Assembly (NCBI GenBank): GCA_041601615.1 | Contig: JBFIHX010000004.1 | Coordinates: 1-64,000 of the forward strand | Origin: Thermoplasmatota archaeon | GTDB lineage: Archaea; Thermoplasmatota; E2; JACPAO01; JAHFTW01 | Direction of reading: 5' to 3' | DNA length: 64,000 nt | Shown: positions 1 to 64,000 of the stretch, piece by piece | Layout: the number at the start of each line of letters is the position of its first letter | Numbering within the stretch: position 1 is the stretch's first letter | The notes under the pieces: model-generated | The model's input: only the letters and a program-made list of their open reading frames with translations | Database searches by the model: none | Told to the model about the DNA's origin: nothing | Program-made: the position numbers and the translations under genes

Positions 1-83
1 CGAGATACGCTTTGATGTACGAGGTTCCAGTCGAGGTCATTGGTCGTCACTTCCGATTCGACGCCCCAAAGACCCACTGCCAT
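1..83 (-). CDS. 5' fragment of an unidentified protein running off the window edge (MAVGLWGVESEVTTNDLDW...)
   Basis: ATG at 81-83 (minus), open frame to position 1, co-oriented with the GPN GTPase gene upstream. Confidence 0.4.
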   Translation of the reverse strand, partial: MAVGLWGVESEVTTNDLDWNLVHQSVS

Positions 84-102
84 GATACGGACCACCCACC
101 CA

Positions 103-142
103 TTACCCCCCGGATAACCAGGGGGTAACTCGGATTACCCCC
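103..142. promoter_or_regulatory. three alternating copies of TTACCCCC/GGGGGTAA (candidate operator)
   Basis: ttaccccc 103-110, gggggtaa 121-128, ttaccccc 135-142 in the intergenic gap. Confidence 0.35.
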
Positions 143-195
143 GAACGCCGCCGTCCTCCGGACGACGACCTGGGGCGCACCCCCGCAAAAGAGGC

Positions 196-1008
196 CTAGC
201 CTTCCTTCCCTTCTTCCTGACCCTGTCCCAGGAACGTATCATACTCGGGCGTCGAGTCCTCGGACTCGCCGACCGCCGATTGGATCTGCACGTACAGGTC
301 CTCGATGCCGAGGCCGTCGGCGGCACTGGTGGGGATGACCATCAGCTCGTGGCTCATGGACTCCAAGAGGCGAGCGACGAGGGCGGCCAGCTCTCGGTTC
401 ATGCTGGGCTCGTCGCGCATGACATCGGTTTCGAGTGCTTCGGGGTCGGCGGCCCATTTCTGGATGGTTTCGAGCACGTCTTCTTCGAGCACGTCGGCTT
501 TGCTCAGGACCGTGATCATGGGCTCGTTGAATCGAAATTGCGTGGTGGCGGCGAGCATGAGTTGGCTGGCGAATCCACTTGCGGTGCGGGCCAGGAATGG
601 ATCGAGCAGGTAGACGATGACGCTCTTGCCGGGCGCGATACTTTCGACGATGTGCTTGCCTGCGGCGCGGAACACGAACAGTTCCACTTGGCCGGGGGTG
701 TCGATGAAGGTGATGTCGGCGCGGTAGGAGCCGATTTCTTCCTCGGTATCGGTGAGGTCTAGGGCAATCATGTCTGCGGCGGCCACTTGGGCGCCGTTGG
801 GTCCGAGGCCGTGCTCTTCCATGATGTCGCTGAGGCGAACGGTTTCACGGATGTCGATGTCGGGTTCGTAGGGGAGTTTCTCGGCACCGGGGTCGAGGTT
901 GACCAGGAGGGTGCTGAGGCCGCTCTTTTTTGCCCAGCGGTCGAACGCGGCGACCAGGGTGCTCTTTCCGGCGCCGGCGGTGCCGACGAAGTATACGGTT
1001 GCGTCCAT
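196..1008 (-). CDS. GPN-loop GTPase
   Basis: GTAGAGKST P-loop, NLDPG, GLGPNG (GPN loop), DTPGQVELF, SKAD. Confidence 0.93.
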   Translation of the reverse strand: MDATVYFVGTAGAGKSTLVAAFDRWAKKSGLSTLLVNLDPGAEKLPYEPDIDIRETVRLSDIMEEHGLGPNGAQVAAADMIALDLTDTEEEIGSYRADITFIDTPGQVELFVFRAAGKHIVESIAPGKSVIVYLLDPFLARTASGFASQLMLAATTQFRFNEPMITVLSKADVLEEDVLETIQKWAADPEALETDVMRDEPSMNRELAALVARLLESMSHELMVIPTSAADGLGIEDLYVQIQSAVGESEDSTPEYDTFLGQGQEEGKEG

Positions 1009-1010
1009 GT

Positions 1011-2348
1011 TCAGGCCTCTTTGGCAAGGATTCGTTGCATGTTGCGGATGCGCCGTTCGATGACGGGTGCGGTGCCGATGTCGTGGCGCACGAACAAATC
1101 GCCGTGGACGTGCTCTAGGGCTTTCTCGGCCATTTGTTCCGCTTCGGCGATGGTTTCGCCTTCTCCGAGGACCGCGAGGGTGCGGCTGCTAAGGGTGCGT
1201 AGGCTGCCTTCTTTCTCTTCGATGCTGGCGTAGAAGATGGTGGCGCCGAGCGCTTCGATGGCCTCTTCGTCGACTGTGACGGGGGTGCCGGCGCGGGGGG
1301 TGCCGTCGCCGTAGCCGATGGGAACGGCGTACTTGACGACGGTCGCGTTGGGCCGGAAGGAGATTTTTCGCGACTCAAGGTTGCCTTCGACCATGCTTTG
1401 CAGCAGCATGACGTAGTCGGTCTCCAGGAGGCTCAGGACGTTCATGGCTTCGGGGTCGCCAAAGCGTGCGTTGACCTCGATGACCTTGGGGCCGTTGGCG
1501 GTGAGCATGAATTGGCCGTAGATGGCGCCGACGTAGGTGCTGTCTGCGGCTGCGAGGGCGTCCACGAGGGCTTGGAGGATTTCTAGGGCGTCGTCGTATT
1601 CGCTTTGGGTTAGGAAGGGCAGGAGGCCGTCGCATTGGCTGTAGCTGCCCATGCCGCCGGTGTTGGGCCCTTCGTCGCCTTCGCGCAGGCGTTTGTGGTC
1701 TTGGACGGCCACCATGGGCAAGACGGCGTCGCCGTCCGTGAATGCCATGAGTGTGAATTCTTCGCCGCGTGCAAGTTCCTCGAATTGGAGCGCTCCGCCG
1801 CCTGTGCCCTTGGCAAACACTTCGCGGACGTATTGCTTGGCGCCTTCGACGTCGTCGAAGTGGTCGCCGTGGACTTGGACTCCTTTGCCGCCGGTGAGGC
1901 CCACGGGTTTGATGGCCCAGACCGCTCCGTGTTCGTCGAGGAACGCTTCGGCGGCGTCTTGGTCGGTGAAGCGGTGGTGTGCGAGGCGGCCGGGTACGTC
2001 GTATTTGGCCATGAGTTCACGCATCCAGGTCTTGTCGGTCTCGATGCGGGCGGCGGCCTTGGTGGGGCTGGCGCAAGGGATGCCTGCTGCTGCGAGTGCG
2101 TCGCAGAGGCCCAGTTCTTCGGGTGCTTCGGGACCGACGACGGCGATGTCGGCCTCGGCTTCGACTGCGTAGGCGACGACGGCTTGGATGTCGGTCTCAG
2201 CGCAGAGGTGCACGTCGGTGGCGAGGCGGGCGATGCCGGGGTTGCGGTGTTTCATCACCACGATCAATTCGGCGTCTTCGCTGCGCTTGATGGCACGGGC
2301 CATGGCGTGTTCGCGGGCGCCTCCGCCGACAAGCAGTACCCGCGTCAA
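1011..2348 (-). CDS. purD: phosphoribosylamine--glycine ligase
   Basis: VGGGAREHA, VVGPEAP, GPNTGGMGSYS, EVNARFGDPE. Confidence 0.96.
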   Translation of the reverse strand: MTRVLLVGGGAREHAMARAIKRSEDAELIVVMKHRNPGIARLATDVHLCAETDIQAVVAYAVEAEADIAVVGPEAPEELGLCDALAAAGIPCASPTKAAARIETDKTWMRELMAKYDVPGRLAHHRFTDQDAAEAFLDEHGAVWAIKPVGLTGGKGVQVHGDHFDDVEGAKQYVREVFAKGTGGGALQFEELARGEEFTLMAFTDGDAVLPMVAVQDHKRLREGDEGPNTGGMGSYSQCDGLLPFLTQSEYDDALEILQALVDALAAADSTYVGAIYGQFMLTANGPKVIEVNARFGDPEAMNVLSLLETDYVMLLQSMVEGNLESRKISFRPNATVVKYAVPIGYGDGTPRAGTPVTVDEEAIEALGATIFYASIEEKEGSLRTLSSRTLAVLGEGETIAEAEQMAEKALEHVHGDLFVRHDIGTAPVIERRIRNMQRILAKEA

Positions 2349-2917
2349 GCAGAGTCCTCCGCATCGGCGGCTGCGAGGGCTGCCCTGGCTTCGGGTGTCT
2401 GGAGTAGTTCGCTGGCGCGGGCAAGCGGTAGGAGCGTGATGTCAACGGCGGCAAGTTTCGCGGCTCCACCGGATTCGCGGTCGACGACGACGCTTGCGTG
2501 GGTGACGATGGCGCCGGCGTCGCGAAGGACTTGGACGCATTCGACGGTGCTGCCGGCGGTGGTGGTGACATCTTCTACCACGAAGACGCGCAGGCCTGTG
2601 GGGTCGCGGCCTTCGATCCGTTTGCCGGTGCCGTGGCCTTTGGGTGCTTTGCGCACTACTAGGAGGGGCAGGTCGGTGACAAGGCACACGGCGGTGGCAA
2701 TGGGCACGGCGCCAAGTTCCATGCCGGCGACGGCGTCGAAGGGGCCGTGTTTGGCTGCAAGGGCCGCCATTTCTTCGGCAATCGGCCGCAGGACCTTGGG
2801 GTCGGTGGTGGCTGCTTTCACATCCACATAGTACGGTGATTGGGCACCGGAGGTGAGCGTGAAGCGACCGAAGCGAACGGCGCCGCACCCAAGCAGGTGC
2901 GAGGCGATGGAGGCCAT
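2345..2917 (-). CDS. pyrE: orotate phosphoribosyltransferase
   Basis: FTLTSGAQSPYYVD, VRKAPKGHG, PRPP-binding VVEDVTTTAGS; start moved to ATG 2917. Confidence 0.94.
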   Translation of the reverse strand: MASIASHLLGCGAVRFGRFTLTSGAQSPYYVDVKAATTDPKVLRPIAEEMAALAAKHGPFDAVAGMELGAVPIATAVCLVTDLPLLVVRKAPKGHGTGKRIEGRDPTGLRVFVVEDVTTTAGSTVECVQVLRDAGAIVTHASVVVDRESGGAAKLAAVDITLLPLARASELLQTPEARAALAAADAEDSA

Positions 2918-3043
2918 CAAAGCGGCCGACAAATCAGTGATATAAGAGGGTAAGGGGGACGTGAAACCATTCGGCGTGGAGCCTCATAGAGAGGCTGGCA
3001 GCACGGAATGGGTTGGAAGGAGGGTCGCGGGGTGCGATGTGCT

Positions 3044-3817
3044 TCAGATGTCGCCAGCGTCGTAGACGAAATCGATAAGCAAGCCGCCACAGGCGTTGAT
3101 GTACACCGTGTCCGCCGCTTCAGGTACCACACCTGTGAGGGTTGGACCGCCTCCGGTGACGAGTCCGGTGGGGCTGCCGCTGTTCCAGAAGTGGACGCTG
3201 TATCCGTCGGTGGGGCCGATGGCCGCGTAGGTGATGGTGAACGGCTTTCCTAGTGTTTCAGGATCGGGTGTCGCCCGGTAGAAGGGGCCTGTGTGCAGAT
3301 TGTTCAGGTAGGCGTTGTTGATGCAGCCGTTGCCGCCGAAGTCGAAGGCACCTTCGATGTGTTGAATGTACGCGGGTGCTGCATCCATGGTGGCGTTCAC
3401 GGTCACGAGGAGCGTCTGGATGGTTTCGTTCGTGCCGTCGCTGACGGTGAAGGTTGCGGTCCAGTTGCCGGCCATGTAGGTGGCGTTCACAGTGGCGGGC
3501 AGTGCCGTGCCTTCCGTGGTGTTGCCTTCTCCGTGGTCGAAGCTCCAGGTGAGGTTGTCGCCGTCGGCGTCCGTGGCGTCGAGGGCGAAGGTGACGTTTA
3601 GGGGGGCTGTGCCGTTGAAGGCAGACGCTAGGAGGGTTGCCACGGGCGCGGTGTTGGTGACGTTTGTCACGGGCTCCATGGTTTCGTTGGTGCCATCCGT
3701 GGGTTCCTGTTGTACGGAATCCACTTCCTCTACTGGCGGATCGTCGCCGACGCACCCAGATAGGAATGCCAGTACGAAAACGGAGAGGATTGCTAGGGGT
3801 ACGCGTCGCGTGTGCAC
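3044..3817 (-). CDS. PKD-domain lipoprotein (paralog 1)
   Basis: lipobox LSGC, PKD-like APLNVTF..DADGDNLTWSFDHGEG; start probably GTG 3817. Confidence 0.75.
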   Translation of the reverse strand: MHTRRVPLAILSVFVLAFLSGCVGDDPPVEEVDSVQQEPTDGTNETMEPVTNVTNTAPVATLLASAFNGTAPLNVTFALDATDADGDNLTWSFDHGEGNTTEGTALPATVNATYMAGNWTATFTVSDGTNETIQTLLVTVNATMDAAPAYIQHIEGAFDFGGNGCINNAYLNNLHTGPFYRATPDPETLGKPFTITYAAIGPTDGYSVHFWNSGSPTGLVTGGGPTLTGVVPEAADTVYINACGGLLIDFVYDAGDI

Positions 3818-3879
3818 GCGAGAGACCAAACCTGCGAGTTTATGGTCGTTGTGTGGCACCAGACGACTTTGGTTTGTGC

Positions 3880-4665
3880 TTATTCGATGACGAGGACGGC
3901 GGTGACGACGGGGTCCACGATGTCCCACAGGACGGCGCATCCGGCGCCTTCGGGGACGGTGCCGGTTTCGATACCGAAGCCGATTCGGCCCTTGCCGGTG
4001 CAGTCTGGGTAGAAGTCCACGGCGGGCAGGAAGGTGCCGGAGGCAACGAACGTGTGTCCGGCGGCATCGGCGGGCAGTTCCCAGAAGGCACAGTCGAGGC
4101 CGTTGTCATCGGTGAGTACGGCGAGACAGGTCGAGTCTTGGGTGACGTCCGTGGCAAGACAGTGGGGGCAGGACAGCAGGATGTTCATGCTGAAGGTGAG
4201 GGGGAATTCAGACCCGCCCGTGGCTGCTGCGGCTGCTTCGGAGACGGTGACGAGCAGTTGTTCGACTGTGTCGTTCATGCCGTCACTGACCGTGAAGGTG
4301 GTTGTCCAGTTGCCGGCGAGGTAGGTGACGTTCACGGTCGCAGGTAGGGTGTCTCCTGTGGTGCTGTTGCCGTTGCCGTCGTCGAAGACCCAGGTGAGGT
4401 TGTCGCCGTCTGGGTCGCTTCCATCGAGCGTGAACGTGATGTTCAGGGGTGCCGTGCCGTTGCTCACCGTGGCAATGAGGGACGCGACGGGCGCCGCGTT
4501 GGTTCCATTCGTGGTCTCGATGGTCTCGTTGAGCGCCGGGGCCGTGGTCTCATTCGTGCCGTCCGTGGTCTCCAGTGCAGCGGTTGGAGGAGCGGTTTCG
4601 TCTCCAAAGCACCCAGATAGTAGGACTCCGACGAGAAGGAGCGCACTTAGGCTGGCCGTGTTCAT
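3880..4665 (-). CDS. PKD-domain lipoprotein (paralog 2)
   Basis: lipobox LSGC, PKD-like APLNITF..DPDGDNLTWVFDDGNG, Cys-rich C-terminal domain (CPHC). Confidence 0.78.
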   Translation of the reverse strand: MNTASLSALLLVGVLLSGCFGDETAPPTAALETTDGTNETTAPALNETIETTNGTNAAPVASLIATVSNGTAPLNITFTLDGSDPDGDNLTWVFDDGNGNSTTGDTLPATVNVTYLAGNWTTTFTVSDGMNDTVEQLLVTVSEAAAAATGGSEFPLTFSMNILLSCPHCLATDVTQDSTCLAVLTDDNGLDCAFWELPADAAGHTFVASGTFLPAVDFYPDCTGKGRIGFGIETGTVPEGAGCAVLWDIVDPVVTAVLVIE

Positions 4666-4725
4666 AGGTTCGAATGATTACTGGCTGGTTAAGGGTCTTG
4701 CGTGCCGCGAGGTGCTCGCGGATGC

Positions 4726-5502
4726 CTACAAGCTGTCGTCGGGGTGGTACAGGGTCAGGGTGAATTCGTCCGGCACTACGGGCGTAGAGGGGCACACCGC
4801 GACGTTGTCGGCGCCTTCAGGGATGATGCCGTCTGGTCCAAGGTCTCCGGCGCCGCTGTCGCCGGCCCACCATTCGGTGATGAGGTCCGAAACTCCGGTG
4901 CTGCTTTCGGCGTGGAATTTCCAGACTCCGGAGAGGGCCACATCGAAGTAAAAGTAGGCTTCTAGGCCGAGAACCAGGCATCCGAGCATCGGGTTGAAGG
5001 TCAATCCGCTCCAGACGATGCGGTCGGGGTAGGTGACGGCTGCGGGTACTTCAGCGCCGGCTCCAACGGTGATGAGCAGGGTTTGTACGGTCTGGTTCGT
5101 GCCGTCGTTGACCGTGAGTGTTGCGGTCCAGTTGCCGGCCATGTAGGTGGCGTTGACGGAGGCGGGCAAGGTGTCACCCGTGGTGCTGTTGCCGTTGCCA
5201 TCGTCGAAGCTCCAGGTGAGGTTGTCGCCGTCGGCATCACTGCCGTCGAGGGCGAAGGAGACGTTGAGGGGCGCCGTGCCGTTGGTCTCGGTGGCAATCA
5301 GGGACGCAACGGGAGGCGTGTTGGCGGGCGCCGTGGTGTTGCTGGGCGCTTCCGTCTGGTTGGTTTGCGTGGTCTGGACGGGGTCGACGACGGAGGGTTC
5401 GGAGGTTTTCTCCTCCCATTCTGCCGTTTTGGGTTCGTCGCTCGTACAGCCGGCGAGTGTGGTCGCCAGTAAGAGGGCAAGTACCAGGAGCGGGGTGCGC
5501 AT
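4726..5502 (-). CDS. PKD-domain lipoprotein (paralog 3)
   Basis: lipobox LAGC, PKD-like module nearly identical to paralogs 1 and 2. Confidence 0.78.
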   Translation of the reverse strand: MRTPLLVLALLLATTLAGCTSDEPKTAEWEEKTSEPSVVDPVQTTQTNQTEAPSNTTAPANTPPVASLIATETNGTAPLNVSFALDGSDADGDNLTWSFDDGNGNSTTGDTLPASVNATYMAGNWTATLTVNDGTNQTVQTLLITVGAGAEVPAAVTYPDRIVWSGLTFNPMLGCLVLGLEAYFYFDVALSGVWKFHAESSTGVSDLITEWWAGDSGAGDLGPDGIIPEGADNVAVCPSTPVVPDEFTLTLYHPDDSL

Positions 5503-5706
5503 GGGCGGCCACGAGAACTCCAAGGATATGGCCCTTGTGTGCTATTGGGCCGATTCTAGAGTTGAGTTCAACATGCTAGAGACGCCTCAATTATTCAATT
5601 GAATTTCTCCTACGCCCAATAAAAGAGATCGATTGCAGAAAACACAAATTCATCATGCATAGAAAGTGGAAAAAGTGGGATGAGCTTACATCGCTCCAGT
5701 TCGAAG

Positions 5707-6636
5707 CTATTCGAAGGTAGCAGTGACGGTGTAGTCCATGGGAGGACTGGCGTAGTTCAGCACCTGGACCGTCCATGCGCCCGCCATGAGGCCGGCTGGG
5801 TTGGAGACGTGCAAGTCGCCCTCCGGTTCGATGCCTTGCACGGAGTAGGTCTCTTGTGCGTTCGCCTCGGCGCCAGTGGGGTCCAGCAAGTAGAGATCCA
5901 CGTCGCCGCCGAATCCGCTTACGTTGACGGTGATGCTTGTGTGGCAGGGGCCGAGCTCAAAGACGTGTTCACCCACTTCGCCCTGAAGGGTGACGGAGCC
6001 ATCCTCCACGAAGGGCTCCTGGGGGCCGGCAAAGTTGGCGCAGGGGTCTTCGATGGCTTCTACGGGTGCAACCATGAGAACTTCGGTGACCCTGGAGGTC
6101 TCGAAGCCGGCAGCGCTCACGGAGGCCAGGACTTCGAAGGTGCCGTTGCCGGGCACGGTGAAGTTGCCCACGGCCGGAAGCCCGGTGCCGTTGAGCACTA
6201 GAACCGGTTCGGGACTGGGCTCGGTGGTTCCATTTTCCGTGGCAGTGGTGACGGTCGCATTGCTACCTTCGGAGTTGGCGGTCGTGTTGCCGCTCTCGCC
6301 GCCGGTCGCGTTGCCGGTTGCGTTGCCGGTTGCGTTGCCGGTTGCGTCGTCCACAATGATCGTGGCGCTTGGGACGATCAGAATCGTCCAGGTCGCGTTG
6401 GCCACATCTAGAGTGTCGCTCGGGCTGCCGCTGACCCCATTGAGGGTGAAGCCGACGGGGGCGCCCTCTTGGACTTCATTCGAGTCTAGGAGGAACTGGA
6501 CTGCGATGCGCGGACCGCGCTCGTCGTTGGAATCAAAGGCACCCTCGACTTCATCGGCGCCCGGCACGCTTGCGCAGCCGGAAAGGGAGATTGCGAGAAT
6601 GAGAGCCATTGCAAGGCTCATTTTGGTACCCACCAT
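5707..6636 (-). CDS. secreted lipoprotein with C-terminal PPC-like beta-sandwich
   Basis: LSGC lipobox; GNAT repeats; DVDLYLLDPTG...GAWTVQV..Y pre-peptidase C-terminal-like motif. Confidence 0.65.
   Translation of the reverse strand: MVGTKMSLAMALILAISLSGCASVPGADEVEGAFDSNDERGPRIAVQFLLDSNEVQEGAPVGFTLNGVSGSPSDTLDVANATWTILIVPSATIIVDDATGNATGNATGNATGGESGNTTANSEGSNATVTTATENGTTEPSPEPVLVLNGTGLPAVGNFTVPGNGTFEVLASVSAAGFETSRVTEVLMVAPVEAIEDPCANFAGPQEPFVEDGSVTLQGEVGEHVFELGPCHTSITVNVSGFGGDVDLYLLDPTGAEANAQETYSVQGIEPEGDLHVSNPAGLMAGAWTVQVLNYASPPMDYTVTATFE
6308..6343. repeat. 12-bp tandem repeat x3 (gcgttgccggtt) encoding GNAT glycosylation sequons
   Basis: direct reading of the sequence. Confidence 0.8.
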
Positions 6637-6674
6637 ATTGGCCCAGAACCATCGCCTCGTAAGGCCTTTGCCGA

Positions 6675-6908
6675 CTACAACGTGCGCATGGCAGCATCAA
6701 GCAGACGCAGAAGACTGTTGGTGGCAGCCCGCAGGCCACTGACGGAATCGGCTTCCAGTTCGGCCTCAATCGTGGTGCCCGTGACTGCAAGGGAGGCAGT
6801 GCTCCCCTCAGGTCCGTCGGCGACCTCCAAGGCAAGTGCCGTAGCAGCCGCTCGGGCGCTGGAGGAATCAGAAAGGTGAAAGGTGAAGGAGGCGCGGTGC
6901 GCCGGCAT
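6675..6908 (-). CDS. pcc1: KEOPS complex subunit Pcc1
   Basis: 77 aa, ADSVSGLRAATNSLLRLL motif, position after rpoP in the superoperon. Confidence 0.85.
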   Translation of the reverse strand: MPAHRASFTFHLSDSSSARAAATALALEVADGPEGSTASLAVTGTTIEAELEADSVSGLRAATNSLLRLLDAAMRTL

Positions 6909-6923
6909 GCAATGGCCCCTCGT

Positions 6924-7061
6924 CTACTCAGCCTTGATGGGCTTTGCGACAGGCGGGCGCTCCTTGTAGAAGATCTTGGAGCCGCAGTAGGGGCAACGGA
7001 TGCCGATGTTTTGCGCGTTGAACTCGACGCGCTTCTTGCAGACTCCGCACTTGTACGCCAT
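6924..7061 (-). CDS. rpoP: DNA-directed RNA polymerase subunit P (Rpo12), 45 aa, below the ORF-track cutoff
   Basis: manual translation MAYKCGVCKKRVEFNAQNIGIRCPYCGSKIFYKERPPVAKPIKAE; two CxxC. Confidence 0.93.
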   Translation of the reverse strand: MAYKCGVCKKRVEFNAQNIGIRCPYCGSKIFYKERPPVAKPIKAE

Positions 7062-7063
7062 GC

Positions 7064-7363
7064 CTATGCCTCTTCCTCAGCGGCGTTTCGAACGAGCTTG
7101 TCGTTGATACCGCGAAGGGCTTTGGTGGCGCCGCGACCGGCACCAGTGGTAGGGATGTAGGCGCCGCCGGCGAACTCGTCGCCGCACTTGCGGCATCCCC
7201 AGATGCCAGTAGAGATGCGGGTCACGTTCTGCGCTCCGCACTGGGTGCAGACGTGCTTGGCGCGTTGGACGCGCTCAACCGTTGCGACCTGTTTGCGGGC
7301 GAGGGAACCGTAGCGGGCGCCGAGGCGACCCGCGGGTCCGAGCTTTTTGGTGGACGCGACCAT
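7064..7363 (-). CDS. rpl37ae: 50S ribosomal protein L37Ae (eL43)
   Basis: [15 protein letters not shown]...[14 protein letters not shown]; ATG at 7363. Confidence 0.95.
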
Positions 7364-7557
7364 GATATTTCGTCTCCTAACCAGACGACCTAGGGCCGCC
7401 TGTTGGTGCAGGGGCGGCGAGGTCGATTTCGATTTAAGCATTTGGGGGAGCAAAGCATGGAACGGCAGTGGATTCGGGGAGGACTCTCCCACGAGTTCGG
7501 CCCATATTGAAGCCACAAAATGAGAAAGGGAAAAGGTGGAGTGGAAGGCTTGGGCCC

Positions 7558-7971
7558 CTAGAGCTTGGTGACTTCGCACTCGTAGGAGTGGTCGCCCACG
7601 GAGAATTTGCCCTTGCCATTCCAGTCCTTGTCGACGGCGAAGCTGATGGTGCACGGGGCAAGGTAGGTGCCAATGCGGGGAGGTGCCGACGAGACGGTAG
7701 CCTGGCCCGTGGCAGCACCCACCCGTTCGAAATCGCCGAGTCCGGTGCTGTGTTCATGCCCGGAGACCACGGCATGGAAGGTTGGTGGGGATTGCGTTCC
7801 AGCCATCAGCGTCCCTTCGGCTGTGCCGTTGATTGCGCCGCTTGCCGCTTCCACGGTCATTTCGAGATTCAGGGAACCGGCGCCCACCATGGGGCTGGAG
7901 AATCTGAGTTTGACCAGATAGAGGTCTTCTTTGGTGGTTGCGTGGATTTCTTGTTGTACCATGTGGATCAC
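7558..7971 (-). CDS. DUF1842-like beta-rich protein
   Basis: [20 protein letters not shown]...PP...DKDWNGKG resembles the DUF1842 pattern as recalled. Confidence 0.5.
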
Positions 7972-8207
7972 TTGGTTGGACCAACAGGGGTGAAGCGCCG
8001 ACTTTCTGCATTGTCAAACTTCATCCGATTTTGGGGCAATTGCTTGCAACCCCACGGAATCTTTCACCCGCCGGTGGTAGCTATGGCCAGCAAATCCCCA
8101 ATTTAGGTGTATGTTGAATGATTGGCGAATGTGGAATCGGACCCTTCCTTCCGCCCCCCTTATGCGATCCCGCTTAAGCCGCTGCACCCAGAATCAGGAT
8201 GTGCGGT

Positions 8208-8582
8208 TCAGCGCTTATCGTCGCCAGGAAGGGGGCGTATGTCGGGGCGGGTGACGAGGTAGAGTTCGCGTGCCACCATGCTGGCAAACAGGTATCCGAC
8301 GAGCACAGCGCCGATGCGGATGTAGATGACGACGCCTTCTGCAGGCATGGGCCAGTAGAACATGGCCTGCACATCTCCGATGATGACGCCTCCGATGATC
8401 ACGCCGAGGTAGTAGGTGAAGATCGCCCAGACGAGGAATCTCAGGTTGCGTGCGGCCTTGCGGAAATGGCCGAAGGCTTCTGCCTCAAACGTGCGCACGA
8501 GGTGGTCGACGCGGATGGAGAGGTAGAGGGGCGCAGCTAGCCACACAACGGCTACGATGGACCAGAACCAGTGCACGCCCAC
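8208..8582 (-). CDS. small membrane protein (about 3 TM)
   Basis: three hydrophobic segments. Confidence 0.55.
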   Translation of the reverse strand: MGVHWFWSIVAVVWLAAPLYLSIRVDHLVRTFEAEAFGHFRKAARNLRFLVWAIFTYYLGVIIGGVIIGDVQAMFYWPMPAEGVVIYIRIGAVLVGYLFASMVARELYLVTRPDIRPLPGDDKR

Positions 8583-8955
8583 AAGGTCGACCTGCGTTGT
8601 ACTGATTCAAGTCTTCCGAAGTTCAGCCGACAGGAGGGAGCCATTATTTTATAAGAATTGGTCATAAAAATATCAGGGTTTGGGTGACCGCCCCATTGTT
8701 GCTTGCCGAGGCCGCTTGCTCGTTGTGTTTGGCCCATTTTATTGGCGAACCACACAGTTTACTGAATTTGGTTTTCTCCCGCAGTTTTCGGGATGTCCAA
8801 AATTCGCAGAAATCACAGTGGACCTCACCCTCCATGTGGGCGATAAACCATGGATATACCCCAAATTTAGTGGGTTTCGACCAGGCCGCGAAAAAGTGAT
8901 GGGCCCGAGGCAAGAGAAAGAGGAAGGAAAAGGGAAGCCGGCAACGGCTTTGAAA

Positions 8956-9777
8956 TTAGGCCACTTTCTTGACGGCGGCCAGGATGGTCTTGTTGACCAA
9001 CTTGCCCACATCTTGGGCCTTGCCGCGCAGGTCCTTGATTTCGTCCACGGTCCAGGATCCGAAGCCGCCCTTCTGCATGGCGCGCACGTTGCCCTTGGGG
9101 TCGACGCCGAACGTCACGCGGGTGTCGCAGATCAGTTCCTCGTAGAGTCCAGGGTCCGTGAGCACCTTGTCGCCAATCTTGGCGAAGGTGGTGCTGAAGG
9201 TGGCATTGGTCTTGACGAGTGGCAGTGGGCGGTCCTTGCCGTCCTTGTATGCAACGTAGCCGGTCTTGGGGCAGGTGGCGGGCAGCTTGCCGCTCATGAC
9301 GGCTGCGAGCGCCGCGATGCTGCAGGCGTCGAACAGGTTGCCGTCGTAGTCGATGATCTCGAGGTCCACGAAGACACCCCAGACTTTGTCGCCTTCGACA
9401 ATGCAGAGTTTCTCCATGTCGATGACGCCGGACTCGCGCAGGCTACGGTCGGTGACACGGGCCACTTCGATTGCTTCGATGCGGGGCGGGCCAGACTCGA
9501 AGTTGGGGCTCGCCATGATGCAGAACTCGGCCGAAGTCATGAAGTTTCCACGGTTGGCGGTGTCGGCGTAGGGAGTTTCCACTTGGACCTTGACACCGGC
9601 GATGACCTTGGTGTTGCCCAGTTTGACGTAGGCGCTGCCGTTGGCACGGGGCACGAAGCCGCATTGGATGTCGACGTTGCGCATCTCATCGAGCGCACGT
9701 CCATCCTCGCGCTTGCCTTCGGCTAGGAGGTTCTTGATGAAGTCGCGCTTGATGACGCTGACTTGGTTGTCTTCCAT
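8956..9777 (-). CDS. rrp42: exosome complex component Rrp42
   Basis: GKREDGR, ANGSAYVKLGNTKVIAGVK, FESGPP, DYDGNLFDA. Confidence 0.95.
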   Translation of the reverse strand: MEDNQVSVIKRDFIKNLLAEGKREDGRALDEMRNVDIQCGFVPRANGSAYVKLGNTKVIAGVKVQVETPYADTANRGNFMTSAEFCIMASPNFESGPPRIEAIEVARVTDRSLRESGVIDMEKLCIVEGDKVWGVFVDLEIIDYDGNLFDACSIAALAAVMSGKLPATCPKTGYVAYKDGKDRPLPLVKTNATFSTTFAKIGDKVLTDPGLYEELICDTRVTFGVDPKGNVRAMQKGGFGSWTVDEIKDLRGKAQDVGKLVNKTILAAVKKVA

Positions 9778-10584
9778 CTAGGCCACCTCCGCGTCCACGA
9801 CCTTCTCGGACTTGCGTTGCTTGCCCTTTGTCGCTTTGGGTGCGTCCTTTTCGAGGTTGTCGAGTTTGCCGGTGAAGCGGCGTTCGAGGGCTTCGCGCTG
9901 GGCTTTGTAGACTTCGCCGCACGCCTTGACGTTCATGTCGAGTGCCTTCTCGAATTCCTTGCCGGTCAGGTGTCCGTCCATTTGCAGGAGGACCACTTCG
10001 CCGGTGGTCATGTTGATGGCCACGGGCAGGTCGGCGTCGCCGTAGTTGTCTTCGGGGCCATTGAGGTCCACACAGATCTTGCCGTCGACCTTGCCGGCGG
10101 CACATCCGGCCACCATGCCCTTCATGGGGATGCCAGCATCGGCCAGGGCCACAGCGGCGGCCACGAGGGCTGCGATGCGGGTTCCGGCGTCGGCTTGCAG
10201 GATTTCCATGTTGATGTCAATGACACCGCGGGGCCATTGCTCGGTCAGCACGACGTTCTCGAAAGCATCCGCGATGACCTTGCTGATTTCAGCGGAGCGG
10301 CGGTCGGGGCCGGGGCGCTTGCGGTCGCTGGTGCTGAAGGCGGCCATGTTGTACTTGCAGCGGATGACACACTTGTCGGCTTTCTGGAAACGGCGGGGGT
10401 TGAATTCGCGGGGTCCGTAGACGGCCGCCATGACCTTGTTGTTGCCCCACTCGAGGTAGGCGCTGCCGTCGGCGCGGTGCAGGACACCGGCCTCGATGTG
10501 GATGGGGCGGATTTCGTCCACCTTGCGGCCGTCCGTCCGCTTGCCGTTTTTGTCGATGAGTTCGATGCCGGGGTTTACGCCCAT
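9778..10584 (-). CDS. rrp41: exosome complex exonuclease Rrp41
   Basis: RTDGRKVDEIRP, ADGSAYLEWG, RPGPDRRS, QADAGTR; start at ATG 10584. Confidence 0.95.
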   Translation of the reverse strand: MGVNPGIELIDKNGKRTDGRKVDEIRPIHIEAGVLHRADGSAYLEWGNNKVMAAVYGPREFNPRRFQKADKCVIRCKYNMAAFSTSDRKRPGPDRRSAEISKVIADAFENVVLTEQWPRGVIDINMEILQADAGTRIAALVAAAVALADAGIPMKGMVAGCAAGKVDGKICVDLNGPEDNYGDADLPVAINMTTGEVVLLQMDGHLTGKEFEKALDMNVKACGEVYKAQREALERRFTGKLDNLEKDAPKATKGKQRKSEKVVDAEVA

Positions 10585-10585
10585 G

Positions 10586-11290
10586 TTATTCTTCCTCCAG
10601 TGATAGTTCTGCGTCGATGCCACCGGGCTTTGCAGCCTCCAGGAAGCTTCGAACGCGGTCGGTGAGGCCCGGTAGGTGGGCCTCGTTGGCGATCAAGTTG
10701 ATCGTCTTGGTTGCCAGCAGGACTTCGTCCGGCTCGCCGTTGATCCAGATGCGGCCGTTCTGGCCGACAAACAGCCAGCACTCCACGTACTCCTTGAGGA
10801 GGTTGAGCATGCTGCCGTTCTTGCCGATGATGCGTGCCACCTTGACGGGGGACACTTCGATCAGTTCGCCGCCCTCTAGTTTGGCGAGGTTGCGGTCTTT
10901 GAGGGTCACTTGGACCTTCTTTTGGCCGTCCACGAACAGGATCTTGCAAAGGATGGCGTCGCCGGGGCGCAGGTAGGCCATGGTTTCGCCAAAGTCCACC
11001 CGCCAGGGGGCTTCCGAAACGTGCATAGGTGCGAGCCAGGGGGCGCGCACGTCCACGATCCAGTTGCCGGGGTTTGCTTCTGCGACCACGCCGACGACGG
11101 TGTCGCCGGCTTTGGGTTCGTAGGCGCCGTTGAACGGAATCACGCTGACGCGGCCGTTGTACTTGGCAACGAGGCCGCTTTGGGTGGCGACGACTTGGTC
11201 GCCGACTTTTTTGCAGCCGGTGGTCGCGTTCCACTCGCGGGCGTCCGCAAGGACATCTCCCACGATGACGAGTTCTCTCTTTTGTGACAT
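10586..11290 (-). CDS. rrp4: exosome RNA-binding protein Rrp4
   Basis: YEPKAGDTVVG S1 domain, RIIGKNGSM KH domain, GQNGRIW; start at ATG 11290. Confidence 0.93.
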   Translation of the reverse strand: MSQKRELVIVGDVLADAREWNATTGCKKVGDQVVATQSGLVAKYNGRVSVIPFNGAYEPKAGDTVVGVVAEANPGNWIVDVRAPWLAPMHVSEAPWRVDFGETMAYLRPGDAILCKILFVDGQKKVQVTLKDRNLAKLEGGELIEVSPVKVARIIGKNGSMLNLLKEYVECWLFVGQNGRIWINGEPDEVLLATKTINLIANEAHLPGLTDRVRSFLEAAKPGGIDAELSLEEE

Positions 11291-11298
11291 GTGTACTC

Positions 11299-12003
11299 CT
11301 AAAGTAAGCGTGTCTCCACGCTGCCCTGGGTCAGGGCGTTGAGCCGGTCGTAGACTTCTGTCTGCGTTCCGGCAGGGATTTCGAGGACGGCGATGAGGCT
11401 GCCGTCCGATTGCCATTCTTCCTTCAACAAGTCGCCGAGGCTGCGCAGGTGTCCAATGGCGGAACCTGTGTGCTCGGATGCGACCTTGAGGGCGACCTTG
11501 ATGCGCTCGAAGGCGATAGGCAGGAGGGGGCGCAATTTCTTGAACGCCTCCTGGACCTGTTCTTCGACGGGGCGCAAGGGATCGGCGCGCCATTTGGCCT
11601 CTTCCAGGGCTCGCTCGATGCGGTCCTTCGGGTGGGGCATTTTGGTTTGCGGATTCCACGTCTCGCGGGCGATCGTGGTCACGATGCGCTTGTGCTTCTG
11701 CTCCAGCATCCGTTTGCGCTGGTCCTGGGTGAGCTGAATTTCGCCCTCGCGTAGGATGCGGCGAGCGATGGCAGTGAGGTCGTTGGTTTCGAACGACTTC
11801 TGCTTCTGTTCTTCGCTGGCACGCTCGCCTTCGGACCAATCCACGAACACGTCGTCGGCGGCTAGAAGCGCGTCGATTTCGGTGGCGGGCGCTTCGTCCC
11901 AACGGCCGTAGAGCTTCTCGACGCTTTCCGGGTCGACGAGAATTTCGAACGTGGTGCCGAATCGGGAAAGTCTTGCGACCACGGCGTCGTCTAGGGAGAC
12001 CAT
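11299..12003 (-). CDS. sdo1: ribosome assembly factor SBDS/Sdo1
   Basis: MVSLDDAVVARL..FEILVDP, GEIQLT, NPQTKMPHP. Confidence 0.94.
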   Translation of the reverse strand: MVSLDDAVVARLSRFGTTFEILVDPESVEKLYGRWDEAPATEIDALLAADDVFVDWSEGERASEEQKQKSFETNDLTAIARRILREGEIQLTQDQRKRMLEQKHKRIVTTIARETWNPQTKMPHPKDRIERALEEAKWRADPLRPVEEQVQEAFKKLRPLLPIAFERIKVALKVASEHTGSAIGHLRSLGDLLKEEWQSDGSLIAVLEIPAGTQTEVYDRLNALTQGSVETRLL

Positions 12004-12010
12004 GGACTGA

Positions 12011-12745
12011 TCACTCCAGGGTGTCCAGGAAGCCTTTCACGGTCGTCACGACATCCTTGGCAGACATCTTGGCAAACCGTCCGAGGCCTTCCCCGTCCGT
12101 GCGGACGATGGCGATCTCGAGTGCTTCCGAATTGAGCTTGCCTTCCGTGGCAGCGTGCAGCGCCTTGAGCCCAAGGGCGATGGCGCCGTCGACGCTGAGG
12201 CCGTCTTCGTGGGCTTCTTCGAGCACTTCCATGGCCTTGGGTCGGCCGCTGCCGACTGCGCTGGCTTGGTACTCGATGAGCGCGCCGCTGGGGTCCGTCT
12301 CAAAGAGGTGTGGGCCCGATTGGTCGACACCCGCAATCAGCAGCGCGGTGCCGAAGGGGCGTCCGCCGCCATACTGGGTGTAGCTTTGCTTGTAATCGCA
12401 GACCTTCTTGACAAGCGTCTCCACCGGAATTGGCTCGTCGTAGGTGACGCGGTTGTATTGTCCTTCGATACGGGCACGGTCCACGAGGGCGCGTGCGTCG
12501 GCCACCAGGCCGCTTGTTGCGCATCCGAGGTGCTCGTCGATGGCGAAAATCTTCTCGATGCTGGCAGGAACCACCAGTCGGCTCTGGACGCGCTTGTCCA
12601 CGAGGAGCACCACGCAATCGTCGCCTCGAACACCCACTGCTGTGGTGCCGCGCTTGACCGCTTCGCGTGCGTACTCGACTTGGAACAGTCGTCCGTCGGG
12701 GCTAAAGACCGTGATGGCACGGTCGTAGGCCATATTGGGTTGCAT
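12011..12745 (-). CDS. psmA: proteasome subunit alpha
   Basis: YDRAITVFSPDGRLFQVEYAREAVKRG; ATG 12745 with GGAG upstream. Confidence 0.97.
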   Translation of the reverse strand: MQPNMAYDRAITVFSPDGRLFQVEYAREAVKRGTTAVGVRGDDCVVLLVDKRVQSRLVVPASIEKIFAIDEHLGCATSGLVADARALVDRARIEGQYNRVTYDEPIPVETLVKKVCDYKQSYTQYGGGRPFGTALLIAGVDQSGPHLFETDPSGALIEYQASAVGSGRPKAMEVLEEAHEDGLSVDGAIALGLKALHAATEGKLNSEALEIAIVRTDGEGLGRFAKMSAKDVVTTVKGFLDTLE

Positions 12746-12957
12746 GTCCACTCCTATGGACCGAAGTGCCTTGGCCGCCGACGCAAATATAGCGCGCCGT
12801 GGTGCCAGGGACCACTTTCTTCGGTTATTAGCCGGCGCGAAGTGCACCCTCTTGAAAGGCTTGACGACGAGGGAATCGCGCAAAAAGGGGCGAAAAGGGG
12901 AATTGTTTGCCATTTTTCACGAGAGGGGTTGATGAACCTACTCGTCCATAGGGGCTC

Positions 12958-13353
12958 ATGCGCACGCTCGCCGCCAGCATTCTCGTCGCTATCTTCGTGG
13001 TCGCCCCCGCCCAGGCTTTCGAGCCCGCGAACGATTCGACCCGAATGAACCACGAGGAAACTCTTGATGACCTCCTGGACAGCACGGAGTTCCTAGACGA
13101 ATCGCTTGGCCCCCTCGGCGCGTGCTTCCGACAATCAGGAGTTCAAGCCATCAAGGACGTGTATGGCAGCGAAGACCAAAGCAGGGGTGCCCTGTCGTGC
13201 GTCGGCGGCGAATGCTTCAAGCCCAAGCCCGGCGCTCTATTTTTGAGCGTCGACAACTGTCGAGAAATGGTGGAGGACATCGTGGACGAGATCATCGACA
13301 CCCGCTCCTACCAACTAGCCGACTCCGGACCCATCGAGACCTTCCAAGCCTAG
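12958..13353 (+). CDS. small secreted protein, 4 Cys
   Basis: Sec signal ending AQA; divergent from psmA. Confidence 0.6.
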   Translation: MRTLAASILVAIFVVAPAQAFEPANDSTRMNHEETLDDLLDSTEFLDESLGPLGACFRQSGVQAIKDVYGSEDQSRGALSCVGGECFKPKPGALFLSVDNCREMVEDIVDEIIDTRSYQLADSGPIETFQA

Positions 13354-13363
13354 AGTTACCATC

Positions 13364-14791
13364 ATGAAACGACTGGCGACCTTCGTCCTCCTGCTCGTGC
13401 TTCTGCCCGCCACCGCCACGGCCCTGGTCGTGACGCCGGCAGCGGTCACTACGAGCGAAGGCACGGTCCTGGTCCAGTGGCAAGAAGACGCCCACGCCTC
13501 GCTCCGACTCCAAGCCAAACACATCAGCGGCAGCCTCATGGACACCGTCAAAGAGGACCGCATCGACAACCGAGGCACACCCCTTCCGAACCTGGAAAAT
13601 GCCACCGGAAACGGCGGCACCTACCAACAGGCGCTCCCCAATGGGGCGGGACATGTGTCGCTCGTGCGCTCCGGCGCCGCAACCATCATCATTCAACCCA
13701 TCTCGGACGACTTTCGCACATCGTATTCCACCAAAGGAGACGTCGTCCTGCGCTCCGTCGACGAAGAGGTGCTGGAATCCAACCACGCCTACGACGACCC
13801 CGACGCCGAGTTGGATGCTCCAGACAACTATGTCTACAGAGTCCACGACGTAGTTGCCGCCGGATCAAAGGACCAAACCACGCTCCGCATTGACGGAGAC
13901 TTCTTGCTCTACGTCTGGGACGCAACGGTGCTCCAAGAGACCTCAGATACTGCACATACCCATTTCACGGGCGTCTGGAAAGAAAACGGGCGCGCCCCCG
14001 GCCTCCAGGACATCCACTACCAACACGCTCTCTTCGTCGTTCGCGGCGGCCACCTGCGTATGGAGGCTCCAGAAGGAGCGACGGTGTATGCACCACAACT
14101 GGCGCTGCACGCCACCGCCGGCAACGACGGCCCCCTCGGCTTCACCGCCTCCACAGACCCAATCCTTGCCACCATCGACGGCGACCGCGTGGCACTCACC
14201 CAGGCAGCCGTACCCGCAACGCCCGGGCTCGGCATCCCTGCCAACTCCCTAACCCTCTGGTGGCTCCCCGCCTCCGCCCTCGTGCTGCTTGCACTCGCCG
14301 TGGCGCCCAACATCATCGGGCGAGACCACGCGAACCTCGGCAACCTCCTCGATCGCCTCTGCGCCGCCCGCGCCCAAGGATTCCGCAAGCTCTCACTCAA
14401 CGCCGAACGCCGCCACCAACTAGGCCTTGCTGCCCACTGGATGGGCCGGGCGGCGCATTGGGACACCGACCCTGAACTTCGCATGCAACAGGGCATCTAC
14501 CTGCGCCTTGCCGACCGCCCACGCCGCGCCCTGCGCATCCACCACATCGCAGACCAAGCCTTCCGCGCCACCGGCATCACACACGCCCTCAACAGCTACG
14601 AAGCCGCCCGCGCCGCCGCCCGCACCGGCCGCCTCGACGAAGCCATCCAATGGCTCCTGTCCGCCGTCCAAGAAGAAACCTGGCTGGCCCGAAAAGCACC
14701 CTTCGAACCAGACCTCGCGCCGCTTCGCCGCCGACCCGAATTCATGGACCTTCGATTCGCCGCAGACCCCGATGGCCTGCTGCGACCGTGA
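13364..14791 (+). CDS. membrane-anchored protein: extracellular domain, TM helix, cytoplasmic TPR-like tail
   Basis: signal peptide, TM LWWLPASALVLLALAVAP, C-terminal YEAARAAA..DEAIQWL...DLAPLRRRPEF TPR-cap motif. Confidence 0.65.
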   Translation: MKRLATFVLLLVLLPATATALVVTPAAVTTSEGTVLVQWQEDAHASLRLQAKHISGSLMDTVKEDRIDNRGTPLPNLENATGNGGTYQQALPNGAGHVSLVRSGAATIIIQPISDDFRTSYSTKGDVVLRSVDEEVLESNHAYDDPDAELDAPDNYVYRVHDVVAAGSKDQTTLRIDGDFLLYVWDATVLQETSDTAHTHFTGVWKENGRAPGLQDIHYQHALFVVRGGHLRMEAPEGATVYAPQLALHATAGNDGPLGFTASTDPILATIDGDRVALTQAAVPATPGLGIPANSLTLWWLPASALVLLALAVAPNIIGRDHANLGNLLDRLCAARAQGFRKLSLNAERRHQLGLAAHWMGRAAHWDTDPELRMQQGIYLRLADRPRRALRIHHIADQAFRATGITHALNSYEAARAAARTGRLDEAIQWLLSAVQEETWLARKAPFEPDLAPLRRRPEFMDLRFAADPDGLLRP

Positions 14792-14880
14792 CGAATACGC
14801 AACCATTTGGTTCTGCGTTGGCAACAGGTTCTTCAGCTCGCCGTCAAGACCTCTAAGTACCCCCCCTGTGATGTGCGAAC

Positions 14881-15504
14881 GTGTCCTGGGGTGGATCAAT
14901 ATACCAACAAGCCGCGGCCCCCGTCGTGCGAAGTGTCGTCCCACAAGAGTTGACGGCGGCGCAACAGACCGTCTACGCGGTCCTGCAACGCCTTCCAGGC
15001 GCCACAATCCAGGATGTAGCCCAAGAGTTGTCTTTGGGTCACACCACCGCCACCTACCACCTCAACTGCCTTACGGAACGAGGCATCGTCCACCCAGAAC
15101 GAGACGGCCGCGCCGTGCGCCACTTTCTAGCCGCACGCCATGACGACGCCGCCGCCTATGTGGGCGCCCTGCTTCGAGACGAACGCAAAGAACGCGTCCT
15201 CACCCACCTAGCCAGCGGCCGCGCCGATGGCTGCACCGTCAACCGACTCGCAAAGAGCGTTCACCTTCCCTACGGCTTCGTGCGCCGCACCCTCGACCAA
15301 CTCCTAGACCGAGGCTACGTAGACGTGGTGCGCCACCGCGGCTGGCACCAAGTACGCGCCCGCGCCCTGCTGCACGACTCCATGGCCCGCCACGGCCACC
15401 AAGCGCCCGTACAAAACCCTATAAACGGGACCCCTGTCGCCGGCTCATCCGCACCGGCTTCTCAGGAAGTTGGTCCCGCAGGAGTCCCAGACTTCCGCCG
15501 GTAG
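14881..15504 (+). CDS. tandem winged-helix transcriptional regulator
   Basis: PGATIQDVAQELSLGHTTATYHLNCL plus second HTH TVNRLAKSVHLPYGFVRRTLDQL; start uncertain. Confidence 0.8.
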   Translation: MSWGGSIYQQAAAPVVRSVVPQELTAAQQTVYAVLQRLPGATIQDVAQELSLGHTTATYHLNCLTERGIVHPERDGRAVRHFLAARHDDAAAYVGALLRDERKERVLTHLASGRADGCTVNRLAKSVHLPYGFVRRTLDQLLDRGYVDVVRHRGWHQVRARALLHDSMARHGHQAPVQNPINGTPVAGSSAPASQEVGPAGVPDFRR

Positions 15505-15577
15505 AGACGCGGCCTACATGGCCAGCGGAAATTCCGGTGGCATCAGGGCTTCGCGGCGGAACTAGGAGTGTATCCCT

Positions 15578-16834
15578 ATGGCAAGCGAAAAGCCCCACAT
15601 GAACATGGTCGTCATCGGCCACGTTGACCACGGCAAGTCCACCCTCGTGGGCCGCCTGATGCTCGACACAGGCCAGTTCCCTGCTCACCAGATTGAGCAG
15701 TTCAAGAAAGAAGCCGCCGAGAAGGGTAAGGGTTCTTTCTTCCTGGCTTGGGTCATGGACAACTTGAAGGAAGAGCGCGAACGCGGTGTGACGATCGACG
15801 TCGCCCACAAGAAGTTCGACACCGACAAGTACTACTTCACGATCATCGACGCCCCCGGGCACCGTGACTTCGTCAAGAACATGATCACCGGCGCTTCCCA
15901 AGCGGACTGCGCCATCTTGACCTGCAGCGCCGTCGAAGGCCCGCAGGCCCAGACCAAGGAGCACGTGTTCCTGTCCAAGACCCTCGGCATCGACCAACTC
16001 GTCGTCGCCGTCAACAAGATCGACTCCGTTGACTACTCCGAAGAGAAGTTCAACGCCGCCTGCGAAGGTGTGCGCAAGCTCACCAAGCTGATCGGCTTCA
16101 AGGAGGACAAGGTCCGCTTCGTCCCCGTCAGTGCCTTCGTCGGCGCCAACATCAAGGAGAAGTGCGCCGACATGCCCTGGTACAACGGCCCCACCCTCTT
16201 GCAGGCCATCGATGAGTTCGTTCTCCCGAACAAGCCCACCGACAAGCCCCTGCGCCTGCCGATCCAGGATGTCTACTCCATCACCGGCATCGGCACCGTG
16301 CCCGTCGGCAAGGTCGAGACCGGCATCCTGCGCCCCGGCCAACAGATCCACTTCAACCCGTCCAACAAGACGGCCGAATGCAAGTCGATTGAAATGCACC
16401 ACGAGATGCTCGACAAGGCTGAGCCCGGCGACAACGTCGGTTTCAACTGCCGTGGCCTCGGCAAGAACGACATCAAGCGCGGCGACGTCGGTGCCCCCAC
16501 CGACAACCAGGCGACCGTGGCCCGCACCTTCACCGCTCAGGTCATCGTGCTCAACCACCCCAGCGTCATCACCGTCGGCTACACCCCGGTGTTCCACGCC
16601 TACACGGCCCAGACCGCCTGCCAGTTCGAGGAGATCAAGAAGGTCATCCGCGGCGGCAAGGAAGTCGAGAACACCTTCATGAAGACCGGCGACCAGGGCG
16701 TCGTCAAGATCCGCCCGACCCGCCCCATGGTGGTCGAGAAGGCCGCTGACTTCCCCGCACTGGGCCGTTTCGCCATCCGCGACATGGGCCAGACCGTGGC
16801 TGTCGGTGTGGCTGTCGATGTAGAGGCCCGCTAG
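15578..16834 (+). CDS. tuf: translation elongation factor 1-alpha (aEF-1A)
   Basis: [50 protein letters not shown]. Confidence 0.98.
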
Positions 16835-16869
16835 GCCCCTTTCTTCCGGTTCTTCCGGAGGTTACCCTA

Positions 16870-17184
16870 ATGGCTACCGCAAAGGCCCGCATCAGCCTCA
16901 CCGGCACGGATCCCGTCAAGGTCGACTCCGTGTGCTCCCAGATCAAGCAGATCAGTGAGCGCACTGGCGTCAACATGGCAGGTCCGATCCCGCTGCCCAC
17001 CAAGAAGCTCACCGTCCCGGTCCGCAAGGCCCCCGACGGAGAGGGCTCCGAGACGTGGGATCGCTGGCAGATGCGCGTCCACAAGCGCCTTATCGACCTC
17101 GATGCCGATGACCGCGCCCTAAGGCAACTGATGCGAATTCAGGTGCCCGACGGCGTGAACATCGAAATCATGCTCCGCTCGTAA
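16870..17184 (+). CDS. rpsJ: 30S ribosomal protein S10
   Basis: [30 protein letters not shown]. Confidence 0.97.
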
Positions 17185-17212
17185 GAGCAAGCAGGGTCTA
17201 GAGTCGTACCGA

Positions 17213-17290
17213 TTCCTCCTCCCCTTCCCCCTTCCTTCTCCCCCGTCCTTCTCTTCTTTGCTTGGACGTGGCTTGATCTCTGTTTTTCGA
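17213..17290 (+). terminator. pyrimidine-rich tract after rpsJ, likely archaeal terminator region
   Basis: long C/T run ending in T-rich stretch. Confidence 0.4.
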
Positions 17291-17374
17291 GCGCGAGCGC
17301 CGCTGCCCCGGCTCTGACAAAATCGTCTCGTTGCAAGCCCGACCGTTGATGTACCCCCACGCGTCTGCGCCTTC

Positions 17375-17653
17375 ATGGACGACCGCCTCATTGAGGTCTA
17401 CGAGCTGGCTATGATGGGCGACTTGGACGCCGCTCGGGAGATGCTGAATGGAATTACCACGGACGTGGACCAGGATGACTTGACGGAGATGCGTCAGTTC
17501 TTGGACGACACGGAATCGGGCGAGGGCGAGGTCAAGCAAATGGATGGCGCGGACGCCATGGGTGCCTTGACGGGCGCAACACCGCTTCCTTCGGGCGAAG
17601 ATGAGGCCGACGGAGTCGCTGCGGCAGGGTCCGACGATTCCGAAGAAGAGTAG
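17375..17653 (+). CDS. small highly acidic hypothetical protein
   Basis: 92 aa, D/E-rich, ATG start. Confidence 0.55.
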   Translation: MDDRLIEVYELAMMGDLDAAREMLNGITTDVDQDDLTEMRQFLDDTESGEGEVKQMDGADAMGALTGATPLPSGEDEADGVAAAGSDDSEEE

Positions 17654-18009
17654 GCTCGGGTGGCTGCTTGGTGGATGCGTCGAAGTGTCGAATCGACGCG
17701 CTCAGCTCCTTTGATGGTGGTTTGGCCTTGATGGACGCCACCATGTAGAGCAAAACGGAGCCCGTCCCTTGCGCGGCTTCTTCCAGGCCCACATCCAGGA
17801 CCGCCAAAAATACGTCATGCTCAGGCGCGAGGGGAGCTTCAAGCCTCGCCGTTGATTCGACAAACGCACTCATCCCTGGGTGCCCCGGTGCCACCGCTTT
17901 CTGATTGGGTGGGAGAGGTGGAGAAAGGGAGTACGAGTCCTCCTTTACTCCATCGTCTTCGCCTTCGCCAGCCTCTGGCGGGGGAGACTCGGACGATTGG
18001 CGTAGGCTC

Positions 18010-18333
18010 TTAGCAGGTGCCGACGCGAACCGGGGAGGTGTCGACGTAGAGCACCGAGTAGCAGTTCCACGAGTTACCATCGCAGTAGTTGTAGGTCTGG
18101 TAGTAGACGTTGATTACGGAATCGTAGTAGTCGCGTCGGGAGTAGCAGGAGTAGTAGGTTCCCGAGTAGTCACTGCATCGCTCGACGGCGGGGTCGCCGC
18201 TCAAGGGGTTGTACAGGACCGTGGTACAGGTCGTGTAGTGGTTGGCCGATGCCGGGGGCACGGCGAGCAGGCTTGCAGTCAGGAGCACTCCGAGGGTGAG
18301 AATCTTGAGTATAGAGTTCACGAGCGGCGTCAT
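18010..18333 (-). CDS. secreted Cys/Tyr-rich small protein (107 aa)
   Basis: signal peptide ending PASA; mature part has 6 Cys and 14 Tyr; AT-rich upstream region. Confidence 0.7.
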   Translation of the reverse strand: MTPLVNSILKILTLGVLLTASLLAVPPASANHYTTCTTVLYNPLSGDPAVERCSDYSGTYYSCYSRRDYYDSVINVYYQTYNYCDGNSWNCYSVLYVDTSPVRVGTC

Positions 18334-18464
18334 TTCATATTTCAAATAAATATTTATTGGTTGGTATGGCGTCCTTATAGTATACCCCATGGTTTATAGT
18401 TATTTCTGAAGAACTTTTCGAAATCAGCATGAATTCAGAGTCGAAGCAGGGATTGAAGCCCTTT

Positions 18465-19490
18465 TTATGGCCAGGAATCGACGAACGCTGGGTCCCCCAG
18501 GGTGGCCCAGAGGGTGTTGCCGACGATTTCGAGCATCCGTGCGTCGATGTTCTGCATGGTGTCGCCGCTTGTGTGCCAGTAGGGCGGGAAGCCGAATTTG
18601 TCTCCGCCGCTGCGCCCAAAGTCGATGATATCTACGGCGCGCACGCCCGCGTCTAGGAAGGGAACGTGGTCGTCGATGACGGCTTTTTCCTGATCGGTGA
18701 ATTGCTCGGCACCTCCTTGGGCGCGTCCGTGCCTCCATAGCAGGTCCATGAGGGCTGGGTCGCTCTCTTGGCTTTGCTCTTCGCGCACAAACCGGGCGTT
18801 GAGGTCTCCGACCATGTCTAGGAGGATCATGCGGTCGATGCGGCCAGCGGGTTCGTGGGCGGCAAACAAAATGCTGCCTGCAAGCGGGTGGCAGTCTTCG
18901 AAGCCATCCTCGCCATCAAAGAATGCCACGACAATGTCCACGGCTGGATCCAATATGCCCTCGGCGATGTGCTGCATCAGCTGGAGAAGCACACCAACAC
19001 CGCTGGCACCGTCGTTGGCTCCGAGCATCGGCCCGCCGTTGCTTGCGTCTTCTTTGCTGTCCCAGTGTGCCGCCAGCAGGAGCGTTCGCCCCGTTGCGCC
19101 GCCTGTTGCGTCGCGTCGGGCCCAGATGTTGGAAAAGGTATGCTCGGAGACTTCCTCGGCGTCCTCGTCCGGGCAGGCGCCGGGCTGCGTGTACCGGGAA
19201 ACCAAGGGAGACTGAAGCGCCTGGTAGTCGGCGCCTGTGAAATTCTGCCAGCCGCGCTGCCAGCCGGAGGCATCCATGTTGTCCCACAACCAGGCTGCGG
19301 CGTCGGCGTGCCCTTCGGAGCCGGGGTTGCGGTAGCGGGGTGCGCCGGTATCGTCGGTGACAAGGCCCTCCACGAAGGCATAAGCGCCATCGCCGTCGAA
19401 TTCGGGCACGGGTCGCGTGTCTTGGTCGAAGCAACCAGAAAGGGGCACCGACAGGAGCAGGGTGATGCAGGCAAGCAGCCGAACGCGCAC
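18465..19490 (-). CDS. M28 family peptidase / glutaminyl cyclase-like lipoprotein
   Basis: LSGC lipobox, AAHWDSK, GANDGASGVG, FFDGED, LLDMVG, DDHVPF, YWHT. Confidence 0.88.
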   Translation of the reverse strand: MRVRLLACITLLLSVPLSGCFDQDTRPVPEFDGDGAYAFVEGLVTDDTGAPRYRNPGSEGHADAAAWLWDNMDASGWQRGWQNFTGADYQALQSPLVSRYTQPGACPDEDAEEVSEHTFSNIWARRDATGGATGRTLLLAAHWDSKEDASNGGPMLGANDGASGVGVLLQLMQHIAEGILDPAVDIVVAFFDGEDGFEDCHPLAGSILFAAHEPAGRIDRMILLDMVGDLNARFVREEQSQESDPALMDLLWRHGRAQGGAEQFTDQEKAVIDDHVPFLDAGVRAVDIIDFGRSGGDKFGFPPYWHTSGDTMQNIDARMLEIVGNTLWATLGDPAFVDSWP

Positions 19491-19520
19491 GAAGCCGCAC
19501 CTGCGAGGGGACTGGTAAGC

Positions 19521-20399
19521 CTACCGAACGACGGAGTGGTCTGGCGCCGGTTGGTAACCGTAGAAGATGCTGGCAAACGCCTCGAATTCTTGTTGGAATT
19601 GCCATCCAACGCCATGGTCGCTGCCGCCGCTGTCTTCGCCGGCTCCTACGAGTGCTTCGGCGCGCAGAGTGCCTCCGGTGGGCACTGATTGCTCTAGGTT
19701 GCTGCGGGAGATGTGCAACCGCAGCGGCGAGGAGGCTTCGGTTTCGGCCACGAGTGTCCCGGCTTGGTCGTGGACACGCACGAGGAGGAATCGGGCAAGC
19801 TCCGTGCCGGCTTCCCAGGTCAGTTCCACGATGATGCCTTCGGCGCCGCGTTCCACGGGAATGTCCCATTGGTGCCGGTCGCCTCCGAGGGCGCCGTCGC
19901 ATCGAGTGTTGCCGTGTTCGTGGCCGTTTTCGTGGCTGTGGGTGGGTTGGAAGATGAAGTCGCAGGCGATGATACCGTTGATTTGATGGAGTTCCATCCG
20001 GGGCATGATGCCGTCGATGCGTTCTAGCACGACGCGGACACCGGCTTCTGTTTGCGCAAGGTCGATGGATTGTTCGTGGGCAAGGAAGCCCGGCGCGGAC
20101 ACAAACAGTGTGTAGGCTCCGAGGGTCAGGTTGGCGAACTGGAATTCGCCAAGTTCGGTGGCGTTGGTTTCGAGTGCAGTGCCATTGCCGACGGGAGCCA
20201 GGCGGACGTTTGCACCGTCGATGGAGCGGAATGCCCTGTCCACAACGTCCCCAACGAGGGTAGCAGTGGGTGCGAGGGCTGGAAGCTCATCGCCATCGAG
20301 CGCTTGTGTGTCGGCGGCGGGGCCTTCGGCGGGCGCACTGCATCCGGCCAGAATCAGGCAGGCGACCAGGAGCAGCGCGGAGCCGCTAGTTGTTTGCAA
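19521..20399 (-). CDS. carboxypeptidase-regulatory-like domain lipoprotein
   Basis: LAGC lipobox, GDVVD..IDGANV..GEFQF..GAYTL; start probably TTG 20399. Confidence 0.72.
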   Translation of the reverse strand: MQTTSGSALLLVACLILAGCSAPAEGPAADTQALDGDELPALAPTATLVGDVVDRAFRSIDGANVRLAPVGNGTALETNATELGEFQFANLTLGAYTLFVSAPGFLAHEQSIDLAQTEAGVRVVLERIDGIMPRMELHQINGIIACDFIFQPTHSHENGHEHGNTRCDGALGGDRHQWDIPVERGAEGIIVELTWEAGTELARFLLVRVHDQAGTLVAETEASSPLRLHISRSNLEQSVPTGGTLRAEALVGAGEDSGGSDHGVGWQFQQEFEAFASIFYGYQPAPDHSVVR

Positions 20400-21246
20400 T
20401 GGAATATCCGGGCGGAGGTCCGTCGACGTAAAAGACGGTCGCAAATGCCTCGAAGTCCTGTTGAATCGCGACTCCTGCGCCGCTTCCGGTTTCGTCGTCG
20501 GCGGTGTTGCGGCCCACGTCTACGGTGACGCGCACAATGCCGCCTTGGGTGTAGAATCGTTCACTCTGGAAGCGGTTGACTTGGGCGCGCAGGATGCTGC
20601 CTCCTTCGTTGCCGGAGAGGATTTCGTCGAAGTTGCCAAAGCCGACGGTTTCGACGGTGAGGTTTAGGTGTTCGGCGGCGGGTGTGCCGGCGTCCCAGAA
20701 GATTTCGACGACGATGCCGGCGACGTCCGGTTTGACGGTGAATTCCCAGACGCGTTCGTCCACGCCGCCACTGATGCGGCATTCGATGTTGTTGGGATTG
20801 TTTTGAACCTTCACTACGCCGTCGCAGGAGATGAGGCCGTTGAAGCTGAGCCGTTCGTTGTAGGCGACTTTCTCGGAGACCGGCGCGAGTGTGAAGTTCA
20901 GTTGCAGGATGGTGTCCTGGGTTAAGGTCACGGCCTTGCTTGTGGATTCAAATCCGGTGGCCTGGACGACGATGACGAGCACTTGGTCGTAGGGCAGGCT
21001 CTTGAAGCCGTAGTGGCCCTGGTCGTTGGCTTTGGTGGATTGGTTGAGGGCGGGTATGCTGACCTCGGCGCCCACCACAGGCGCGAGTGCCGGGTCAAAC
21101 ACCCATCCGCCGAGCACTTCAAGGCTGGCGGGGGAGGTGTTTCCGTCGTCTGCTGGCGTGTCGCTCGTTTCTGGCTTGTCGCTGCTGGAGCAACCGGCTA
21201 GGAGGGCGGGGAGAAGAAGGAGCAGGCAGACGACGGAGGCGCGCAT
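20386..21246 (-). CDS. carboxypeptidase-regulatory-like domain lipoprotein
   Basis: LAGC lipobox, GWVFD..PVVGAEV; C-terminal QQDFEAFATVFY shared with the neighbour. Confidence 0.75.
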   Translation of the reverse strand: MRASVVCLLLLLPALLAGCSSSDKPETSDTPADDGNTSPASLEVLGGWVFDPALAPVVGAEVSIPALNQSTKANDQGHYGFKSLPYDQVLVIVVQATGFESTSKAVTLTQDTILQLNFTLAPVSEKVAYNERLSFNGLISCDGVVKVQNNPNNIECRISGGVDERVWEFTVKPDVAGIVVEIFWDAGTPAAEHLNLTVETVGFGNFDEILSGNEGGSILRAQVNRFQSERFYTQGGIVRVTVDVGRNTADDETGSGAGVAIQQDFEAFATVFYVDGPPPGYSIANN

Positions 21247-21248
21247 GT

Positions 21249-23765
21249 TTAGGACCGCCGGCGGACGACGAGGGCGGCTGCGATGGCACCGATGAGGGCT
21301 AGGAAACCGAGGCCCGGCGCGCCGTTGTCCTTGGCGCCGGCTCCAGTGTCACCGTCGTCGACGTTTGCGGCGGTCGCTTCACGCTCGTTGGCGCTCTGAA
21401 CGATGCCGGAGTCCTTGATGACCACAGGCGGGGCGGTGAATTTCTCGTCCCAGCCGAGCATGTTGCGCACGATTTGGTTGCCGCTGAAGGTGGTGGCGTA
21501 GTTGTCCAGTCCGTATGGGTGGTAGAACTCCTCGGTGGGGTCGGGGAGGATGGCGCCCATGAACTGGATCTTGCCGGATCCGACTGCATAGGTGCCAAGG
21601 CTGATGCCGTTGTCGTCGCAGAATTCGCCGAGGTTGGGGCCGCCGCATTGGTAGCCGACCACTTCGCCGCCGAGGCCGTTGTAGGCGCCGGCGTCGATGA
21701 ACCAGTTGGGGGCCGCGTTGGCGCCTACGGCGAACCCGAGGGGGGTCGGTTCGTAGGTTTGCTTGACGCCGCCGCGCACCTTGTCCAGAAGCGGGTGGGA
21801 AAGATCCATGCGGATGCCTCCCATGTAGCGCGTGACCTTGTCCACGGCGCCGTCGGTGAGGCCGGCGAGGTCGAAGAACTTGAGGCCGGCGTCGGTCAGG
21901 ACAAGGTTGCCGCCGTTTTCGACCCAGGTCATGATGGCGTTGATGGCCGCCGTGTTGACTTGGCCCTCTGCGACGTTGTTTTCGGTGGCGTCGCCCGCGA
22001 TGAGTTGGTTGATGGCGCTGCCGGGAATGACGAGGTTGTCAAAGCGGGCCAGAACGGTGGGGGTGAGGTCCTTGAGGTTCAGGGGTTGCAGCACACCGGG
22101 GGTTGCTTGGTCCGTGCCGCAGTTGTTGCAGAGGAACGGTTGGATGTCTTCCCAGTACTTGGCGGGGCGGGCAGTGAAGATTTGGTCCGCGCCGTAGTCC
22201 CAGGCGTCGTCGCCGGGGTTTTTGTCGGCCCAGCCGCCGGGGCTCATGCTTTCGTCGTCGGCGTTGGTGGCGACGAATTGGCTCACGAGGTAGGCGGTTT
22301 TTGCGCCGGCTGCTTCGTAGCTTACTTGGACGTCGTGGGCGGCCGCGTCCATGAAGCTCTTGACGATGTGGCGCACCATGTGGACGTGGTAGTCGTTGAA
22401 CAGGCTGCCTGCCTCGTATTGGCTATCCACGGTGATGTGGTTGTAGGCAAGCTCGATGTCGTAGCCGGGGGCATTGAGGCCGGTGTTTTGGGCAAAGAAG
22501 TCGCCACTGAAGCCCGAGTCGGTGTAGCCGATGGCGTCGATGACGGTGTAGTACTCGGCAAATTGCGTGCTGCCGACTGCTTCCGTGGGAGATCCGTCGC
22601 CGGCAAGTTGGCTAAACGGTGCGGGGCAGTCCACTTGGCTGCACAGGTCGGGGGTTGCGGCCCAGGCGGTCTCGGCGGCGCCAAAGAGGGTGCGCCATTC
22701 GTTGAAGTGTTGGTCGCCGTTGAACCGCTCCTTGAGCGTCTCTGCAAGGCGCAGGTTGCGTTGCATTTCTTGCGGCGTGAAGCTGCCGGCGGGGAGCATG
22801 ATGGCGCCGAAGTTCTGGTGGTTGAGCATGCCGTGGATGTCGATGGCGTAGTTCCAGTCGAGGCCGTGGTTATCGCGTTGGTCAACCATCCAGTTGAGGT
22901 AGCCGGTGGGTTCGGGTTCGCCGACGGCGTTGTGGCTGCGGTCGTCCTTTTGCCAGCCAATGGTGGGCAGTTGGCGGTTCATGTCGACGCCGTTGCCGTT
23001 GGTGCGGCAAAAGAGGGTGCCGCAGAAGCCGCCGCCGGTGACGGGGTTGCCTTGGAGGTATTCGAATTCGTCGTGTGCCCAGCCGTCGGCGTTCGGGAAC
23101 AGGAGGAAGATCGACATGAAGTCGAGGTAGTCACGGTAGTCTTCGACGAGGCCGCCGGTGGGTTTGGCGAGGCCTTCTCCGGAGATGCCGGCGCCGTTGA
23201 GGACGGTCTCGGTGGCAAAGCCCTTGTCGAGTACGAGGTCTTCGAGGACGCGGAATCCACCTTCTCGTCCGCCCTTTTCGTTGCCGTGGATGCTCAGCAT
23301 GAACAGCATGTTGAGCTTGTTTTCACGGGGAATGGGGGATTTTTCGTTGGTGATCTCGAGCATGTAGATCGGGAATCGGTCGACGCTGCCGTCGGCCTTG
23401 GCGAGCCCTGCGCTCTGAGCCACTTCGTGCACCTCGATGAAGTCGGGGTTTTGGGCGGCGATGTATTGCAGGCCTGCTTGGAATTCGAAGTAACCGATGA
23501 AGTCGGTGACAAAGCCGCGAGCCCAATTCTGGGCGTAGTCGGAGTCGGTGAGGTAGTCGGCGTGGGGGTGCGCTTCAGGGAAGACGCGGCCTGTGGCGGC
23601 CTCACAGAGGTCCGGGCGGACCATGGCGGCGGTGGCGGTCGTGGCACCTGCGGGGCTGGCGGCAGGGCAGTAGGGGACGCCGGGGTTGGCGTCGACGCCG
23701 GGGAGGACCGTCATGGTCAGAAGGGTCACCACGAAGAATGCAGTGAGGCGGGACTGGGCACGCAT
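21249..23765 (-). CDS. secreted M14 zinc carboxypeptidase with C-terminal sorting signal
   Basis: IHGNE (HxxE), PNADG, RTNGNGVDMNR, DIHG; C-terminal APGLG-TM-RRR. Confidence 0.88.
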   Translation of the reverse strand: MRAQSRLTAFFVVTLLTMTVLPGVDANPGVPYCPAASPAGATTATAAMVRPDLCEAATGRVFPEAHPHADYLTDSDYAQNWARGFVTDFIGYFEFQAGLQYIAAQNPDFIEVHEVAQSAGLAKADGSVDRFPIYMLEITNEKSPIPRENKLNMLFMLSIHGNEKGGREGGFRVLEDLVLDKGFATETVLNGAGISGEGLAKPTGGLVEDYRDYLDFMSIFLLFPNADGWAHDEFEYLQGNPVTGGGFCGTLFCRTNGNGVDMNRQLPTIGWQKDDRSHNAVGEPEPTGYLNWMVDQRDNHGLDWNYAIDIHGMLNHQNFGAIMLPAGSFTPQEMQRNLRLAETLKERFNGDQHFNEWRTLFGAAETAWAATPDLCSQVDCPAPFSQLAGDGSPTEAVGSTQFAEYYTVIDAIGYTDSGFSGDFFAQNTGLNAPGYDIELAYNHITVDSQYEAGSLFNDYHVHMVRHIVKSFMDAAAHDVQVSYEAAGAKTAYLVSQFVATNADDESMSPGGWADKNPGDDAWDYGADQIFTARPAKYWEDIQPFLCNNCGTDQATPGVLQPLNLKDLTPTVLARFDNLVIPGSAINQLIAGDATENNVAEGQVNTAAINAIMTWVENGGNLVLTDAGLKFFDLAGLTDGAVDKVTRYMGGIRMDLSHPLLDKVRGGVKQTYEPTPLGFAVGANAAPNWFIDAGAYNGLGGEVVGYQCGGPNLGEFCDDNGISLGTYAVGSGKIQFMGAILPDPTEEFYHPYGLDNYATTFSGNQIVRNMLGWDEKFTAPPVVIKDSGIVQSANEREATAANVDDGDTGAGAKDNGAPGLGFLALIGAIAAALVVRRRS

Positions 23766-23990
23766 ACAGATGCGCGAGCCTAGGTGCCGGGCATAAGGTT
23801 TGTCGGCGCAGCGCCGTGGACCAGCGCTGAAATTGGGCTATTTGGGCCTGTGGCCGGTGCATGTGGCGGGCAAGCGGGTCGATGGACGCCCGACGCACGC
23901 GCAAAAAAGGGGTCGGGCGGGCGCCACGGGAATCAAAAGGGGTTGGAGAAAGGGTGAAGGGAGTTGGATGGGGAAACGGGCGCCGTGCGG

Positions 23991-24230
23991 CTACCAGAAG
24001 TCGACGCCGCCGGCGTCTTCGAGGGGGTCCTCGAAGTCTTCAAAGCTGGCTTCGCAGCCCTTTCCCTTGGCAAAGGTGACGATTTCTTCGGCGTCGCTCG
24101 TGGCTCCGGCGGGCACCTCGAAGATGACCTTGCTGCCGGCGTGCTCGTAGAGTTTCTTGTAGAACTGTTCCTTGACCTCGATTGCAACGTCGGCGTCGGG
24201 GGCTTCTACGGTGATTCGAATGGTGCTCAT
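23991..24230 (-). CDS. small acidic hypothetical protein (79 aa)
   Basis: ATG 24230 just after the cyclophilin stop, GGAG upstream. Confidence 0.65.
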   Translation of the reverse strand: MSTIRITVEAPDADVAIEVKEQFYKKLYEHAGSKVIFEVPAGATSDAEEIVTFAKGKGCEASFEDFEDPLEDAGGVDFW

Positions 24231-24235
24231 GGGGT

Positions 24236-24706
24236 TCACTCCACCTTCTTGACGGACACGAGTTGGTCCCACTGGCGCACGGAATCCACCACGTCGAGGC
24301 CTTCCACGACGTGTCCAAAGACGGTGTGGACGCCATCCAGGTGGGGCTGGGGGCTGTGGGTGATGAAGAATTGGCTGCCGCCGGTGTCCTTGCCGGCGTG
24401 GGCCATGGACAATACACCGCGGCCGTGGCGGCGGGGGTTGCCTTGGATTTCGCACTTGATGTGGTAGCCGGGGCCGCCGGTGCCGCTGCGGCGGTCGCCC
24501 TTCTTCTTGGAGTTGGGGCAGCCGCCTTGGATCATGAAGTCGGCGATGACGCGGTGGAAGTGCAGGCCGTTGTAGAAGCCCTTGTCGGCGAGCTTCAGGA
24601 AGTTCTCGACGGTTTTGGGAGCGTCGTTGGCAAACAGCTCGATGGTCATGGTGCCTCGCTCGGTCTTCATCTCGACCAGCGGAAGGCCGCCTTCTTTCTT
24701 GCCCAT
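24236..24706 (-). CDS. cyclophilin-type peptidyl-prolyl isomerase
   Basis: [47 protein letters not shown]. Confidence 0.95.
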
Positions 24707-24805
24707 GGCCGGCCCGACCCTTGCGGCGTTCAAGAAGGCAACGGCGGGGGCGCGTGTCCTGTGTCCCTTGGACCCGTGGTGTTCGGGTTGCATGAATAGG
24801 GCTAG

Positions 24806-25471
24806 ATGCGGTGGGTTGGTGTTCGCGGCGTGGACGAAGCGGGGAGGTTGCGCGTTGCGGGGGGTCTTGCTGCGAGTTTCGTGCTTTGGACCCTGCTGGT
24901 GGCGGGGGGCTCATTGGATTCCTTGGACGCCACCATGGGACATGGGCTCGTGGACGAGCCACGAGTCTCCACGTGGACGTTCATCACGGACCTTGGCGAC
25001 ACGCTGGCCGTGGGCACTTTGGTGTTCTTGGCGGCCCTGGTGGCATTGGTGCGCCGAGATTTCGTAGCGGCAGCGCTTGCAGGTGCGATTCCGGTGGGTG
25101 GCTGGGTGCTGGGGCGAATTGTGAAGGTGCTCGTGGATCGCCCCCGGCCGGACTGGGCGCTTTTTGCGGAAACGGGCCCCGCCTATCCAAGCAACCACAC
25201 CTTTGTTGGTTGGCTGTTGTGGGTCTGTGTGGTCTGGGTGCTTGCGCGCAACAATCCACGTCGCGCGCAGTGGGCGATGCTTGGTGTGGTGCCCGCAGTG
25301 GTTGTGGCGTCGAGTCGCGTGGCGCTGGGCGTGCACCATGTGAGCGATCTTGTGGGATCGTGGTTGCTGGGATTGACGGTGCTGGCCGCGCTGCCTTGGA
25401 TTACGGCTCGACTGGATGCATGGTGGCTCCGTCTGCAAGGAACCAGCCCGCAAGCGCCGGGTGTGGACTGA
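24806..25471 (+). CDS. PAP2 family membrane phosphatase
   Basis: [26 protein letters not shown]. Confidence 0.88.
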
Positions 25472-26048
25472 GCCCTTCAAAGCGCCAGGATGTGCCGATG
25501 CCTGCGGCGCGCACCGTTTTGAGTTGATCATCCCAGAGCACCACCCAGACTCGTCCAGACTCAGTGCGTAAGTGGACTTCGGCGCGGAAGCGGGGGCCGT
25601 TGTCGCCGAGCACCGGTTCCGTATCGCCAAACGCCAGGACGCTGCCTGTGACGTCCACGGAGGGGGCGGGCCCGTCGGCGGACTCGGGCACGCAGGCGCC
25701 AAGGTGCAATTCCACGCCGCCGCGCCAGCCTTCCTTGATGGTGGGACCTGCCAGTCGTACGCGGGCGCCGGGTGTGAGCGGGCCATCGCGCACGAACCGC
25801 GCCTCATCGTCCCACAAAACCAGTTCCACGCTGCCGCTGTCATCCTCCAGGGTGACGCGCTGCAAGCTGCCCTCACCGCCCCGCTTGCGCTGAAACGTGC
25901 GCGGCGGGGCAACGTGCTGGACCGTCGCCACCACGACTCCTGCTTGACCGGGACGAAGATGGCCCGTGCGAAGATGGACAGAAACTTCCTCGCCCGCAGC
26001 CTGCCGATCAAGCCGGGCTTGGGTTGACGCATCGAGCAAGTCAGGCAC
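25401..26048 (-). CDS. OB-fold ssDNA-binding (RPA-like) protein
   Basis: RTFQRKRGGEGSLQRVTLEDDSGSVELVLWDD and a second OB fold. Confidence 0.75.
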   Translation of the reverse strand: MPDLLDASTQARLDRQAAGEEVSVHLRTGHLRPGQAGVVVATVQHVAPPRTFQRKRGGEGSLQRVTLEDDSGSVELVLWDDEARFVRDGPLTPGARVRLAGPTIKEGWRGGVELHLGACVPESADGPAPSVDVTGSVLAFGDTEPVLGDNGPRFRAEVHLRTESGRVWVVLWDDQLKTVRAAGIGTSWRFEGLSPHPALAGWFLADGATMHPVEP

Positions 26049-26161
26049 AATCCAGGGGAAGCCAAAACTGCGCTTAGGGCTTCGGCAAGGACCTCTGCGA
26101 AACCACCCAGGCCGCACCTCGAGCACAAGTGATTATAGGCACCGAATTCCAAGACTCCACC

Positions 26162-26515
26162 ATGCAAATCATCCGCTCGGGCACCGACGAGGAAAGCCTC
26201 CTAGGCGTAGTCCAGTCGTACGAGCACAAGGGGTTCAATGGTCAGTTCACGAGCCTGCCAACCGCCATGGTGCAGTGCATCACGTGCCACGAGTCAAGCC
26301 CCGCCGAACAAGTGCCGCTCCTAGCCGCCCATCGCCTCGAGGGCGTCAGCGACCCCTCCGAGCAAGCGGTCGTGGTGGGGCTCGAATGCCCGGCCTGCGG
26401 TCAATTGGGAACCATGGTTCTTCCATACGGCCCCGGCGCCAGCTTCGAGGACGCCGACGTGCTTTCAGCCCTGCTTGACGACCGAGATCAGAGCCGCGTG
26501 CAGCAAGGAATGTAA
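26162..26515 (+). CDS. hypothetical protein with two CxxC motifs, bacterial-like family
   Basis: CITC...RLEGVSDP...CPACG..LPYGP. Confidence 0.6.
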   Translation: MQIIRSGTDEESLLGVVQSYEHKGFNGQFTSLPTAMVQCITCHESSPAEQVPLLAAHRLEGVSDPSEQAVVVGLECPACGQLGTMVLPYGPGASFEDADVLSALLDDRDQSRVQQGM

Positions 26516-26676
26516 CGACGCACGGCCCCTCCCTGAGCCGCTGGGTGCGAACTCCAGGCCGCCTCCACGGACCCCGAATGTGGCCCCAGAATAGGGATTT
26601 CTCGAATATCATACCATGCGGTTATCCTCGGTGCCCTATGCAACAAATCGGGCCTTGTGCCCAGGTGAATACCTCT

Positions 26677-27150
26677 ATGCAAAACAACACCAAGGCCGTC
26701 TTGATGGCCCTCATGCTCAGCAGCACCGTCGTCATGGCCGTCGCCCCCAGCTCCCAGGCTGCCTTCGTGGCCCCTAACCCCATTTGCCTCAACGGCGACT
26801 GGGCCACGGTCTGCCTCGGTACCGCCAGCGTCAGCCGCCAAATCGCCGACGTTGACCCCAGCAAGCTCGTGTTCCACTGCACCGACCCCGTCGGCACCGG
26901 CGACATCTGCGTCCCCACCGTGCCCAGCGTGATCGCCGCCGCGACCGCCAGCCGCAACGTCAACGTCGTCACCGCGACCTACAGCTACCAAATCCACGGC
27001 GCGAACATCATCTACGACATCTGCATGATTGTCTTCGGCAACCCCAACGTCTGCCGCTACACCGAGATCACCCTCGCTGACGCCGACAACGACGGCGCCC
27101 TCGACAGCGTCCTCCTCGACAACGTCGCCGTGCCCTTCACCTTCGCCTAG
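26677..27150 (+). CDS. secreted 6-Cys protein, paralog A
   Basis: signal peptide, three short Cys loops, DADNDG motif; AGGTGA upstream. Confidence 0.75.
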   Translation: MQNNTKAVLMALMLSSTVVMAVAPSSQAAFVAPNPICLNGDWATVCLGTASVSRQIADVDPSKLVFHCTDPVGTGDICVPTVPSVIAAATASRNVNVVTATYSYQIHGANIIYDICMIVFGNPNVCRYTEITLADADNDGALDSVLLDNVAVPFTFA

Positions 27151-27581
27151 GCTTGCCTAAGCATTCTTTTCCCTCTCCCCCTCACCATTCCCTTTGATGT
27201 TCTGTTCCGGCTCCAAGCCGGTTCCCGCGCCGAACCCGGCGCCAAATTCCCGGTCCACGGCCAAATCCAATTCCACAGCCGCACGCCACGGCTGCTTTCC
27301 CGTGCGGCGCCGTGCTCCCTTCTGCGCACGCCCCCCCCCCTCAGTCGCCGCGCTCCGCTCCCGCGCCATCCCCCAATCTCTGCGATTGTGCACTCCCCAC
27401 GTTGCCCCAACGCAACCCCATCAAACCCCCACCCCCATCCGGACCTCGGCAGCCTCGCCACGCGCCGCCAACGTAGCCCGGGACGAACAGTAAACCCGTA
27501 AGGATTTTTCAAACATCATAGTCGCGTGTTATGCGCGCAGCGGAATGCCCACACACAGGCAATCGCCTAGGAGTCAAATCC

Positions 27582-28052
27582 ATGCACAAAAACACCAAGG
27601 CCGTCACCATGGCCCTCATCATCAGCACCACTGCACTACTCGCCCTCGCCCCCAGCGGCCAGGCCAAAGCCGACTTCGAACTCAAACCGATCTGCCTCAA
27701 CGGCGACTGGGCCGACGTTTGCCTGAACGTGGTCAAGACCCAGCGCAACGTCATCGTACCCGATACCAGCCGCCTCGTCTACCACTGCACCGACCCCATC
27801 GGCACCGGCGACATCTGCGTCCCCACCGTGCCCAGCATCCAGGACGCCCTCACCGCGCGCCAGAACGTCAACTCGGTCACTGCCACCTACAGCTTCCAGG
27901 TCCACGGCCAAACCATCGTCTACGACATCTGCATGATCGTCTTCGGCAACCCCTACATCTGCGGCTTCACCGAGATCACCCTCGCTGACGCCGACAACGA
28001 CGGCGCCCTCGACAGCATCCTCGTCAACGACGTGGCCGTGCCGTTCTCCTAA
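27582..28052 (+). CDS. secreted 6-Cys protein, paralog B
   Basis: same architecture as 26677-27150; AGGAG upstream. Confidence 0.75.
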   Translation: MHKNTKAVTMALIISTTALLALAPSGQAKADFELKPICLNGDWADVCLNVVKTQRNVIVPDTSRLVYHCTDPIGTGDICVPTVPSIQDALTARQNVNSVTATYSFQVHGQTIVYDICMIVFGNPYICGFTEITLADADNDGALDSILVNDVAVPFS

Positions 28053-28091
28053 AACGTCTAGTAGTTGCCATTTCCCTCTTCCTTCCCCTCC

Positions 28092-29516
28092 ATGCAACGG
28101 TTGCTCCTCCTGCTCACTTTGATCGCCCTGGCCGGCGCCGCGCCCGCCTCCGCGTACACGCACCCAAGCAGCCAAATCCACGCAAGCGAACTCCAAGACG
28201 CAGTTTGGATCGATGCCTCCGGCACGCTACAGACCGGCATCGACGGCTCCGGCCAATTCGTCGTCACCTACGAACCGTACAATGCCGATATTCACCCTGC
28301 GATGGCAGATTGCTACGGACGCACCCTCTTTCGCGCCTCGCAGACCATGGAAGCCCGCAACGACCCAGCATCGCTCGTGGACTACATTGGCCACGGCACC
28401 GCCACCGCCAGTGCCGTTTGCGCCACTTGGGAAACCGCAGGCTCCGACTTTGACGGCGTCGCCCTCGGGACCAAACTGTTGTCCTGGAGCAGCCTCTACC
28501 CCGGCTCCGGCGACGGCTCCGTCGCCATGCACGAAGAATTTGGCCCCCGCGTTCTAACCGCCAGCGTCAGTTTCGCCAACCCCACAGACTCACCCGCCCA
28601 CGAATGGACCCCATACACCGAAGGAGCAGACATGGTGTTCACCTGGGCCGCAGGCAACACCGGCGGCGACGGCAGCACCGCTAACACCGTCCTCGCCGAT
28701 GGCGACGGGCGCGCCGTGATTGTCGGCGCCCTCGACGCCCAAGCGACCGCCGTAGCCGCCTACTCCTCCACCGGCAAAAAAGGCCAACCCGAAACCTACC
28801 CCACCCTCGTCGCACCCGGCTGCATGTGGGTCGTACAAGAACCCGGAAGCCCCGGTGGAGCCGCCCTGGCCGCCTCGAACCACGTTGTCGGCGACATGCT
28901 GTTCTCCTCCGGCGTCTGCCCCGACGTGGACCTTGACGAGTTCGCCCGCGCCAACGCCCTCGGATACACATTGCACCAAGGCACCAGCTTCTCTGCCCCG
29001 CTCGTAGCAGGCGTCTTTGCCATGATGTTCCAAGTCCACCCCACCCTCGACAACGGCACCGCAATCTACCTCGCCACCCGCACCGCCGACCACTTTCTGA
29101 CCACCAACGACACCAACCGCGACGGCCGCATCAGTCCCGACGAATTCCACGCCCAACACGGCTGGCAAGCCGGCTGGGGACGCATCAACGCCACCGCCGC
29201 CATCACCGCCGCGCACTACCTCCTGCTCCACCCCGACGCCAGCGCCGAGGAAGCCATCCAATGCGCCCGCACCGGACAAAGCGCCGCCGGCACCCTCATC
29301 CTAAATCCCGGCCCCAGCCCTGACCCCTGCGGCCGAACCGCCCCAGAAATCCCCGCCGAAACACCCCTTGCGCCCAATCCGTCCAGCCCCAGCAACAACA
29401 CCGAACCCGACTCCACCACGCCCCCCACGAGCCGCGCCACGCCCGCCACTCCCGCCGCGCCAACAATGTTCGCCATCCTAACACTCGCAGCGATTGCTTT
29501 GGGACGACGTCGGTAA
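28092..29516 (+). CDS. secreted S8 subtilase with atypical first catalytic residue and C-terminal anchor
   Basis: GHGTATAS, AAGN, GTSFSAPLVAG; E aligns to the catalytic D; TM-RRR tail. Confidence 0.82.
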   Translation: MQRLLLLLTLIALAGAAPASAYTHPSSQIHASELQDAVWIDASGTLQTGIDGSGQFVVTYEPYNADIHPAMADCYGRTLFRASQTMEARNDPASLVDYIGHGTATASAVCATWETAGSDFDGVALGTKLLSWSSLYPGSGDGSVAMHEEFGPRVLTASVSFANPTDSPAHEWTPYTEGADMVFTWAAGNTGGDGSTANTVLADGDGRAVIVGALDAQATAVAAYSSTGKKGQPETYPTLVAPGCMWVVQEPGSPGGAALAASNHVVGDMLFSSGVCPDVDLDEFARANALGYTLHQGTSFSAPLVAGVFAMMFQVHPTLDNGTAIYLATRTADHFLTTNDTNRDGRISPDEFHAQHGWQAGWGRINATAAITAAHYLLLHPDASAEEAIQCARTGQSAAGTLILNPGPSPDPCGRTAPEIPAETPLAPNPSSPSNNTEPDSTTPPTSRATPATPAAPTMFAILTLAAIALGRRR

Positions 29517-29547
29517 CGCCTTCACCCCTGAGACCATCCACCCAAGC

Positions 29548-29874
29548 GTGTCGTTGACCCAAAAGCACTGCATCCCCTGCGAGAACGGCACAAAACCCCT
29601 AGAGAGCGCCAAAGTCGAACAACTGCTCACCGAGGTCCCCGACTGGCACCTAGACGGCACCCAGATCGTGCGCGACTTCCTATTCCGGGACTTCCAAGCC
29701 GCCCTCGACTGGATCGTCGCCGCCGGCGCCATCGCCGAAGCCGAAGGACACCACCCCGACTTCCACCTCACCGGCTACCGCAAACTCCAGGTCCGGCTCT
29801 CCACCCACGCCATCGGCGGGCTCTCGGACAACGACTTCATCCTCGCGGCCAAACTCGACCAGGTGCCCCAATGA
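29548..29874 (+). CDS. pterin-4-alpha-carbinolamine dehydratase
   Basis: KHCIPC, AEAEGHHPD, LSTHAIGGLSDNDFILAAK. Confidence 0.92.
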   Translation: MSLTQKHCIPCENGTKPLESAKVEQLLTEVPDWHLDGTQIVRDFLFRDFQAALDWIVAAGAIAEAEGHHPDFHLTGYRKLQVRLSTHAIGGLSDNDFILAAKLDQVPQ

Positions 29875-30635
29875 CCCACCAGGACAGCCCCGCCACAGCA
29901 CGACCCATCGCACTCGTCACAGGAGGCGCCAAACGCATCGGCGCCGCCATCTGCCACAACCTAGCCGCCGACCACGACATCATCATCCACGCCAACAGCA
30001 GCATCGCCGAAGCCGAAACCCTCGCAGCATCCCTCCACGCCGCCGGCACCCACGCCTGGGCACTCCAAGCAGACCTCCAAGACCCCGACGCCGTGCAAAA
30101 ACTCCTTGCCGACGCCCGCGCCCTCTGCGGCCACCCCATCACGGTGCTCATCAACAACGCCAGCCGATTCCCCGAGCAAAACCTCGCCGACGCCACCTGG
30201 AACGACCTCGAAGCCATGGTGCGCCTGCACGCCTGGGCACCCCTCGCCCTCACCCGAGCCCTCGCAGCCCAACCCGACCTCGCCCCCGGCGCCTGTGTCG
30301 TCAACCTCCTCGACACCCGCATCACCAGCATCGACCGCGAACACGTCCCTTACCTCCTCTCCAAGCAAATGCTCGCCGACGCCACCCACATGGCCGCCCG
30401 CCACCTAGCCCCCGCCGTGCGCGTCAACGCCGTCGCCCCCGGCCCAATTTTGCCCCCCAGTAGTAAAACCGGAACCGCCGCCGACGAAGAACTCGAACGA
30501 GGAGCCGCCGCCGTGCCCCTTGGCCGCGCCGGCACCGCCCCCGAAATCGCCCACGCCGTCCGATTCCTCGTCGAAAACCAGTACGTCACAGGCCAAACCG
30601 TGTTCGTCGACGGCGGCCGACACACCCTCGGCTAA
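29871..30635 (+). CDS. SDR oxidoreductase, pteridine reductase/FolM-like
   Basis: TGGAKRIG, INNAS, YLLSK, VNAVAPG, VDGGR; overlaps the PCD stop. Confidence 0.85.
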   Translation: MTHQDSPATARPIALVTGGAKRIGAAICHNLAADHDIIIHANSSIAEAETLAASLHAAGTHAWALQADLQDPDAVQKLLADARALCGHPITVLINNASRFPEQNLADATWNDLEAMVRLHAWAPLALTRALAAQPDLAPGACVVNLLDTRITSIDREHVPYLLSKQMLADATHMAARHLAPAVRVNAVAPGPILPPSSKTGTAADEELERGAAAVPLGRAGTAPEIAHAVRFLVENQYVTGQTVFVDGGRHTLG

Positions 30636-30698
30636 ACGGCAAGCGCTAAGGGGTTCGGCGCCTCCTTCGAATCGGCGCCACGGCGCCAGGTGTCTCCC

Positions 30699-31544
30699 AT
30701 GCGCGTCGCGACCCTCTGCATCCTGATGCTGCTGCTTGCCCCCATTGCCGCCGCGGCCGACGCCGACCGGGACGGAATCTCCGACGACACCGACAACTGC
30801 CCCACCGTCAAAAATGCAGACCAAGCCGACGCAAACAGCGACGGCGTCGGCGACGCCTGCGACCAGGACGAAGACGGCGTCGAAGACGAAATGGACAACT
30901 GTCCAAACACCCATAATTTCGATCAATCCGACTTCAACAGCGACGGCATCGGCGACGCCTGCGACCCCGACGGCGACCAAGTCCTCCTAGACGCCGACAA
31001 CTGCCCCAGCACCCCCAACCCGGACCAAAACGACACCAACGCGGACGGAGTAGGCGACGCCTGCGACACCGACGACGACGGCATCGACGACACCAAAGAC
31101 CTCTGCGTAGGCGTCTACGACCCCGAACAAAGGGACCTCGATGGCGACGGCAAAGGAGACGCCTGCGACAAGGACCGCGACGGCGACGGCTACCGCAACG
31201 AAGACGACGCCTTCCCCGACGACAAACGCTACTCCAGCGACCGCGACAACGACACCATCCCCGACGAATGGGACCAATGCGACGGCATCGACGACCGCAT
31301 CGACAACGACCACGACGGCGTCCCCGACGGCTGCGACCCCCGGTACAAGACCCAGCGCCTCAACGACACCCTTGCAGCCTACGAGTCTGACATCGCCGGC
31401 AACGCCGAAAAGGACGACCGAACCACGCTGCAAACCCTCCGCGACGGCCCCTTCGGAAATCCCACCTACTGGGCCGCACTCATCGTGCTCGGAGTGCTCT
31501 TCATCGCCCTCGTTGCAGTCGCGGCCTTCAAACGCAACCGTTGA
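30699..31544 (+). CDS. thrombospondin type-3 repeat protein, membrane anchored
   Basis: repeated DNCP..N.DQ.D...DGVGDACD; signal peptide and C-terminal TM. Confidence 0.9.
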   Translation: MRVATLCILMLLLAPIAAAADADRDGISDDTDNCPTVKNADQADANSDGVGDACDQDEDGVEDEMDNCPNTHNFDQSDFNSDGIGDACDPDGDQVLLDADNCPSTPNPDQNDTNADGVGDACDTDDDGIDDTKDLCVGVYDPEQRDLDGDGKGDACDKDRDGDGYRNEDDAFPDDKRYSSDRDNDTIPDEWDQCDGIDDRIDNDHDGVPDGCDPRYKTQRLNDTLAAYESDIAGNAEKDDRTTLQTLRDGPFGNPTYWAALIVLGVLFIALVAVAAFKRNR

Positions 31545-31568
31545 ACCCCCCCGCACCCTCGCGCCCGT

Positions 31569-32042
31569 GTGAACCCCACCGGAACCGAATGCCCCACCTT
31601 TGCACTGGAAGCCGCCGTAAGCAAGCGCCCAGTCACCCCCGATGCCCTGCACGGCCACCGCACGGTTTTGATGTTCCACGGCCCGCGCACCACCGACGCC
31701 CCCAAACAAGTGGGCAAGGCCGTGCGCGCCGCGTACCCACTCGCCGAAGACGTCTTCGTAGCCAACGTCGTGGACCTCAAGAGCATGGGCGGACTATGGA
31801 CCAAAGTCGCAACCGCCCAACTCAAGAGCACCTACGAAAAACTGGCCGCCAAACTCACCGAAGTGGACCCCGCCGACTACATCGTCATGTGCCCCGACTG
31901 GAAAGGTGACGTTGCGCCGTTGTTTGGAATCCCCGAGCCCAACCAAGCCGCCGGCATCGCCGTTCTGGACTCCGATGGCAAGATCCTTGGCGCCACGGAC
32001 CAAGGCGACCTCGCCGCCCAAGCACTTGCCTGGCTTGGATGA
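31569..32042 (+). CDS. thioredoxin-fold (AhpC/TSA-like) protein lacking CxxC
   Basis: G..CPTFAL, PDWKGDVAPLFG, AVLDSDGKI. Confidence 0.55.
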   Translation: MNPTGTECPTFALEAAVSKRPVTPDALHGHRTVLMFHGPRTTDAPKQVGKAVRAAYPLAEDVFVANVVDLKSMGGLWTKVATAQLKSTYEKLAAKLTEVDPADYIVMCPDWKGDVAPLFGIPEPNQAAGIAVLDSDGKILGATDQGDLAAQALAWLG

Positions 32043-32091
32043 ACAAGAACCGCCGCACCGACCTCAAGTGCCCCAGGCCCATGCCGCGTCG

Positions 32092-32343
32092 ATGCGATTC
32101 CACGTCATCCTCGCAAGCCTGATTCTGATCGGTGCCACCACCCTCGTCGTCGCCCCCGGCGCCGCCGCCTGCACCCCGTCGCCCATGTGTGTGGTCGAAG
32201 GCGGAATCAACACCGTCAACAACTGCCGCGCCCACATCGCGGACTGCGCCTTCTGGGCCGCCAGCCTACCCGGCACCATCGTCAACGCCTACCTCGCCTA
32301 CGTCCACGGCGTCTACTGCGACGAAGTAGGCATCGGTTGCTGA
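32092..32343 (+). CDS. secreted 6-Cys peptide (83 aa)
   Basis: signal ending PGAAA; mature 57 aa begins and ends with Cys. Confidence 0.7.
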   Translation: MRFHVILASLILIGATTLVVAPGAAACTPSPMCVVEGGINTVNNCRAHIADCAFWAASLPGTIVNAYLAYVHGVYCDEVGIGC

Positions 32344-32435
32344 TTCCGCACCGAACCCTTTCCACCGCCCGCCCGCGCCACCACGCTTATGCCCAGACCC
32401 ATCCATGTTCAGGGTGAACATGTTGAGGGTATCCC

Positions 32436-33593
32436 ATGCGTGATGTGTGCGTCGTCGGCGTCGGCATCACAAAGTACGGACGACACCAGTTGCACGCCCG
32501 AGAATTGATGAGCATGGCCGCCGACGCAGCGATCGGCAACGCCGGCATCGACGCCACGGACATCGAAGGCGGCTATTTTGGCAACGCATTCGGAATGGCC
32601 GAAAAACAGGGCCACCTCGGACCCCTCATCATGACGGCACTCGGCATCCCCGAAGTGCCCGCCACCGTCATGGAGACCGCCTGCGCCAGCGCCGGAACCG
32701 CCTTCCACCACGCCTACCGAGACGTAGCCGGCGGCTTTAGCGACATCGTGCTCACCGGCGGCGTCGAACGCGTCAGCATGCTCGACACCCTCACCGCCAC
32801 GACCTACTTCTCCTACGGCAGCGACTACACCTTCGAAGGCGGCAACGGCTGCAGCTTCCCCGGCCTCTACGCCACCATGGCCCGCGGCTACTTTGACAAA
32901 TACGGCGCCACCGAGGAAGACCTCGCCGCCGTCGCCATCAAAAACCACCACAACGCCACCATGAACCCCGTTGCACACCTGCAAAAGGAAATCACCATGG
33001 ACGACGTGATGGGCTCGATGAAGGTCGCAGATCCGCTGAAGCTCTACGACGCCTGCCCCTTCAGCGACGGAGCCGCCGCCGTGATCCTCTGCGACGAAGA
33101 AACCGCCAAGAAACTCACAGACACCCCCGTCTACGTCGAAGCCAGCACCCGAAGCGGCAGTGTTGCAAGCCTGCACGACCGCGACGACCTCACAACGATC
33201 CCCGGCTCCGTGCGCGCCGGCGAATTGGCCTACAAGCAAGCCAAAATGACCCCCAAAGACATGGACTTCTGGGAAGTGCACGATTGCTTCACCATCGCCG
33301 AAGTGGTCGCAAGCGAAGACCTCGGCATCTTCGAGCGCGGCACAGGCGCACAAGCCGCCACCGACGGACTCACCGCTCACGACGGCAAGCGACCCATCAA
33401 CCCCAGCGGCGGTCTCAAAGCCAAAGGCCACCCCGTCGGCGCCACCGGAGCGGGCCAAATCGTGGAAGTCTACGAACAGCTACTCGGACAAGCAGGCGGA
33501 CGCCAAGTTAGCGACGCAACACGCGCCATGACCCACAACGTCGGCGCCACCGGCGGAACCGTAGTTACGAATATTTTGAGCCGGAGGTCCTGA
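32436..33593 (+). CDS. acetyl-CoA acetyltransferase (archaeal thiolase)
   Basis: ETACASA, EVHDCFT, NPSGGLKAKGHPVGATG. Confidence 0.93.
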   Translation: MRDVCVVGVGITKYGRHQLHARELMSMAADAAIGNAGIDATDIEGGYFGNAFGMAEKQGHLGPLIMTALGIPEVPATVMETACASAGTAFHHAYRDVAGGFSDIVLTGGVERVSMLDTLTATTYFSYGSDYTFEGGNGCSFPGLYATMARGYFDKYGATEEDLAAVAIKNHHNATMNPVAHLQKEITMDDVMGSMKVADPLKLYDACPFSDGAAAVILCDEETAKKLTDTPVYVEASTRSGSVASLHDRDDLTTIPGSVRAGELAYKQAKMTPKDMDFWEVHDCFTIAEVVASEDLGIFERGTGAQAATDGLTAHDGKRPINPSGGLKAKGHPVGATGAGQIVEVYEQLLGQAGGRQVSDATRAMTHNVGATGGTVVTNILSRRS

Positions 33594-33675
33594 GCATGCG
33601 ATGGACCTACGGCTCAGTGCGCGAAGCGAACGGACGCCGAGGCCCGCAGGGCCTTGACGGCGGGAGGCGAAACTG

Positions 33676-34074
33676 ATGGGACAAGAACAAGTCCACGCGG
33701 CGCCGCGCCCCATGCTTTCCATGACGGAGCAACAAGCCAAGCTCAAGGACGGCGAAATCTGGGGCTTCCACTGTGATGCTTGCTCCTACGAACAATTCAG
33801 CCCCATGCTGCGCTGCCCCAAGTGCCGCAAATCCGAACTCTCCACGCGCCAGTTCAGCAACAAAGGCAAAGTCATCAGCTACACCATCCAGAGTGTTGCC
33901 GCCGAGGCGTTCCTGAACGAAACGCCATTCGCCTTCGCCATCATCGACCTCGACGACGGCCCTAAGGTTAGTGGTTGGGTGCCTTGGATTGGCCGCCCGT
34001 CCGAGCTTCCCCTCGGTTCGGCCGTGGAGTACACGCCGAGCTACAAGCCGGGAATGCAATTCGAGAAGTGTTGA
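33676..34074 (+). CDS. DUF35 Zn-ribbon/OB-fold thiolase partner
   Basis: CDAC...CPKC, GKVISYTI, directly downstream of the thiolase. Confidence 0.9.
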   Translation: MGQEQVHAAPRPMLSMTEQQAKLKDGEIWGFHCDACSYEQFSPMLRCPKCRKSELSTRQFSNKGKVISYTIQSVAAEAFLNETPFAFAIIDLDDGPKVSGWVPWIGRPSELPLGSAVEYTPSYKPGMQFEKC

Positions 34075-34168
34075 GCGAAGCGAAACATTTCTCGAAGAGC
34101 GAGGCCGCAGGCCGAGCGGACCTTGGCGGCATGCTTGCACGCCGTCAAGGGGTTCGAGAAAGGCCGAG

Positions 34169-34310
34169 GCGCCCAGCGCCGAGGTCTTTCTCGCGTGTTC
34201 ACGAACCATGACACTCCACCCCCCGTTAATGCCGCACGCCGACGCGCCCAGCGCCGAGGTCTTTCTCGCGTGTTGACGAACCGTGGCACTCCACCCACCG
34301 CAATGCCGCA
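34169..34310. repeat. two imperfect tandem copies of a ~68-bp unit (period about 75 bp)
   Basis: gcgcccagcgccgaggtctttctcgcgtgtt(c/g)acgaacc...cactccacc...aatgccgca at ~34169 and ~34244. Confidence 0.85.
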
Positions 34311-34465
34311 GCCCCACCGGACCCAGGACAGCACAGAAGGCACAAGAGATAGAACCCGAGTGTATTGAGCCAATCAAACCGCTCTTGCAACCCATGAAAG
34401 TTTCCATTCCAGACACCCTGCGGCCATCCGATAAACTATTTTGACCCCCTTCCCCCATCCAGATT

Positions 34466-35281
34466 ATGGCCGACCTTCCCCACCTTGGCGTCGGACTGGG
34501 ATACCGCGAACCGATGCGCAGGGACATCCTCGCCAACCTTGGTGGCCTGGATTTTTTTGAAGTGGTCACGGACGCATACTTTCGCAACCCCAAGGCTTTG
34601 CAGGCGCTCGCGTCGCTGAAAACCTGCATTCCCCACTCCCTGCACTGCTCTGTGGGCTCCAGCACTGAACCCGCGTACCTGGAGAAGGTCGCAGGCATTG
34701 TCGAGAGCCTGGCGCCCCCGTGGCACTCCGACCACCTCGCCTTCACACACGCAGGCAACGTTTCCTCAGGCCACCTTGCGCCCATCCCTTACACGGACGA
34801 AGCCCTCGACCTCGTAGTGCAAAACATCCGCCGCATCCAAGCCCGCATCCCGGTGCCGTTTGCCCTCGAAAACATCACCATGGTGTTCTACTGGCCACAC
34901 TCCACCATGGACGAACACACGTTCCTGTCCGAAGTAGTTCGCCGCACCGGATGCCACCTCTTGCTCGATCTGGAAAACGTCCGCGTCAACACCATCAACC
35001 ACGGCCTATACGGTCGAGGCGGGCGCGACTTTCTTGACGCCCTGCCCCTGGAACGAGTGGCCCAAGTGCACATCGCCGGCGGCCAGCACCACAAAGGGCT
35101 CGAACACGACACCCACGCTGCGCCGGTCTCTGCCGCCACCTGGGACCTGCTTTCGTATCTTTGCGACCATGTCACCCCGCCGGGAATCCTTCTGGAACGA
35201 GACGCGGCGCTACCTCCATTTTCGGAACTTCTTGCAGAGGTCCAACGCGCCCGCTCCATCGTGCAGAGGGTGCTTGCATGA
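34466..35281 (+). CDS. DUF692 family multinuclear non-heme iron oxidative enzyme (MNIO; MbnB/TglH/ChrH/BufB-like)
   Basis: GVGLGYR, DFFEV, PHS, SDHLAF, LEN, LLLDLEN, HIAGG, DTH, LLERD metal-ligand motifs. Confidence 0.93.
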   Translation: MADLPHLGVGLGYREPMRRDILANLGGLDFFEVVTDAYFRNPKALQALASLKTCIPHSLHCSVGSSTEPAYLEKVAGIVESLAPPWHSDHLAFTHAGNVSSGHLAPIPYTDEALDLVVQNIRRIQARIPVPFALENITMVFYWPHSTMDEHTFLSEVVRRTGCHLLLDLENVRVNTINHGLYGRGGRDFLDALPLERVAQVHIAGGQHHKGLEHDTHAAPVSAATWDLLSYLCDHVTPPGILLERDAALPPFSELLAEVQRARSIVQRVLA

Positions 35282-36072
35282 GCATGGAAGCGATGCAGGT
35301 GGTGGCCGCAAAGCTGCTGACCGACCACGAATACCGCGCCTCCTTCTTCGATGCTCCACCCAACGCATTCGCGGATCACGGATTGGAACGCGCGGAGTTT
35401 CTGGTGTTGCGGATGCTCGACGCAAGCAAGCTGGACATTGTCTCCGAAGGCTATGTGGGCAAACGCTGGGACGTGATCGGCTCCGTGTTTCCACGAACAC
35501 TCGACGCCCTTGCCCATTTCTGCCCCGGCGCCCGCCAAACCTACCTAGAATCCACCTCGACCCCTGCAAACGACACCGAAGAACGGGCTGCATTCCGGAC
35601 GTTTCTGGACGAAACTATCGATGTGGCTACGGACGAACGCCGGTATCTTTGCGACCTAGCGCACTTGGACGGGGCACTACACGACCATCCACTTCCAGCC
35701 GGGCTTCCGGAATACCGATTCCGCCCAGAGAGTACCAAGCCACGTCGAGCAGCCGACGCCATCACCCTTGCCGTCGCCGGACCCTTAGAGCACCACATCG
35801 GACTCCGCACCAACACGAGCGCCCCCAGGCTCGAAGCATCCTCTTCGCCGCTGCCCTGGAGCTACTCGGAGAGTCCTCGGAACCTGTTGGTGCTGCGCGA
35901 GGGAGGCTCGTTCACACTCGAACTCCTGGACGACAACCAAGCGGCACTGCTTGCATCCTGCGACGGCACCCAGACCGTTGCCGCATTGGTGCAAGCGCAT
36001 GGAACAGACGCAGATAACCGGCTTCGCACATGGTTTCGGCACCGTATTGTGGAAGACGCAGCAAGCGTCTGA
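35278..36072 (+). CDS. MNIO partner protein (DUF2063/HvfC/BufC-like, C-terminal winged-helix/RRE-like)
   Basis: ATGA overlap with DUF692; KRWDVIGSVFPRTLDAL, DLAHLD, LLASCDGTQTVAAL. Confidence 0.75.
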   Translation: MSMEAMQVVAAKLLTDHEYRASFFDAPPNAFADHGLERAEFLVLRMLDASKLDIVSEGYVGKRWDVIGSVFPRTLDALAHFCPGARQTYLESTSTPANDTEERAAFRTFLDETIDVATDERRYLCDLAHLDGALHDHPLPAGLPEYRFRPESTKPRRAADAITLAVAGPLEHHIGLRTNTSAPRLEASSSPLPWSYSESPRNLLVLREGGSFTLELLDDNQAALLASCDGTQTVAALVQAHGTDADNRLRTWFRHRIVEDAASV

Positions 36073-36074
36073 AC

Positions 36075-36270
36075 ACGACTGAAATTAAATCTCAAGGTTT
36101 TCTTTTACTTTCATACCCATTTTAGTACCCACAAACGTCGCTTTGTTCCCCGTTTCCTAGTTATTTCATTCCCCCTCTTGCATTCTCAAATATATACTTG
36201 ATTGATTCTGATTAAGTGTGGAACATTATTCCTGCCAGTTGCAAACGGCCTTCTCGGCCAATTGCACAAC
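36075..36270 (+). promoter_or_regulatory. AT-rich promoter region with TATA-like box (~36188-36197) and a 5'-leader hairpin (36238-36270)
   Basis: aaatatatac; gttgcaa..ggcc-ttctc-ggcc..ttgca.aac followed by AAGGAG. Confidence 0.55.
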
Positions 36271-36286
36271 AAGGAGAGACACAAAC

Positions 36287-36604
36287 ATGAGCTACATCAA
36301 GCCCCTCGTCACCCTACTCGACAACACGACCGAACTCGCCGGCTGCCGCCCCTGCATCCAAGTCGGAGCCCTCGCCATCGGCCGCCAACCCAGCATCACC
36401 CTCGGCGACTCCATCGACGGCGTTCCGAGCAACGCCACGACCGTCGGCGCCCCGTGCCCCACGGCCCCCACCCCCGGCACCCCCGAAGTCGGCGGAATCA
36501 GCAAACCCGGACCGATCGACACCAACGACATCATCGCCAGCCACGGCATCTCCGACTCCTTCTCGGCAGACGTGGGCGGCGTAGACGTCACCGTCACCCT
36601 CTAG
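36287..36604 (+). CDS. small CxxC protein (105 aa), candidate MNIO substrate/RiPP precursor
   Basis: AAGGAG RBS, host-like C-ending codons, GCRPC at residues 19-23, directly after the MNIO pair. Confidence 0.65.
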   Translation: MSYIKPLVTLLDNTTELAGCRPCIQVGALAIGRQPSITLGDSIDGVPSNATTVGAPCPTAPTPGTPEVGGISKPGPIDTNDIIASHGISDSFSADVGGVDVTVTL

Positions 36605-36627
36605 GATCAGAGCAAGGACTGATATCC

Positions 36628-37263
36628 ATGCTCCCAAGAAAGATCCTGCTGCTCGCAGTGGCAATCCTGGTGACCCCCATGGTTGCCCCAGCTGGAGGCG
36701 CACACCCATACCCTGTGCCGGCCCCCGACCTAGGCCCCTGCAACGCCAGCGAACCGTCGCACCACTACGTCACCGGCACCAGCCTCGACGTTGGCAACTC
36801 CGCCCTGCCCACCGTCACGTGGCGCACCACCGTACTCCTGTTCGACTCGTGCGCCTTCATCGATGGTGAGGGCGACTTTGGCGTCGGCGGCGGCTTCCTG
36901 CCCACCAACCACCACGGCATTAACGGCGCTGGCGTGTGGAGCGGCGAAGTGTGCGTCGAAGACGACGTCTACGGTTTCGACGTGGAATTCGTTGTGGGCG
37001 TCAGCCCCGGCGGCGGCGTCATCAACGAAGTCGCACACGGAACCGGCTGCATCTACGTCAGCCTGCCCTCCTTCTACCCCCAGCCCGCACCGAACCCGCC
37101 CTCCCCGGGCGCGGACGGTGGCATCTGGGTGTTCCTGGAGAACACCGTTGGCGACCCCAACGCGGCAACGCAGATCAACCTCGACCCGAGCAACGTCTCG
37201 GCGACCGCCAAGGTTGCCCCCGGCGTAGTCGTGCCCACCACGGGACACATCTACACCCAGTAG
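36628..37263 (+). CDS. secreted hypothetical protein (4 Cys, His pairs)
   Basis: signal peptide MLPRKILLLAVAILV, AAGGA upstream, co-oriented with the candidate precursor. Confidence 0.7.
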   Translation: MLPRKILLLAVAILVTPMVAPAGGAHPYPVPAPDLGPCNASEPSHHYVTGTSLDVGNSALPTVTWRTTVLLFDSCAFIDGEGDFGVGGGFLPTNHHGINGAGVWSGEVCVEDDVYGFDVEFVVGVSPGGGVINEVAHGTGCIYVSLPSFYPQPAPNPPSPGADGGIWVFLENTVGDPNAATQINLDPSNVSATAKVAPGVVVPTTGHIYTQ

Positions 37264-37532
37264 ACCAAACCCGGACCCTTTTCCCCCTCCCCCTCCCCAT
37301 CCCCCGTCCTTCTTTGCTTCCAGTTGCCACGTCCAACTCCCAAACCCGTGCCGTGGATTCGAGCCCCCAAACAAGGGCACGCACACTGCCGCCAGCCTAT
37401 GATACAACCTCCGATCGCGAGTCGAGCTACCTGGAAACTCATCCACCAACCCACACCACCAAAGCCCATCCTAGCGAACCGTCACCGGGCTACACCCCAT
37501 CGCAAATGCACCAAACCTGGCCCAGAAACAAC

Positions 37533-38453
37533 TCAAGGGAACGTGGTCGCCACAGCCGACAACTCCGCCAACAACGCATCCCCTTCGGCATTCCCATACG
37601 TCACCAAAATCCGATCGTGGTCCCGCATCACATAACCATCAATGTGCGGCAACCGCGCCCAATTGTGGCTGCCGTTGGGCGCAACAAACACCCGCAGCGT
37701 CATGTTTTCCGAGTCCTCGTAGACCACGCCATCATGCACGGGCACATTCAGCCGCAGCCGACCCTGATGAAGCTCTGAGCCTAAAGACAACCAGAAGAAT
37801 TCCGACAACGTAAGCCCCGGCGCGCCTTCAATGTGCATCGAGTCCTGATCCGGATTGTGCATATGCGCACGAAGGAACCCCGAATTTTGCAAGTCAAACG
37901 CCGGATCCGTGAAATTGACGCGTTCGCCCTCGACAAAGACCGCAAACGCCGCGTGCAAGTGCACATCCTCGACCGGCTCCGGGGCCGTCAAAAACGCGAA
38001 CCCCACCACGCCCGAAAATGCCAGCACAATGGACAGCAACACCACCGGCAGCCACGGCACAGCACGACGCTCGGGTGCTGGAGCCGCCGCCACAGCCCCC
38101 TCCTCCTTTGCCGCCTCGATGCGCTTGCGCAACAAAGCATCCGCCTCGTCCAGAATCAAACGGGCGCGCTCCACGAGCCCCTCAGCCCAACCCACCGCAT
38201 TGGCTGTGACCGCCATGTGGTGCTCCAATTCGTCCCCGCGCAGATACCGCGACAAGCTCCGAATCCCAAGCGCCAACAACACCAACGGAAGAGTCGTGCA
38301 GGCCCAAAGCAACCACAAAACCATCCCCGAGAACGGCAACCCACCCCCTTGCAATTGACCAAAAACATGCACGGACGCCAACACCAAGGAAGGAACCACG
38401 GGAGCCACCCAAACCACAGACGGCACACGATCCGTCACCCTCGGGCCACTCAT
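37533..38453 (-). CDS. membrane protein with His-rich extracellular domain
   Basis: 3 TM; HLHAAF...HMH...HIE pattern. Confidence 0.65.
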   Translation of the reverse strand: MSGPRVTDRVPSVVWVAPVVPSLVLASVHVFGQLQGGGLPFSGMVLWLLWACTTLPLVLLALGIRSLSRYLRGDELEHHMAVTANAVGWAEGLVERARLILDEADALLRKRIEAAKEEGAVAAAPAPERRAVPWLPVVLLSIVLAFSGVVGFAFLTAPEPVEDVHLHAAFAVFVEGERVNFTDPAFDLQNSGFLRAHMHNPDQDSMHIEGAPGLTLSEFFWLSLGSELHQGRLRLNVPVHDGVVYEDSENMTLRVFVAPNGSHNWARLPHIDGYVMRDHDRILVTYGNAEGDALLAELSAVATTFP

Positions 38454-39865
38454 GCAGCACCCCCCGCGGCCGCCGCATCTGCCCCACCCAAACCGCCCGC
38501 TCCCGCCGTAGAGGTCGTGCGCATGCTCTGCATCAACAACGGAGGCACAGCAGCCAACAACAACGTACCAGAAACAAGCGCCAATGCGAATGCAATGCCA
38601 TGCGACATAATCAGGAACGCCAACGCATACGGCGCGATGATGCCGGACGCCGTGATGCTCGCCTCACTCCACCCAAACGCCCCGCCCCGTTGCAAAGGCG
38701 GCACACTGTCAATGATGAGCGCCGCCGTCACCGGCCGCCCAAGGCCATCCGCAAGGCCCAGCAAAATCCAACTCACAATGATCCACGGCAAGGACGTTGT
38801 CGCCATCAAGAGATTGAAAAACGCAGCCGCGACCAAGCTCGACACCAACACCAACTTGTGTCTACCCGTGCGGTCTGCATAGCGTGCCCCAAACGGCTGA
38901 GCAAGCCCGAACGCCACCCAAGAGGAAGCAGCCACGATGCCCACCCATTGCACCGACAACCCTTGCAACACGAGGTAGCGCGGAAAATAGACCGGATAGA
39001 CCGCCACGGACAAGCCGAACAAGAACAGATACAAGGACGCCCAGCGAACATTGCGCCCCGCCTGCACCGGAATCGGCTGCGTGGACAACAGCCTGCTACG
39101 AATACGCTTGAGCCGTGTTCCCACCGGCCGCATGGACGCCCGCATGGAACGAATCTCCGTAGCCAACCGGCGCTCCTCAAGCCCCGAGCCAGCCAGAGGA
39201 CCCGCACGAACCCCTCCGCCCACGCTTGCACCGGCGCCTACGCCCGCGCCACCATGCCGGCCCGCAACCATGAGCGCCAGCAACGATAAAAAAGACGCAA
39301 ACGACAACAAGCCACCCAACAGGAAGACAAAACGATACCCAGACGCCAACATCAGACCCCCCACGACCAGACCCAACGCATGGCTCCATCCCTTGGTGAG
39401 TCCGAAGTACGCATACACCGTCGCTCGAACATTGCGCGGCGCCACCTCCGCCATCAACACCTGCAAACCAGGCCCCGATGCGGCGCCCGAAAGCGAACCG
39501 GCAGCAGCCAGCGCCAGAAACTGCAACGGCGTGTGCACCAACAAATACGCCGGGAACGTCAACACCGACACGAAGACAAAACCAAGCACCACCGCCGGAC
39601 GACCAAAGAACCGATGGTGCCGCCCCGCCAACAACTGCACAACAATCGCCACCACCGCCATCAGGCTGTAGATGCCACCCACCTGCAAGAACGTCATACC
39701 CCGATCCAAAAAGAACAACGGCAACACCGTCACCAAGAGACCGCCAAGGATTCCCGAAATGAGATAGACCGCCAAAAACAACTTCAAACGCGGAGCACGC
39801 CGCAACACATCCCGCATTTCCACCCAAAAAGTGCGCACACGCCCTCTTTGGCTCTCACTTGGCAT
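38450..39865 (-). CDS. MFS transporter
   Basis: about 12 TM, GARYADRTGR motif A, RGGAFG; start at ATG 39865. Confidence 0.85.
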   Translation of the reverse strand: MPSESQRGRVRTFWVEMRDVLRRAPRLKLFLAVYLISGILGGLLVTVLPLFFLDRGMTFLQVGGIYSLMAVVAIVVQLLAGRHHRFFGRPAVVLGFVFVSVLTFPAYLLVHTPLQFLALAAAGSLSGAASGPGLQVLMAEVAPRNVRATVYAYFGLTKGWSHALGLVVGGLMLASGYRFVFLLGGLLSFASFLSLLALMVAGRHGGAGVGAGASVGGGVRAGPLAGSGLEERRLATEIRSMRASMRPVGTRLKRIRSRLLSTQPIPVQAGRNVRWASLYLFLFGLSVAVYPVYFPRYLVLQGLSVQWVGIVAASSWVAFGLAQPFGARYADRTGRHKLVLVSSLVAAAFFNLLMATTSLPWIIVSWILLGLADGLGRPVTAALIIDSVPPLQRGGAFGWSEASITASGIIAPYALAFLIMSHGIAFALALVSGTLLLAAVPPLLMQSMRTTSTAGAGGLGGADAAAAGGAA

Positions 39866-39956
39866 GCAAGGAGCACAGTCAAAGACGCAAATTAAAACAG
39901 GGGCGGGGAACAACATGACGCCCGGCGGTTTTGATACCGCCACGCATCCGCACACC

Positions 39957-40844
39957 ATGGAGGGGCTCATTCTGACGCTCGTTGGGACCGGCACCCACCA
40001 AGCCGTGCTGCCCCGCCGCATCCACCTAGACCTACGCCCCGGCACCGGCCAATTGCACATCCCCGACGCGCCCGGCGCCGACGTATCATGGCGCTCCTCC
40101 GTAGACGCCGCCTGGTGCTCTGCCCTCGCCCTGACCCATCGCAACGATGTGGACGGCGAACTTCGCGTCACAAGCCCCAACCCCATGAGCGGCATCAGCG
40201 CAGGACTCAGCGTAGGCCTCCTCTCGCTTGCCTGCTTGCTCGATCGACCCCAGCCACCCGCCCATTTTGCCACGGGAGGCGTCCTCAAACCCACAAGCCA
40301 AGACACCCAAGTCGGCTGGCTGCAAGGCGGCAACGCCACAGCAATCAAATCCAACGCCGCCGCCCGACTAGCACCCCAACTCGGCTTGCACCAGCCCATA
40401 TTCCTAGCCCCACCCGGACCCACCACCCCCGTGCCCGGAGTCCAATTGCGCACCGCCACCGACCTCGCAACCGCCTACCGCCACATTGATCACATCGGCT
40501 ACCAAGAATTGGCAGCACGCCACCACGAGCTGCTGCACTCCTCGGCCTCCACACCCGACCCCGGCCCGACCGCATGGATCCACCCCTCCCGCAACGCGCC
40601 TCCACGCACATTGCCACCCCACATCGAAGGCATCCGCATCCACGCAGGCGACCCACGCAACGAATTGAACCCAGGCCAAGTATTGGTGCGCCTGGAAGAC
40701 GCCGGACGCATGCTCTGGGCCGTGCAGTGTGCCAACACCCCGGACCTCGCCGAAGCCCTTCCCCAATGGATGGACTACGCCCGCGCAGCCGCCGCGGCCC
40801 CAGACCCATCCTCGACCGGGCGCGATGGCGCAGACTTGGCGTAG
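39957..40844 (+). CDS. stand-alone Lon (S16)-like proteolytic domain protein
   Basis: RPGTGQ, SGISAG, ATG, KSNAA (Ser-Lys dyad pattern), no AAA+ domain. Confidence 0.6.
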   Translation: MEGLILTLVGTGTHQAVLPRRIHLDLRPGTGQLHIPDAPGADVSWRSSVDAAWCSALALTHRNDVDGELRVTSPNPMSGISAGLSVGLLSLACLLDRPQPPAHFATGGVLKPTSQDTQVGWLQGGNATAIKSNAAARLAPQLGLHQPIFLAPPGPTTPVPGVQLRTATDLATAYRHIDHIGYQELAARHHELLHSSASTPDPGPTAWIHPSRNAPPRTLPPHIEGIRIHAGDPRNELNPGQVLVRLEDAGRMLWAVQCANTPDLAEALPQWMDYARAAAAAPDPSSTGRDGADLA

Positions 40845-40878
40845 CAAGGCACCCTGCACCGCGCCAGCCCCCTACCGA

Positions 40879-41667
40879 CTACGCGGCTGGCTTGCGACCC
40901 ATCACATGCAGAGCCGCACCCATCGCCGCCACCGACGAATACAACGCCATTTGTTCCTCGAGCGCCCAAAAACGACGACGCAAATCCTCGTTCTCTTGCA
41001 AGGCCACAAACACCTCCTCGGTCACGAAATTGTTCAACGAGCCCTTCCCCGCCACCAACACGTCCTCGGCGCCCGCCTCCACAAACAACGACTCCAATTC
41101 AGCCGGAGCAAACGCATGGACCGTGTTGCCATACGGGTCCTTATTCAGGCCCTGCTCCGCACAAACCAAGGCATCCTCAACGCTACCCTGCGTCAGCATT
41201 CCAATCGCATGCAACCAGCGGTTGTCGCACGACACATAGAAACCCCCGCCCGGCCGCAAGACCCGCAAAAACTCCCGCGCCACCTCCTTGCGCGAATCAA
41301 AGCAATACGACAACGGATCACCTTCACAGAACACGAAATCGAAGGCACCATCCTCGAAGGGCAAATCATCGATGCTGCCCTCGACGTAACGCACCGGAGC
41401 GTCCGACGGAAACTCCTCGCCTATGCGTGTGCGCGCCACGTCCAGCATACCCTTCGACAAATCCAACAACGTCACATCGAAGCCCTGGCGAAGATAATGC
41501 ACCGAGAACCGCCCCGTCCCCGCGCCCGCATCCAGAACCCGACCCGACGACGGCAGCACGGTCGCGGCACTCTTCAAAGTCAAATGGTCCAGCAACTTCC
41601 AACGCGGACCGCTCACATGGCCGTCGTATTCGCTGGCCACCTCATCGTAACAGGCAATCGCATCCAT
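40879..41667 (-). CDS. class I SAM-dependent methyltransferase
   Basis: VLDAGAGTG, LDLS..ML, LPFEDGAFD, RVLRPGG. Confidence 0.9.
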   Translation of the reverse strand: MDAIACYDEVASEYDGHVSGPRWKLLDHLTLKSAATVLPSSGRVLDAGAGTGRFSVHYLRQGFDVTLLDLSKGMLDVARTRIGEEFPSDAPVRYVEGSIDDLPFEDGAFDFVFCEGDPLSYCFDSRKEVAREFLRVLRPGGGFYVSCDNRWLHAIGMLTQGSVEDALVCAEQGLNKDPYGNTVHAFAPAELESLFVEAGAEDVLVAGKGSLNNFVTEEVFVALQENEDLRRRFWALEEQMALYSSVAAMGAALHVMGRKPAA

Positions 41668-41762
41668 GCCGAGTCACACTCCCCTATCCGAGGTAAACAC
41701 ATGGCGTCGCTTCGTTCCCCCCATCATCACAGCCGCGCCGCCAAATTGCGACTGGCGAGAAC

Positions 41763-43274
41763 CTAGTTTCGCCAACTGCCCGGATTGAACAACAGCAACG
41801 CCGTGAAGATCTCCAAGCGACCAAACCACATCAACAGCGACAACAACAGTTTGCTGCTAGGCAGGAGCGCCGCGTAGTTCTGCGTCGGCCCCACCACGCC
41901 AAAGCCAGGACCCATGTTGCTCAGCGCCGACACACTCGCGCCCGCCGCATCCACAGCCCCAAGCGCCGGGTCCGAGGCCGTCAAGACAAACGTCCCAAGC
42001 ATCATGAGTGCCACGTAGCTGAAGAAAAACGCCACCACCGCCATCAGAGTCGCCTCCTGCAACGCCTTGCCACCCAACCGCACCGGCACCACCGCCTTCG
42101 GGTGCACGATCTTCATGAGCTCGCGCCGCACAATCTTGAACAAAATCAGAATCCGCACATGCTTCATGCCCCCCGCAGTACTTCCCGCCGCTCCCCCCGT
42201 CACCATCACCAAAAAGAGCAGGAATTTCGCCGCCGCCGGCCACGCATCAAAATCGGCCGTGCCAAACCCAGTGCTCGTGGAAAGCGACGCCACATTGAAC
42301 GCCCCGCCTCGAAGCGCCGACGTAAGGCTTGCTCCGGCGTGCCAAACGAGGCCCGTAATCGTCAACGTGCCCAGCACAAACGTGGCCATGAAGAACCGCC
42401 ACTCCGCATCCTTCCACATCTGCCGCCAGTCGCCATGCAGCGCATGGTAGTGCAGCGTGAAATTGGTGCCAGCAATCAGCATGAACACGATGATCACCGC
42501 CTCGAAAATCCACGAATCAAAGTACGAAATGCTGGCGCCATGGTTGCTAAAACCTCCCGTGGACAGCGTCGTGAACGTATGCAGCAGCGCATCGAAGAAC
42601 GCCGCCTTTCCCGCCGTGCCCGACTGCAAAATCAAGCCCAACAAAATTACGAACAAGACCAAGCTGATCAGCAGGTAAATCGCCCAGAGACTCTTGGCCG
42701 TCTGCGCCAACCTCGGCCGCAACCGCGTTACACTTGGACCCGGCGCCTCCGCCTGCAGCAACTGCATACCGCCTTGGGTCAATCGGGCCAGCACCGCGAC
42801 ACTCAACACAATGATGCCCATGCCTCCAATGAACTGAATGAATGCGCGCCACATGTGTACACTCGGCGTCACCGCTTCCAAGTTCGTGATGACCGTGGAG
42901 CCCGTGGTCGAAATTCCACTCATGGACTCAAAAAACGCATCCACGGGCGAACGCAGCGTCCCCGTTAGCAAGAACGGAAGCGCCGAAAGCGCCACCAGAA
43001 CAATCCAGCCAATGCCCACCGTCAGGTACGCCTCGCGGTCCGCCAAGTCCTCCTCTGAGACTCGGCTGGCGGCCCAACGCAGACTCTCACCAAGCGCAAA
43101 CGACAAGCCCGCACAAAGCAGGAACAACAAGAAATTGCGAGCCACGCCGAAGCCAAGCACCTTGAGGTCCGCGACGTCGTAGAACAACGCCATCACTGCC
43201 GGCAGCAAGAAAGCCAGCGCGTACAAGCGCGTGATGCTCCCGACGGCCCCGACGACCCGAAGTGGACGCAGCAT
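41763..43274 (-). CDS. trkH: Trk potassium uptake membrane protein
   Basis: FFESMSGISTTGST, GGMG, STGGFS, GSTAGGMK, NMGPG, GRLEIF. Confidence 0.95.
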   Translation of the reverse strand: MLRPLRVVGAVGSITRLYALAFLLPAVMALFYDVADLKVLGFGVARNFLLFLLCAGLSFALGESLRWAASRVSEEDLADREAYLTVGIGWIVLVALSALPFLLTGTLRSPVDAFFESMSGISTTGSTVITNLEAVTPSVHMWRAFIQFIGGMGIIVLSVAVLARLTQGGMQLLQAEAPGPSVTRLRPRLAQTAKSLWAIYLLISLVLFVILLGLILQSGTAGKAAFFDALLHTFTTLSTGGFSNHGASISYFDSWIFEAVIIVFMLIAGTNFTLHYHALHGDWRQMWKDAEWRFFMATFVLGTLTITGLVWHAGASLTSALRGGAFNVASLSTSTGFGTADFDAWPAAAKFLLFLVMVTGGAAGSTAGGMKHVRILILFKIVRRELMKIVHPKAVVPVRLGGKALQEATLMAVVAFFFSYVALMMLGTFVLTASDPALGAVDAAGASVSALSNMGPGFGVVGPTQNYAALLPSSKLLLSLLMWFGRLEIFTALLLFNPGSWRN

Positions 43275-43342
43275 CCAAACCGTCCGACGCCTAGGTTAGC
43301 CAAGAGGCTTCGCTCCGGCCCGAGCAGGCTCAAGGAACCGAT

Positions 43343-44188
43343 TCAGCAGCGGCGCAACAGAAGAGCAACGGACGCAATGGCGACGAAAAACAGCGGTACG
43401 CCAAGTCCCGGCGCATCCGTTCCAGCAGGCGACCCCTCGATCACCGGCCGCACCTGCAACTGCCACGCTTCCGCGCTGTCGTGATCAAGCCACAGCAGCA
43501 CATCCTGTCGGCCGGCTTCGGTGGCCTCAAAGGTGTAGGTAAAGCACGCCATCCAGCGGGTGCCCTCTTGACACGAGGCATCGACAAGCGGTTGGAATAG
43601 CCACGACTGCTGGGTCTCGTTGCGCCCATCCACCATGGCCTGAACCGTCAAGGTCTCAGGCAGCAGCGCGTCGGCCGGAAACAAGACGGGAACCAACACC
43701 ACCTCGAAGGAAACCGAATCGCCAGGAGCAGCAAGCGCATTGAGCCACACGGGTCCAGGCACCAGCTCCGTCGCCTTTGCCGGACACAAACATGTCTGGT
43801 CAAAGTACAGCCGCGCCGTGGCGTTCTCGGTGCCCGGATTGTGCAGCCTCAACGTCGCAAAATCGGTGTGCTGAAGGGTCCAAGCCTCAAAGCCCCCAGT
43901 GCCGTTCCAAAAAGAGGTGCCCACCCGAGCATCATTTTGATCCAGCAAAACATCCACAATGCCGTTCGTGTCGCCGCGCAATAGCACCTGCCAGCCTGCT
44001 TCAAGCGGACAGCGATTGAAGCCAAGTGTGCGCTCCACGGTCTCGCCGGGGCCCAACTCCAGGGTCCACAATTGGATGTGGTTCCAGGCGTCCACGCCCA
44101 TATCGCATTCCGCCTCGTGCTCGCCGTGACCCGCAATCGACGGCACCAGCAAAAGCGACAGGAACCAGACCGCCCCCCATCCGCGCAT
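43343..44188 (-). CDS. secreted protein with APGLG-TM-RR sorting signal
   Basis: signal peptide followed by HGEH; C-terminal APGLGVPLFFVAIASVALLLRR. Confidence 0.65.
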   Translation of the reverse strand: MRGWGAVWFLSLLLVPSIAGHGEHEAECDMGVDAWNHIQLWTLELGPGETVERTLGFNRCPLEAGWQVLLRGDTNGIVDVLLDQNDARVGTSFWNGTGGFEAWTLQHTDFATLRLHNPGTENATARLYFDQTCLCPAKATELVPGPVWLNALAAPGDSVSFEVVLVPVLFPADALLPETLTVQAMVDGRNETQQSWLFQPLVDASCQEGTRWMACFTYTFEATEAGRQDVLLWLDHDSAEAWQLQVRPVIEGSPAGTDAPGLGVPLFFVAIASVALLLRRC

Positions 44189-44271
44189 GACCCTGCTGAG
44201 TCGGCACCGACCATGAACGTTGTGCGGCCCCGACCGCACCCTCTTCAAGCGCCACCCCAACTCCCCCAGTC

Positions 44272-45342
44272 GTGTCCGCGTCCCCACCCCCTCCCACAGC
44301 CTCGTCCGCTCCCGAATTCGACGTGGCCGTGGTCGGCGGCGGCCCAGGTGGCCTCCACGCGGCATTCAAAACCGCCCTCCTGTACCGCACCGCCGTCCTC
44401 TTTGATGCCGGCCGCCGCAACAGCCGCATCTACTGGTCGCCCCGCGTGGACAACCTTCCCGGCCGCATGGGCGAAAAAGGCCGCGACCTCATCGCACGAG
44501 GCTACCAAGACATTGAGCAATACGAAGCCGAAATCGGACGATCCTTCGTCACCATCCACGAAGAAACACGCGCCACCCAGCTAGAGCAACTCCCAGACCA
44601 AACCGGCTGGCGCATCACCGCCGAAAGCAAAAACGGCCCCGTGACCGCCACCGCCCGAACCGTGGTGCTCGCCACCGGTTGCATCGATGCCCAACCACGC
44701 CTGCAAGAATTTCGCCGACGCGACATCGAAGCAGTGCTTCCGTACGCCAACAAGGGACTCGCCGACTACTGCCTGCTTTGCGACGGCCACACCGTGGAAG
44801 GCAAGCGCGTCGCGGTGCTTGGCTGCGACCCCGGCAGTCGAGGCATCGCCCGCAGCCTCAAACGCAACTTTGGCGCCAACACCGTCGTCGTGCCCTACTG
44901 CAACCTCAACGAGCATGTCGAAGGCCCCAGCAATCCCCACGCACCATGGGAAGCTGTGCAAGCAGAGCTGGAAGCCGAAGAAATTCCCATTCTCTTTGGA
45001 CACATCAAAGAATTTACCGGCATCAAAGACGGCCAATTTGGCATCGTATTCGAAGACGGCACGACAGAGCTGTTCGACAAGGCCTGGATCAGCATGGGCT
45101 GGTACAAGGTCCAAAACGAACTCGCAGTACAAGCGGGAGCCGCCGTCGACCGCGACGGATTCGTACGCACCGACAACGACTGCCGCGTCCAAGACGAAGC
45201 TGGCACAACGATTCGAGGCCTCTACGCCATTGGCGACCTACGAGCCGACACCTGGAAACAAATCCCCATCGCATGGGGCGAAGCAGAGGTCGCAGTGGTG
45301 GATGCGTTCGTCAAAACGAGTCGAGTGGCGCCGCTGGCGTGA
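44272..45342 (+). CDS. thioredoxin reductase-like FAD-dependent oxidoreductase
   Basis: VGGGPGG, VLATG, YCLLCDG, GLYAIGD. Confidence 0.88.
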   Translation: MSASPPPPTASSAPEFDVAVVGGGPGGLHAAFKTALLYRTAVLFDAGRRNSRIYWSPRVDNLPGRMGEKGRDLIARGYQDIEQYEAEIGRSFVTIHEETRATQLEQLPDQTGWRITAESKNGPVTATARTVVLATGCIDAQPRLQEFRRRDIEAVLPYANKGLADYCLLCDGHTVEGKRVAVLGCDPGSRGIARSLKRNFGANTVVVPYCNLNEHVEGPSNPHAPWEAVQAELEAEEIPILFGHIKEFTGIKDGQFGIVFEDGTTELFDKAWISMGWYKVQNELAVQAGAAVDRDGFVRTDNDCRVQDEAGTTIRGLYAIGDLRADTWKQIPIAWGEAEVAVVDAFVKTSRVAPLA

Positions 45343-45413
45343 CCCAGCTTGTCGAAACCGATTCGAAGCCCCGCCTCGCCAATGGGAGCGCTTGACGTCT
45401 TCCATCCAGGCGC

Positions 45414-46721
45414 TTAGAGGATGCCCGCAGAAGCATCAAACCACAACAGGTACAGCCCAGCCCCCACCAGCAGCAACGCACTCGCCTTGGTAATCCAACC
45501 CGTGTTGGAAAGAAGCGTTCGCAATCGAGTCTGTTGGCCACTCGCAACCAGTCCAGCCGCCACCAAAATAAACGACGCAATGGACAGAGCATAGAGGGCA
45601 AACACCGCGAATCCAACGCCCGGCCCCTCCAGAAAGCCCGCCAGCAGCAGCGGCAAGAAAATTGGGCCCGTGCACCCGAAGGCAGCCAAGCCGTAGCCAA
45701 CGCCGAACGCATAGAAGCCCCGCCTACCGTCCACGTGGCCAAGCCCGATGCGACGCGCAAGCCAGTCCCAACTGACCTTGAAGAACATCAAGACCCCGAG
45801 GACAATCAGGAGCCCGCCCACCACGGGAGCGAACCGAGGCAAGGCGTTGCGTAGCGCCGCGCCGTACCCGACCATATCCAAGATCCAGAAAAGCAGCGCA
45901 AGCCCACCGTACACCGTGACGACGCCAAGCGCCGTGGTCAGGCCAGCGCGCAGGGTATGGGCGCCGCTTCGTCGTTCGCTTCCTTGCAAAAGAAAGCCAA
46001 GGTACGCAGGCAGCAAACCGACACTGCACGGCGAAAAGAAGGAAGCAACACCCGCAACCACGGCAAGGCCAAGGAGTCCGACGCGCAGCACCGAAATGCC
46101 TTGGCTCGTGCCGGCAAGGCTCTCGTCAATGGCGTCCGTTACGTCCGCTAGGGGCGGAATGCCGGTTTTTTCCAGCACGATGGCGCCTTCCGGGTTGACC
46201 AGGACAATCTTGGGAAGCGCAATGGCGGTGTACTTGAGGTAGACTTTGTCCGTGTCCAGGGCGTGGCGCCAAGGCACATCCTCGGACTTCTGAAGAGCAA
46301 CAAGTTCGGACCACGTCTCGCCGCCAAACGTGGCGCTGCCCGTCTCCGGATCGGCCCAAGTGTCAACACTCAAAATCACGAAATCATCGCGCCCTCCGTA
46401 CTCATCGTACACCGGCTTCAGGACCTCATCTGTGAGAATCCGGCAACTGGTACAAGTGACCGCCATGAAATCCAGGAGCACCGTTTTTCCCTGGTAGTCG
46501 CTGAGGTGGAACGTGACGTTCTCACCCTGGACGCCGTCCTCGTATCCGGTGCTGGTCAGCGTAAAATCGGGCGCCGGTCCTGCAACATCGTACAGGAAAT
46601 CGACAACGGAAACGCCCAAGGGAACCGCCACCACAAGGGCAAGGCTCAGCCACAAGAGCGCCGTATTATTACGGTGGCCCATGCCGTTAGGATCGTTGCC
46701 TTCACGCCGGTCCGTCATCAA
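45414..46721 (-). CDS. TlpA/ResA thioredoxin domain fused to CcdA (DsbD transmembrane) domain
   Basis: APDFTL..LLDFMAVTCTSC; FFSPC..LLPAYL; GCTGPIF. Confidence 0.85.
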   Translation of the reverse strand: MMTDRREGNDPNGMGHRNNTALLWLSLALVVAVPLGVSVVDFLYDVAGPAPDFTLTSTGYEDGVQGENVTFHLSDYQGKTVLLDFMAVTCTSCRILTDEVLKPVYDEYGGRDDFVILSVDTWADPETGSATFGGETWSELVALQKSEDVPWRHALDTDKVYLKYTAIALPKIVLVNPEGAIVLEKTGIPPLADVTDAIDESLAGTSQGISVLRVGLLGLAVVAGVASFFSPCSVGLLPAYLGFLLQGSERRSGAHTLRAGLTTALGVVTVYGGLALLFWILDMVGYGAALRNALPRFAPVVGGLLIVLGVLMFFKVSWDWLARRIGLGHVDGRRGFYAFGVGYGLAAFGCTGPIFLPLLLAGFLEGPGVGFAVFALYALSIASFILVAAGLVASGQQTRLRTLLSNTGWITKASALLLVGAGLYLLWFDASAGIL

Positions 46722-46733
46722 ACCCCTCGTGTG

Positions 46734-47351
46734 TCAGTCCGGCCCTCGGCGCTTGCGAACCGCGGCACCCACGACGGCCACGGCGACGAGGATCCCCACG
46801 AGCCCCAGCCCAGGCGCGCCTTCACTGGCGCCGACGCGACCGGCCGGCATTTCCCAGGCGATGTAGTGGGTCTCGGCGCACGCTCGGTAGCGATCCTTGC
46901 AGACGTCCGAAGCAAAATCTTCGCCATGCGGCACAACCGTCATGTTGCCGTCGCTCTGGGTCAGAAAATATTGGGTGCCCACACGCCACGGGGCCCCGCC
47001 GCTGTACGATGCATCGCCCCACAGAATGGGCCGGTCGAAAGTTGGATCGCGGTAGTTGTCCGTGTCGAAGGTCCAAGTTGTTTCATTGAGCCTCGTCGCA
47101 GGTGTTGGGGGAGCAAAACAGGCGTTTCCAACATCGCAAATTTGGTAGCGAACGGCCGTGACGTTGTGCCCCGGCGTGAACTGGATGAAGCCCTGCCATT
47201 GCGTGCCGGGCTCCGGGACGGCAGGTGTGTGCCAAACCGCCACGATGCGCGCATCAAGCGACGACGCCTCCGATTCTTCGAACGCTTGGACCGGAGCAGC
47301 ACCAAGCAACAAGAGGAGCGCCACAGAGGCCACAGCAAGCGGCGTCTTCAT
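46734..47351 (-). CDS. secreted 4-Cys protein with APGLG-TM-basic sorting signal
   Basis: signal peptide, YQICDVGNACF, C-terminal APGLGLVG...RKRR. Confidence 0.65.
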   Translation of the reverse strand: MKTPLAVASVALLLLLGAAPVQAFEESEASSLDARIVAVWHTPAVPEPGTQWQGFIQFTPGHNVTAVRYQICDVGNACFAPPTPATRLNETTWTFDTDNYRDPTFDRPILWGDASYSGGAPWRVGTQYFLTQSDGNMTVVPHGEDFASDVCKDRYRACAETHYIAWEMPAGRVGASEGAPGLGLVGILVAVAVVGAAVRKRRGPD

Positions 47352-49918
47352 GGATTCACACTGGATGAGGACGGCGATAAGCGTTGGGCAGGGGGCTCCG
47401 GTGTGGCCATCAGCAGCCCCATCCAGTAGACAAACAGCAACAGGGACGCCCAGACCAAGGACAATCCAGGGAGCGTAAACACTTGCAGTTGCACTTGGGT
47501 CGCTTCGGTTTCACCCGCAAATACGCGCCCGCTTGGCTCGTACGCACGAACGAAATCCGAAGCAGCCGTGCAGTTTGCAGACAGGCAAATGCCGTCCACG
47601 GCAAAATACACGTCGCGGTTCCAAGCGCGAACCGTGGCAGGTAGCGGGAAGTGACTGGCGGATTGGCCCTCCCAGTATAGGGTGCCCTCCCCCGTGCCCA
47701 ACCCCCGAACCTGCACCTGAGGATGCAAGGAGGCAACAAACGGCCCCTCCTGCTCTGTGCGAATGCCGGTAAACGTAAGGGTCTCCGTGCCCACTTCGGC
47801 GCTTTCTCCAAGCTCCAAGACCACTTGTTGCTCGCTGCCAAAGTAGGTGGTCGTGGCGTACCCAACGAGCACCAGAAGCACGACCGTGTGCGCGCCCAGC
47901 AATGCAACCTGGCGCAGTTGTCGTTCCGGGTTCTTTGGATTCGGCTTGCGGCTTCGGTTTTTGCGCTCTAGGCCCCAAGCAATGGCCGCGAGCACGGCGC
48001 CGACGCCAAAGCCTGCAAGCGCCCCAACAAGAAGGTGCGTCCGGCCCGGGCTCGGGTCAGAGGCAGTCATGTGCTTCTGGGCGCGGTGAAGGCCATAGAA
48101 CGCGGCGGCGCCAAAGAACAGTTGAGCAGGCCAAACCGGATGCCAGGACAGCGGCCCAAGGCCCACGCGACTTGGAGGATTGATCCAGAACACCACAGCC
48201 AGGAGTGCTGCAATCCACAACATGCTGCGAGCCCAAACCAGAGGCCGAGGGGTTTTGGGTGCCAAGGCGAGCCGGCGCACACGATCGGCGGCAAACAGGA
48301 GGGCGGGAACCGTGAGGCCGAGCACATACGCACCTTCGCGGTGGGCCGGAAACACCGTCGCAGCAAGAGACGCAAGCATGAGAACGACAATCGCAATCTG
48401 CACCGCCCGCCGCCGACCGTGCACCGGGTACGTGACAAAGAGCAAGAGGCCAATGGTGACCGGAGTTGCAAGCCAGGGGAAGCGTGCCGTGTAGAACGCC
48501 TCGCTCCATCCATTGGCAGCGGCGATATGAAAGAGGAAGATTACGAGGAGACCAAGTCCAAGAATCAGAATCGAAGCGTAGGCAAGACCCTGAAGGTCAA
48601 GTCGTTTGAGGCCCCTGCGGCGCGGGTTGGGATCCTCGTCGTCGCTCGCTAGGGCAGGGGCAGCCGCGCCCAGAATCGCGATTGCCGTAATGCCCAGAAG
48701 TCCCAAGCCTGCACGTCCTTGCCCCATCGTGTTCGCCAACTCAAACAGGATGGAAAGGCTGGTGCCCGGAGACAAGAGCGAAAGCACTCCGAACGCCCCA
48801 AGCACCCCTGCCGTGACGCGGGCCACGCGAGGCAGCTTGCCCGTATCCAAAGCCAGTCGACGAGACCAAAGCGCCAAACCAATCAACAGAAGGGCAAGCC
48901 AGAGCGCCACATAGAACCGAAGCCCCTCCTCGACCGCCAGGATGTCCAAGAAACGCCCCGGCGCATCCGGGTTGAAAGTTTGTGTAGGGTCGGTGAACGC
49001 ATGCACGCTGACCCAAAGGCCGCTTCGCGTGCTGATGGTCGAAAACAGCGTCAACAACAGGGGAAGCAGGCCCAAAAAAGGGCCCACAGACCGATACCGT
49101 CCGTGTTTGAGGTGGTGCAATTGTGCGTGCAGGAACACGGTTAGGGCAAGCCACGGCAGAAGGTTTGCCACCTCGACTGGATCCCACGCCCAGTAACCAC
49201 CAAAGCCAAGGGTGTAGTACGCCCAAATGCCACCAAGCCCCATGGCCAAGGTGTACAGGAGCCAGTTCAGGCGGCTTGGAGAGAGGGAAATCGTGCTCCA
49301 TCGATCCGTACCGGAGCTGAGGTGAGCAAGTACCACAGCGGCAGGAACCGTGGTGAGTGCGTAGGCCAGAAACATAATGGGCGGATGGATGAGCATGAAC
49401 GGCGACACGAGCGTCGGGTTCAGGCCGTTGCCCTGCGGACGGCTTTGCAGGAAGAACTCAGGGGTTGCCACGAACAAGTCCTGCACCCAAACAGCGGCCA
49501 GGAATGCGGTTAGGATGCCGGCAAACCACAGCCGAGTCCAGGCACGGGCGCGTTGCTCCATGGTGTCGCTCTCGCAGCGGCCGTCGCGTCGTACGAGCCA
49601 TGCCAGAATGAGGGTCAGATACAAGGTCCAAAGCACGAGGCTTCCCTCGCGTCCGGCCCAGGTCCCTGCGACCTTGAAGCCGAGCCCAAGGTCCGTGCGT
49701 GTGTACAGAAAGACGTACTGGTATTGCACTTGCCCGGCCAAAAACAACACGAGGAGGGTAGCAAATGTACTCACGGTACCCGCCACCGCGACACCTACGC
49801 CCACACGGTGCGCAAGGTCCCAACGGCCCTGGCCGGTGCGCATAGCCATCGCCTGCCCTCCCGTCGCCAACAGCCCGCCAAGAAGCCCAAAAAGAGGAAG
49901 CAGGGCGAGTACGTTCAT
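47348..49918 (-). CDS. ccmF: cytochrome c biogenesis heme lyase CcmF/CcsA family
   Basis: WAGREGSL, GLNPTL, IHPP, GGYWAWDPVE (WWD motif), TRSG..SVHAF. Confidence 0.9.
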   Translation of the reverse strand: MNVLALLPLFGLLGGLLATGGQAMAMRTGQGRWDLAHRVGVGVAVAGTVSTFATLLVLFLAGQVQYQYVFLYTRTDLGLGFKVAGTWAGREGSLVLWTLYLTLILAWLVRRDGRCESDTMEQRARAWTRLWFAGILTAFLAAVWVQDLFVATPEFFLQSRPQGNGLNPTLVSPFMLIHPPIMFLAYALTTVPAAVVLAHLSSGTDRWSTISLSPSRLNWLLYTLAMGLGGIWAYYTLGFGGYWAWDPVEVANLLPWLALTVFLHAQLHHLKHGRYRSVGPFLGLLPLLLTLFSTISTRSGLWVSVHAFTDPTQTFNPDAPGRFLDILAVEEGLRFYVALWLALLLIGLALWSRRLALDTGKLPRVARVTAGVLGAFGVLSLLSPGTSLSILFELANTMGQGRAGLGLLGITAIAILGAAAPALASDDEDPNPRRRGLKRLDLQGLAYASILILGLGLLVIFLFHIAAANGWSEAFYTARFPWLATPVTIGLLLFVTYPVHGRRRAVQIAIVVLMLASLAATVFPAHREGAYVLGLTVPALLFAADRVRRLALAPKTPRPLVWARSMLWIAALLAVVFWINPPSRVGLGPLSWHPVWPAQLFFGAAAFYGLHRAQKHMTASDPSPGRTHLLVGALAGFGVGAVLAAIAWGLERKNRSRKPNPKNPERQLRQVALLGAHTVVLLVLVGYATTTYFGSEQQVVLELGESAEVGTETLTFTGIRTEQEGPFVASLHPQVQVRGLGTGEGTLYWEGQSASHFPLPATVRAWNRDVYFAVDGICLSANCTAASDFVRAYEPSGRVFAGETEATQVQLQVFTLPGLSLVWASLLLFVYWMGLLMATPEPPAQRLSPSSSSVNP

Positions 49919-50880
49919 TCACGTCCTCCAGGTAACTTCACGAAGGCCAAGCCAATCCCAGCAAAGATGGCAATCAGAAAGACAGCCGCCGTCCCAGGAG
50001 GCTGGTAGTAAAGCGCCCCGGCCGAAACGGGCCCACGGTGCGGCTCCAATCCATGCCGTGCCGCGACCTTCTCGATTGCAAGGTCCCCCACGAGGCATGG
50101 CTCGCACCACGTCGCGGAGTAGACCTCCACGAGCACGCCCCGGTCCAACTGCACGGTCGCGATGTCGCTCACCAAAGGATGGTTGGTTGCTTGCACCACC
50201 TCGCCAGCCTCAAACCGAGGCGATTCGGCGCTGCCCTGTTCCACCCAGGCCACGACCAGAACGCGCTCCGGGTCCCATTCGGGCAGGATACGAATTGGAA
50301 CAGTGCGTACGTCGGGAGTACCCGGCAGCGGTTGCACGGCTCCAAGTTCCTGGATCGCCCGCACCGTGAAAGGGTGGTCAAACACACCGTTGGTCAAGCC
50401 CGAAGGTGGCCGGTAGTGCACCGGATCCTCTACGAGTGCCGTCCAAAGTCGAAGGTCCGATTCCGGCAATGGGGTGTCGGTGCCTACGGCCACGCTGGCG
50501 TTCCAAAACATGCCTGCGCCAGTCGTGGCAATCCGAAAGGAGATCGGCGTCGCTTTCTCAAGACGAAACTGCACGGCCCCCTCGTATAGCGCTACGGTCG
50601 CGGCAAGGGGCTCATCGCTCTGGGGCAGGCCCTCGAAAGGAATCATTCCATCCGCGATGAAACCTGGAAATGCCACGGTGTCCGCAAACAGCTGTTCGTT
50701 GCCGTGTCGCACAAAGAATGCGTCCTTGTTGGCTCGATAGGCAAAGCCGAGGGCATCGACGCCATCGTTGGGGTGATGCACCAAGACGGAGACCTCAGGG
50801 CCCTGACGAACAGTGCCTTCTGGTTGGGCCAGAATCGACGGCACCAACAGCAGAGCCGCCACAAGCAGCCACCCGCGCAT
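49915..50880 (-). CDS. secreted thioredoxin/Omp28-like protein, C-terminally anchored
   Basis: signal peptide, LVED..H..TVR Ig-like part, VYSATWCEPC, C-terminal TM. Confidence 0.7.
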   Translation of the reverse strand: MRGWLLVAALLLVPSILAQPEGTVRQGPEVSVLVHHPNDGVDALGFAYRANKDAFFVRHGNEQLFADTVAFPGFIADGMIPFEGLPQSDEPLAATVALYEGAVQFRLEKATPISFRIATTGAGMFWNASVAVGTDTPLPESDLRLWTALVEDPVHYRPPSGLTNGVFDHPFTVRAIQELGAVQPLPGTPDVRTVPIRILPEWDPERVLVVAWVEQGSAESPRFEAGEVVQATNHPLVSDIATVQLDRGVLVEVYSATWCEPCLVGDLAIEKVAARHGLEPHRGPVSAGALYYQPPGTAAVFLIAIFAGIGLAFVKLPGGRE

Positions 50881-50900
50881 GGTCGTCCGACGCCGGGACC

Positions 50901-51923
50901 CTACATGGGCTTGGTGGCAAGGGCTTTCCTGGCGGCAGTGGACAGTCCAAGTCGCTGCAATTCCGGTTCGGGAACCCATCGAGCGTCGCCTCGAAGCGTC
51001 CCGCCCTGCCAAACGGCTTCGTGGATGGCCATGCGCCAGAGCCGATGCGTGAACCGATGCTCCACTTCTGCTGGAGCCCCCTTGGTTCGCACTTGGATGC
51101 CGGTTTGCGCGTGGACGTGGTCTTCGAGAGGAGCAGCCGGGTCTCCACCGGGGAGCATCCATGTTCGCGCCAACAAGCCGGTCTCAGGCCGACGCACCAG
51201 CAAAACACAGCCCTGGTCTCGAATGACCGCAAGATTCAGGTGCTCCACGGGCACGTCCTTTCGACTTTTGGGTGGCGGAATCGTCGCCTGGAGACCCCCG
51301 GCACGGGCTTGGCAGTGCAGCGCAATGGGACAAACCTCGCAAAGGGGGACTTGACCGCACACGGTGGCACCCAAATCCATGAGTGCTTGGTTCCAATCCC
51401 CGGGGCGCTCAGGGTCTACGAATTGGGCGGCCGCCTCCTCCATGCGACAGCGTGGAATGATGTCTCTTGGGTCGCCTTGCTCTGCCAAAAGCCGAGCCGT
51501 GACACGCACCACGTTGCCGTCCACTGCAGGCACGGGCAGCCCGAACGCGATGCTGGCGATCGCACCACTAGTGTAGGCGCCGATGCCCGGAAGTGCTTGC
51601 AAATCCTCTACGGTCTCGGGAAATGATCCGGCATCCACGATGGCTTTGGCCGCACTGTGTAGAAACCGTGCCCGCCTGTAGTATCCGAGACCCGACCATT
51701 GTCCAAGCACCTGATCTTCGCTGGCGGCTGCCAATGCCTCGACCGTGGGAAACGCTTCAATCCAGCGGGCAAAATACGCCTTGACCGTCTCCACGCGGGT
51801 CTGTTGGAGCATCACTTCACTAATCCAGACACAGTAGGGGTCCTGGTTTTGGCGCCACGGTAAGTCGCGGGCGTGCTGATCGTACCAACCGAGCAACTCC
51901 GATCGCAGCCTCGGCACGTCCAC
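50901..51923 (-). CDS. mutY: A/G-specific adenine glycosylase
   Basis: RDLPWR, VWISEVMLQQT, WSGLGYYRRAR, LPGIGAYT, VDGNV, FeS Cys cluster, HRFTH. Confidence 0.95.
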   Translation of the reverse strand: MDVPRLRSELLGWYDQHARDLPWRQNQDPYCVWISEVMLQQTRVETVKAYFARWIEAFPTVEALAAASEDQVLGQWSGLGYYRRARFLHSAAKAIVDAGSFPETVEDLQALPGIGAYTSGAIASIAFGLPVPAVDGNVVRVTARLLAEQGDPRDIIPRCRMEEAAAQFVDPERPGDWNQALMDLGATVCGQVPLCEVCPIALHCQARAGGLQATIPPPKSRKDVPVEHLNLAVIRDQGCVLLVRRPETGLLARTWMLPGGDPAAPLEDHVHAQTGIQVRTKGAPAEVEHRFTHRLWRMAIHEAVWQGGTLRGDARWVPEPELQRLGLSTAARKALATKPM

Positions 51924-52119
51924 GAGGGCGCCACTCGCCTTGGACGCATGAACCCCGCGCCCGCGCCGAAATCGACCCAAATAATTTCACCAAGATTGAG
52001 AATTTTTTTGTGCTCTTATAGTTCCATGGCGGGGAACATCATGGCTAGAAGGCTTGAGTACACCAAAGCGATTCCACATGGACGTGCCAAATCGATGGCA
52101 CATGGAACCAGTGGATACC

Positions 52120-53868
52120 ATGTTCAGACAACAACTCAACGCAGCCATCGCATTTGGCTTGCTGGCCGCAACTCTCGTCTCCGGACTCAGCCCCGAACCG
52201 CCCGCCGTCGCACGCGCCACTATTGACCTCGGAGGCGTGGATCTGTCCCCGGTCTTTGATGAACCATGGTGGCCAGAATGGCTCGCGTACAACGACCTTG
52301 ACGGAGACCGCATCGAGGACGCCGCCCAAAGAGAAACCCACCGCATTCTCTCCAGCGGCACCGGCCAATCCCTAGCACTGCTCATCAACTACGACCGCGC
52401 CGCAACACCCGCCGACGCAGACGCCCTTCGATTGCTTGGCGGCGTCGTGCTGCACGAATTCACCTGGATTCCCACCATTCTCGCAGCCATTCCCGCAGCT
52501 GCCGTACCCGCCATCTCGCAATTGCCCGGCGTCGTCGCCGTGGAATGGGACCGCCCCCTCGTGCCCTTGCTCGACAAATCCGGCCCCGCCACAGGCGCCG
52601 TGGAAGATCCCGGCTCCGGCCCCTACAACGGCTACACCGCAGAAGCCCTCGGATACACCGGCTCCGGCATGGTCGTCGCAGTCATCGACACCGGCGTCTC
52701 CCAAGGCCACCCGGCGTTTGCGGGCAAATGGGTCACGGGTGCGCTCACCAGCCTCCTGGGATCCTACTACGGTGGCTTCGTCAGCAGCCCCGTCAGCGCC
52801 ATCCAATGCGCCGACCCCCTCGACGACGGCGGACACGGCACACACGTTGCAGGCACCGCCGTAGGCAACCACGCAGGCAACAACCACAAGGGCACCGCCA
52901 AGGACGCCAAACTCGTAGAGATCAAAATCGACGTGGGCGGCGCCTCGGGCGTCTACGGCACCATCCTGTACCCCTTCAGCATCGGCGGCGGAGACGAAGT
53001 CGCCTTCGAATGGGTGCTCTCCTACAACAGCGCCATCGACGCAGGCTCCCCCCTATGCGGGGTATCCAGCAGCGACCGCATCGACGTGGCCACCATGAGC
53101 TTCGGCTCCACCGGCGCCGGCGGCATCAACGCAGGCACCATGGAAGCCGTCCAACAACAAATGGTCGCAAACGGCGTCGTCACCACCATCGCCGCCGGCA
53201 ACGTCGGAGGCAGCGAATTCACCATCTCCAGCCCCGGCAACGCCGCCGCCACCATCAGTGTCGCCAACAGCAACGACAAGAACACCGTAACGCGCACCGA
53301 CGACAGCCTCGCCGGCTCCAGCAGCCGCGGACCCAACCAAGGCAGCGCCAGCAACCTTGCAGGCCTCACCGATCGCTACCGCAAACCCGACCTCGCAGCA
53401 CCCGGCACCAACATCATGGCACCCAACACCTACGAAGGCATCTACCGCCAATACGGCCTCCCGATCGGCGCCTCCGAATACGTCAGCAAAACCGGCACCA
53501 GCATGGCGACCCCCCACGTCGCCGGCATCGCCGCACTCCTCATCGAAGCAGGAGAAAGCGTCAAAGGAGCCACAGGCGGCGTCAACCTCATGCGCCCCAC
53601 CGGCGACGGCTACGACGCCAGCGGCAACTATGCAATCGGCGAACACCCCGTCCGCGACGCACTGATCCACAGCACCGACTACAAAACTAGCGGCGTCACC
53701 TCCGCCATGCTCACCAAATGGCAAGGCAACAACAACAATGGCGTCAACTGGAACAACGGCTACGGCTACGGCCACGTCGACGCCTTCGCCGCCTTGTGCT
53801 GGGCCTGGAACAACGTGTTGATTCCCGGCGGCGCCACCGCGACCGCCGCCGTCACCACCAAGTGCTAA
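52120..53868 (+). CDS. secreted S8 subtilase with propeptide
   Basis: VIDTG, GHGTHVAG, AAGN, GTSMATPHVAG. Confidence 0.93.
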   Translation: MFRQQLNAAIAFGLLAATLVSGLSPEPPAVARATIDLGGVDLSPVFDEPWWPEWLAYNDLDGDRIEDAAQRETHRILSSGTGQSLALLINYDRAATPADADALRLLGGVVLHEFTWIPTILAAIPAAAVPAISQLPGVVAVEWDRPLVPLLDKSGPATGAVEDPGSGPYNGYTAEALGYTGSGMVVAVIDTGVSQGHPAFAGKWVTGALTSLLGSYYGGFVSSPVSAIQCADPLDDGGHGTHVAGTAVGNHAGNNHKGTAKDAKLVEIKIDVGGASGVYGTILYPFSIGGGDEVAFEWVLSYNSAIDAGSPLCGVSSSDRIDVATMSFGSTGAGGINAGTMEAVQQQMVANGVVTTIAAGNVGGSEFTISSPGNAAATISVANSNDKNTVTRTDDSLAGSSSRGPNQGSASNLAGLTDRYRKPDLAAPGTNIMAPNTYEGIYRQYGLPIGASEYVSKTGTSMATPHVAGIAALLIEAGESVKGATGGVNLMRPTGDGYDASGNYAIGEHPVRDALIHSTDYKTSGVTSAMLTKWQGNNNNGVNWNNGYGYGHVDAFAALCWAWNNVLIPGGATATAAVTTKC

Positions 53869-54029
53869 ACGAACCGCAATCAACCCCGCCTGCCCCGACG
53901 AATCCCAAGGACCAGGGCCCCCTTGCACCGTCGGGGCAGGCCACACCCCCTGCTGCCAAAGCCAGGCTACAAAAAAATCAGCGCTGGGTCGCCGCAAGGC
54001 TGAAGTGGCGAAGGCGCCGCTTCGAACCG

Positions 54030-55418
54030 ATGCGACTGCTTGCCGTGGTGTTCCTAGTGCTCCTGCCCCTTGCCGGCTGCCTGGATGACCCATCTGATTC
54101 CGACGGACTCAACACCCCAGGACCCGCCGCCGCACTGCCCCCCGGCGTGCACATCTTTGGCGGCAACACCACAGACATCGCAGACCGCCTGCTTGGACAC
54201 GCCGAATACGTCCTCACCGGCTACCAAGGAGCCGAACCCAACATCGGCGCCACCAGCACCGGCAGCCTGTTCGTTTCCGCCGGCAGCATCGTGCTTCGCA
54301 GCCAAGACGAAGGCCGCACCTGGCACCCCGTGCAAGAACACCTGCTTCTCAACAGCGACCCCATGCTCTGGGTCGACCCCTGGACCGACTGCATCTACAA
54401 CGTCCCGATGTTCCCCATCCTGCTTGGTGCAACCCTCTACCGCTCCTGCGACGACGGCGACACTTGGACTCCGATTCACTCCCAAAACATGGGCCACGGC
54501 GTCTACGACCACCAAAAACTCGCAAGCGCCCTACCCGGCCCGGACGCACCCCCCATAGCGGGTGCTGCCTACCCCACCGTCCTCATCATCTGCTACAACG
54601 CACTCGTAGCCACCCATTGCGCCATGAGCTTTGATGGAGGCATCACCTGGCCCATCGACCAACCCATCTGGGACACCGTGCGAGGCCCCGACTGCGCCGG
54701 CCAACAAAGCCACCCCACCGGAGCCCCCGACGGCACCATCGTCGTCGCCAAAGCATGGGGCTGCGCAGAGCCGCTCATCTACATCAGCACCGACTCAGGA
54801 ATCACATGGCAAGTGCGCCCCGGACCCACAGGCATCGGCGCAGACACCCTCGACCCTGAAATTGCATTCACAAGCGACGGCGCCATGTACATGCTCTGGC
54901 AAAGTGCACCCGACGAAAGCCGCGCCCACCTCGCCCGCAGTGACGACATGGGCCAGACCTGGCAAGGACCCTGGGACGTCACCCCGCCCGGCATGGACAG
55001 CACCATCTTTGCAGCACTCGCCGCCGGCACCCCAGGCCGCGTCGCCCTCGCCTTCCACGCCACCAACGCCTCCGGCGCCCCCGGCGAAGTCGAAGACACG
55101 GCCCAATGGCACACCTACATCGTCACCTCCGAGAACGCCGACACCGACAACCCCACGTTCGTCAGCCACCAAGCCCAAACCGACCCAGTCCAAGTAGGAA
55201 GCATCTGCAAAGGCAACCGAGGATGCACGGGAGGAAACCGCAACCTCCTCGACTTCATCGATGGCGCCATCACCCCCGACGGCACCTTCTACGTCGCCTA
55301 CGCCGAAGGATGCACCGAAACCTGCGCCGACAACCCCAACGCCAAGCCCCAAGACAGCCGCGACCGCGCCACAAGTGTTGCCATGCTGCGCGACTGGTCC
55401 CTGTACGCCGACGCCTAA
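54030..55418 (+). CDS. BNR/Asp-box (sialidase-like) beta-propeller lipoprotein
   Basis: LAGC lipobox; repeated S.D.G.TW Asp boxes. Confidence 0.85.
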   Translation: MRLLAVVFLVLLPLAGCLDDPSDSDGLNTPGPAAALPPGVHIFGGNTTDIADRLLGHAEYVLTGYQGAEPNIGATSTGSLFVSAGSIVLRSQDEGRTWHPVQEHLLLNSDPMLWVDPWTDCIYNVPMFPILLGATLYRSCDDGDTWTPIHSQNMGHGVYDHQKLASALPGPDAPPIAGAAYPTVLIICYNALVATHCAMSFDGGITWPIDQPIWDTVRGPDCAGQQSHPTGAPDGTIVVAKAWGCAEPLIYISTDSGITWQVRPGPTGIGADTLDPEIAFTSDGAMYMLWQSAPDESRAHLARSDDMGQTWQGPWDVTPPGMDSTIFAALAAGTPGRVALAFHATNASGAPGEVEDTAQWHTYIVTSENADTDNPTFVSHQAQTDPVQVGSICKGNRGCTGGNRNLLDFIDGAITPDGTFYVAYAEGCTETCADNPNAKPQDSRDRATSVAMLRDWSLYADA

Positions 55419-55488
55419 CTCGCCACCGCGTCGCGCGATTGCCTCAAAAAGCCGCAAGGTCCAAGGCAACGAGCACCCAACCTACACC

Positions 55489-55662
55489 ATGGACCCAACC
55501 GGAGGCATTCCAAGCGCTTGCCCCTACTGTCAAAGTCCACGCATAGGCCCAATCCAGGACCCCGACATCACCGCGTTGCCCGGCACTCCAACAGCGCCCA
55601 CGCCCTACCCCGGCGTGCTAACCTGCCGCGACTGCGGCGCGATCATTCAGTGGGAACCTTGA
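55489..55662 (+). CDS. small zinc-finger protein (57 aa)
   Basis: CPYC...CRDCG. Confidence 0.55.
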   Translation: MDPTGGIPSACPYCQSPRIGPIQDPDITALPGTPTAPTPYPGVLTCRDCGAIIQWEP

Positions 55663-55674
55663 AGATCGGCCGGT

Positions 55675-56529
55675 TTAGCCCGTCGGATCCCGCCACGGCC
55701 CATCCGCAATGAAAGACCAGTCCTCAGTTGGAACTTGATCATAGAACTGCGTCAGAAAAATCTCGAATCGCTGCTCGACTACAACCGTCGGCTGCGACTT
55801 ACCAGGAAACACACGCACCAAGTACGAGCGATAATCCTCGCCATGCGCCGGCGGCATCTCTTCGCCATCCACCTTCAAAATCTGCGGACTCTGGCCATCC
55901 ACTTGCACATGGTCCTCCGGTACCACCGTCGTTTCATTCATGATGCCAATGCTCAACGTGTCCCCGATGCCACTGGACGGCTCCCAAATCATCTCCGCCT
56001 GGATGTACGTCACCGGCCGCTGCACAAACGTGTCAAACGTATTGATGGACGCAGCAAAGGCACAGGGATTGACGCCTCGCCCATAGACTCCAGTGACACC
56101 TAGGCCCACGCCGCATTGCAGGAAGCCATTGTAATTGAGCAACTCTGAAAACGGCAAACTGGACACATCCACCACCAACTGAATCTTCACCACAGGAGGC
56201 CGATCCACTCCCGCCACCACATCCGTACTAACCTGCAACGTCGAGTAACCCGCCTTCGTGGCCGTCAAGAAATACGTCCCCGGTTCAAGGTCGGCAAAGA
56301 CAAACAAGCCGTCCTTGTCCGAAAGCGTCTCCCGGCCGTCCTGCATCGCCACCGTCGCCGCCGAAAGGGGCGTGAACGTTGCATCCACCACAACGCCACG
56401 AATCACTCCCGTGGAATCAGTCGCCTTTGTCTCCAAATTTTCGAACTCTTCCGGCTCATTATTGGGTGCCGCACTCTCGGCACAACCAGACAGCAACAAC
56501 ACTCCAAGTAGGAGCCACAGCACACGCAT
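55675..56529 (-). CDS. carboxypeptidase-regulatory-like domain lipoprotein
   Basis: LSGC lipobox, GVIRGVVVD, LEPGTY; EQRFEIF..FY tail. Confidence 0.78.
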   Translation of the reverse strand: MRVLWLLLGVLLLSGCAESAAPNNEPEEFENLETKATDSTGVIRGVVVDATFTPLSAATVAMQDGRETLSDKDGLFVFADLEPGTYFLTATKAGYSTLQVSTDVVAGVDRPPVVKIQLVVDVSSLPFSELLNYNGFLQCGVGLGVTGVYGRGVNPCAFAASINTFDTFVQRPVTYIQAEMIWEPSSGIGDTLSIGIMNETTVVPEDHVQVDGQSPQILKVDGEEMPPAHGEDYRSYLVRVFPGKSQPTVVVEQRFEIFLTQFYDQVPTEDWSFIADGPWRDPTG

Positions 56530-56631
56530 GGGTCGGCACTGGCAGCATGGACCCAAAACCATTGCCGTCGCATCGCCACGCGATGAGCCCGCGCAGCAAA
56601 CATCATCAACCAACCCCGGCTCGCGCGACCC

Positions 56632-57054
56632 ATGGCGAGGGAAATCCCCGTCGAGGAACACCTCGAAAAGCAGTTGGCGGCCGGCCGCAAGGTCATCGCG
56701 AACGATGCACAGAGCCGCGCCTTGTTTGCGCAGCTCAAATCCGAGTGCCCCGACGTGGACGAAGACGCAATCGTGCGCGCCTTTGCGACACCCGGCTTCG
56801 GCACCAAAAACGTCGAGGCGGCCGTGGTCGCCACCGTGCGCCAAAAGCAATTCAACGCGCAAAACCCGCGCCCCGCGTACAAGGACATCTACGCCCACCT
56901 TCTACCCGAAGAAATGGCCGACGACATCCGCGACGACCCCGAATACCGCGGCCAATTTGCCGACCTTCTTGGAGAAATCGAAGAAGAATTCGACCCCGAC
57001 GGCGGCATCAACGACACCGAGATGCGCCGCGAGATCAAGGAAGCCCTAGCGTAA
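56632..57054 (+). CDS. hypothetical acidic protein translationally coupled to nucS
   Basis: TAATG stop/start overlap at 57052-57056. Confidence 0.65.
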   Translation: MAREIPVEEHLEKQLAAGRKVIANDAQSRALFAQLKSECPDVDEDAIVRAFATPGFGTKNVEAAVVATVRQKQFNAQNPRPAYKDIYAHLLPEEMADDIRDDPEYRGQFADLLGEIEEEFDPDGGINDTEMRREIKEALA

Positions 57055-57839
57055 TGCAGCTCGTCCGTGACCCGGACGCAGCGACCGCACTCACCTTCCT
57101 GCGCGCAGAACTCACATCCCTGCGAGAAGAAAAGGGCCGCATGATCCAGGTGGTCGCCGACTGCGCCATCCAATACCAAGGCCGCGCTCGCAGCATGCTC
57201 CACCGAGGCGAACGCCTCCTGCTGCTGAAGCCCGACGGCACATTCCTCGTCCACACGGCCACGAAGGCAAAGCCGGTCAACTGGCAACCCCCCGGCGCCA
57301 CGTTCCACGCCGAGATCGAAGAAAACCAACTCGTCTTGACCGCATACCGGCCCAAGCCCGAGGAAATCGTCAAGGTCACGTTCCACGACATCCGCATCTG
57401 CCTTGCCGTGCCGCTGCGCGACGCCGAAGAATTGGCCCTCGTGGGCAGCGAAGACGACCTGCAAGAGCTCCTGTTCAAGCACCCAGAACTGGTCGAGCCT
57501 GGCTTTGTGCCCCGCCGCCGCGAACGAGACACCAAACAGGGCTACTACGACCTCGACGGCGACGACGCCACCGGCCGCCGCCTCGTCGTAGAGGTCAAGC
57601 GCGGCACCGCCGGCCTCAAGGACGCCCAGCAACTCTGGCGCTACGTCGAACCCTTGCGGGCCCAGAACCCAGACGGAAAAGTTCGAGGCGTACTCATCGC
57701 CCCCCGCGTCGCCGACAAGGCCCGCGCCCTCCTCTCTGACCACGACCTAGAATGGAAGGAATTAGACTGGGACGACGTACTGCCCAAAGTCGAGCGTATG
57801 CGCCGCGTCGGGCAAGTGGGCCTCGGATCGTTTTCGTAA
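57054..57839 (+). CDS. nucS: endonuclease NucS/EndoMS
   Basis: YQGRARS, LLKPDGTFLVH, PVNWQPPG, SEDDLQ, VVEVKR, QLWRY, RGVLIAP. Confidence 0.94.
   Translation: MQLVRDPDAATALTFLRAELTSLREEKGRMIQVVADCAIQYQGRARSMLHRGERLLLLKPDGTFLVHTATKAKPVNWQPPGATFHAEIEENQLVLTAYRPKPEEIVKVTFHDIRICLAVPLRDAEELALVGSEDDLQELLFKHPELVEPGFVPRRRERDTKQGYYDLDGDDATGRRLVVEVKRGTAGLKDAQQLWRYVEPLRAQNPDGKVRGVLIAPRVADKARALLSDHDLEWKELDWDDVLPKVERMRRVGQVGLGSFS
57768..57839 (+). repeat. left 72-bp direct repeat (nucS 3' end, putative attL)
   Basis: 65/72 identical to 63681-63752. Confidence 0.9.
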
Positions 57840-58180
57840 CGGGGTGGCCGAGCGTAGCGAGTGCCGCCCGGAATGATCGACCTTTTCGAAGGTCGTGGCA
57901 GTGTAACATACAATCTAGGTAGATTAGCGTCTAATTACCTGGAGTATTATATACATGGCTGTGACAAACGAGGAAGTTCGCCGGAGTGAGTTTCGAAAGA
58001 AACGCCAGGGCGAAGCCTCGGCTCCTTAAGATGAGCGAAAATTTCGCTCATATTTCCGGGACCGAGCAAGGCTGCGGTGTATCTTCTATTGCACTGAGGC
58101 GGACGAAAAAGCAAGCATTGAAGCCCAGGCTCCCGGAGGCGTCCTTTGGAGTCAGCAAAACCGGTGTCTTCGTGCTTGCA

Positions 58181-58738
58181 ATGGGGCATGTTGGGCTCAT
58201 ATCGTGGTTGCTTCGGCCCGCACTATTGTACAAGAGAACCCTCGGCCGAGCCACATACGCTGGCGACGCCTTGGCCCACAATTTCGGGCAGCAACGACGC
58301 GCCGGAGTCACCTTGCTTGCACAACGCCACCTCGACCACGGGCGCCCGCGCCGCGCCCTTAGACTTGCCCAACGAAGCACCGCATTGAATCCCCTTCACT
58401 CAGACGCTTTGCGCATCCAAGCTGACGCGCTCCTTCAGGGCATTGAGCAAGAATCAGTAGACGACCCGGCCCGGCGTGACGTGCTTGATGAAGTCAGTCA
58501 AGCACTCGAACGCGCTGCCCGAGCCGCCATCACCGACCCCTGTTCTCTGCGCATCATGCTGGTCGTCGTCGTCGAATTCCACGCCGCCATGGGCAATTAT
58601 GGCACGGCCCAAGAAGTCCTCGAATCCGCTGCATCCATCGACCCGCACCTGACTAGAGCGTTTCTGGCCACCAAGCCCTGGGCACAGCGGCTTCACGCTG
58701 CCCCTGCCACATGGCAAGGTGGCGCCGAAATCAGTTAA
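58181..58738 (+). CDS. TPR-like helical repeat protein
   Basis: ALRLAQRSTALNP, GNYGTAQEVLESAASIDP; start uncertain. Confidence 0.55.
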   Translation: MGHVGLISWLLRPALLYKRTLGRATYAGDALAHNFGQQRRAGVTLLAQRHLDHGRPRRALRLAQRSTALNPLHSDALRIQADALLQGIEQESVDDPARRDVLDEVSQALERAARAAITDPCSLRIMLVVVVEFHAAMGNYGTAQEVLESAASIDPHLTRAFLATKPWAQRLHAAPATWQGGAEIS

Positions 58739-58986
58739 TCACGATCGACTCGGAGACTTCGCCGGGCAGCTTCCAGTGCATCCTTGGCTGAAGCTGGCGC
58801 ATCCATGCCTCGAAGTGAAGTAGAATCGAGAACAAGCCGCAGGTCCCGCCGGACAGCCTCCTCCACGGCCGCACGGACGTAGCTGCTCGGGTTCGGAGCC
58901 AACCCCGGACGCAGGTGCAAAAGCTCCTCCACATCGCCTCGAAGTGGAACTGGTAACGACACCTTCCAAGACCGAGCATCCTCCAT
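58735..58986 (-). CDS. ribbon-helix-helix (CopG-like) DNA-binding protein
   Basis: KVSLPVPLRGDVEELL...NPSSYVRAAVEE. Confidence 0.6.
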   Translation of the reverse strand: MEDARSWKVSLPVPLRGDVEELLHLRPGLAPNPSSYVRAAVEEAVRRDLRLVLDSTSLRGMDAPASAKDALEAARRSLRVDRD

Positions 58987-59167
58987 CCAGTATGCCCACC
59001 CCTTGGCCCAACTTAACCAAACCCAAATCCCCAATCGGCCCATAATCGCCTAACTCGATTTTATAGTTACTCCATATATGCTCCTTTGCAGGTGCATTGT
59101 TGCCCTGTGCGGCTTGTCGTGCCCGACTCACCACCCCGCAAGGGGCACCACCCAAAGGCAAGGCACG

Positions 59168-59317
59168 ATGAGCAAGAAGTCCGCCACCGCAAACCATTGT
59201 CGGGTTTGCAAACTGCAACCAGAGGAGGTCCTGGATTGCACGCATCGGCGCACGGCGGCACAACTCGTGGGTTGGCGTCGATGCACCTCCTCCCTTTGGC
59301 ATTGGAGCAAACAATGA
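59168..59317 (+). CDS. tiny Cys/His-rich protein (49 aa)
   Basis: HCRVC...CTH...C; ATGA-coupled to the next ORF. Confidence 0.35.
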   Translation: MSKKSATANHCRVCKLQPEEVLDCTHRRTAAQLVGWRRCTSSLWHWSKQ

Positions 59318-59616
59318 CTGCAAATAATCCCCCGCGCCCGCATTGCACAGGAACAGGCCGAAGACGACCGCACGACCGAAAAATTCCCGATGACCTACTC
59401 GCGCCCATAGATGGTGCGAGATGGGAAAGCTTCGCGACTCCAGAAACAACACCGGGCGAAAGGACCCTCTTAGCGGGACTGGATAACGGCACATGGGGCC
59501 TCTGGCGTCGACCGAATCAAAGCGTCTACGTGAGCGGCCCCGGCGGCGAGCCTATTCCAGTTGATTCGAAAAAGTGGCCCTTGGATCGATTGCAAAGGGC
59601 GTTTGATGACGGGTAA
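59314..59616 (+). CDS. hypothetical protein (100 aa)
   Basis: ATG overlaps the previous stop; GGAG upstream. Confidence 0.45.
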   Translation: MTANNPPRPHCTGTGRRRPHDRKIPDDLLAPIDGARWESFATPETTPGERTLLAGLDNGTWGLWRRPNQSVYVSGPGGEPIPVDSKKWPLDRLQRAFDDG

Positions 59617-60160
59617 TGCCGACGTTTGCTCCAAAAATGACTTGGCCTGTGAATCGTCGCTACCGGCCGATATGAATTGTGTGGAGCCAGTAGCGGCGGT
59701 CAAGTCAAGGTCAGTAGAACCGGGATCGATACGAATTCTGGCGGCATTAGCCCAAGGCGAAGTGTGTTCAGTCGCAGAAATTGCAAAGCGCCTGGATTTG
59801 CACGCAAAGACCATTGCGTACCATTCCTTAATCCTCGAGCAGGCTGGTGCACTTCGACGAACACCGTGGGGGCGCGAGACACTTCTGCACCGACATGTCC
59901 GCTCCCCTTCCGAGGCTATCGTTCTCCGGTTGTTGCAAGACCCGATACGACACCGAATGTTGGATTTTCTCGGCCAGCGGCCAGTGCAGCAGACAGAATT
60001 GGCACATGCGGCTGGTTCGAAGCCTTTCGCTGCCTATCGGTTATTGCGAGAACTTGTGTCGCGGGATCTTGTAGACGTCACGGCAGGGCCGCGCCGAATC
60101 TACAAGGCAAAACGGTCGTTGATTGATATTCTCCATGCGGCTGCCTCAAAAACGCAATAA
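59606..60160 (+). CDS. tandem ArsR-like winged-helix regulator
   Basis: RILAAL..SVAEIAKRLDLHAKTIAYH and second HTH DPIRHRML..QTELA; start uncertain. Confidence 0.75.
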   Translation: MTGNADVCSKNDLACESSLPADMNCVEPVAAVKSRSVEPGSIRILAALAQGEVCSVAEIAKRLDLHAKTIAYHSLILEQAGALRRTPWGRETLLHRHVRSPSEAIVLRLLQDPIRHRMLDFLGQRPVQQTELAHAAGSKPFAAYRLLRELVSRDLVDVTAGPRRIYKAKRSLIDILHAAASKTQ

Positions 60161-60277
60161 TGCAATAGATTGAGGCCAATATATTGGCCGTAAACCGTCA
60201 GGTTTTGCAGATTGGGAGTATGCAAGCTATGTACCTGGCGCCAATCCTTGATTGCCCGACAACGGGCAGTGATTCAA

Positions 60278-61924
60278 GTGAAAGCCATACCGTATGCAGC
60301 CATCCTCGCCCTTGTGCTGGCGAACGTAGGCCCAACAACCGCAAGCATCCCCACGGACTTCCTGGTCCCTGCCGGGGAAACTGTCTTCCTTTCTGGTGTT
60401 GTCAACGCAGACACAATTCGAATTGATGGAACCGTTCATGCCGTAGGCGACCTTACGCTGGTCGCTCAATCTATCGTGATCGGATCATCGGCCCAAATCT
60501 TGGGCAATGATGGCTTGGGCTACGTTGGATATGCTGATGGAGCCAACCTCGCATTCAAGGCGACCCAAGCCCTGGAAATTCTGGGAGTCATCAAGGCTGG
60601 ACACGGCGCCGACATGCCACACTCCCCGGAGTTTGTGGGTGCCGATGGCGGTGAAGGCGGTAGCGTCTATGTCCATGCCCCCTACATTTCAGTCTTCGAC
60701 GGGGCATACCTGGCTCCGGGCCACGGCGGCCAGGGGGCAGCAGTCACGGCCGTTGCGCCCCCCGCCGGTACCGTCGTTTCCGGTGGCAACGGTGGCAACG
60801 CTGGCATTGTGCTCCTCGACGGAACGCTGAGCCTCCCCGAAGGCGGCTCGACCTTTGGCGCAGCCAATGGCGGCGAAGGCGGCCTTGCATCCAGTTCGGA
60901 CTCTGGACTAAGCACCATCGTCCTTGGCGGCAGCGGCGGCGACGGCGGCCTAGTCGCCACCACCGATCTAGCGTTCAGTTCCCACGCGCCCGAAACCGGC
61001 TACACGCTGTTTCTTGACCTATTGAACGTGGATTCGCTAGGTTGGGTCACGGCGACGGGACAATATGTGCCCGACGCACAAGGAAATGATAAAGCCTTGA
61101 CTCCCACCGAAGAACTTCTCAATATTAATTTCAACCCCCCACGAAAACCGAAGGACCCTATTGGTCCGCCTCCAGACCCCATGGCAGTGGCTGAATTCGT
61201 TTGGTCCCTGATTCCAGACCCTTCCGGCTACCTTGACAATCTTCCGGACCCCTTCGAATTGCTGCCTGAAGATCTTCCAAACCCGATGGATTATCTTCCT
61301 GAGGATTTGCCTCTGCCTGAAAACCTCCCTTTGCCTGGCGGGATTGGCCCCCTTTGCGATCAAGGAATTACGACAAGGTGCCTTGTTACACTCATCGGCA
61401 TTGAGGACGAAAGCGGCGGATGCGGCCGAGGTGCAGATGGAAAGGACGCATCAAACACCGGGGCCCCGGGAGGCAATGGCGGCAAGGGAGCCCCGGGACC
61501 GTCGGGAACCACCATGGGAGGAACCGGGGGCCCTGGCGGCGGAGGCAATCCCGGCGGTGGAGCTGAAGCCAAAGGGGGCGACGGTGGAAAAGGAAGGTGC
61601 TTCTTTGCCCGGGGCGGCGATGGCGGCGATGGCACAGCCATAGGCGAAGATGGGGGAGATGGAGGCATCGGCGGAGATGGAGGCTCTTCCAGCCTCATAG
61701 GCGGCCCTGGTGGGCGAGGAGGCAGTTGCGGTGCAGGGGGCCTTGCGACGGGCACGGGTGGAAAAGGCGGATCTGGTGGAACCTTTGGGGCCCCAGGATC
61801 GCCGGGGAAGGGCTCCAGCACCCCCGGAATACCTGGACAAGGAGGAAACGGTGGCGAAGGGGGCCCAGGATTGATTCCGGGACCTAGCGGAGCCGGCGGA
61901 GGTTGTAGCGCAGACTCCGTGTAA
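60278..61924 (+). CDS. secreted glycine-rich (PGRS/collagen-like) protein
   Basis: signal peptide, GG.GG repeats, Pro-rich LP(D/E/N) linker, long G-x-G-G C-terminal region. Confidence 0.78.
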   Translation: MKAIPYAAILALVLANVGPTTASIPTDFLVPAGETVFLSGVVNADTIRIDGTVHAVGDLTLVAQSIVIGSSAQILGNDGLGYVGYADGANLAFKATQALEILGVIKAGHGADMPHSPEFVGADGGEGGSVYVHAPYISVFDGAYLAPGHGGQGAAVTAVAPPAGTVVSGGNGGNAGIVLLDGTLSLPEGGSTFGAANGGEGGLASSSDSGLSTIVLGGSGGDGGLVATTDLAFSSHAPETGYTLFLDLLNVDSLGWVTATGQYVPDAQGNDKALTPTEELLNINFNPPRKPKDPIGPPPDPMAVAEFVWSLIPDPSGYLDNLPDPFELLPEDLPNPMDYLPEDLPLPENLPLPGGIGPLCDQGITTRCLVTLIGIEDESGGCGRGADGKDASNTGAPGGNGGKGAPGPSGTTMGGTGGPGGGGNPGGGAEAKGGDGGKGRCFFARGGDGGDGTAIGEDGGDGGIGGDGGSSSLIGGPGGRGGSCGAGGLATGTGGKGGSGGTFGAPGSPGKGSSTPGIPGQGGNGGEGGPGLIPGPSGAGGGCSADSV

Positions 61925-61983
61925 TCCCGTGCGCATTATCCTTATCCCTCTTTGCCCATCCCGACTCTACCAAAGGTGACTAC

Positions 61984-63120
61984 ATGTCTTGGCCCCCATA
62001 CCTCATTCTTGCCCTCATGCTCTCGATTTCAGGTTGCAGTTCTAAATCTCAAGTTGAAGATAATCAATCCCCATTGCCATTCACAAATGATCGCGAGCTT
62101 CCAGATTCAATCCATTGGTTCGATACATCGTCCAATGGCGCAGCAGGCAACCGGATGACCTTGGCAACGAGCGAAGGTATCCTCGCAATGGACCAACCTC
62201 TAGAGCCGTGGACAATCCACACAATCTACGGAGCGGAATTTGAAAATCGGACCACTTTTTTGCCGGATGCTGAACCTTGGAATCTTGTAGCTGCGATGGG
62301 TCCACGAGGCCCAGTCATTGCCTACCGGAGCCCCCAATATGCGATGTATGTAGCCGAATGGGATGGCTCAGATTGGGCGCGAGGAACATTGATCCCCCCT
62401 CCCGGCGAAATCTACGGGTTTCCGACTTTGGCAGGTTCCGAGGAAGAACTCATGCTGAGTTTTCCAGTGCTTTCCTCATTCCTGAACGAGCCCCGATACA
62501 GTGTACTCCGCCTTACAAATGGAATATTAGCTGATTTATCTATCAGCGAACGATTGGATTTCCCAACTATTCCAATATTAAGCCAAGGAGCTATGTATTT
62601 AGAACATGAAACATTGACTTTCGCGTTTGCCCGTAATTTATCAACAGTGGAGGTGCGGACTTCACTCTGGCAAGACCTCGCCAAAACCCCTGCGATAGAA
62701 CTTCAAGGCCCCAATCCTGACGGACTACCACAATCATACTATACAGAAATAGCGAAAAAAGAAGATGGTGGATTTGTCATTGCAATCACTGCATGGGAAG
62801 CTTTTTTCTTGACGGAAACAGGCCTTCGCGACGCCATCATTTATGATCTTGGAGAAGAAACGGCAACATCAATCCAGACCAGAGACATAGTTGCCGTGCG
62901 GACCACCCCCCTAGGCGTGGCGGTTGTCCGAACCGATGCACAGGCCACCCACCACATCCAGATCTTGGGTTCGGGCAAGGATGTGGATATTGCGCAGTCC
63001 GACTGTACCCGATTCTCAATTTTGCCGGATGCGAAAACAATCACGCTAACCACTCGTGAAGGCCAATGGGAATCCCAGTTTGGACTTCTCCCAGACAATA
63101 TCCAAACCTGTAGTCCTTGA
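61984..63120 (+). CDS. lipoprotein, probable beta-rich fold
   Basis: ISGC lipobox; AT-richer codon usage. Confidence 0.65.
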   Translation: MSWPPYLILALMLSISGCSSKSQVEDNQSPLPFTNDRELPDSIHWFDTSSNGAAGNRMTLATSEGILAMDQPLEPWTIHTIYGAEFENRTTFLPDAEPWNLVAAMGPRGPVIAYRSPQYAMYVAEWDGSDWARGTLIPPPGEIYGFPTLAGSEEELMLSFPVLSSFLNEPRYSVLRLTNGILADLSISERLDFPTIPILSQGAMYLEHETLTFAFARNLSTVEVRTSLWQDLAKTPAIELQGPNPDGLPQSYYTEIAKKEDGGFVIAITAWEAFFLTETGLRDAIIYDLGEETATSIQTRDIVAVRTTPLGVAVVRTDAQATHHIQILGSGKDVDIAQSDCTRFSILPDAKTITLTTREGQWESQFGLLPDNIQTCSP

Positions 63121-63680
63121 GCGAAAACGGCCATCCGACCCCACCAACGCTCTCACAGCCAAGCCGGGCCTCGATTCCCTTATGGGGCCCGTGACGACTT
63201 ACTGCCAGAGATCCCGGAGGGCGACGGCGTGAATCCTCGCCACGCGGCCATCCCGGCCGAATACAGCTCCTTGCACTGCGCCGCCGGCTGCCCACGCTGC
63301 AAAACTCCAGAAGGAACCATGCAATGCAGCCAAGACGCCGCTTGGCGAGCATTGGCAATGCTTCAAGCCCAGGCACGGCAAGCCACTGAATCCACGCGCC
63401 CTGAATCCCCTATGGGAGCCAAGAAGCCGGAGCTATGGTCTTGCAAAGGACATCCTCAAACTCCCTTGAATTCACCTGAGCCACACAGGCCGCAGGCAGA
63501 GCGCATATCTTGACGGTGCAGGAACTAGTACCGGAACGGCCATGAGTCTCAACGCATTGCCACGACCTAGGCCTCCCCGTCAAACGACCACTCCATTCAA
63601 CACCTCCCTTTGAAGTGTAGCATCCCGGAAAGTCGTACTTGGACGCTATCTGGCATCGACCTTTTTCAAGGTCGTTGGAA

Positions 63681-63752
63681 TGGGACGACGTGCTACCCAA
63701 AGTCGAGCGCATGCGTCGGGTCGGGCAAGTGGGCCTCGGTTCGTTTTCGTAG
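63681..63752 (+). repeat. right 72-bp direct repeat (displaced nucS 3' end, putative attR)
   Basis: encodes the same WDDVLPKVERMRRVGQVGLGSFS* as 57768-57839. Confidence 0.9.
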
Positions 63753-64000
63753 CTACGACGGAATCGGATGCGCTCCGTCGTTCAGGTATGTCCAGCCTTC
63801 ATCCGGGACAAACCGGTAGAAGTTGGTGTTGATGATCTCGAATTCCTGTTCTAGGACCACCGAAACACTTGTGGATCCAGGGAAGACGCGCAACAGGAAG
63901 GACTCGTATCCGATGCCGTTGTATTCCTCGATGGTCGTGCCGTTGACCAACAGTGTTTGCGGGCTGCCACCGTCCACTGTCGCGTAGTTGCTCGCGACGG
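63753..64000 (-). CDS. C-terminal part of a further carboxypeptidase-regulatory-like family paralog (runs off the window)
   Basis: DGGSPQTL..LRVFPG..EQEFEI..FY..P.EGW aligns with the end of 55675-56529. Confidence 0.75.
   Translation of the reverse strand, partial: VASNYATVDGGSPQTLLVNGTTIEEYNGIGYESFLLRVFPGSTSVSVVLEQEFEIINTNFYRFVPDEGWTYLNDGAHPIPS

Follow-up and report, generated by a model that had tools for sequence, protein, structure and literature searches.

A candidate MNIO-partner system for a small cysteine protein in a marine Thermoplasmatota archaeon

Which protein does an archaeal MNIO (DUF692) enzyme modify, if it modifies a protein at all? The question is raised by a locus in a marine Thermoplasmatota MAG with a GC content of ~62%. 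The locus lies in a window of 64,000 nucleotides, the whole stretch of DNA that was analysed, and its DNA occurs in four marine-metagenome DNA sequencing runs of one study. Four genes, all on the + strand, were confirmed within 34466..37263; they encode the MNIO, a partner protein, a small Cys protein and a protein with a signal-like N-terminus. The MNIO systems named in the literature consulted, including the main text of Antoine et al. 2025 (PMC12452194), are all bacterial. Full-text searches of main texts found no description of an archaeal MNIO; the supplementary tables of PMC12452194 may list some. Judged from its sequences, the locus appears to be an archaeal variant of a known MNIO-partner type, with an enzyme clade of its own and a partner family that is missed by Pfam. 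It is probable that the pair oxidises Cys residues of small proteins, and the small protein encoded directly downstream is the candidate substrate.

The MNIO and its partner protein

The MNIO (271 aa; 34466..35281, + strand) matches PF05114 (MbnB_TglH_ChrH) with an E value of 1.2e-76 and 257.9 bits, against a cut-off of 25, over positions 1-262 of the 263 in the profile. The conserved His, Asp, Glu and Asn positions are all present and align with those of 3bww and TglH. Across 18 clade members there is no variation at H57, D89, H90, H103, E135, D168, N171, H179, H202, D215, H217, E244 and D246. Published work on MbnB and TglH leads us to take H57, H90, E135, D168, N171, H202, D215, H217 and E244 to be the iron ligands. 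The profile match and the invariant ligand-type residues thus bear out the initial annotation, which had described an intact DUF692 enzyme with His/Glu/Asp motifs, and the genome is that of an archaeon.

The top-scoring NCBIfam models for the MNIO are those of BufB (NF050167, 204.5 bits) and the oxazolin maturase HvfB (NF003818, 171.1 bits), and both scores are under the curated equivalog cut-offs of 310 and 360, respectively. The MbnB, ChrH and ApyH equivalogs gave 49, 45.7 and 121.2 bits, with cut-offs of 325, 600 and 400. In the tree, the enzyme falls in a separate clade of 43 sequences (tree rows) with SH-aLRT support of 99-100, here termed type A. A scan of genome contigs matched the MNIO in the sister genome and in one bacterium (41% identity), and in no others. 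Within a 401-genome sample of the phylum, type-A MNIOs were found in genomes G000, G002, G025, G026 and G156. By its scores below the cut-offs and its separate clade, the MNIO falls in none of the characterised bacterial families, membership of which would have spoken against the initial reading.

The partner protein (264 aa; 35278..36072, + strand) is encoded directly after the MNIO, with its ATG overlapping the MNIO stop codon as ATGA at 35278-35281, an arrangement in line with the translational coupling proposed initially. No Pfam family, including DUF2063/PF09836 and PqqD, matches the partner even at E<=10, and NF038399 scores 22 bits, under its cut-off. The AF2 model of the partner (pLDDT 83.6) is related in fold to the partners of bacterial MNIOs. 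Foldseek matched it to TglI (E 4.3e-5) and NGO1945 (E 1.5e-4). VIA-align gave a Z of 12.5 with NGO1945 (3dee; 183 residues aligned, rmsd 3.9) and of 11.7 with TglI (234 of 264 residues, 13-16% identity); the next unrelated row stands at 6.4. Chain D of 8hci is the MNIO TglH, and chain A was therefore taken as TglI.

The predicted model consists of an N-terminal NHLP/Os1348-like helical hairpin (residues 1-57 match Os1348 with Z 6.4 in VIA-align), a helical middle and a putative C-terminal RRE-like winged-helix module. Strands 201-207, 212-216 and 258-260 and helices in 219-254 make up the C-terminus. The C-terminal strand/helix module (~145-264) and the whole chain both match NGO1945 and TglI, and residues 145-264 also match the RRE-bearing MibB (Z 5.8) and ThcOx (Z 4.1). 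Since the C-terminus of the model matches NGO1945 and TglI and no Pfam family is found, the winged-helix/RRE-like region claimed for the partner is supported by predicted fold and not by sequence. More remote members of the partner family show weak C-terminal matches to PqqD or NGO1945_C, and in G156 a PqqD gene (PF05402, 2.1e-9) is located within the same cluster. By its position directly after the MNIO and its lack of a PF09836 match, the partner fits the type with an NGO1945/TglI fold but no DUF2063 signature, termed 'PME-type 2' in the main text of PMC12452194. A metagenome scan with the partner profile returned two loci only, one of them the G156 sequence and the other a 1.1-kb fragment.

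The small cysteine protein and the surrounding genes

A 214-bp AT-rich spacer (36073..36286; 39.7% GC) separates the partner gene from the small gene. Blocks such as TTGATTGATTCTGATTAAGTG, plus AGGAG, are shared with the sister genome G002. The spacer probably contains a promoter and 5' leader for the small gene, and it is plausible that this gene is separately promoted, as had been suggested initially. A scan for sigma-70 promoters and terminators gave nothing above shuffles; the consensus is bacterial and does not apply to archaeal promoters. A precursor 5' of the MNIO, in a 390-bp spacer with a 75-nt repeat, was considered and dropped because the sister genome has a gap of just 108 bp at the same place.

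The small protein (105 aa; 36287..36604, + strand; family alignments A2 and A6) has no signal peptide and contains the CxxC motif reported initially, as Cys20-x-x-Cys23 (C-R-P-C), together with Cys57. Y3, K5, P6, E16, A18, C20, C23 and C57 are invariant among nine family sequences, so that the family has both a conserved N-terminal segment and a conserved target-type residue; G156-type members have CC instead of CxxC. Family members are 96-152 aa with internal Cys, and most are alike along their full length. This whole-length conservation indicates that the family resembles a small protein more than a classic leader-plus-core peptide. The family is very rare (14 proteins among 5.8 billion), and no Pfam family matches the small protein at E<=10. 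A lipobox reading of L-A-G-C (residues 17-20) was rejected because the sequence ahead of it lacks a hydrophobic signal segment and has acidic and polar residues just before the motif. The predicted complex of MNIO, partner and residues 1-45 of the small protein scored 0.27, below the mark of 0.32, which speaks neither for nor against binding.

The small gene is directly 3' of the partner gene, in continuous sequence, in all three loci that have both genes on one contig (G000, G026 and G156/L035), and in G002 it follows the partner gene across a contig break. The genomes concerned belong to two archaeal families (f1 and f15); partner identity is ~39%. In the 401-genome sample the small family was found in G000, G002, G026 and G156, all of which have a type-A MNIO-partner pair; the genomes are related to one another, and about three independent lineages underlie this count. 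The only further match is a marginal one (9.3e-4) in G255, a genome without a type-A pair. A small-family protein (P0280) and a clade-A MNIO (P0009), each on a 7545-base contig, may come from one contig. Searches of G025 (87% complete) and G029 (71% complete) found the MNIO and partner but no homologue of the small or the secreted protein. The partner gene of G029 is immediately followed by a convergent membrane-protein gene, which leaves no space for a small gene. G156 has nine dispersed copies of the small family, most of them beside housekeeping genes and far from the MNIO.

The fourth gene (36628..37263, + strand; family A3/A7) follows the small gene at a distance of 23 bp and encodes a 211-aa protein. 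As the initial annotation had it, the product seems to be secreted; its N-terminus (MLPRKILLLAVAILVTPMVAPAGGA) is signal-peptide-like by inspection. No Pfam (to E<=10) or NCBIfam match was found. The family is ~200 aa in length, has invariant Cys38, Cys75 and Cys141, and reaches up to 20 copies per genome. An AF2 model from 12 sequences had a pLDDT of 47.9 and was therefore unusable for a fold search. Among the 401 genomes, the secreted family was found in G000, G002, G026 and G156, plus a weak match in G066, and together with a 337-aa ORF it shares the distribution of the small family. Both downstream genes are thus conserved with the enzyme, which the initial annotation had made a test of its reading.

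The locus reaches past 34466..37263, and also includes the 337-aa ORF, an MFS transporter and a SAM-dependent methyltransferase. The 337-aa ORF (39831..40844, + strand) is singled out by its distribution, being present in G000, G002 and G026 (three of 61 relatives) and in G156. It has no Pfam, NCBIfam or PDB sequence match, and its only Atlas matches are Lon_C clusters, sub-threshold at 0.87 and 0.83. The ORF contains a GxSAG...K motif, which we take to be a sign of a Lon-type peptidase, and an S16/Lon-type peptidase is a weak lead. The MFS transporter (38450..39817, - strand; PF07690, E 8.8e-39) was listed as an ORF running to 40459; the likely start, MRDVLRR, is at 39817, and relatives are homologous from about residue 208-216 of the listed ORF onwards. 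The class I SAM-dependent methyltransferase (40879..41667, - strand; PF13649, E 4.5e-22; PF08241, E 4e-21) scores below the cut-offs of all NCBIfam equivalogs and is syntenic with the MNIO in G026 and G156. A 306-aa membrane protein with a His-rich C-terminal domain (37533..38453, - strand) adjoins the locus in G000, G002, G026, G029 and G156. Its domain occurs in 21 of 61 relatives, indicating that the gene is syntenic and not specific to the locus.

The probable substrate and a proposed mechanism

NGO1945-like partners without a DUF2063 signature pair with precursors that lack signal peptides, according to the main text of PMC12452194. The small protein therefore fits better as the substrate than the secreted protein. 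It is conceivable, but unlikely, that the pair modifies another substrate encoded elsewhere, and that the small, secreted and 337-aa proteins form a separate module that travels with it, made up for example of cell-surface or secreted proteins. G025 and G029 keep the pair without the module, yet in two archaeal families the small gene adjoins the partner gene, in each of the three one-contig loci and, across the contig break, in G002. Most small and secreted copies in G156 are far from the MNIO; however, the G255 match aside, none of the 401 sampled genomes that lack a type-A pair yielded a small-family member. The small and secreted genes are distinct in GC3 (0.89 and 0.83, compared to 0.73 for the MNIO and 0.67 for the partner), and in G026 the partner gene carries an internal stop beside an intact module, both of which favour a separate module. 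Against it, no other conserved small ORF was found beside the MNIO-partner pair in any locus inspected.

The secreted ~200-aa family would be the real substrate, and the small protein an accessory, if modification took place in the cytoplasm before Sec export, as for bufferins. This alternative seems improbable. In its favour, the secreted family is just as restricted in distribution and has three invariant Cys residues, and the main text of PMC12452194 describes many MNIO substrates with Sec signal peptides, some of them long. Yet the signal-peptide substrates in that text pair with true DUF2063 partners, and the partner here has no DUF2063 match at E<=10. Moreover, in G156 it is the small gene that adjoins the partner gene; the secreted homologue is ~5 kb away, on the other side. 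There is very little reason to suppose that the pair acts on no ribosomal peptide, oxidising for example a small molecule, or that the locus is non-functional. The genes are intact, the ligand set is invariant across the clade members compared, the partner is folded like a partner that binds peptides for an MNIO, and the MNIOs named in Table 1 of PMC12452194 all act on peptides.

Modification of the small protein by the MNIO-partner pair could proceed as follows. The substrate would be a ribosomally made protein. The 271-aa MNIO would be a TIM-barrel oxidase with a two- or three-iron site, working in a complex with the 264-aa partner that is translated from the overlapping start codon. The partner would serve as a TglI/NGO1945-like scaffold, with its C-terminal RRE-like winged-helix module predicted to bind a conserved stretch, M-x-Y-x-K-P-[LM]...E-x-A-[GAS], at the N-terminus of the small protein. 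Once bound, the small protein would have its invariant Cys20 at the iron site, followed within one to three residues by a second Cys. O2-dependent oxidation would then turn Cys most likely into a heterocycle or a thioamide-type group, as is the case for the Buf, Hvf and Mbn enzymes. Upstream, the substrate gene has an AT-rich region of its own. With nine dispersed copies of the small gene in one genome, many substrates would depend on a single enzyme pair. Later steps (binding, processing, export or methylation) are presumed to fall to the co-occurring secreted family and 337-aa ORF together with the MFS transporter and the methyltransferase.

That the substrate and secreted families are both multiplied within one genome hints at a combinatorial system and not at a single metabolite. 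A bolder proposal, which we regard as doubtful, is that of an archaea-specific system in which one MNIO-partner pair matures a whole family of signal-peptide-less proteins of ~100-150 aa that are rich in Cys and Tyr. These would act with the expanded secreted ~200-aa family as a new class of paired modified proteins and receptors, in signalling, adhesion or metal handling, with a chemistry unlike that of any characterised MNIO product. If the small protein is modified, MNIO chemistry would reach into the archaea and take in a new substrate scaffold, and the use of the product in an uncultured marine Thermoplasmatota lineage would become a question of interest. The locus offers a compact and testable archaeal case, with a candidate substrate from a very rare family.

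Relation to other MNIO systems

TglHI of Pseudomonas syringae, from the 3-thiaglutamate/pearlin pathway (8hi7, 8hci), is likewise a two-protein MNIO holoenzyme. The MNIO described here aligns with TglH at E 1.6e-23, and TglI has the same overall fold as the partner, both lacking the DUF2063 signature ('PME-type 2' in the main text of PMC12452194). The TglHI substrate is a peptide with a C-terminal Cys, whereas the candidate here is a 96-152-aa protein with internal Cys in an archaeal host. Neither a TglA-like peptide nor an amino-acid-adding enzyme was noticed among the annotated genes of the locus.

The BufBC and HvfBC systems (bufferins, oxazolins) have a partner, NGO1945 (3dee), with a fold like that of the partner here, and their substrates are Cys-bearing small proteins, as is the candidate. 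True BufB sequences are 34-37% identical to the MNIO. Unlike in Buf and Hvf, the candidate substrate lacks a Sec signal peptide, a DUF2282 domain and EGKCG repeats, and the partner lacks a DUF2063 signature; Pfam searches at E<=10 with the partner, small and secreted proteins found neither an adjacent DUF2282/Buf-type precursor nor a DUF2063 partner at the locus. ChrHI (chryseobasin) involves a two-Cys motif and S-methylation. The C-R-P-C motif of the candidate substrate and the nearby methyltransferase bring these features to mind. However, the ChrH model is far under its cut-off for the MNIO here, and G156-type members have CC in place of the spaced motif.

Putative Cys-motif precursors without signal peptides have been described beside minor MNIO clusters in the main text of Antoine et al. 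2025 (PMC12452194), namely 'adjamnio-7', with a CxxC motif, and 'adjamnio-IV', with CxxCC, 119-146 aa and 5-6 Cys. Both are bacterial, and adjamnio-IV is encoded before the MNIO and without a partner. The small family was compared to these precursors by their descriptions in that text, and may be identical to one of them. An archaeal comparison comes from the same phylum, in which a second group of MNIOs (type B) has ~36% identity to type A and forms a separate clade. As in type A, the type-B MNIO gene is followed by a partner gene, and the predicted substrates bear Cys. The type-B peptide is encoded upstream and is oxazolin-like, with tandem KSCGSA, KSCSS or QKSCST repeats.

Locus layout and host genome

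The initial annotation described an intact MNIO (PF05114, formerly DUF692) enzyme translationally coupled to a partner, followed by a small CxxC protein and a secreted protein. This array is confirmed, since all four genes were found as described, head to tail on the + strand. The MNIO gene (34466-35281; 271 aa) ends in the ATGA at 35278-35281, where its stop codon overlaps the ATG of the partner gene (35278-36072; 264 aa). A 214-bp spacer with a GC content of 39.7%, versus ~62% for the genome, precedes the small gene (36287-36604; 105 aa, with Cys20, Cys23 and Cys57), and a 23-bp gap separates the latter from the secreted gene (36628-37263; 211 aa), whose product is signal-peptide-like at its N-terminus by inspection. 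The window belongs to contig 4 of a genome of 2.79 Mb with 93% completeness. The source DNA is present in four marine-metagenome runs of one study, none recorded as RNA.

GC3 values are 0.89 and 0.83 for the small and secreted genes, compared to 0.67-0.73 for the MNIO, partner and neighbouring genes, which could reflect the codon bias of high expression or a separate origin or history. In the 390-bp spacer 5' of the MNIO gene, a 75-nt unit occurs twice in tandem (34163-34317; 63 nt at 92% identity). This unit has no other occurrence in the host genome, and the gap at the same place in the sister genome of the same genus (G002) is just 108 bp. Directly upstream of the MNIO gene (32436-34074) are a thiolase (PF00108, PF22691) and, after it, a DUF35-type OB-fold/zinc-ribbon protein (PF01796, PF12172), 95% and 87% identical, respectively, to those of the sister genome. 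A 284-aa secreted protein at 30690-31544 carries thrombospondin type 3 repeats (PF02412, E 2.5e-29, five stretches) and a C-terminal membrane anchor. At the other end of the locus, the first 214 codons (39818-40459) of a long - strand ORF (38450-40459) are antisense to a 337-aa ORF (39831-40844). In G156, a genome from another family of the phylum, these codons are not conserved within the MFS transporter. The probable start of the transporter in the window is 39817.

The MNIO and its partner

Assignment of the enzyme to DUF692 holds: PF05114 (MbnB_TglH_ChrH) matches the 271-aa protein over the whole profile (E 1.2e-76, 257.9 bits). Thirteen positions are invariant in an 18-member clade alignment (H57, D89, H90, H103, E135, D168, N171, H179, H202, D215, H217, E244 and D246) and have aligned counterparts in the MNIO structures 3bww (E 1.3e-30) and TglH (8hci chain D, E 1.6e-23). 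On the basis of published work on MbnB and TglH, we presume these positions to be the iron ligands. Nor does the enzyme fall among the characterised bacterial families, a placement that would have counted against the initial proposal. Its score stays under the cut-off of each curated NCBIfam model for a named MNIO, namely BufB (204.5 versus 310), HvfB (171.1 versus 360), ApyH (121.2 versus 400), MbnB (49 versus 325) and ChrH (45.7 versus 600), and its identity to true BufB sequences is just 34-37%. In a search of 5.8 billion proteins, 41 among the matches listed are 51-100% identical to the window MNIO, and the next are at most 47% identical. A contig from the same genus encodes an MNIO at 82% identity. 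The closest matches beyond this clade, termed clade A, likewise fall under the BufB cut-off. A quick IQ-TREE analysis of 119 rows separated the 43 rows of clade A from the rest at a branch with SH-aLRT support of 99-100.

The partner has no match in Pfam at a threshold as loose as E<=10. An AF2 model built from a profile of six homologues (mean pLDDT 83.6) gave TglI (8hi7 chain A, E 4.3e-5) and NGO1945 (3dee, E 1.5e-4) as best Foldseek matches, the next having an E of 0.17. VIA-align returned Z scores of 12.5 for NGO1945 (183 residues, rmsd 3.9) and 11.7 for TglI (234/264 residues), with later rows at 6.4 or lower. Residues 1-57 resemble Os1348, an NHLP-clan protein (Z 6.4, rmsd 1.8), in agreement with a sub-threshold NCBIfam hit. 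The suggestion of a coupled partner with a C-terminal RRE-like region is consistent with the ATGA overlap and with the predicted model, in which residues 145-264 resemble the RRE-bearing proteins MibB (Z 5.8) and ThcOx (Z 4.1). Searched against 1.84 billion entries, the partner profile retrieved 30 cluster representatives at E<=1e-30, a number that rose to 577 at E<=1e-3; among 20 relatives scanned, weak C-terminal matches to PqqD and NGO1945_C occurred in five and two, respectively. A 2025 survey (Antoine et al. 2025, PMC12452194) describes 'PME-type 2' partners as NGO1945-like, encoded 3' of the MNIO and not recognised by the DUF2063 signature, a description that the window partner fits. Three full-length distant relatives (P0172, P0190 and P0265; ~705-715 aa) are fused behind a group-1 glycosyltransferase, which hints at RiPP-type systems where the recognition protein serves a glycosyltransferase and not an MNIO.

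Distribution and gene neighbourhoods

One sample of 401 phylum genomes was queried with several families, along with a separate set of 61 relatives. PF05114 is present in 14 of the 401. The window type, at least 54% identical, accounts for five (the window's own genome G000, G002, G025, G026 and G156) and a second type, ~36% identical to the window MNIO, for eight; G207 has a weak partial match (E 1.9e-12) outside both classes as counted. The partner type is found in 5/61 relatives, the window's own included, and in G156. The expectation that the downstream ORFs are conserved with the MNIO was borne out, as the small and secreted families occur in G000, G002, G026 and G156, all with a window-type MNIO, a co-occurrence that rests on about three lineages of interrelated genomes. 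Among the 401, the small family is confined to these four, with one marginal match in G255 (9.3e-4; a low-complexity stretch with a stop), and the secreted family adds a weak match in G066, a congener of G156. The 337-aa ORF is in G000, G002 and G026 of the 61 relatives and in G156. In contrast, the 306-aa membrane protein has a widespread C-terminal domain (21/61 relatives).

The G026 locus runs MNIO, partner, 108-aa small protein and 185-aa secreted protein. In G002 the MNIO contig stops inside the partner gene, and another contig opens with the small, secreted and membrane-protein genes in window order. In G156, on a 378-kb metagenome contig of identical sequence, a 142-aa small protein begins 56 bp 3' of the partner gene, and a secreted homologue lies ~5 kb off on the opposite side; this cluster also holds a PqqD gene (PF05402, 2.1e-9). 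The MFS transporter and SAM methyltransferase keep their synteny with the MNIO and partner genes in G026 and G156. The small gene is absent from the MNIO-partner loci of G025 and G029, and no small or secreted homologue was detected in either genome (87% and 71% complete). In G025, an ArsR-type HTH plus FHA-domain regulator (L007, 7278-8105) lies 3' of the pair in place of these genes, and in G029 a convergent membrane-protein gene lies immediately beside the partner gene. A 2097-aa secreted protein precedes the pair in G025. In G026, the partner gene beside the intact MNIO is broken by an in-frame TAA and a frame change (L008, about 8150-8908), either a pseudogene or an assembly error.

The small-family profile has just 14 matches among 5.8 billion proteins. 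Genome by genome, there is a single copy in the window's genome, and there are nine matches in G156. Nine sequences share invariant Y3, K5, P6, E16, A18, C20, C23 and C57, and the usual form is M-x-Y-x-KPLFAPV..DRESAGCCFYYNNAGQGFYYY ... VTPLCGTGLPATQPQTFG.P.G.TG. The window protein is a shorter, diverged version with the motif C-R-P-C. A hydrophobic signal segment is found in no family member. The G156 copies mostly adjoin housekeeping genes, several at contig ends. Several G156 contigs (C47, C20, C43 and C21; L049, L046, L053 and L054) start or stop inside small-gene copies, which suggests that the repeated family disrupts the assembly. The secreted family has up to 20 matches in G156.

A candidate substrate and a second MNIO type

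In the best-supported reading, towards which we lean, the MNIO and partner would form a holoenzyme, the small protein would dock through its conserved N-terminal segment onto the partner's RRE-like module, and Cys20 and/or the neighbouring Cys would be oxidised at the iron site. The small protein is favoured over the secreted protein as substrate because partners without the DUF2063 signature go with precursors without signal peptides, according to PMC12452194. Weighing against a small-protein substrate, G025 and G029, both incomplete, have the pair without a small or secreted homologue, the G156 copies are mostly dispersed, the G026 partner gene is interrupted, and the GC3 of the small and secreted genes exceeds that of the enzyme genes. 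The family is also conserved over its full length and is therefore more protein-like than a leader-plus-core peptide. The enzyme's proximity to the BufB and HvfB models gives no more than a hint that the product may be a heterocycle or thioamide. For the secreted family, 337-aa ORF, MFS transporter and methyltransferase, we infer roles in the system from distribution and position only.

The MNIO enzyme class and its logic are already known; the MNIO clade, candidate substrate family, accessory genes and host domain are new. A full-text literature search for MNIO or DUF692 with archaea returned no description of an archaeal MNIO system, with the proviso that the supplementary tables of PMC12452194 might list some. 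That survey downloaded archaeal genomes, yet its text refers to the eubacterial tree. MNIO and DUF692 go unmentioned in a 2025 paper on archaeal RiPPs.

The second MNIO type (type B), ~36% identical and in a separate clade, occurs at L026-L033 (G006, G015, G019, G022, G023, G136, G148 and G152). A short peptide with tandem Cys repeats (KSCGSA, KSCSS or QKSCST, up to ~15 copies) is encoded just upstream of the MNIO, and a partner gene lies downstream. Type B loci resemble oxazolin/HvfA systems and may be their archaeal equivalent.

Follow-up and report, generated by a model that had tools for sequence, protein, structure and literature searches.

A candidate substrate family with an N-proximal cysteine pair beside an MNIO and its partner in Thermoplasmatota archaea

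The MNIO systems characterized in the literature cited here, including methanobactins, bufferins, oxazolins, chryseobasins, pearlins, and others, are bacterial. Literature searches for MNIO, DUF692, or MbnB together with Thermoplasmatota or Poseidoniales found no such work among the matches listed, and two supplementary files of the 2025 landscape paper (PMC12452194) contain neither "Thermoplasmat" nor "archaeon." In this context, a stretch of 64,000 nucleotides from a Thermoplasmatota archaeon (contig JBFIHX010000004.1, positions 1 to 64,000; hereafter, the window) raises a question, since an MNIO gene and a partner gene are followed there by a short gene, P1, with a cysteine pair near its N terminus. 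An earlier note, made from the sequence alone, had regarded P1 as a candidate precursor. Is P1 a substrate of this enzyme pair, or a neighbor with another role?

RESULTS

P1 is a conserved gene with nine invariant positions

The translation of P1 given in the earlier note was exact (105 amino acids; Table 1). The reading frame has a GC3 of 0.89, and the protein shares 66% identity with its orthologue in genome G020. Between these two genes, 24 of 30 residues are the same in amino acids 1 to 30, where 10 of the 16 base changes fall at third codon positions, and 22 of 26 are the same in amino acids 53 to 78, with 8 of 13 changes at third positions. On this comparative sequence evidence, P1 is a real, conserved gene, beyond a chance ORF. 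Because all homologues begin with M-x-Y-x-K-P at an ATG, the start was placed at 36287, and the in-frame GTG farther upstream (36218) was discounted. Cysteines stand at positions 20, 23, and 57 of the translation, and within the first 19 residues D12 and E16 are acidic while K5 is the sole basic residue. As the earlier note had described, no hydrophobic signal peptide is visible by eye at the N terminus, and the tail, which by eye is rich in Pro, Gly, Thr, Val, and Ser, holds one further cysteine (Cys57). P1 matched no Pfam or NCBIfam family, and the sequence search of its family against the PDB gave nothing significant. The public runs holding positions 34400 to 37300 were four DNA runs of one study, with no RNA run listed.

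Table 1. Features of the P1 locus, with positions counted from the first letter of the window
Feature	Positions	Strand	Basis
Thiolase	32436-33593	+	
DUF35-like gene	33676-34074	+	
Two 75-bp direct repeats (63-nt core, 92% identical) between the DUF35 gene and MNIO	34163-34317		
MNIO (DUF692, MbnB/TglH/ChrH family), 271 aa	34466-35281	+	PF05114, E 1.2e-76
Partner, 264 aa, helical N-domain and C-terminal strand-helix domain	35278-36072	+	AF2 model, Foldseek
T-rich tract in 214-bp low-GC spacer	36097-36126	+	Read from sequence
A/T-rich TATA-like box, aaatatatac	36188-36197	+	Read from sequence; partly conserved in G020
18-nt block ATTGATTCTGATTAAGTG, identical upstream of P1 in G020	36201-36218	+	Alignment
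Imperfect hairpin or inverted repeat, 9 bp, in the 5' leader	36240-36266	+	Folding, shuffles, G020 alignment
AAGGAG ribosome-binding site	36271-36276	+	Read from sequence
P1, candidate MNIO substrate, 105 aa	36287-36604	+	Translation, invariant columns, coding signal, distribution
P1 conserved N-terminal segment, aa 1-19	36287-36343	+	Alignment
P1 Cys20 and Cys23	36344-36355	+	
P1 Cys57	36455-36457	+	
P2, secreted, 211 aa, four invariant Cys and HH pairs	36628-37263	+	Translation, four-member alignment
Membrane protein, 306 aa, His-rich C-terminal domain	37533-38453	-	Conserved neighborhood
MFS transporter, listed ORF 669 aa	38450-40459	-	PF07690, E 8.8e-39
SAM-dependent methyltransferase	40879-41667	-	Methyltransf_25/11

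An alignment of 16 family members (193 columns) revealed nine invariant columns, namely Y3, K5, P6, E16, the cysteine pair (20/23), one mid-protein cysteine, and two prolines, with the pair and the third cysteine present in 16/16 members. The pair is C-x-P-C in the subfamily of the window and CC in the other subfamily; between the two subfamilies, identity is 43% from Met1 to the second cysteine versus 20% for the remainder. Family proteins are 71 to 152 amino acids long and by eye rich in Gly, Thr, Val, and Pro, and those of the CC type often carry C-terminal cysteine pairs; this composition looks extracellular, yet a signal peptide is missing. Members of the CC subfamily are as conserved over the ∼15 residues that come behind the cysteines (CCF[Y/F][Y/F]xNxGQGxYxY) as at the N terminus, which blurs any boundary between leader and core. 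The division into a ∼19-residue leader, a CxxC core, and a long follower, as the earlier note had it, is therefore uncertain, the more so since the third cysteine, which would lie in the follower, is invariant.

The MNIO is no equivalog of a named family and its partner resembles TglI and NGO1945

The MNIO, which occurs in a single copy in this genome, matches positions 1 to 262 of the 263 of PF05114. Its best NCBIfam models are BufB (204 bits; cutoff, 310) and HvfB (171 bits; cutoff, 360), and since both scores are under the cutoffs, it is no equivalog of any named family. The ChrH model gave 45.7 bits (cutoff, 600), and the nearest PDB sequences are 3bww (E 1.3e-30) and TglH (8hci_D; E 1.6e-23). 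The start of the partner gene overlaps the MNIO stop codon (ATGA). The partner protein matched no Pfam family, including no DUF2063 match even at E ≤ 10, and a sequence search of the PDB gave nothing significant. Its AF2 model (pLDDT 82.2) consists of helices at residues 3 to 136, followed by strands and three helices at residues 155 to 260. The best Foldseek match of this model is TglI (8hi7_A; E 2.6e-5; TM 0.58; probability 1.00), and NGO1945 was also matched (3dee; E 3.6e-4; TM 0.51/0.64; probability 1.00), with both matches spanning the full length of the model. The order that marks PME-type partners, a helical DUF2063-like domain and then an RRE-type domain, was found in the predicted structure, by which the partner is a TglI/NGO1945-like protein of the PME-type 2 kind. 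The MNIO context assumed for P1 was thus borne out, as the gene directly follows an MNIO and a TglI/NGO1945-like partner.

Some minor observations concern the partner. Residues 5 to 57 (window positions 35278 to 35450) show a weak NHLP-clan leader-like match below the cutoff (NF038399; E 1.2e-4), and LigA was weakly matched by one partner homologue. The partner gene of G014 (L023, positions 5650 to 6408, minus strand) has an in-frame TAA at codon 70, which may be a sequencing error or the mark of a pseudogene; the contig title gives ∼1× coverage.

P1 stays beside the partner gene in several genomes

P1 begins 214 bp downstream of the partner gene in the window and ∼110 bp after it in G014. In G292, which belongs to another family, a P1-like ORF beginning MTYSKPLFAPVTNDRESAGCC lies 55 bp past the partner gene and runs off the end of its contig; the more complete assembly L085 gives the local gene order as methyltransferase, MNIO, partner, 142-aa P1-like gene, and glmS. 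Another organism (L082) carries genes for a membrane protein, an MFS transporter, a P1-like protein, the partner, the MNIO, and a methyltransferase. In that locus, the P1-like and partner genes converge, with their ends 23 bp apart, and the adjacency of the two therefore survives inversion. In four assembled loci (the window, G014, G292/L085, and L082), the partner gene thus has a P1 gene as its immediate neighbor. The arrangement in G020, where the MNIO gene and a cut partner gene close one contig and P1 begins 300 bp into another, is consistent with the same adjacency without proving it. The earlier note had held that a lack of the N-terminal motif beside homologous MNIOs would speak against a precursor; homologous MNIO/partner pairs in other genomes do have the motif beside them, and the finding therefore withstands this check.

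Copies of P1 also occur away from the enzymes. The N-terminal DNA of P1 recurs at nine places in G292, with 77 to 100% identity, corresponding to seven genes of 71 to 152 amino acids (the repeat sites are L061 to L069, on contigs C21, C43, C47, C20, C35, C44, C29, C33, and C36). These paralogues have ∼100 nt of near-identical 5' sequence in common and lie mostly among housekeeping genes, with one at the MNIO. Four contig ends fall exactly inside the repeat and two P1-like genes are split across contig ends, indicating that the gene family itself fragments this assembly. The copies in L081, L083, L084, and L086 have no cluster gene within 8 kb. In the genome of the window, P1 is a single copy.

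Conversely, the enzyme pair was found in two genomes in which P1 was not. G018 (87% complete) and G016 (71% complete) encode the same MNIO/partner subtype, with MNIO identities of 58% and 64%, and neither gave a relative of P1 or P2 with profiles A3, A6, and A7; the enzyme pair can thus exist without P1, unless these assemblies miss it. The partner gene of G016 is directly followed by the membrane-protein and MFS genes, and in G018 the genes flanking the enzyme pair encode a giant surface protein and an HTH-FHA protein. The giant upstream ORF of G018 was considered as a substrate and rejected, as it terminates with a membrane anchor and lacks a cysteine motif.

The P1 family is rare and tracks one partner subtype

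A search with the single P1 sequence (P0001) found only the G020 orthologue. With a three-sequence profile (A1) against 1.84 billion representatives, 31 matches were obtained at E ≤ 1e-3, two of which (P0003 and P0005) align from residue 1 and are true relatives. The other 29, proteins of 326 to 4,223 amino acids matched in the tail region only and in 4 to 12 stretches, were treated as low-complexity matches; the two that were inspected are both repeat proteins. The family profile retrieved 14 proteins from 5.8 billion protein clusters. Class-wide, P1 (profile A3) and P2 were each detected in 3/197 genomes, which were the same three. An 11-sequence profile (A7) detected the family in 4/401 sampled genomes of the phylum (G000, G020, G014, and G292), including the G292 paralogues, which profile A3 had missed (E 0.76, within noise) and which were recognized by position before their confirmation with A7. 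At E ≤ 1e-3 the partner search matched 7 of the 401 genomes; the match was strong (E ≤ 2.5e-53) in five, which include all four P1-bearing genomes. A third genome of the genus (G019; 79% complete) shows neither the MNIO nor P1. In metagenomes, a scan with profile A3 found no relative and a scan with profile A9 found seven loci, one of which (L087; 37% GC, 27-aa match) was discarded as a false positive. Since the comparative evidence rests on perhaps three independent lineages, the counts above overstate its statistical weight.

The region upstream of P1 suggests separate transcription

The spacer between the partner gene and P1 has a GC content of ∼0.50, versus ∼0.62 around it. Its T-rich tract may end the MNIO-partner transcript, and a TATA-like box, a putative promoter element, is present as the earlier note had pointed out. 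The 18-nt block that follows, which may be a promoter or operator element, contains a TGATT direct repeat. Taken together, the low GC content, the T-runs, and the A/T box of this spacer suggest that P1 and P2 are transcribed apart from the enzyme genes, from a promoter region of their own. A sigma-70 and terminator scan gave nothing relevant, the sigma-70 model being one that does not cover archaeal promoters. The AAGGAG named in the earlier note was likewise found, 10 nt ahead of the ATG, and GGAG also stands upstream of the G020 and G014 orthologues.

The hairpin fared less well. What had been described as a 33-bp hairpin protecting the leader has only 9 bp (5 + 4 bp with a 2 × 2 internal loop and a 5-nt loop; -12 kcal/mol) and is statistically weak (z -2.07; 7 of 200 shuffles fold equally well), and similar values were obtained for the complete 121-nt leader of P1 (z -2.08; 6 of 200 shuffles). 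The matching stretch of G020 folds at z -0.23. The arms are identical in G020, with differences confined to the loop and bulge, so that there is no compensatory change, and the conserved arms could belong either to an RNA stem or to an inverted repeat that a protein binds. Moreover, no comparable stem was found upstream of the G014 copy or the G292 copy on C43, and the G292 copy on C21 is preceded by a different, GC-rich stem; a hairpin-protected leader was therefore not upheld as a feature of P1.

Neighboring genes include histidine-rich and transport proteins

P2 starts 23 nt past the end of P1 and was found downstream of P1 in G000, G020, and G014. In the P2 family (n = 4), C38, C75, C109, C141, H45/46, and H95/96 are invariant. 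P2 has no Pfam, NCBIfam, or PDB relative; its AF2 model (pLDDT 46.8) is unusable, and an Atlas feature search gave unnamed clusters only (0.86). In L085 and L082, the P1 gene next to the MNIO is not followed by P2, which is therefore not an obligatory part of the system. Distant P2-like secreted proteins are encoded in G292, at L068 (positions 2984 to 3688) after a scattered P1 paralogue, by which the P1-P2 pairing recurs away from the MNIO, and at L070 (positions 2384 to 2815), where the gene stands apart from any P1 copy, after one for a 423-aa secreted protein.

On the opposite strand, the membrane protein matched nothing in Pfam, NCBIfam, or the PDB; its C-terminal domain has the motifs HLH...HMH...MHIEG. 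Homologues adjoin the MNIO cluster in G020, G014, G016, G292/L085, and L082, and the gene is paired with that of the MFS transporter next to the cluster in the window, L026, L023, L024, L061, and L082, the transporter being conserved in the same loci as the membrane protein. The true start of the transporter is probably downstream of 40459. The methyltransferase is 46% identical to the copy adjoining the MNIO in G292 and is also encoded by the MNIO in G014 and L082, while the stretch of G020 that was searched (L026) gave no match. No protease gene was recognized among the conserved cluster genes.

Upstream of the MNIO, there is no alternative small ORF; in G020 the gap between the DUF35 gene and the MNIO gene is only 109 bp. 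In view of this short gap, the direct repeats in the window look like a small insertion or MITE-like element. Elsewhere in the window, two very similar paralogous small secreted Cys-rich proteins (positions 26545 to 27150 and 27531 to 28052) are encoded near a subtilisin-like protease gene (28065 to 29516).

DISCUSSION

Comparison with known MNIO systems

PME-type 2 partners of MNIOs have been described, and partner type correlates with the presence or absence of a signal peptide on the precursor (Antoine et al. 2025, PMC12452194). By analogy, the P1 system appears to work most like those in which a PME-type 2 partner goes with a substrate that lacks a signal peptide: P1 likewise has none, and, as in TglH/TglI/TglA of the 3-thiaglutamate/pearlin pathway, an MNIO stands beside a partner that lacks the DUF2063 Pfam signature and has a predicted fold matching TglI (and NGO1945). 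The likeness has limits. The MNIO is only distantly related to TglH, and the target also differs, as TglH acts on a C-terminal cysteine (PMC13056109) and P1 has an N-proximal cysteine pair. The C-terminal cysteine of TglA is added by a PEARL enzyme, and no gene for such an enzyme was seen among the examined genes of the P1 cluster.

The nearest named models, BufB and HvfB, point to the bufferin/Hvf systems, with which P1 also shares a protein-sized substrate with conserved cysteines, and the His-rich neighbors make a shared metal-handling theme plausible. P1 is nevertheless not a bufferin (BufA), as it has no Sec signal peptide and no DUF2282 or BUF_6/12Cys signature, the MNIO is under the BufB cutoff, and the partner lacks DUF2063; nor is it an oxazolin/HvfA, as EGKCG-type tandem repeats are absent. 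ChrA has two cysteines with a proline between them, as C-P-x-C against C-x-P-C in P1. Its CPxCGxG motif stands at the C terminus, and ChrH carries an additional helical bundle at its own C-terminal end (PMC13056109). In P1, the motif occupies residues 20 to 23 of 105 without a GxG, and the 271-aa MNIO lacks the bundle and scores far under the ChrH cutoff; a ChrA-type assignment was thus rejected, and the difference in motif position that the earlier note had drawn was correct. By description, adjamnio-7 is similar, being a CxxC precursor without a signal peptide beside a minor MNIO cluster; it is bacterial, with a Novilysobacter representative (PMC12452194).

The scattered copies of G292 recall another kind of organization. 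In prochlorosin biosynthesis, a single modifying enzyme acts on many precursors with a common leader whose genes are scattered, and G292 similarly has seven paralogues with a near-identical N terminus, of which just one adjoins the enzyme gene. The enzymes are of different classes, however, and the genome of the window is single-copy.

A second MNIO type, ∼36% identical to the MNIO of the window and followed by its own partner gene, was observed in six sister-genus genomes. A small ORF with KSCGS(A/M)K-type repeats precedes it in L016 (positions 5844 to 6338), L017 (6813 to 7223), L018 (7075 to 7326), L021 (7108 to 7554), and L025 (5664 to 6008), the count covering five of the six loci, with L022 as the sixth. 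By its sequence features, this is an oxazolin/EGKCG-like archaeal system. The upstream KSCGS-repeat peptides and the ∼36% MNIO identity set it apart from the P1 system.

Proposed role of P1 and competing explanations

Since a rare family is found beside this one type of enzyme pair, P1 is probably the ribosomally made substrate of the adjacent MNIO and its TglI/NGO1945-like partner. P1 has the general marks of an MNIO substrate, being encoded beside an MNIO and a partner and having conserved cysteines in a family-specific motif. Several observations speak against it: G018 and G016 gave the enzyme pair but no P1, the conservation that follows the cysteine pair in the CC subfamily does not fit a simple leader with a variable core, the proteins look extracellular by composition yet lack a signal peptide, no protease gene was recognized in the cluster, and the partner gene of G014 has its in-frame TAA.

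Under the proposed mechanism, the N-terminal ∼19 residues (M-x-Y-x-K-P-hydrophobic ... E-x-A-small) would serve as a recognition segment held by the partner, and the cysteine pair (C20-x-P-C23, or CC in the sister subfamily) would thereby be placed at the multi-iron site for oxidative modification; the invariant Cys57 might be modified as well. BufB and HvfB both make 5-thiooxazoles. By analogy with these enzymes, the product would most likely be a small protein that bears a heterocycle (thiooxazole-type) and binds metal, as opposed to a short secreted peptide. The methyltransferase, the MFS transporter, and the His-rich membrane protein would probably act in the same pathway, and these neighbors, together with the His-rich P2, would fit metal handling. 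A more far-reaching version is less likely than not: in a previously unrecognized pathway, one archaeal enzyme/partner pair may mature a family of signal-peptide-less proteins, present in one to seven copies per genome and scattered in the manner of prochlorosin genes, through a new reaction on the cysteine pair after a shared N terminus (perhaps with the third cysteine), to give metal-binding or cross-linked proteins whose partners in function would be the secreted His/Cys protein, the His-rich membrane protein, and the MFS transporter together with the methyltransferase.

The explanation that best survives beside a substrate role is that P1, alone or with P2, is a functional neighbor, a small metal- or redox-related cysteine protein sharing a pathway or regulon with the genes for the MNIO, MFS transporter, membrane protein, and methyltransferase, while the enzyme pair would act on another substrate. 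Genomes G018 and G016, which carry the enzyme pair with no P1 found, are in its favor, as are the location of most G292 paralogues far from the MNIO, the length of P1 and its conservation past the cysteine pair, and the seemingly separate promoter region of P1 and P2. The confinement of P1 to genomes with this partner subtype (4/4) and its persistence beside the partner gene despite inversion speak, however, against a mere neighbor. In addition, no other conserved candidate ORF adjoins the MNIO, the characterized MNIOs named in the cited papers all act on a peptide or protein, and in a survey of MNIO clusters a gene for the putative precursor usually lies close by (PMC12452194). We therefore consider a role as functional neighbor unlikely.

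Still less probable, with odds that we regard as slim, is that the secreted four-cysteine P2 is the true, bufferin-like substrate, modified before export, and that P1 is an accessory. P2 does have a signal peptide, four invariant cysteines, and His pairs, it follows P1 in three genomes, and Sec signal peptides occur on most MNIO precursors (PMC12452194). Nevertheless, L085 and L082 lack it after the MNIO-adjacent P1, the P2-like genes of G292 are in other places (one behind a scattered P1 paralogue, the other on its own), and neither DUF2282 nor another bufferin signature was found in P2. Finally, a lipoprotein-like or exported P1, with Cys20 as the lipidation or cleavage site and incidental proximity to the MNIO, was rejected as highly improbable: the lipobox-like [A/S][G/A/S]C, with small residues at -1 and -2 before the invariant cysteine, and a bacterial ChrH-type MNIO system that sends precursors into the lipoprotein pathway (PMC13056109) recommend it, but P1 shows neither a basic n-region nor a hydrophobic h-region, acidic residues come within 8 positions of the cysteine, the in-frame sequence upstream adds no signal peptide, and the second cysteine is equally invariant.

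Significance

With P1 as the probable substrate, P1 and its relatives form a credible, although unproven, new family of precursors or substrates of an archaeal MNIO, as judged from genomic sequence. Were P1 indeed the substrate, the known MNIO repertoire would gain an archaeal pathway and a new precursor architecture, in which a cysteine pair comes right after a short conserved N terminus in a protein of 70 to 150 amino acids without a signal peptide, as well as a multicopy arrangement of one enzyme and many substrates. The three-gene system could reveal new cysteine chemistry or an archaeal class of metal-binding proteins in marine and other environmental Thermoplasmatota.

Follow-up and report, generated by a model that had tools for sequence, protein, structure and literature searches.

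Tyrosine-integrase elements that target tRNA genes, in archaea and bacteria alike, have the 3' portion of that gene built into their attP site. The cis-mobilisable elements of streptococcal ICEs are att-flanked islands without an integrase, derived from or mobilised by integrase-bearing elements. Mobile elements are also found in bacterial mismatch-repair genes, as with the streptococcal island in the mutS-mutL region, where they interrupt or uncouple the genes and produce a switchable mutator state. In a survey of thaumarchaeal genomes, 14 of 68 integrated elements lay in the 3'-distal part of protein-coding genes, with the reading frame reconstituted, and casposons are often inserted at the 3' end of the protein gene ef-2 (PMC6563490).

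Here we describe a locus of related design in a Thermoplasmatota MAG, in which 5.8 kb of DNA separates the end of nucS from a second copy of that gene's tail. Positions are those of the window, the whole 64,000-nt stretch of DNA that was analysed, and the features are collected in Table 1. We assign a probability of roughly one half to the reading that 57840-63674 is an integrase-less cryptic integrated element, which would have entered by one crossover within a copy of the nucS tail that it carried. Like the cryptic elements of the thaumarchaeal survey, it is a multigene island of no known type with flanking direct repeats and an empty site in a close relative; it likewise lies at the extreme 3' end of its target, where the element gives the gene a new end and stop codon (PMC6563490). 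The thaumarchaeal genomes mix tRNA, intergenic and protein-gene targets (PMC6563490), and a similar set is seen here in nucS, an intergenic site on contig C1 and tRNA-Gln on contig C8. In contrast, the thaumarchaeal elements are largely defined by their integrases, of which the nucS island has none, and they use short att sites (one of 13 bp serves as the example), whereas here 78 nt of homology is recoded at silent sites (PMC6563490). The survey does not list nucS among its targets (PMC6563490), and the host here belongs to the Thermoplasmatota; gene and host can both be added to the list of protein-gene targets.

The island shares the logic of the tRNA-targeting elements, in that a carried 3' end makes the gene whole again and pushes its original end aside, and differs from them in lacking an integrase and in having a protein gene as its target. 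Because nucS is a protein gene, the carried copy would be constrained at the protein level only, which would account for its silent recoding. Similarly, the island resembles the cis-mobilisable elements in its att-type repeats, its lack of a recombination module and the presence of integrase-bearing relatives in the same genome. Unlike those elements, it resides in an archaeon, the integrases of the genome sit at tRNA-Met and tRNA-Gln, and there is no accretion with a complete element at nucS. As with the mutS-mutL island, a mobile island is tied to a mismatch-repair gene; nucS, however, is rebuilt intact, and nothing suggests a switch. The locus offers a clean, well-bounded case of an archaeal genome that gains a predicted surface-protein island without damage to a gene of essential function: the incoming DNA supplies its own gene end, here the predicted PCNA-binding peptide of the mismatch endonuclease NucS.

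Table 1. Features of the nucS locus, in window positions.
Feature	Position	Strand	Remarks
nucS (EndoMS/NucS mismatch endonuclease)	57060..57839	+	259 aa, intact; Pfam NucS_N 9e-28, NucS_C 4.5e-26
Left repeat copy	57762..57839	+	Last 25 codons and stop of functional nucS; encodes C-terminal GQVGLGSFS (PIP-like) end
Two-hairpin repeat element (3'-end or terminator-like)	57842..57897	+	2 nt after nucS stop; nhmmer
TPR-repeat protein gene	58184..58738	+	Pfam TPR_14 2.9e-8; ORF open from 57986, likely start near 58184
orf100, conserved ~100-aa ORF	59314..59616	+	First gene of recurring module; paralogues at C1, C23, C8
Double winged-helix (ArsR/MarR-like) regulator	59561..60160	+	Pfam HTH_20 9.7e-9, MarR 2e-8; second wHTH residues 125-176; NCBIfam ArsR/SmtB 9.4e-11
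Gly-rich repeat protein, 570 aa	60212..61924	+	Hydrophobic N-terminal segment; translation, internal GGxGG-type repeats
Predicted lipoprotein, 378 aa	61984..63120	+	Translation; lipobox-like LSISGC near N-terminus, read by eye
Right-end structured element	63617..63674	+	Hairpin 63617-63648, then copy of hairpin 2 of the two-hairpin element (63656-63674)
Right repeat copy	63675..63752	+	Displaced nucS tail, no nucS body upstream; tail-profile match E 5e-14
Convergent CarboxypepD_reg-like lipoprotein gene, 3' part	63753..64000	-	Frame reaches C4:64676, beyond the window; conserved downstream neighbour of nucS in the family

The sequence-only reading had reported that the nucS tail at 57768-57839 recurs at 63681-63752 with 7 differences, all of them silent third-position changes, including TAA/TAG. 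Alignment, raw sequence and translations bear this out: both stretches translate to WDDVLPKVERMRRVGQVGLGSFS followed by a stop. We found that the homology is in fact two codons longer than noted, starting at 57762 and 63675 (TTA GAC versus TTG GAA, encoding L-D versus L-E). The full repeat (57762-57839 / 63675-63752) is 78 nt long and 88% identical, with 9 differences confined to third codon positions. Eight of these are silent, and the single amino-acid change, D/E, matches the residue in G002, a species of the same genus. The longest exact run common to the two copies is 20 nt. In the whole 2.79-Mb assembly the tail is found at these two places only, and a chance origin of the match is excluded; the probability that seven of seven random changes would be silent is about 1e-4. 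Because all repeat differences fall at third positions and 8 of 9 are silent, the two tails would derive from two functional nucS genes, in two lineages. Each tail is the other's nearest relative, with 9 differences between them versus 18-19 to congeners. The earlier proposal that the right copy is the original and the left copy element-borne is a classical expectation only, as neither copy lies nearer to the relatives' tails (18-19 differences each), and a crossover inside the repeat would make both copies hybrids. As had also been observed, the stop of the right copy (63750-63752) directly abuts the end of the convergent minus-strand ORF at 63753.

To judge from its two domains, N-terminal PH-like and C-terminal RecB-like nuclease, and its conserved C-terminal motif, all of them present (Pfam, family tails), nucS is full length, i.e. 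reconstituted, and its product is 89% and 88% identical to the orthologues in the two other species of the genus. Across 22 family tails the GQxxLxxF motif shows little or no variation. In archaeal NucS the C-terminus is described as a PCNA-interacting motif (PMC8228993), and the nucS tail here appears to be functionally constrained, with GQxxLxxF carrying the predicted PCNA-binding end. The replacement tail that the element probably carried keeps both the reading frame and the protein sequence of nucS.

These features suggest the following course of events. Circular foreign DNA may have borne a 78-bp homologue of the nucS 3' end, derived from a sister lineage within the genus or shaped by co-evolution with it. 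A single recombination with the chromosomal nucS tail would then have integrated it; the exchange was most likely site-specific and of the tyrosine-recombinase type, with its presumed crossover point in the 20-bp identical core GTCGGGCAAGTGGGCCTCGG. Such a crossover would leave the element between two tail copies, each with a presumed foreign half. The left copy would complete nucS, so that NucS keeps its C-terminal PCNA-binding peptide, and would be followed by the terminator-like two-hairpin element; the right copy would be left as a displaced fragment without function, up against the former downstream neighbour of nucS. The recombinase may have been lost after integration or supplied in trans.

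The sequence-only reading recognised no integrase in the island, and our searches agree: Pfam, PHROGs and NCBIfam revealed none, and this part of C4 has no PF00589 or PF16795 match. Three of the genome's own integrases detected no integrase remnant up to E 5, and no tblastn match in the island fell below E 0.6. The island also contains no transposase and no terminal inverted repeats, and no inverted repeat joins its ends. Cas1, PolB, terminal inverted repeats and identical target-site duplications, all of which casposons possess, are absent from the nucS island; DNA transposons are disfavoured on the same grounds. What we found instead are the features of an integrated element, namely an insertion of foreign composition with flanking direct repeats, empty sites and a reconstituted target gene, and no gene for a recombinase. 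Att-type repeats around a segment with no recombination gene inside also define the integrase-less att-flanked islands.

Certain features of the repeat argue against a site-specific exchange. At 78 nt and 88% identity, and with mismatches to the left and right of the 20-nt core, it is less like a classical identical att core. In addition, the element that follows the left tail is of a host type. The two-hairpin element has 21 copies in the assembly (nhmmer), shows covariation in both stems, and mostly lies 2-55 nt past the stop of a long same-strand ORF. Its position here could point to capture of the tail from a related chromosome, as opposed to a long-standing attP. At the right end, the structured element stops exactly where the tail homology starts (63674/63675), and its hairpin at 63617-63648 also occurs at C8:84131-84162. 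An Rfam scan of 57000-64000 returned a lone sub-threshold miRNA-family match, which we take as noise.

These observations lend themselves to a second explanation, which we hold tentatively and behind the first: a fragment of a sister lineage consisting of the nucS tail, terminator and island entered by host recombination. The fragment could have arisen by aberrant excision or be any circularised or linear piece of a chromosome in which nucS and its terminator preceded the island. Recombination with nucS as the anchor, of the Campbell type or as homology-facilitated illegitimate recombination, would then suffice, with no need for a dedicated integrase or a co-evolved attP. Such a capture is consistent with the absence of a recombinase gene from the island, with the presence behind the left tail of a two-hairpin element of the sort that usually follows host genes, and with a long stretch of diverged homology in place of a short identical core. 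The foreign tail would come from a very close relative (9 differences, versus 18-22 between known species of the genus), and the abrupt start of the homology precisely at the hairpin end is what an illegitimate joint might leave. However, a 78-nt stretch that is 88% identical and has no exact run above 20 nt would be an unpromising substrate for homologous recombination. The donor arrangement predicted by a capture, a two-hairpin element after nucS, is absent from all 29 other nucS loci examined, and the repeat of the C1 sibling island, at an intergenic site, is of the classical kind, short (20 bp) and perfect. Furthermore, insertion at the extreme 3' end with exact reconstitution is a hallmark of integrase-borne elements in the thaumarchaeal survey (PMC6563490). 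We favour entry of an integrated element by site-specific crossover.

Other lines of evidence show that the 5.8 kb between the tail copies is a foreign, derived insertion into the nucS 3' end. Empty sites exist in G001 and G002, both of the same genus, where nucS is followed directly by the convergent gene; G002 aligns to window positions 55676-57838 and then, without a gap, to 63678-63974. A homologue of the convergent gene lies less than 200 nt from the end of nucS in 14 of the 29 nucS loci examined, and all 14 are among the 23 family loci, both congeners (34 and 64 nt) included. The atypical composition reported from the sequence holds, with a GC3 of 0.46-0.63 in the island versus 0.74-0.79 in nucS and its neighbours, and almost no other member of the family has island DNA or the island's regulator. 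It is conceivable that the island is ancestral here and that relatives lost it by deletion between the tail copies, as direct repeats permit such a deletion and topology alone gives no direction. This we regard as very improbable: it would require many independent, precise losses to explain the tight layout in at least 14 family genomes from several genera, and it sits poorly with the foreign composition, the near-absence of island DNA from the family and the lack of a second tail in the 37 other genomes of the order.

A duplication in situ, as a long transposon target-site duplication or a decayed whole-gene duplication of nucS, would also yield two direct copies of one gene end 5.8 kb apart, and is scarcely credible. 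Initially identical copies would diverge randomly in the unselected one, and with one copy selected and the other drifting, 7 silent changes out of 7 would be expected with a probability of about 0.002. Nor does the island hold any remnant of the nucS body: the tail homology starts abruptly at the right copy, residues 233-259 alone match (E 8e-12), and the next tblastn match has E 0.64. The island lacks a transposase and terminal inverted repeats, and to our knowledge 78 nt far exceeds any target-site duplication.

Finally, the genome is a MAG in which the repeat would be the sole sequence common to two strains, or to a chromosome and a free element, joined by the assembler; such a chimera is highly implausible. 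With a longest exact run of 20 nt, the copies share too little for de Bruijn paths to merge at the k used, which was probably 141 to judge from a 141-nt terminal overlap on contig C26. The island sits 57 kb into a contig of 235,753 bp (C4), and independent assemblies of three other runs of the same study contain contigs that cross the junctions: X2 (1-1558) and X3 (L038 893-1792; 0 differences) span the left one, and X4 (L038 7249-7632; 1 difference) spans the right one and the gene beyond. Contigs of four runs contained neither an excised circle nor a restored attB joint, rare forms that contigs would miss.

The broader proposal that nucS serves as a general archaeal integration site fared less well. 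In a tail-profile survey of 38 genomes of the order, 33 had any nucS-tail match and a second tail was present in one of these 33, namely this genome; the 37 other genomes had none. The tail pattern RVGQVGLG[ST]FS followed by a stop had 0 matches in viral contigs and 0 in metagenome contigs, and in genome contigs it was found in the two congeners only. Thus, nucS is not a recurrent target; the island is genuine, though of a rather common type among integrated elements, and was observed at nucS once. An effect of integration at nucS on mutation rate is speculation, and nucS is intact here; neither common targeting of nucS nor an altered mutation rate follows from the island.

The cargo is most likely a self-regulated surface-protein cassette, as judged from its predicted products: a small ORF, a double-wHTH regulator, a Gly-rich protein that is probably secreted, and a lipoprotein. 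Paralogues of orf100 (C1, C23, C8) are 32-40% identical and share 20 invariant columns. A collection of 5.8 billion proteins holds 4 such proteins only, and orf100 has no Pfam, PHROG or fold match and no usable Atlas match; an AlphaFold model built from the 4 sequences reaches pLDDT 72, and Foldseek against the PDB gave nothing below E 0.4. Among 32 family genomes, relatives of the regulator are restricted to this genome (4 places) and one congener. The Gly-rich protein has no family match (Pfam, PHROGs, NCBIfam, PADLOC), and shares 54% identity with the C1 paralogue over its N-terminal 167 aa. A lipoprotein homologue (46% identical) adjoins a Gly-rich protein in another genus (G047), and an alignment of two lipoprotein sequences detected nothing in metagenome contigs. 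Viral contigs had no loci related to the regulator or to the lipoprotein, and the TPR-repeat protein has no paralogue elsewhere in the genome. Across the island, PHROGs, NCBIfam and PADLOC gave generic wHTH matches only. A minus-strand ORF at 58735-59043 that looked ribbon-helix-helix-like by eye found no family support.

Modules related to the cargo occur at three other places in the genome, and reveal a small, multi-copy and lineage-restricted island family. The sibling island at C1:179347-184091 carries a homologous module and is itself absent from G002. Its perfect 20-bp direct repeat is accompanied by imperfect homologous flanks, the G002 empty site has a single copy of the repeat core, and the island has no recombination gene inside. 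A putative att motif common to the nucS tail and the C1 repeat, CTCGGA...CGTTTTCGT, is taken to be a coincidence: it occurs at only 4 places in the genome and is not kept in the second C1 copy. On C8, a truncated tyrosine integrase beside tRNA-Gln has an orf100 paralogue at a distance of 263 nt; the integrase-tRNA-Gln pair is also present in G001. A full-length integrase of the same family sits beside tRNA-Met on C13, where we found no downstream tRNA repeat and no island homologues. What ties the nucS island to integrase-bearing elements is a single small paralogous ORF, 36% identical, together with a 32-nt motif. A region of C17 with a wHTH homologue and an integrase remnant has host-like composition and was not used as support.

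The orf100/double-wHTH islands are confined to this lineage; of their four places in the genome, two have target-homologous flanking repeats and none has a working integrase inside. The target copy that they would carry is 33 nt at the intergenic site and 78 nt at nucS. It is possible, though unlikely, that these islands represent a new integrase-less mobile surface-protein cassette, which would find its target via a short carried copy of it and integrate by host recombination or by an unrecognised recombinase among its own small proteins. If so, the silently recoded gene end would be a homing device, not a relic.

We found that the end of nucS is duplicated in this Thermoplasmatota MAG. The gene lies on a 235,753-bp contig (C4), of which the window covers the first 64 kb, in a 2.79-Mb, 30-contig assembly; its final 24 codons (57768-57839) have a second copy at 63681-63752 that differs at 7 positions, each a silent third-position change, TAA/TAG among them. 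Alignments and translations thus confirmed the duplication described in the sequence-only reading and lengthened it: the homology extends over 78 nt, starting two codons further 5' at 57762 and 63675, and its 9 differences fall at third positions throughout, 8 being silent and one exchanging D and E. At the D/E site the right copy has E, as does the nearest relative (G002, one of two congeners). The longest exact run common to the two copies is 20 nt (GTCGGGCAAGTGGGCCTCGG), and a search of the whole assembly found the nucS tail at these two places only. Also as first described, the stop of a minus-strand gene directly abuts that of the right copy. On the plus strand (63639-63752), an in-frame TTG precedes the displaced right tail; a predicted 36-residue peptide ending in the PCNA-binding motif could in principle be translated from it, although the frame passes through a hairpin element.

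The island between the two copies contains four proteins beyond orf100, an ORF of ~100 aa that opens its recurring module. About 0.6 kb without a convincing gene separates the TPR gene from orf100, and a further ~0.5 kb separates the lipoprotein-like gene from the right-end hairpin. GC3 is 0.46-0.63 in the island ORFs versus 0.74-0.79 in nucS and its neighbours, confirming the atypical composition of the 5.8 kb. Scans with Pfam, PHROGs, NCBIfam and PADLOC identified no integrase, transposase, Cas1 or replication gene in the island; genome-wide scans with PF00589 and PF16795 gave no match within it, nor did tblastn with three integrase sequences of the same genome at E values up to 5. The original observation that no integrase is recognisable there therefore stands. 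No inverted repeat joining the two island ends was found.

Features of the nucS locus, the island and related repeats (window coordinates unless a contig is named)
Feature	Position	Strand	Remark
CarboxypepD_reg-like lipoprotein genes near nucS	55675-56898; 63753-64000; C4:64802-65686	(-)	
nucS	57060-57839		Pfam NucS_N 9e-28, NucS_C 4.5e-26
Two-hairpin element, ~56 nt	57842-57897		2 nt after left tail
TPR protein gene	58184-58738		
orf100	59314-59616		~100 aa
Regulator	59561-60160		two winged-helix domains
Gly-rich protein	60212-61924		570 aa, hydrophobic N-terminus
Lipoprotein-like protein	61984-63120		378 aa
Right-end hairpin	63617-63648		
Hairpin 2 (two-hairpin element), further copy	63656-63674		right tail starts immediately after
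Other two-hairpin copies in the assembly	C2:114770-115057; C2:306558-306620; C3:92417-92484; C5:134620-134685; C1:235660-235843; others		

To place the island in an evolutionary context, we turn to the same locus in related genomes. A single contig of G002, whose NucS is 89% identical, aligns to 55676-57838 and, immediately beside this, to 63678-63974. Similarly, at 14 of 29 nucS loci, fewer than 200 nt separate the end of nucS from that of a convergent CarboxypepD_reg-like lipoprotein homologue; all 14 fall among the 23 family loci, and both congeners are included, at 34 and 64 nt. The homologue lies at 258 and 687 nt in 2 further loci, and none was present within the 0.5-1.5 kb examined at the remaining 13. 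Because the tight arrangement is found at 14 of 29 loci, including both congeners, we conclude that it is ancestral and that the 5.8 kb is derived; empty sites at nucS thus exist in related genomes, as anticipated.

The module of orf100, regulator and Gly-rich protein also occurs on another contig of this genome (C1:180755-183390), with 41%, 56% and 54% amino-acid identity, respectively; a further copy lies at C23:3670-4504, and C8:90544-90840 carries orf100 alone. In a collection of 5.8 billion proteins, an orf100 profile recovered only four, whose identities to the query (41, 40, 36 and 100%) match the four copies of this genome, and relatives of the regulator were found in 2 of 32 family genomes: this one (4 places) and the other congener, G001. 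The C1 copy lies in a segment absent from G002 (C1:179347-184091; positions 7348-12092 of stretch L048), which is integrase-less and occupies an intergenic site. A direct repeat of 20 bp (AAAAACGGTTTGGTCCGAGC), identical in its two copies, bounds this segment, with additional imperfect homology on both sides; the empty site in G002 has this core once, with 19/20 bases identical. From these results, we conclude that the C1 copy is a sibling of the nucS island.

On C8, 263 nt separate orf100 from a tyrosine integrase beside tRNA-Gln of which a C-terminal piece of 188 aa remains and whose HxxRH-like motif has Ala in place of the second His. An older pseudogene copy of this integrase, with a stop codon inside, lies 8 kb away, and a 13-nt repeat of the tRNA 3' end (83356-83368) is a weak match (E 0.02). 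The same integrase stands beside tRNA-Gln in G001, and a full-length 384-aa member of the family adjoins tRNA-Met on contig C13. The C8 region also holds, in unchanged relative orientation, a copy of the 32-nt hairpin from the right end of the nucS island, and a genome of another genus (G047) has homologues of the Gly-rich and lipoprotein pair where composition is host-like. Our results indicate that the nucS island is one of a small group of surface-protein cassettes confined to this lineage. For two of them insertion can be demonstrated and att-like repeats are present, and one has a link to a decayed integrase; the tie between cassettes and integrase-bearing elements is suggestive, not strong. 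In this C8 region (C8:82687-91805, stretch L070), the orf100 paralogue, lipoproteins and a 1268-aa protein with Reelin subrepeat-B and MAM-like domains lie between the two integrase copies, and the arrangement resembles tandem or decayed integrations at a single tRNA.

A random change in the nucS tail is silent with a probability of 0.25-0.29; 7 of 7 would be silent by chance with P ~ 1e-4, and with P ~ 0.002 if the copies had been identical at birth and selection had acted on the functional one only. Given the improbability of this pattern under one-copy selection, we infer that each tail diverged as the working end of a nucS gene, and therefore that the tails derive from two lineages. The left and right tails are closest to each other (9 differences, versus 18-19 to G001 and G002, which differ from one another at 22), and the foreign tail therefore came from a sister lineage within the genus. 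All of 22 family tails share G24, Q25, L28 and F31, numbered within the final 32 residues, and we take Qxx[L]xxF to be a PIP box. A review describes archaeal NucS as binding PCNA via a PIP motif at its extreme C-terminus, and reports that Corynebacterium mutates at a higher rate when the C-terminal residues are lost (PMC8228993). The invariant residues and the C-terminal PCNA-binding motif together account for the constraint on the tail.

The resulting topology, a foreign segment between two diverged, homologous, direct gene-end copies with nucS rebuilt, is what one reciprocal crossover between the chromosomal tail and a circular DNA carrying a nucS-tail copy would produce. The free form, if it existed, would have had its tail flanked, and thereby insulated, by a hairpin element on each side, and nucS would gain a terminator upon integration. 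We favour a site-specific, tyrosine-integrase-type event, with a probability of roughly 0.5, because the island sits at the extreme 3' end and restores the gene, the two copies share a 20-nt exact core, the sibling C1 island has a classical 20-bp repeat, an integrase family resides in this genome, and archaeal elements are documented to use such sites: those of Thaumarchaeota are reported to target tRNA genes (39), intergenic sites (15) and 3'-distal parts of protein genes (14), with all three types possible within one genome (PMC6563490). The recombinase of such an event must afterwards have been lost, or must have acted in trans. The main alternative, which we consider rather unlikely, is that nucS tail, terminator and island were captured together from the chromosome of a sister lineage and then integrated through homology; this would explain the absence of an integrase, the host-type two-hairpin element directly after the left tail, the long, diverged homology and its abrupt start at the hairpin end. 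Under either the site-specific event or such a capture, both tails may be hybrids, and the initial proposal that the right copy is original and the left foreign is strictly valid only distal to the crossover.

Other origins were rejected. A decayed whole-gene duplication is ruled out, as only NucS residues 233-259 match, at the right copy (E 8e-12); the island contains no remnant of the nucS body, and no other match was better than E 0.64. The stretch is present as Logan contigs in four runs (X1-X4) of a single study, which limits their independence; one X1 contig covers it entirely, but X1 may be the source of this DNA and is thus not independent. Contigs of X2 and X3 bridge the left junction (1-1558 and 893-1792 of stretch L038), a contig of X4 bridges island end, right tail and downstream gene (L038 7249-7632), and the X3 and X4 contigs differ from the window at 0 and 1 positions, respectively, which rules out an assembly chimera within the scope of that one study. 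No empty-site or circle joint was present among the contigs of the four runs, which would miss rare forms. A transposon with target-site duplication and a casposon were likewise rejected as the identity of the island.

A profile of 22 family tails (A2), searched over 38 genomes of the order, matched in 33 and gave a second match in this genome only, at 63675-63749 (E 5e-14). A degenerate tail pattern matched nothing in viral or metagenome contigs and, over 185,579 species genomes, only the nucS genes of both congeners. Among the papers listed by a literature search on nucS combined with integration site or attB, none treated nucS as an attachment site, and nucS does not appear in the list of thaumarchaeal protein-gene targets (PMC6563490). 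With a second tail in 1 of 33 matching genomes, the suggestion that nucS serves as an archaeal integration site was not supported as a general statement; these data indicate a single event so far.

The island works in the manner of the cryptic integrated elements that occupy 3' ends of protein genes and mostly qualifies as one, but differs from self-mobile elements in lacking one of their defining features, a recombinase. Its best category is therefore that of the integrase-less islands with flanking att sites, which have either decayed or rely on mobilisation in trans. New are the use of nucS, and specifically of its clamp-binding peptide, as a target; the phylum of the host; the unusual length of a repeat recoded purely synonymously; and the lineage-restricted cassette family. 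It is a neat, well-supported single case, and nothing points to a new mechanism or to altered repair.

The genes clustered around nucS are CarboxypepD_reg-like lipoprotein paralogues with 44-46% mutual identity, which with at least 15 more paralogous matches elsewhere in the genome form a large lineage-specific surface-protein family. Just upstream of this neighbourhood is a further indel: a 3.7-kb segment (51932-55675) carries a BNR/Asp-box repeat protein (53718-55418), where G002 has ~0.3 kb instead. The two ends of contig C26 (stretch L068, 5182 nt) are identical over 141 nt, so that the molecule is probably circular, with a length of 5,041 bp. Its genes specify an Mrr_cat-like nuclease, a CoiA_N-like protein and a 520-aa protein carrying two wHTH domains; tblastn showed no relation to the nucS island, and the contig resembles a small plasmid or virus-like replicon that was binned together with this MAG.

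The two-hairpin element belongs to a family of ~60-nt repeats with 21 nhmmer hits in the assembly; such repeats also occur in other genera of this taxonomic family. Compensatory changes are clear in both stems, which are joined by a conserved linker (AAAATGATCGA). Copies usually lie 2-55 nt past the stop of a long same-strand ORF, some in tandem arrays with a period of 100-121 nt. No Rfam family matches the element, which probably functions in RNA at gene 3' ends, perhaps much like a terminator, or else represents a miniature mobile repeat.
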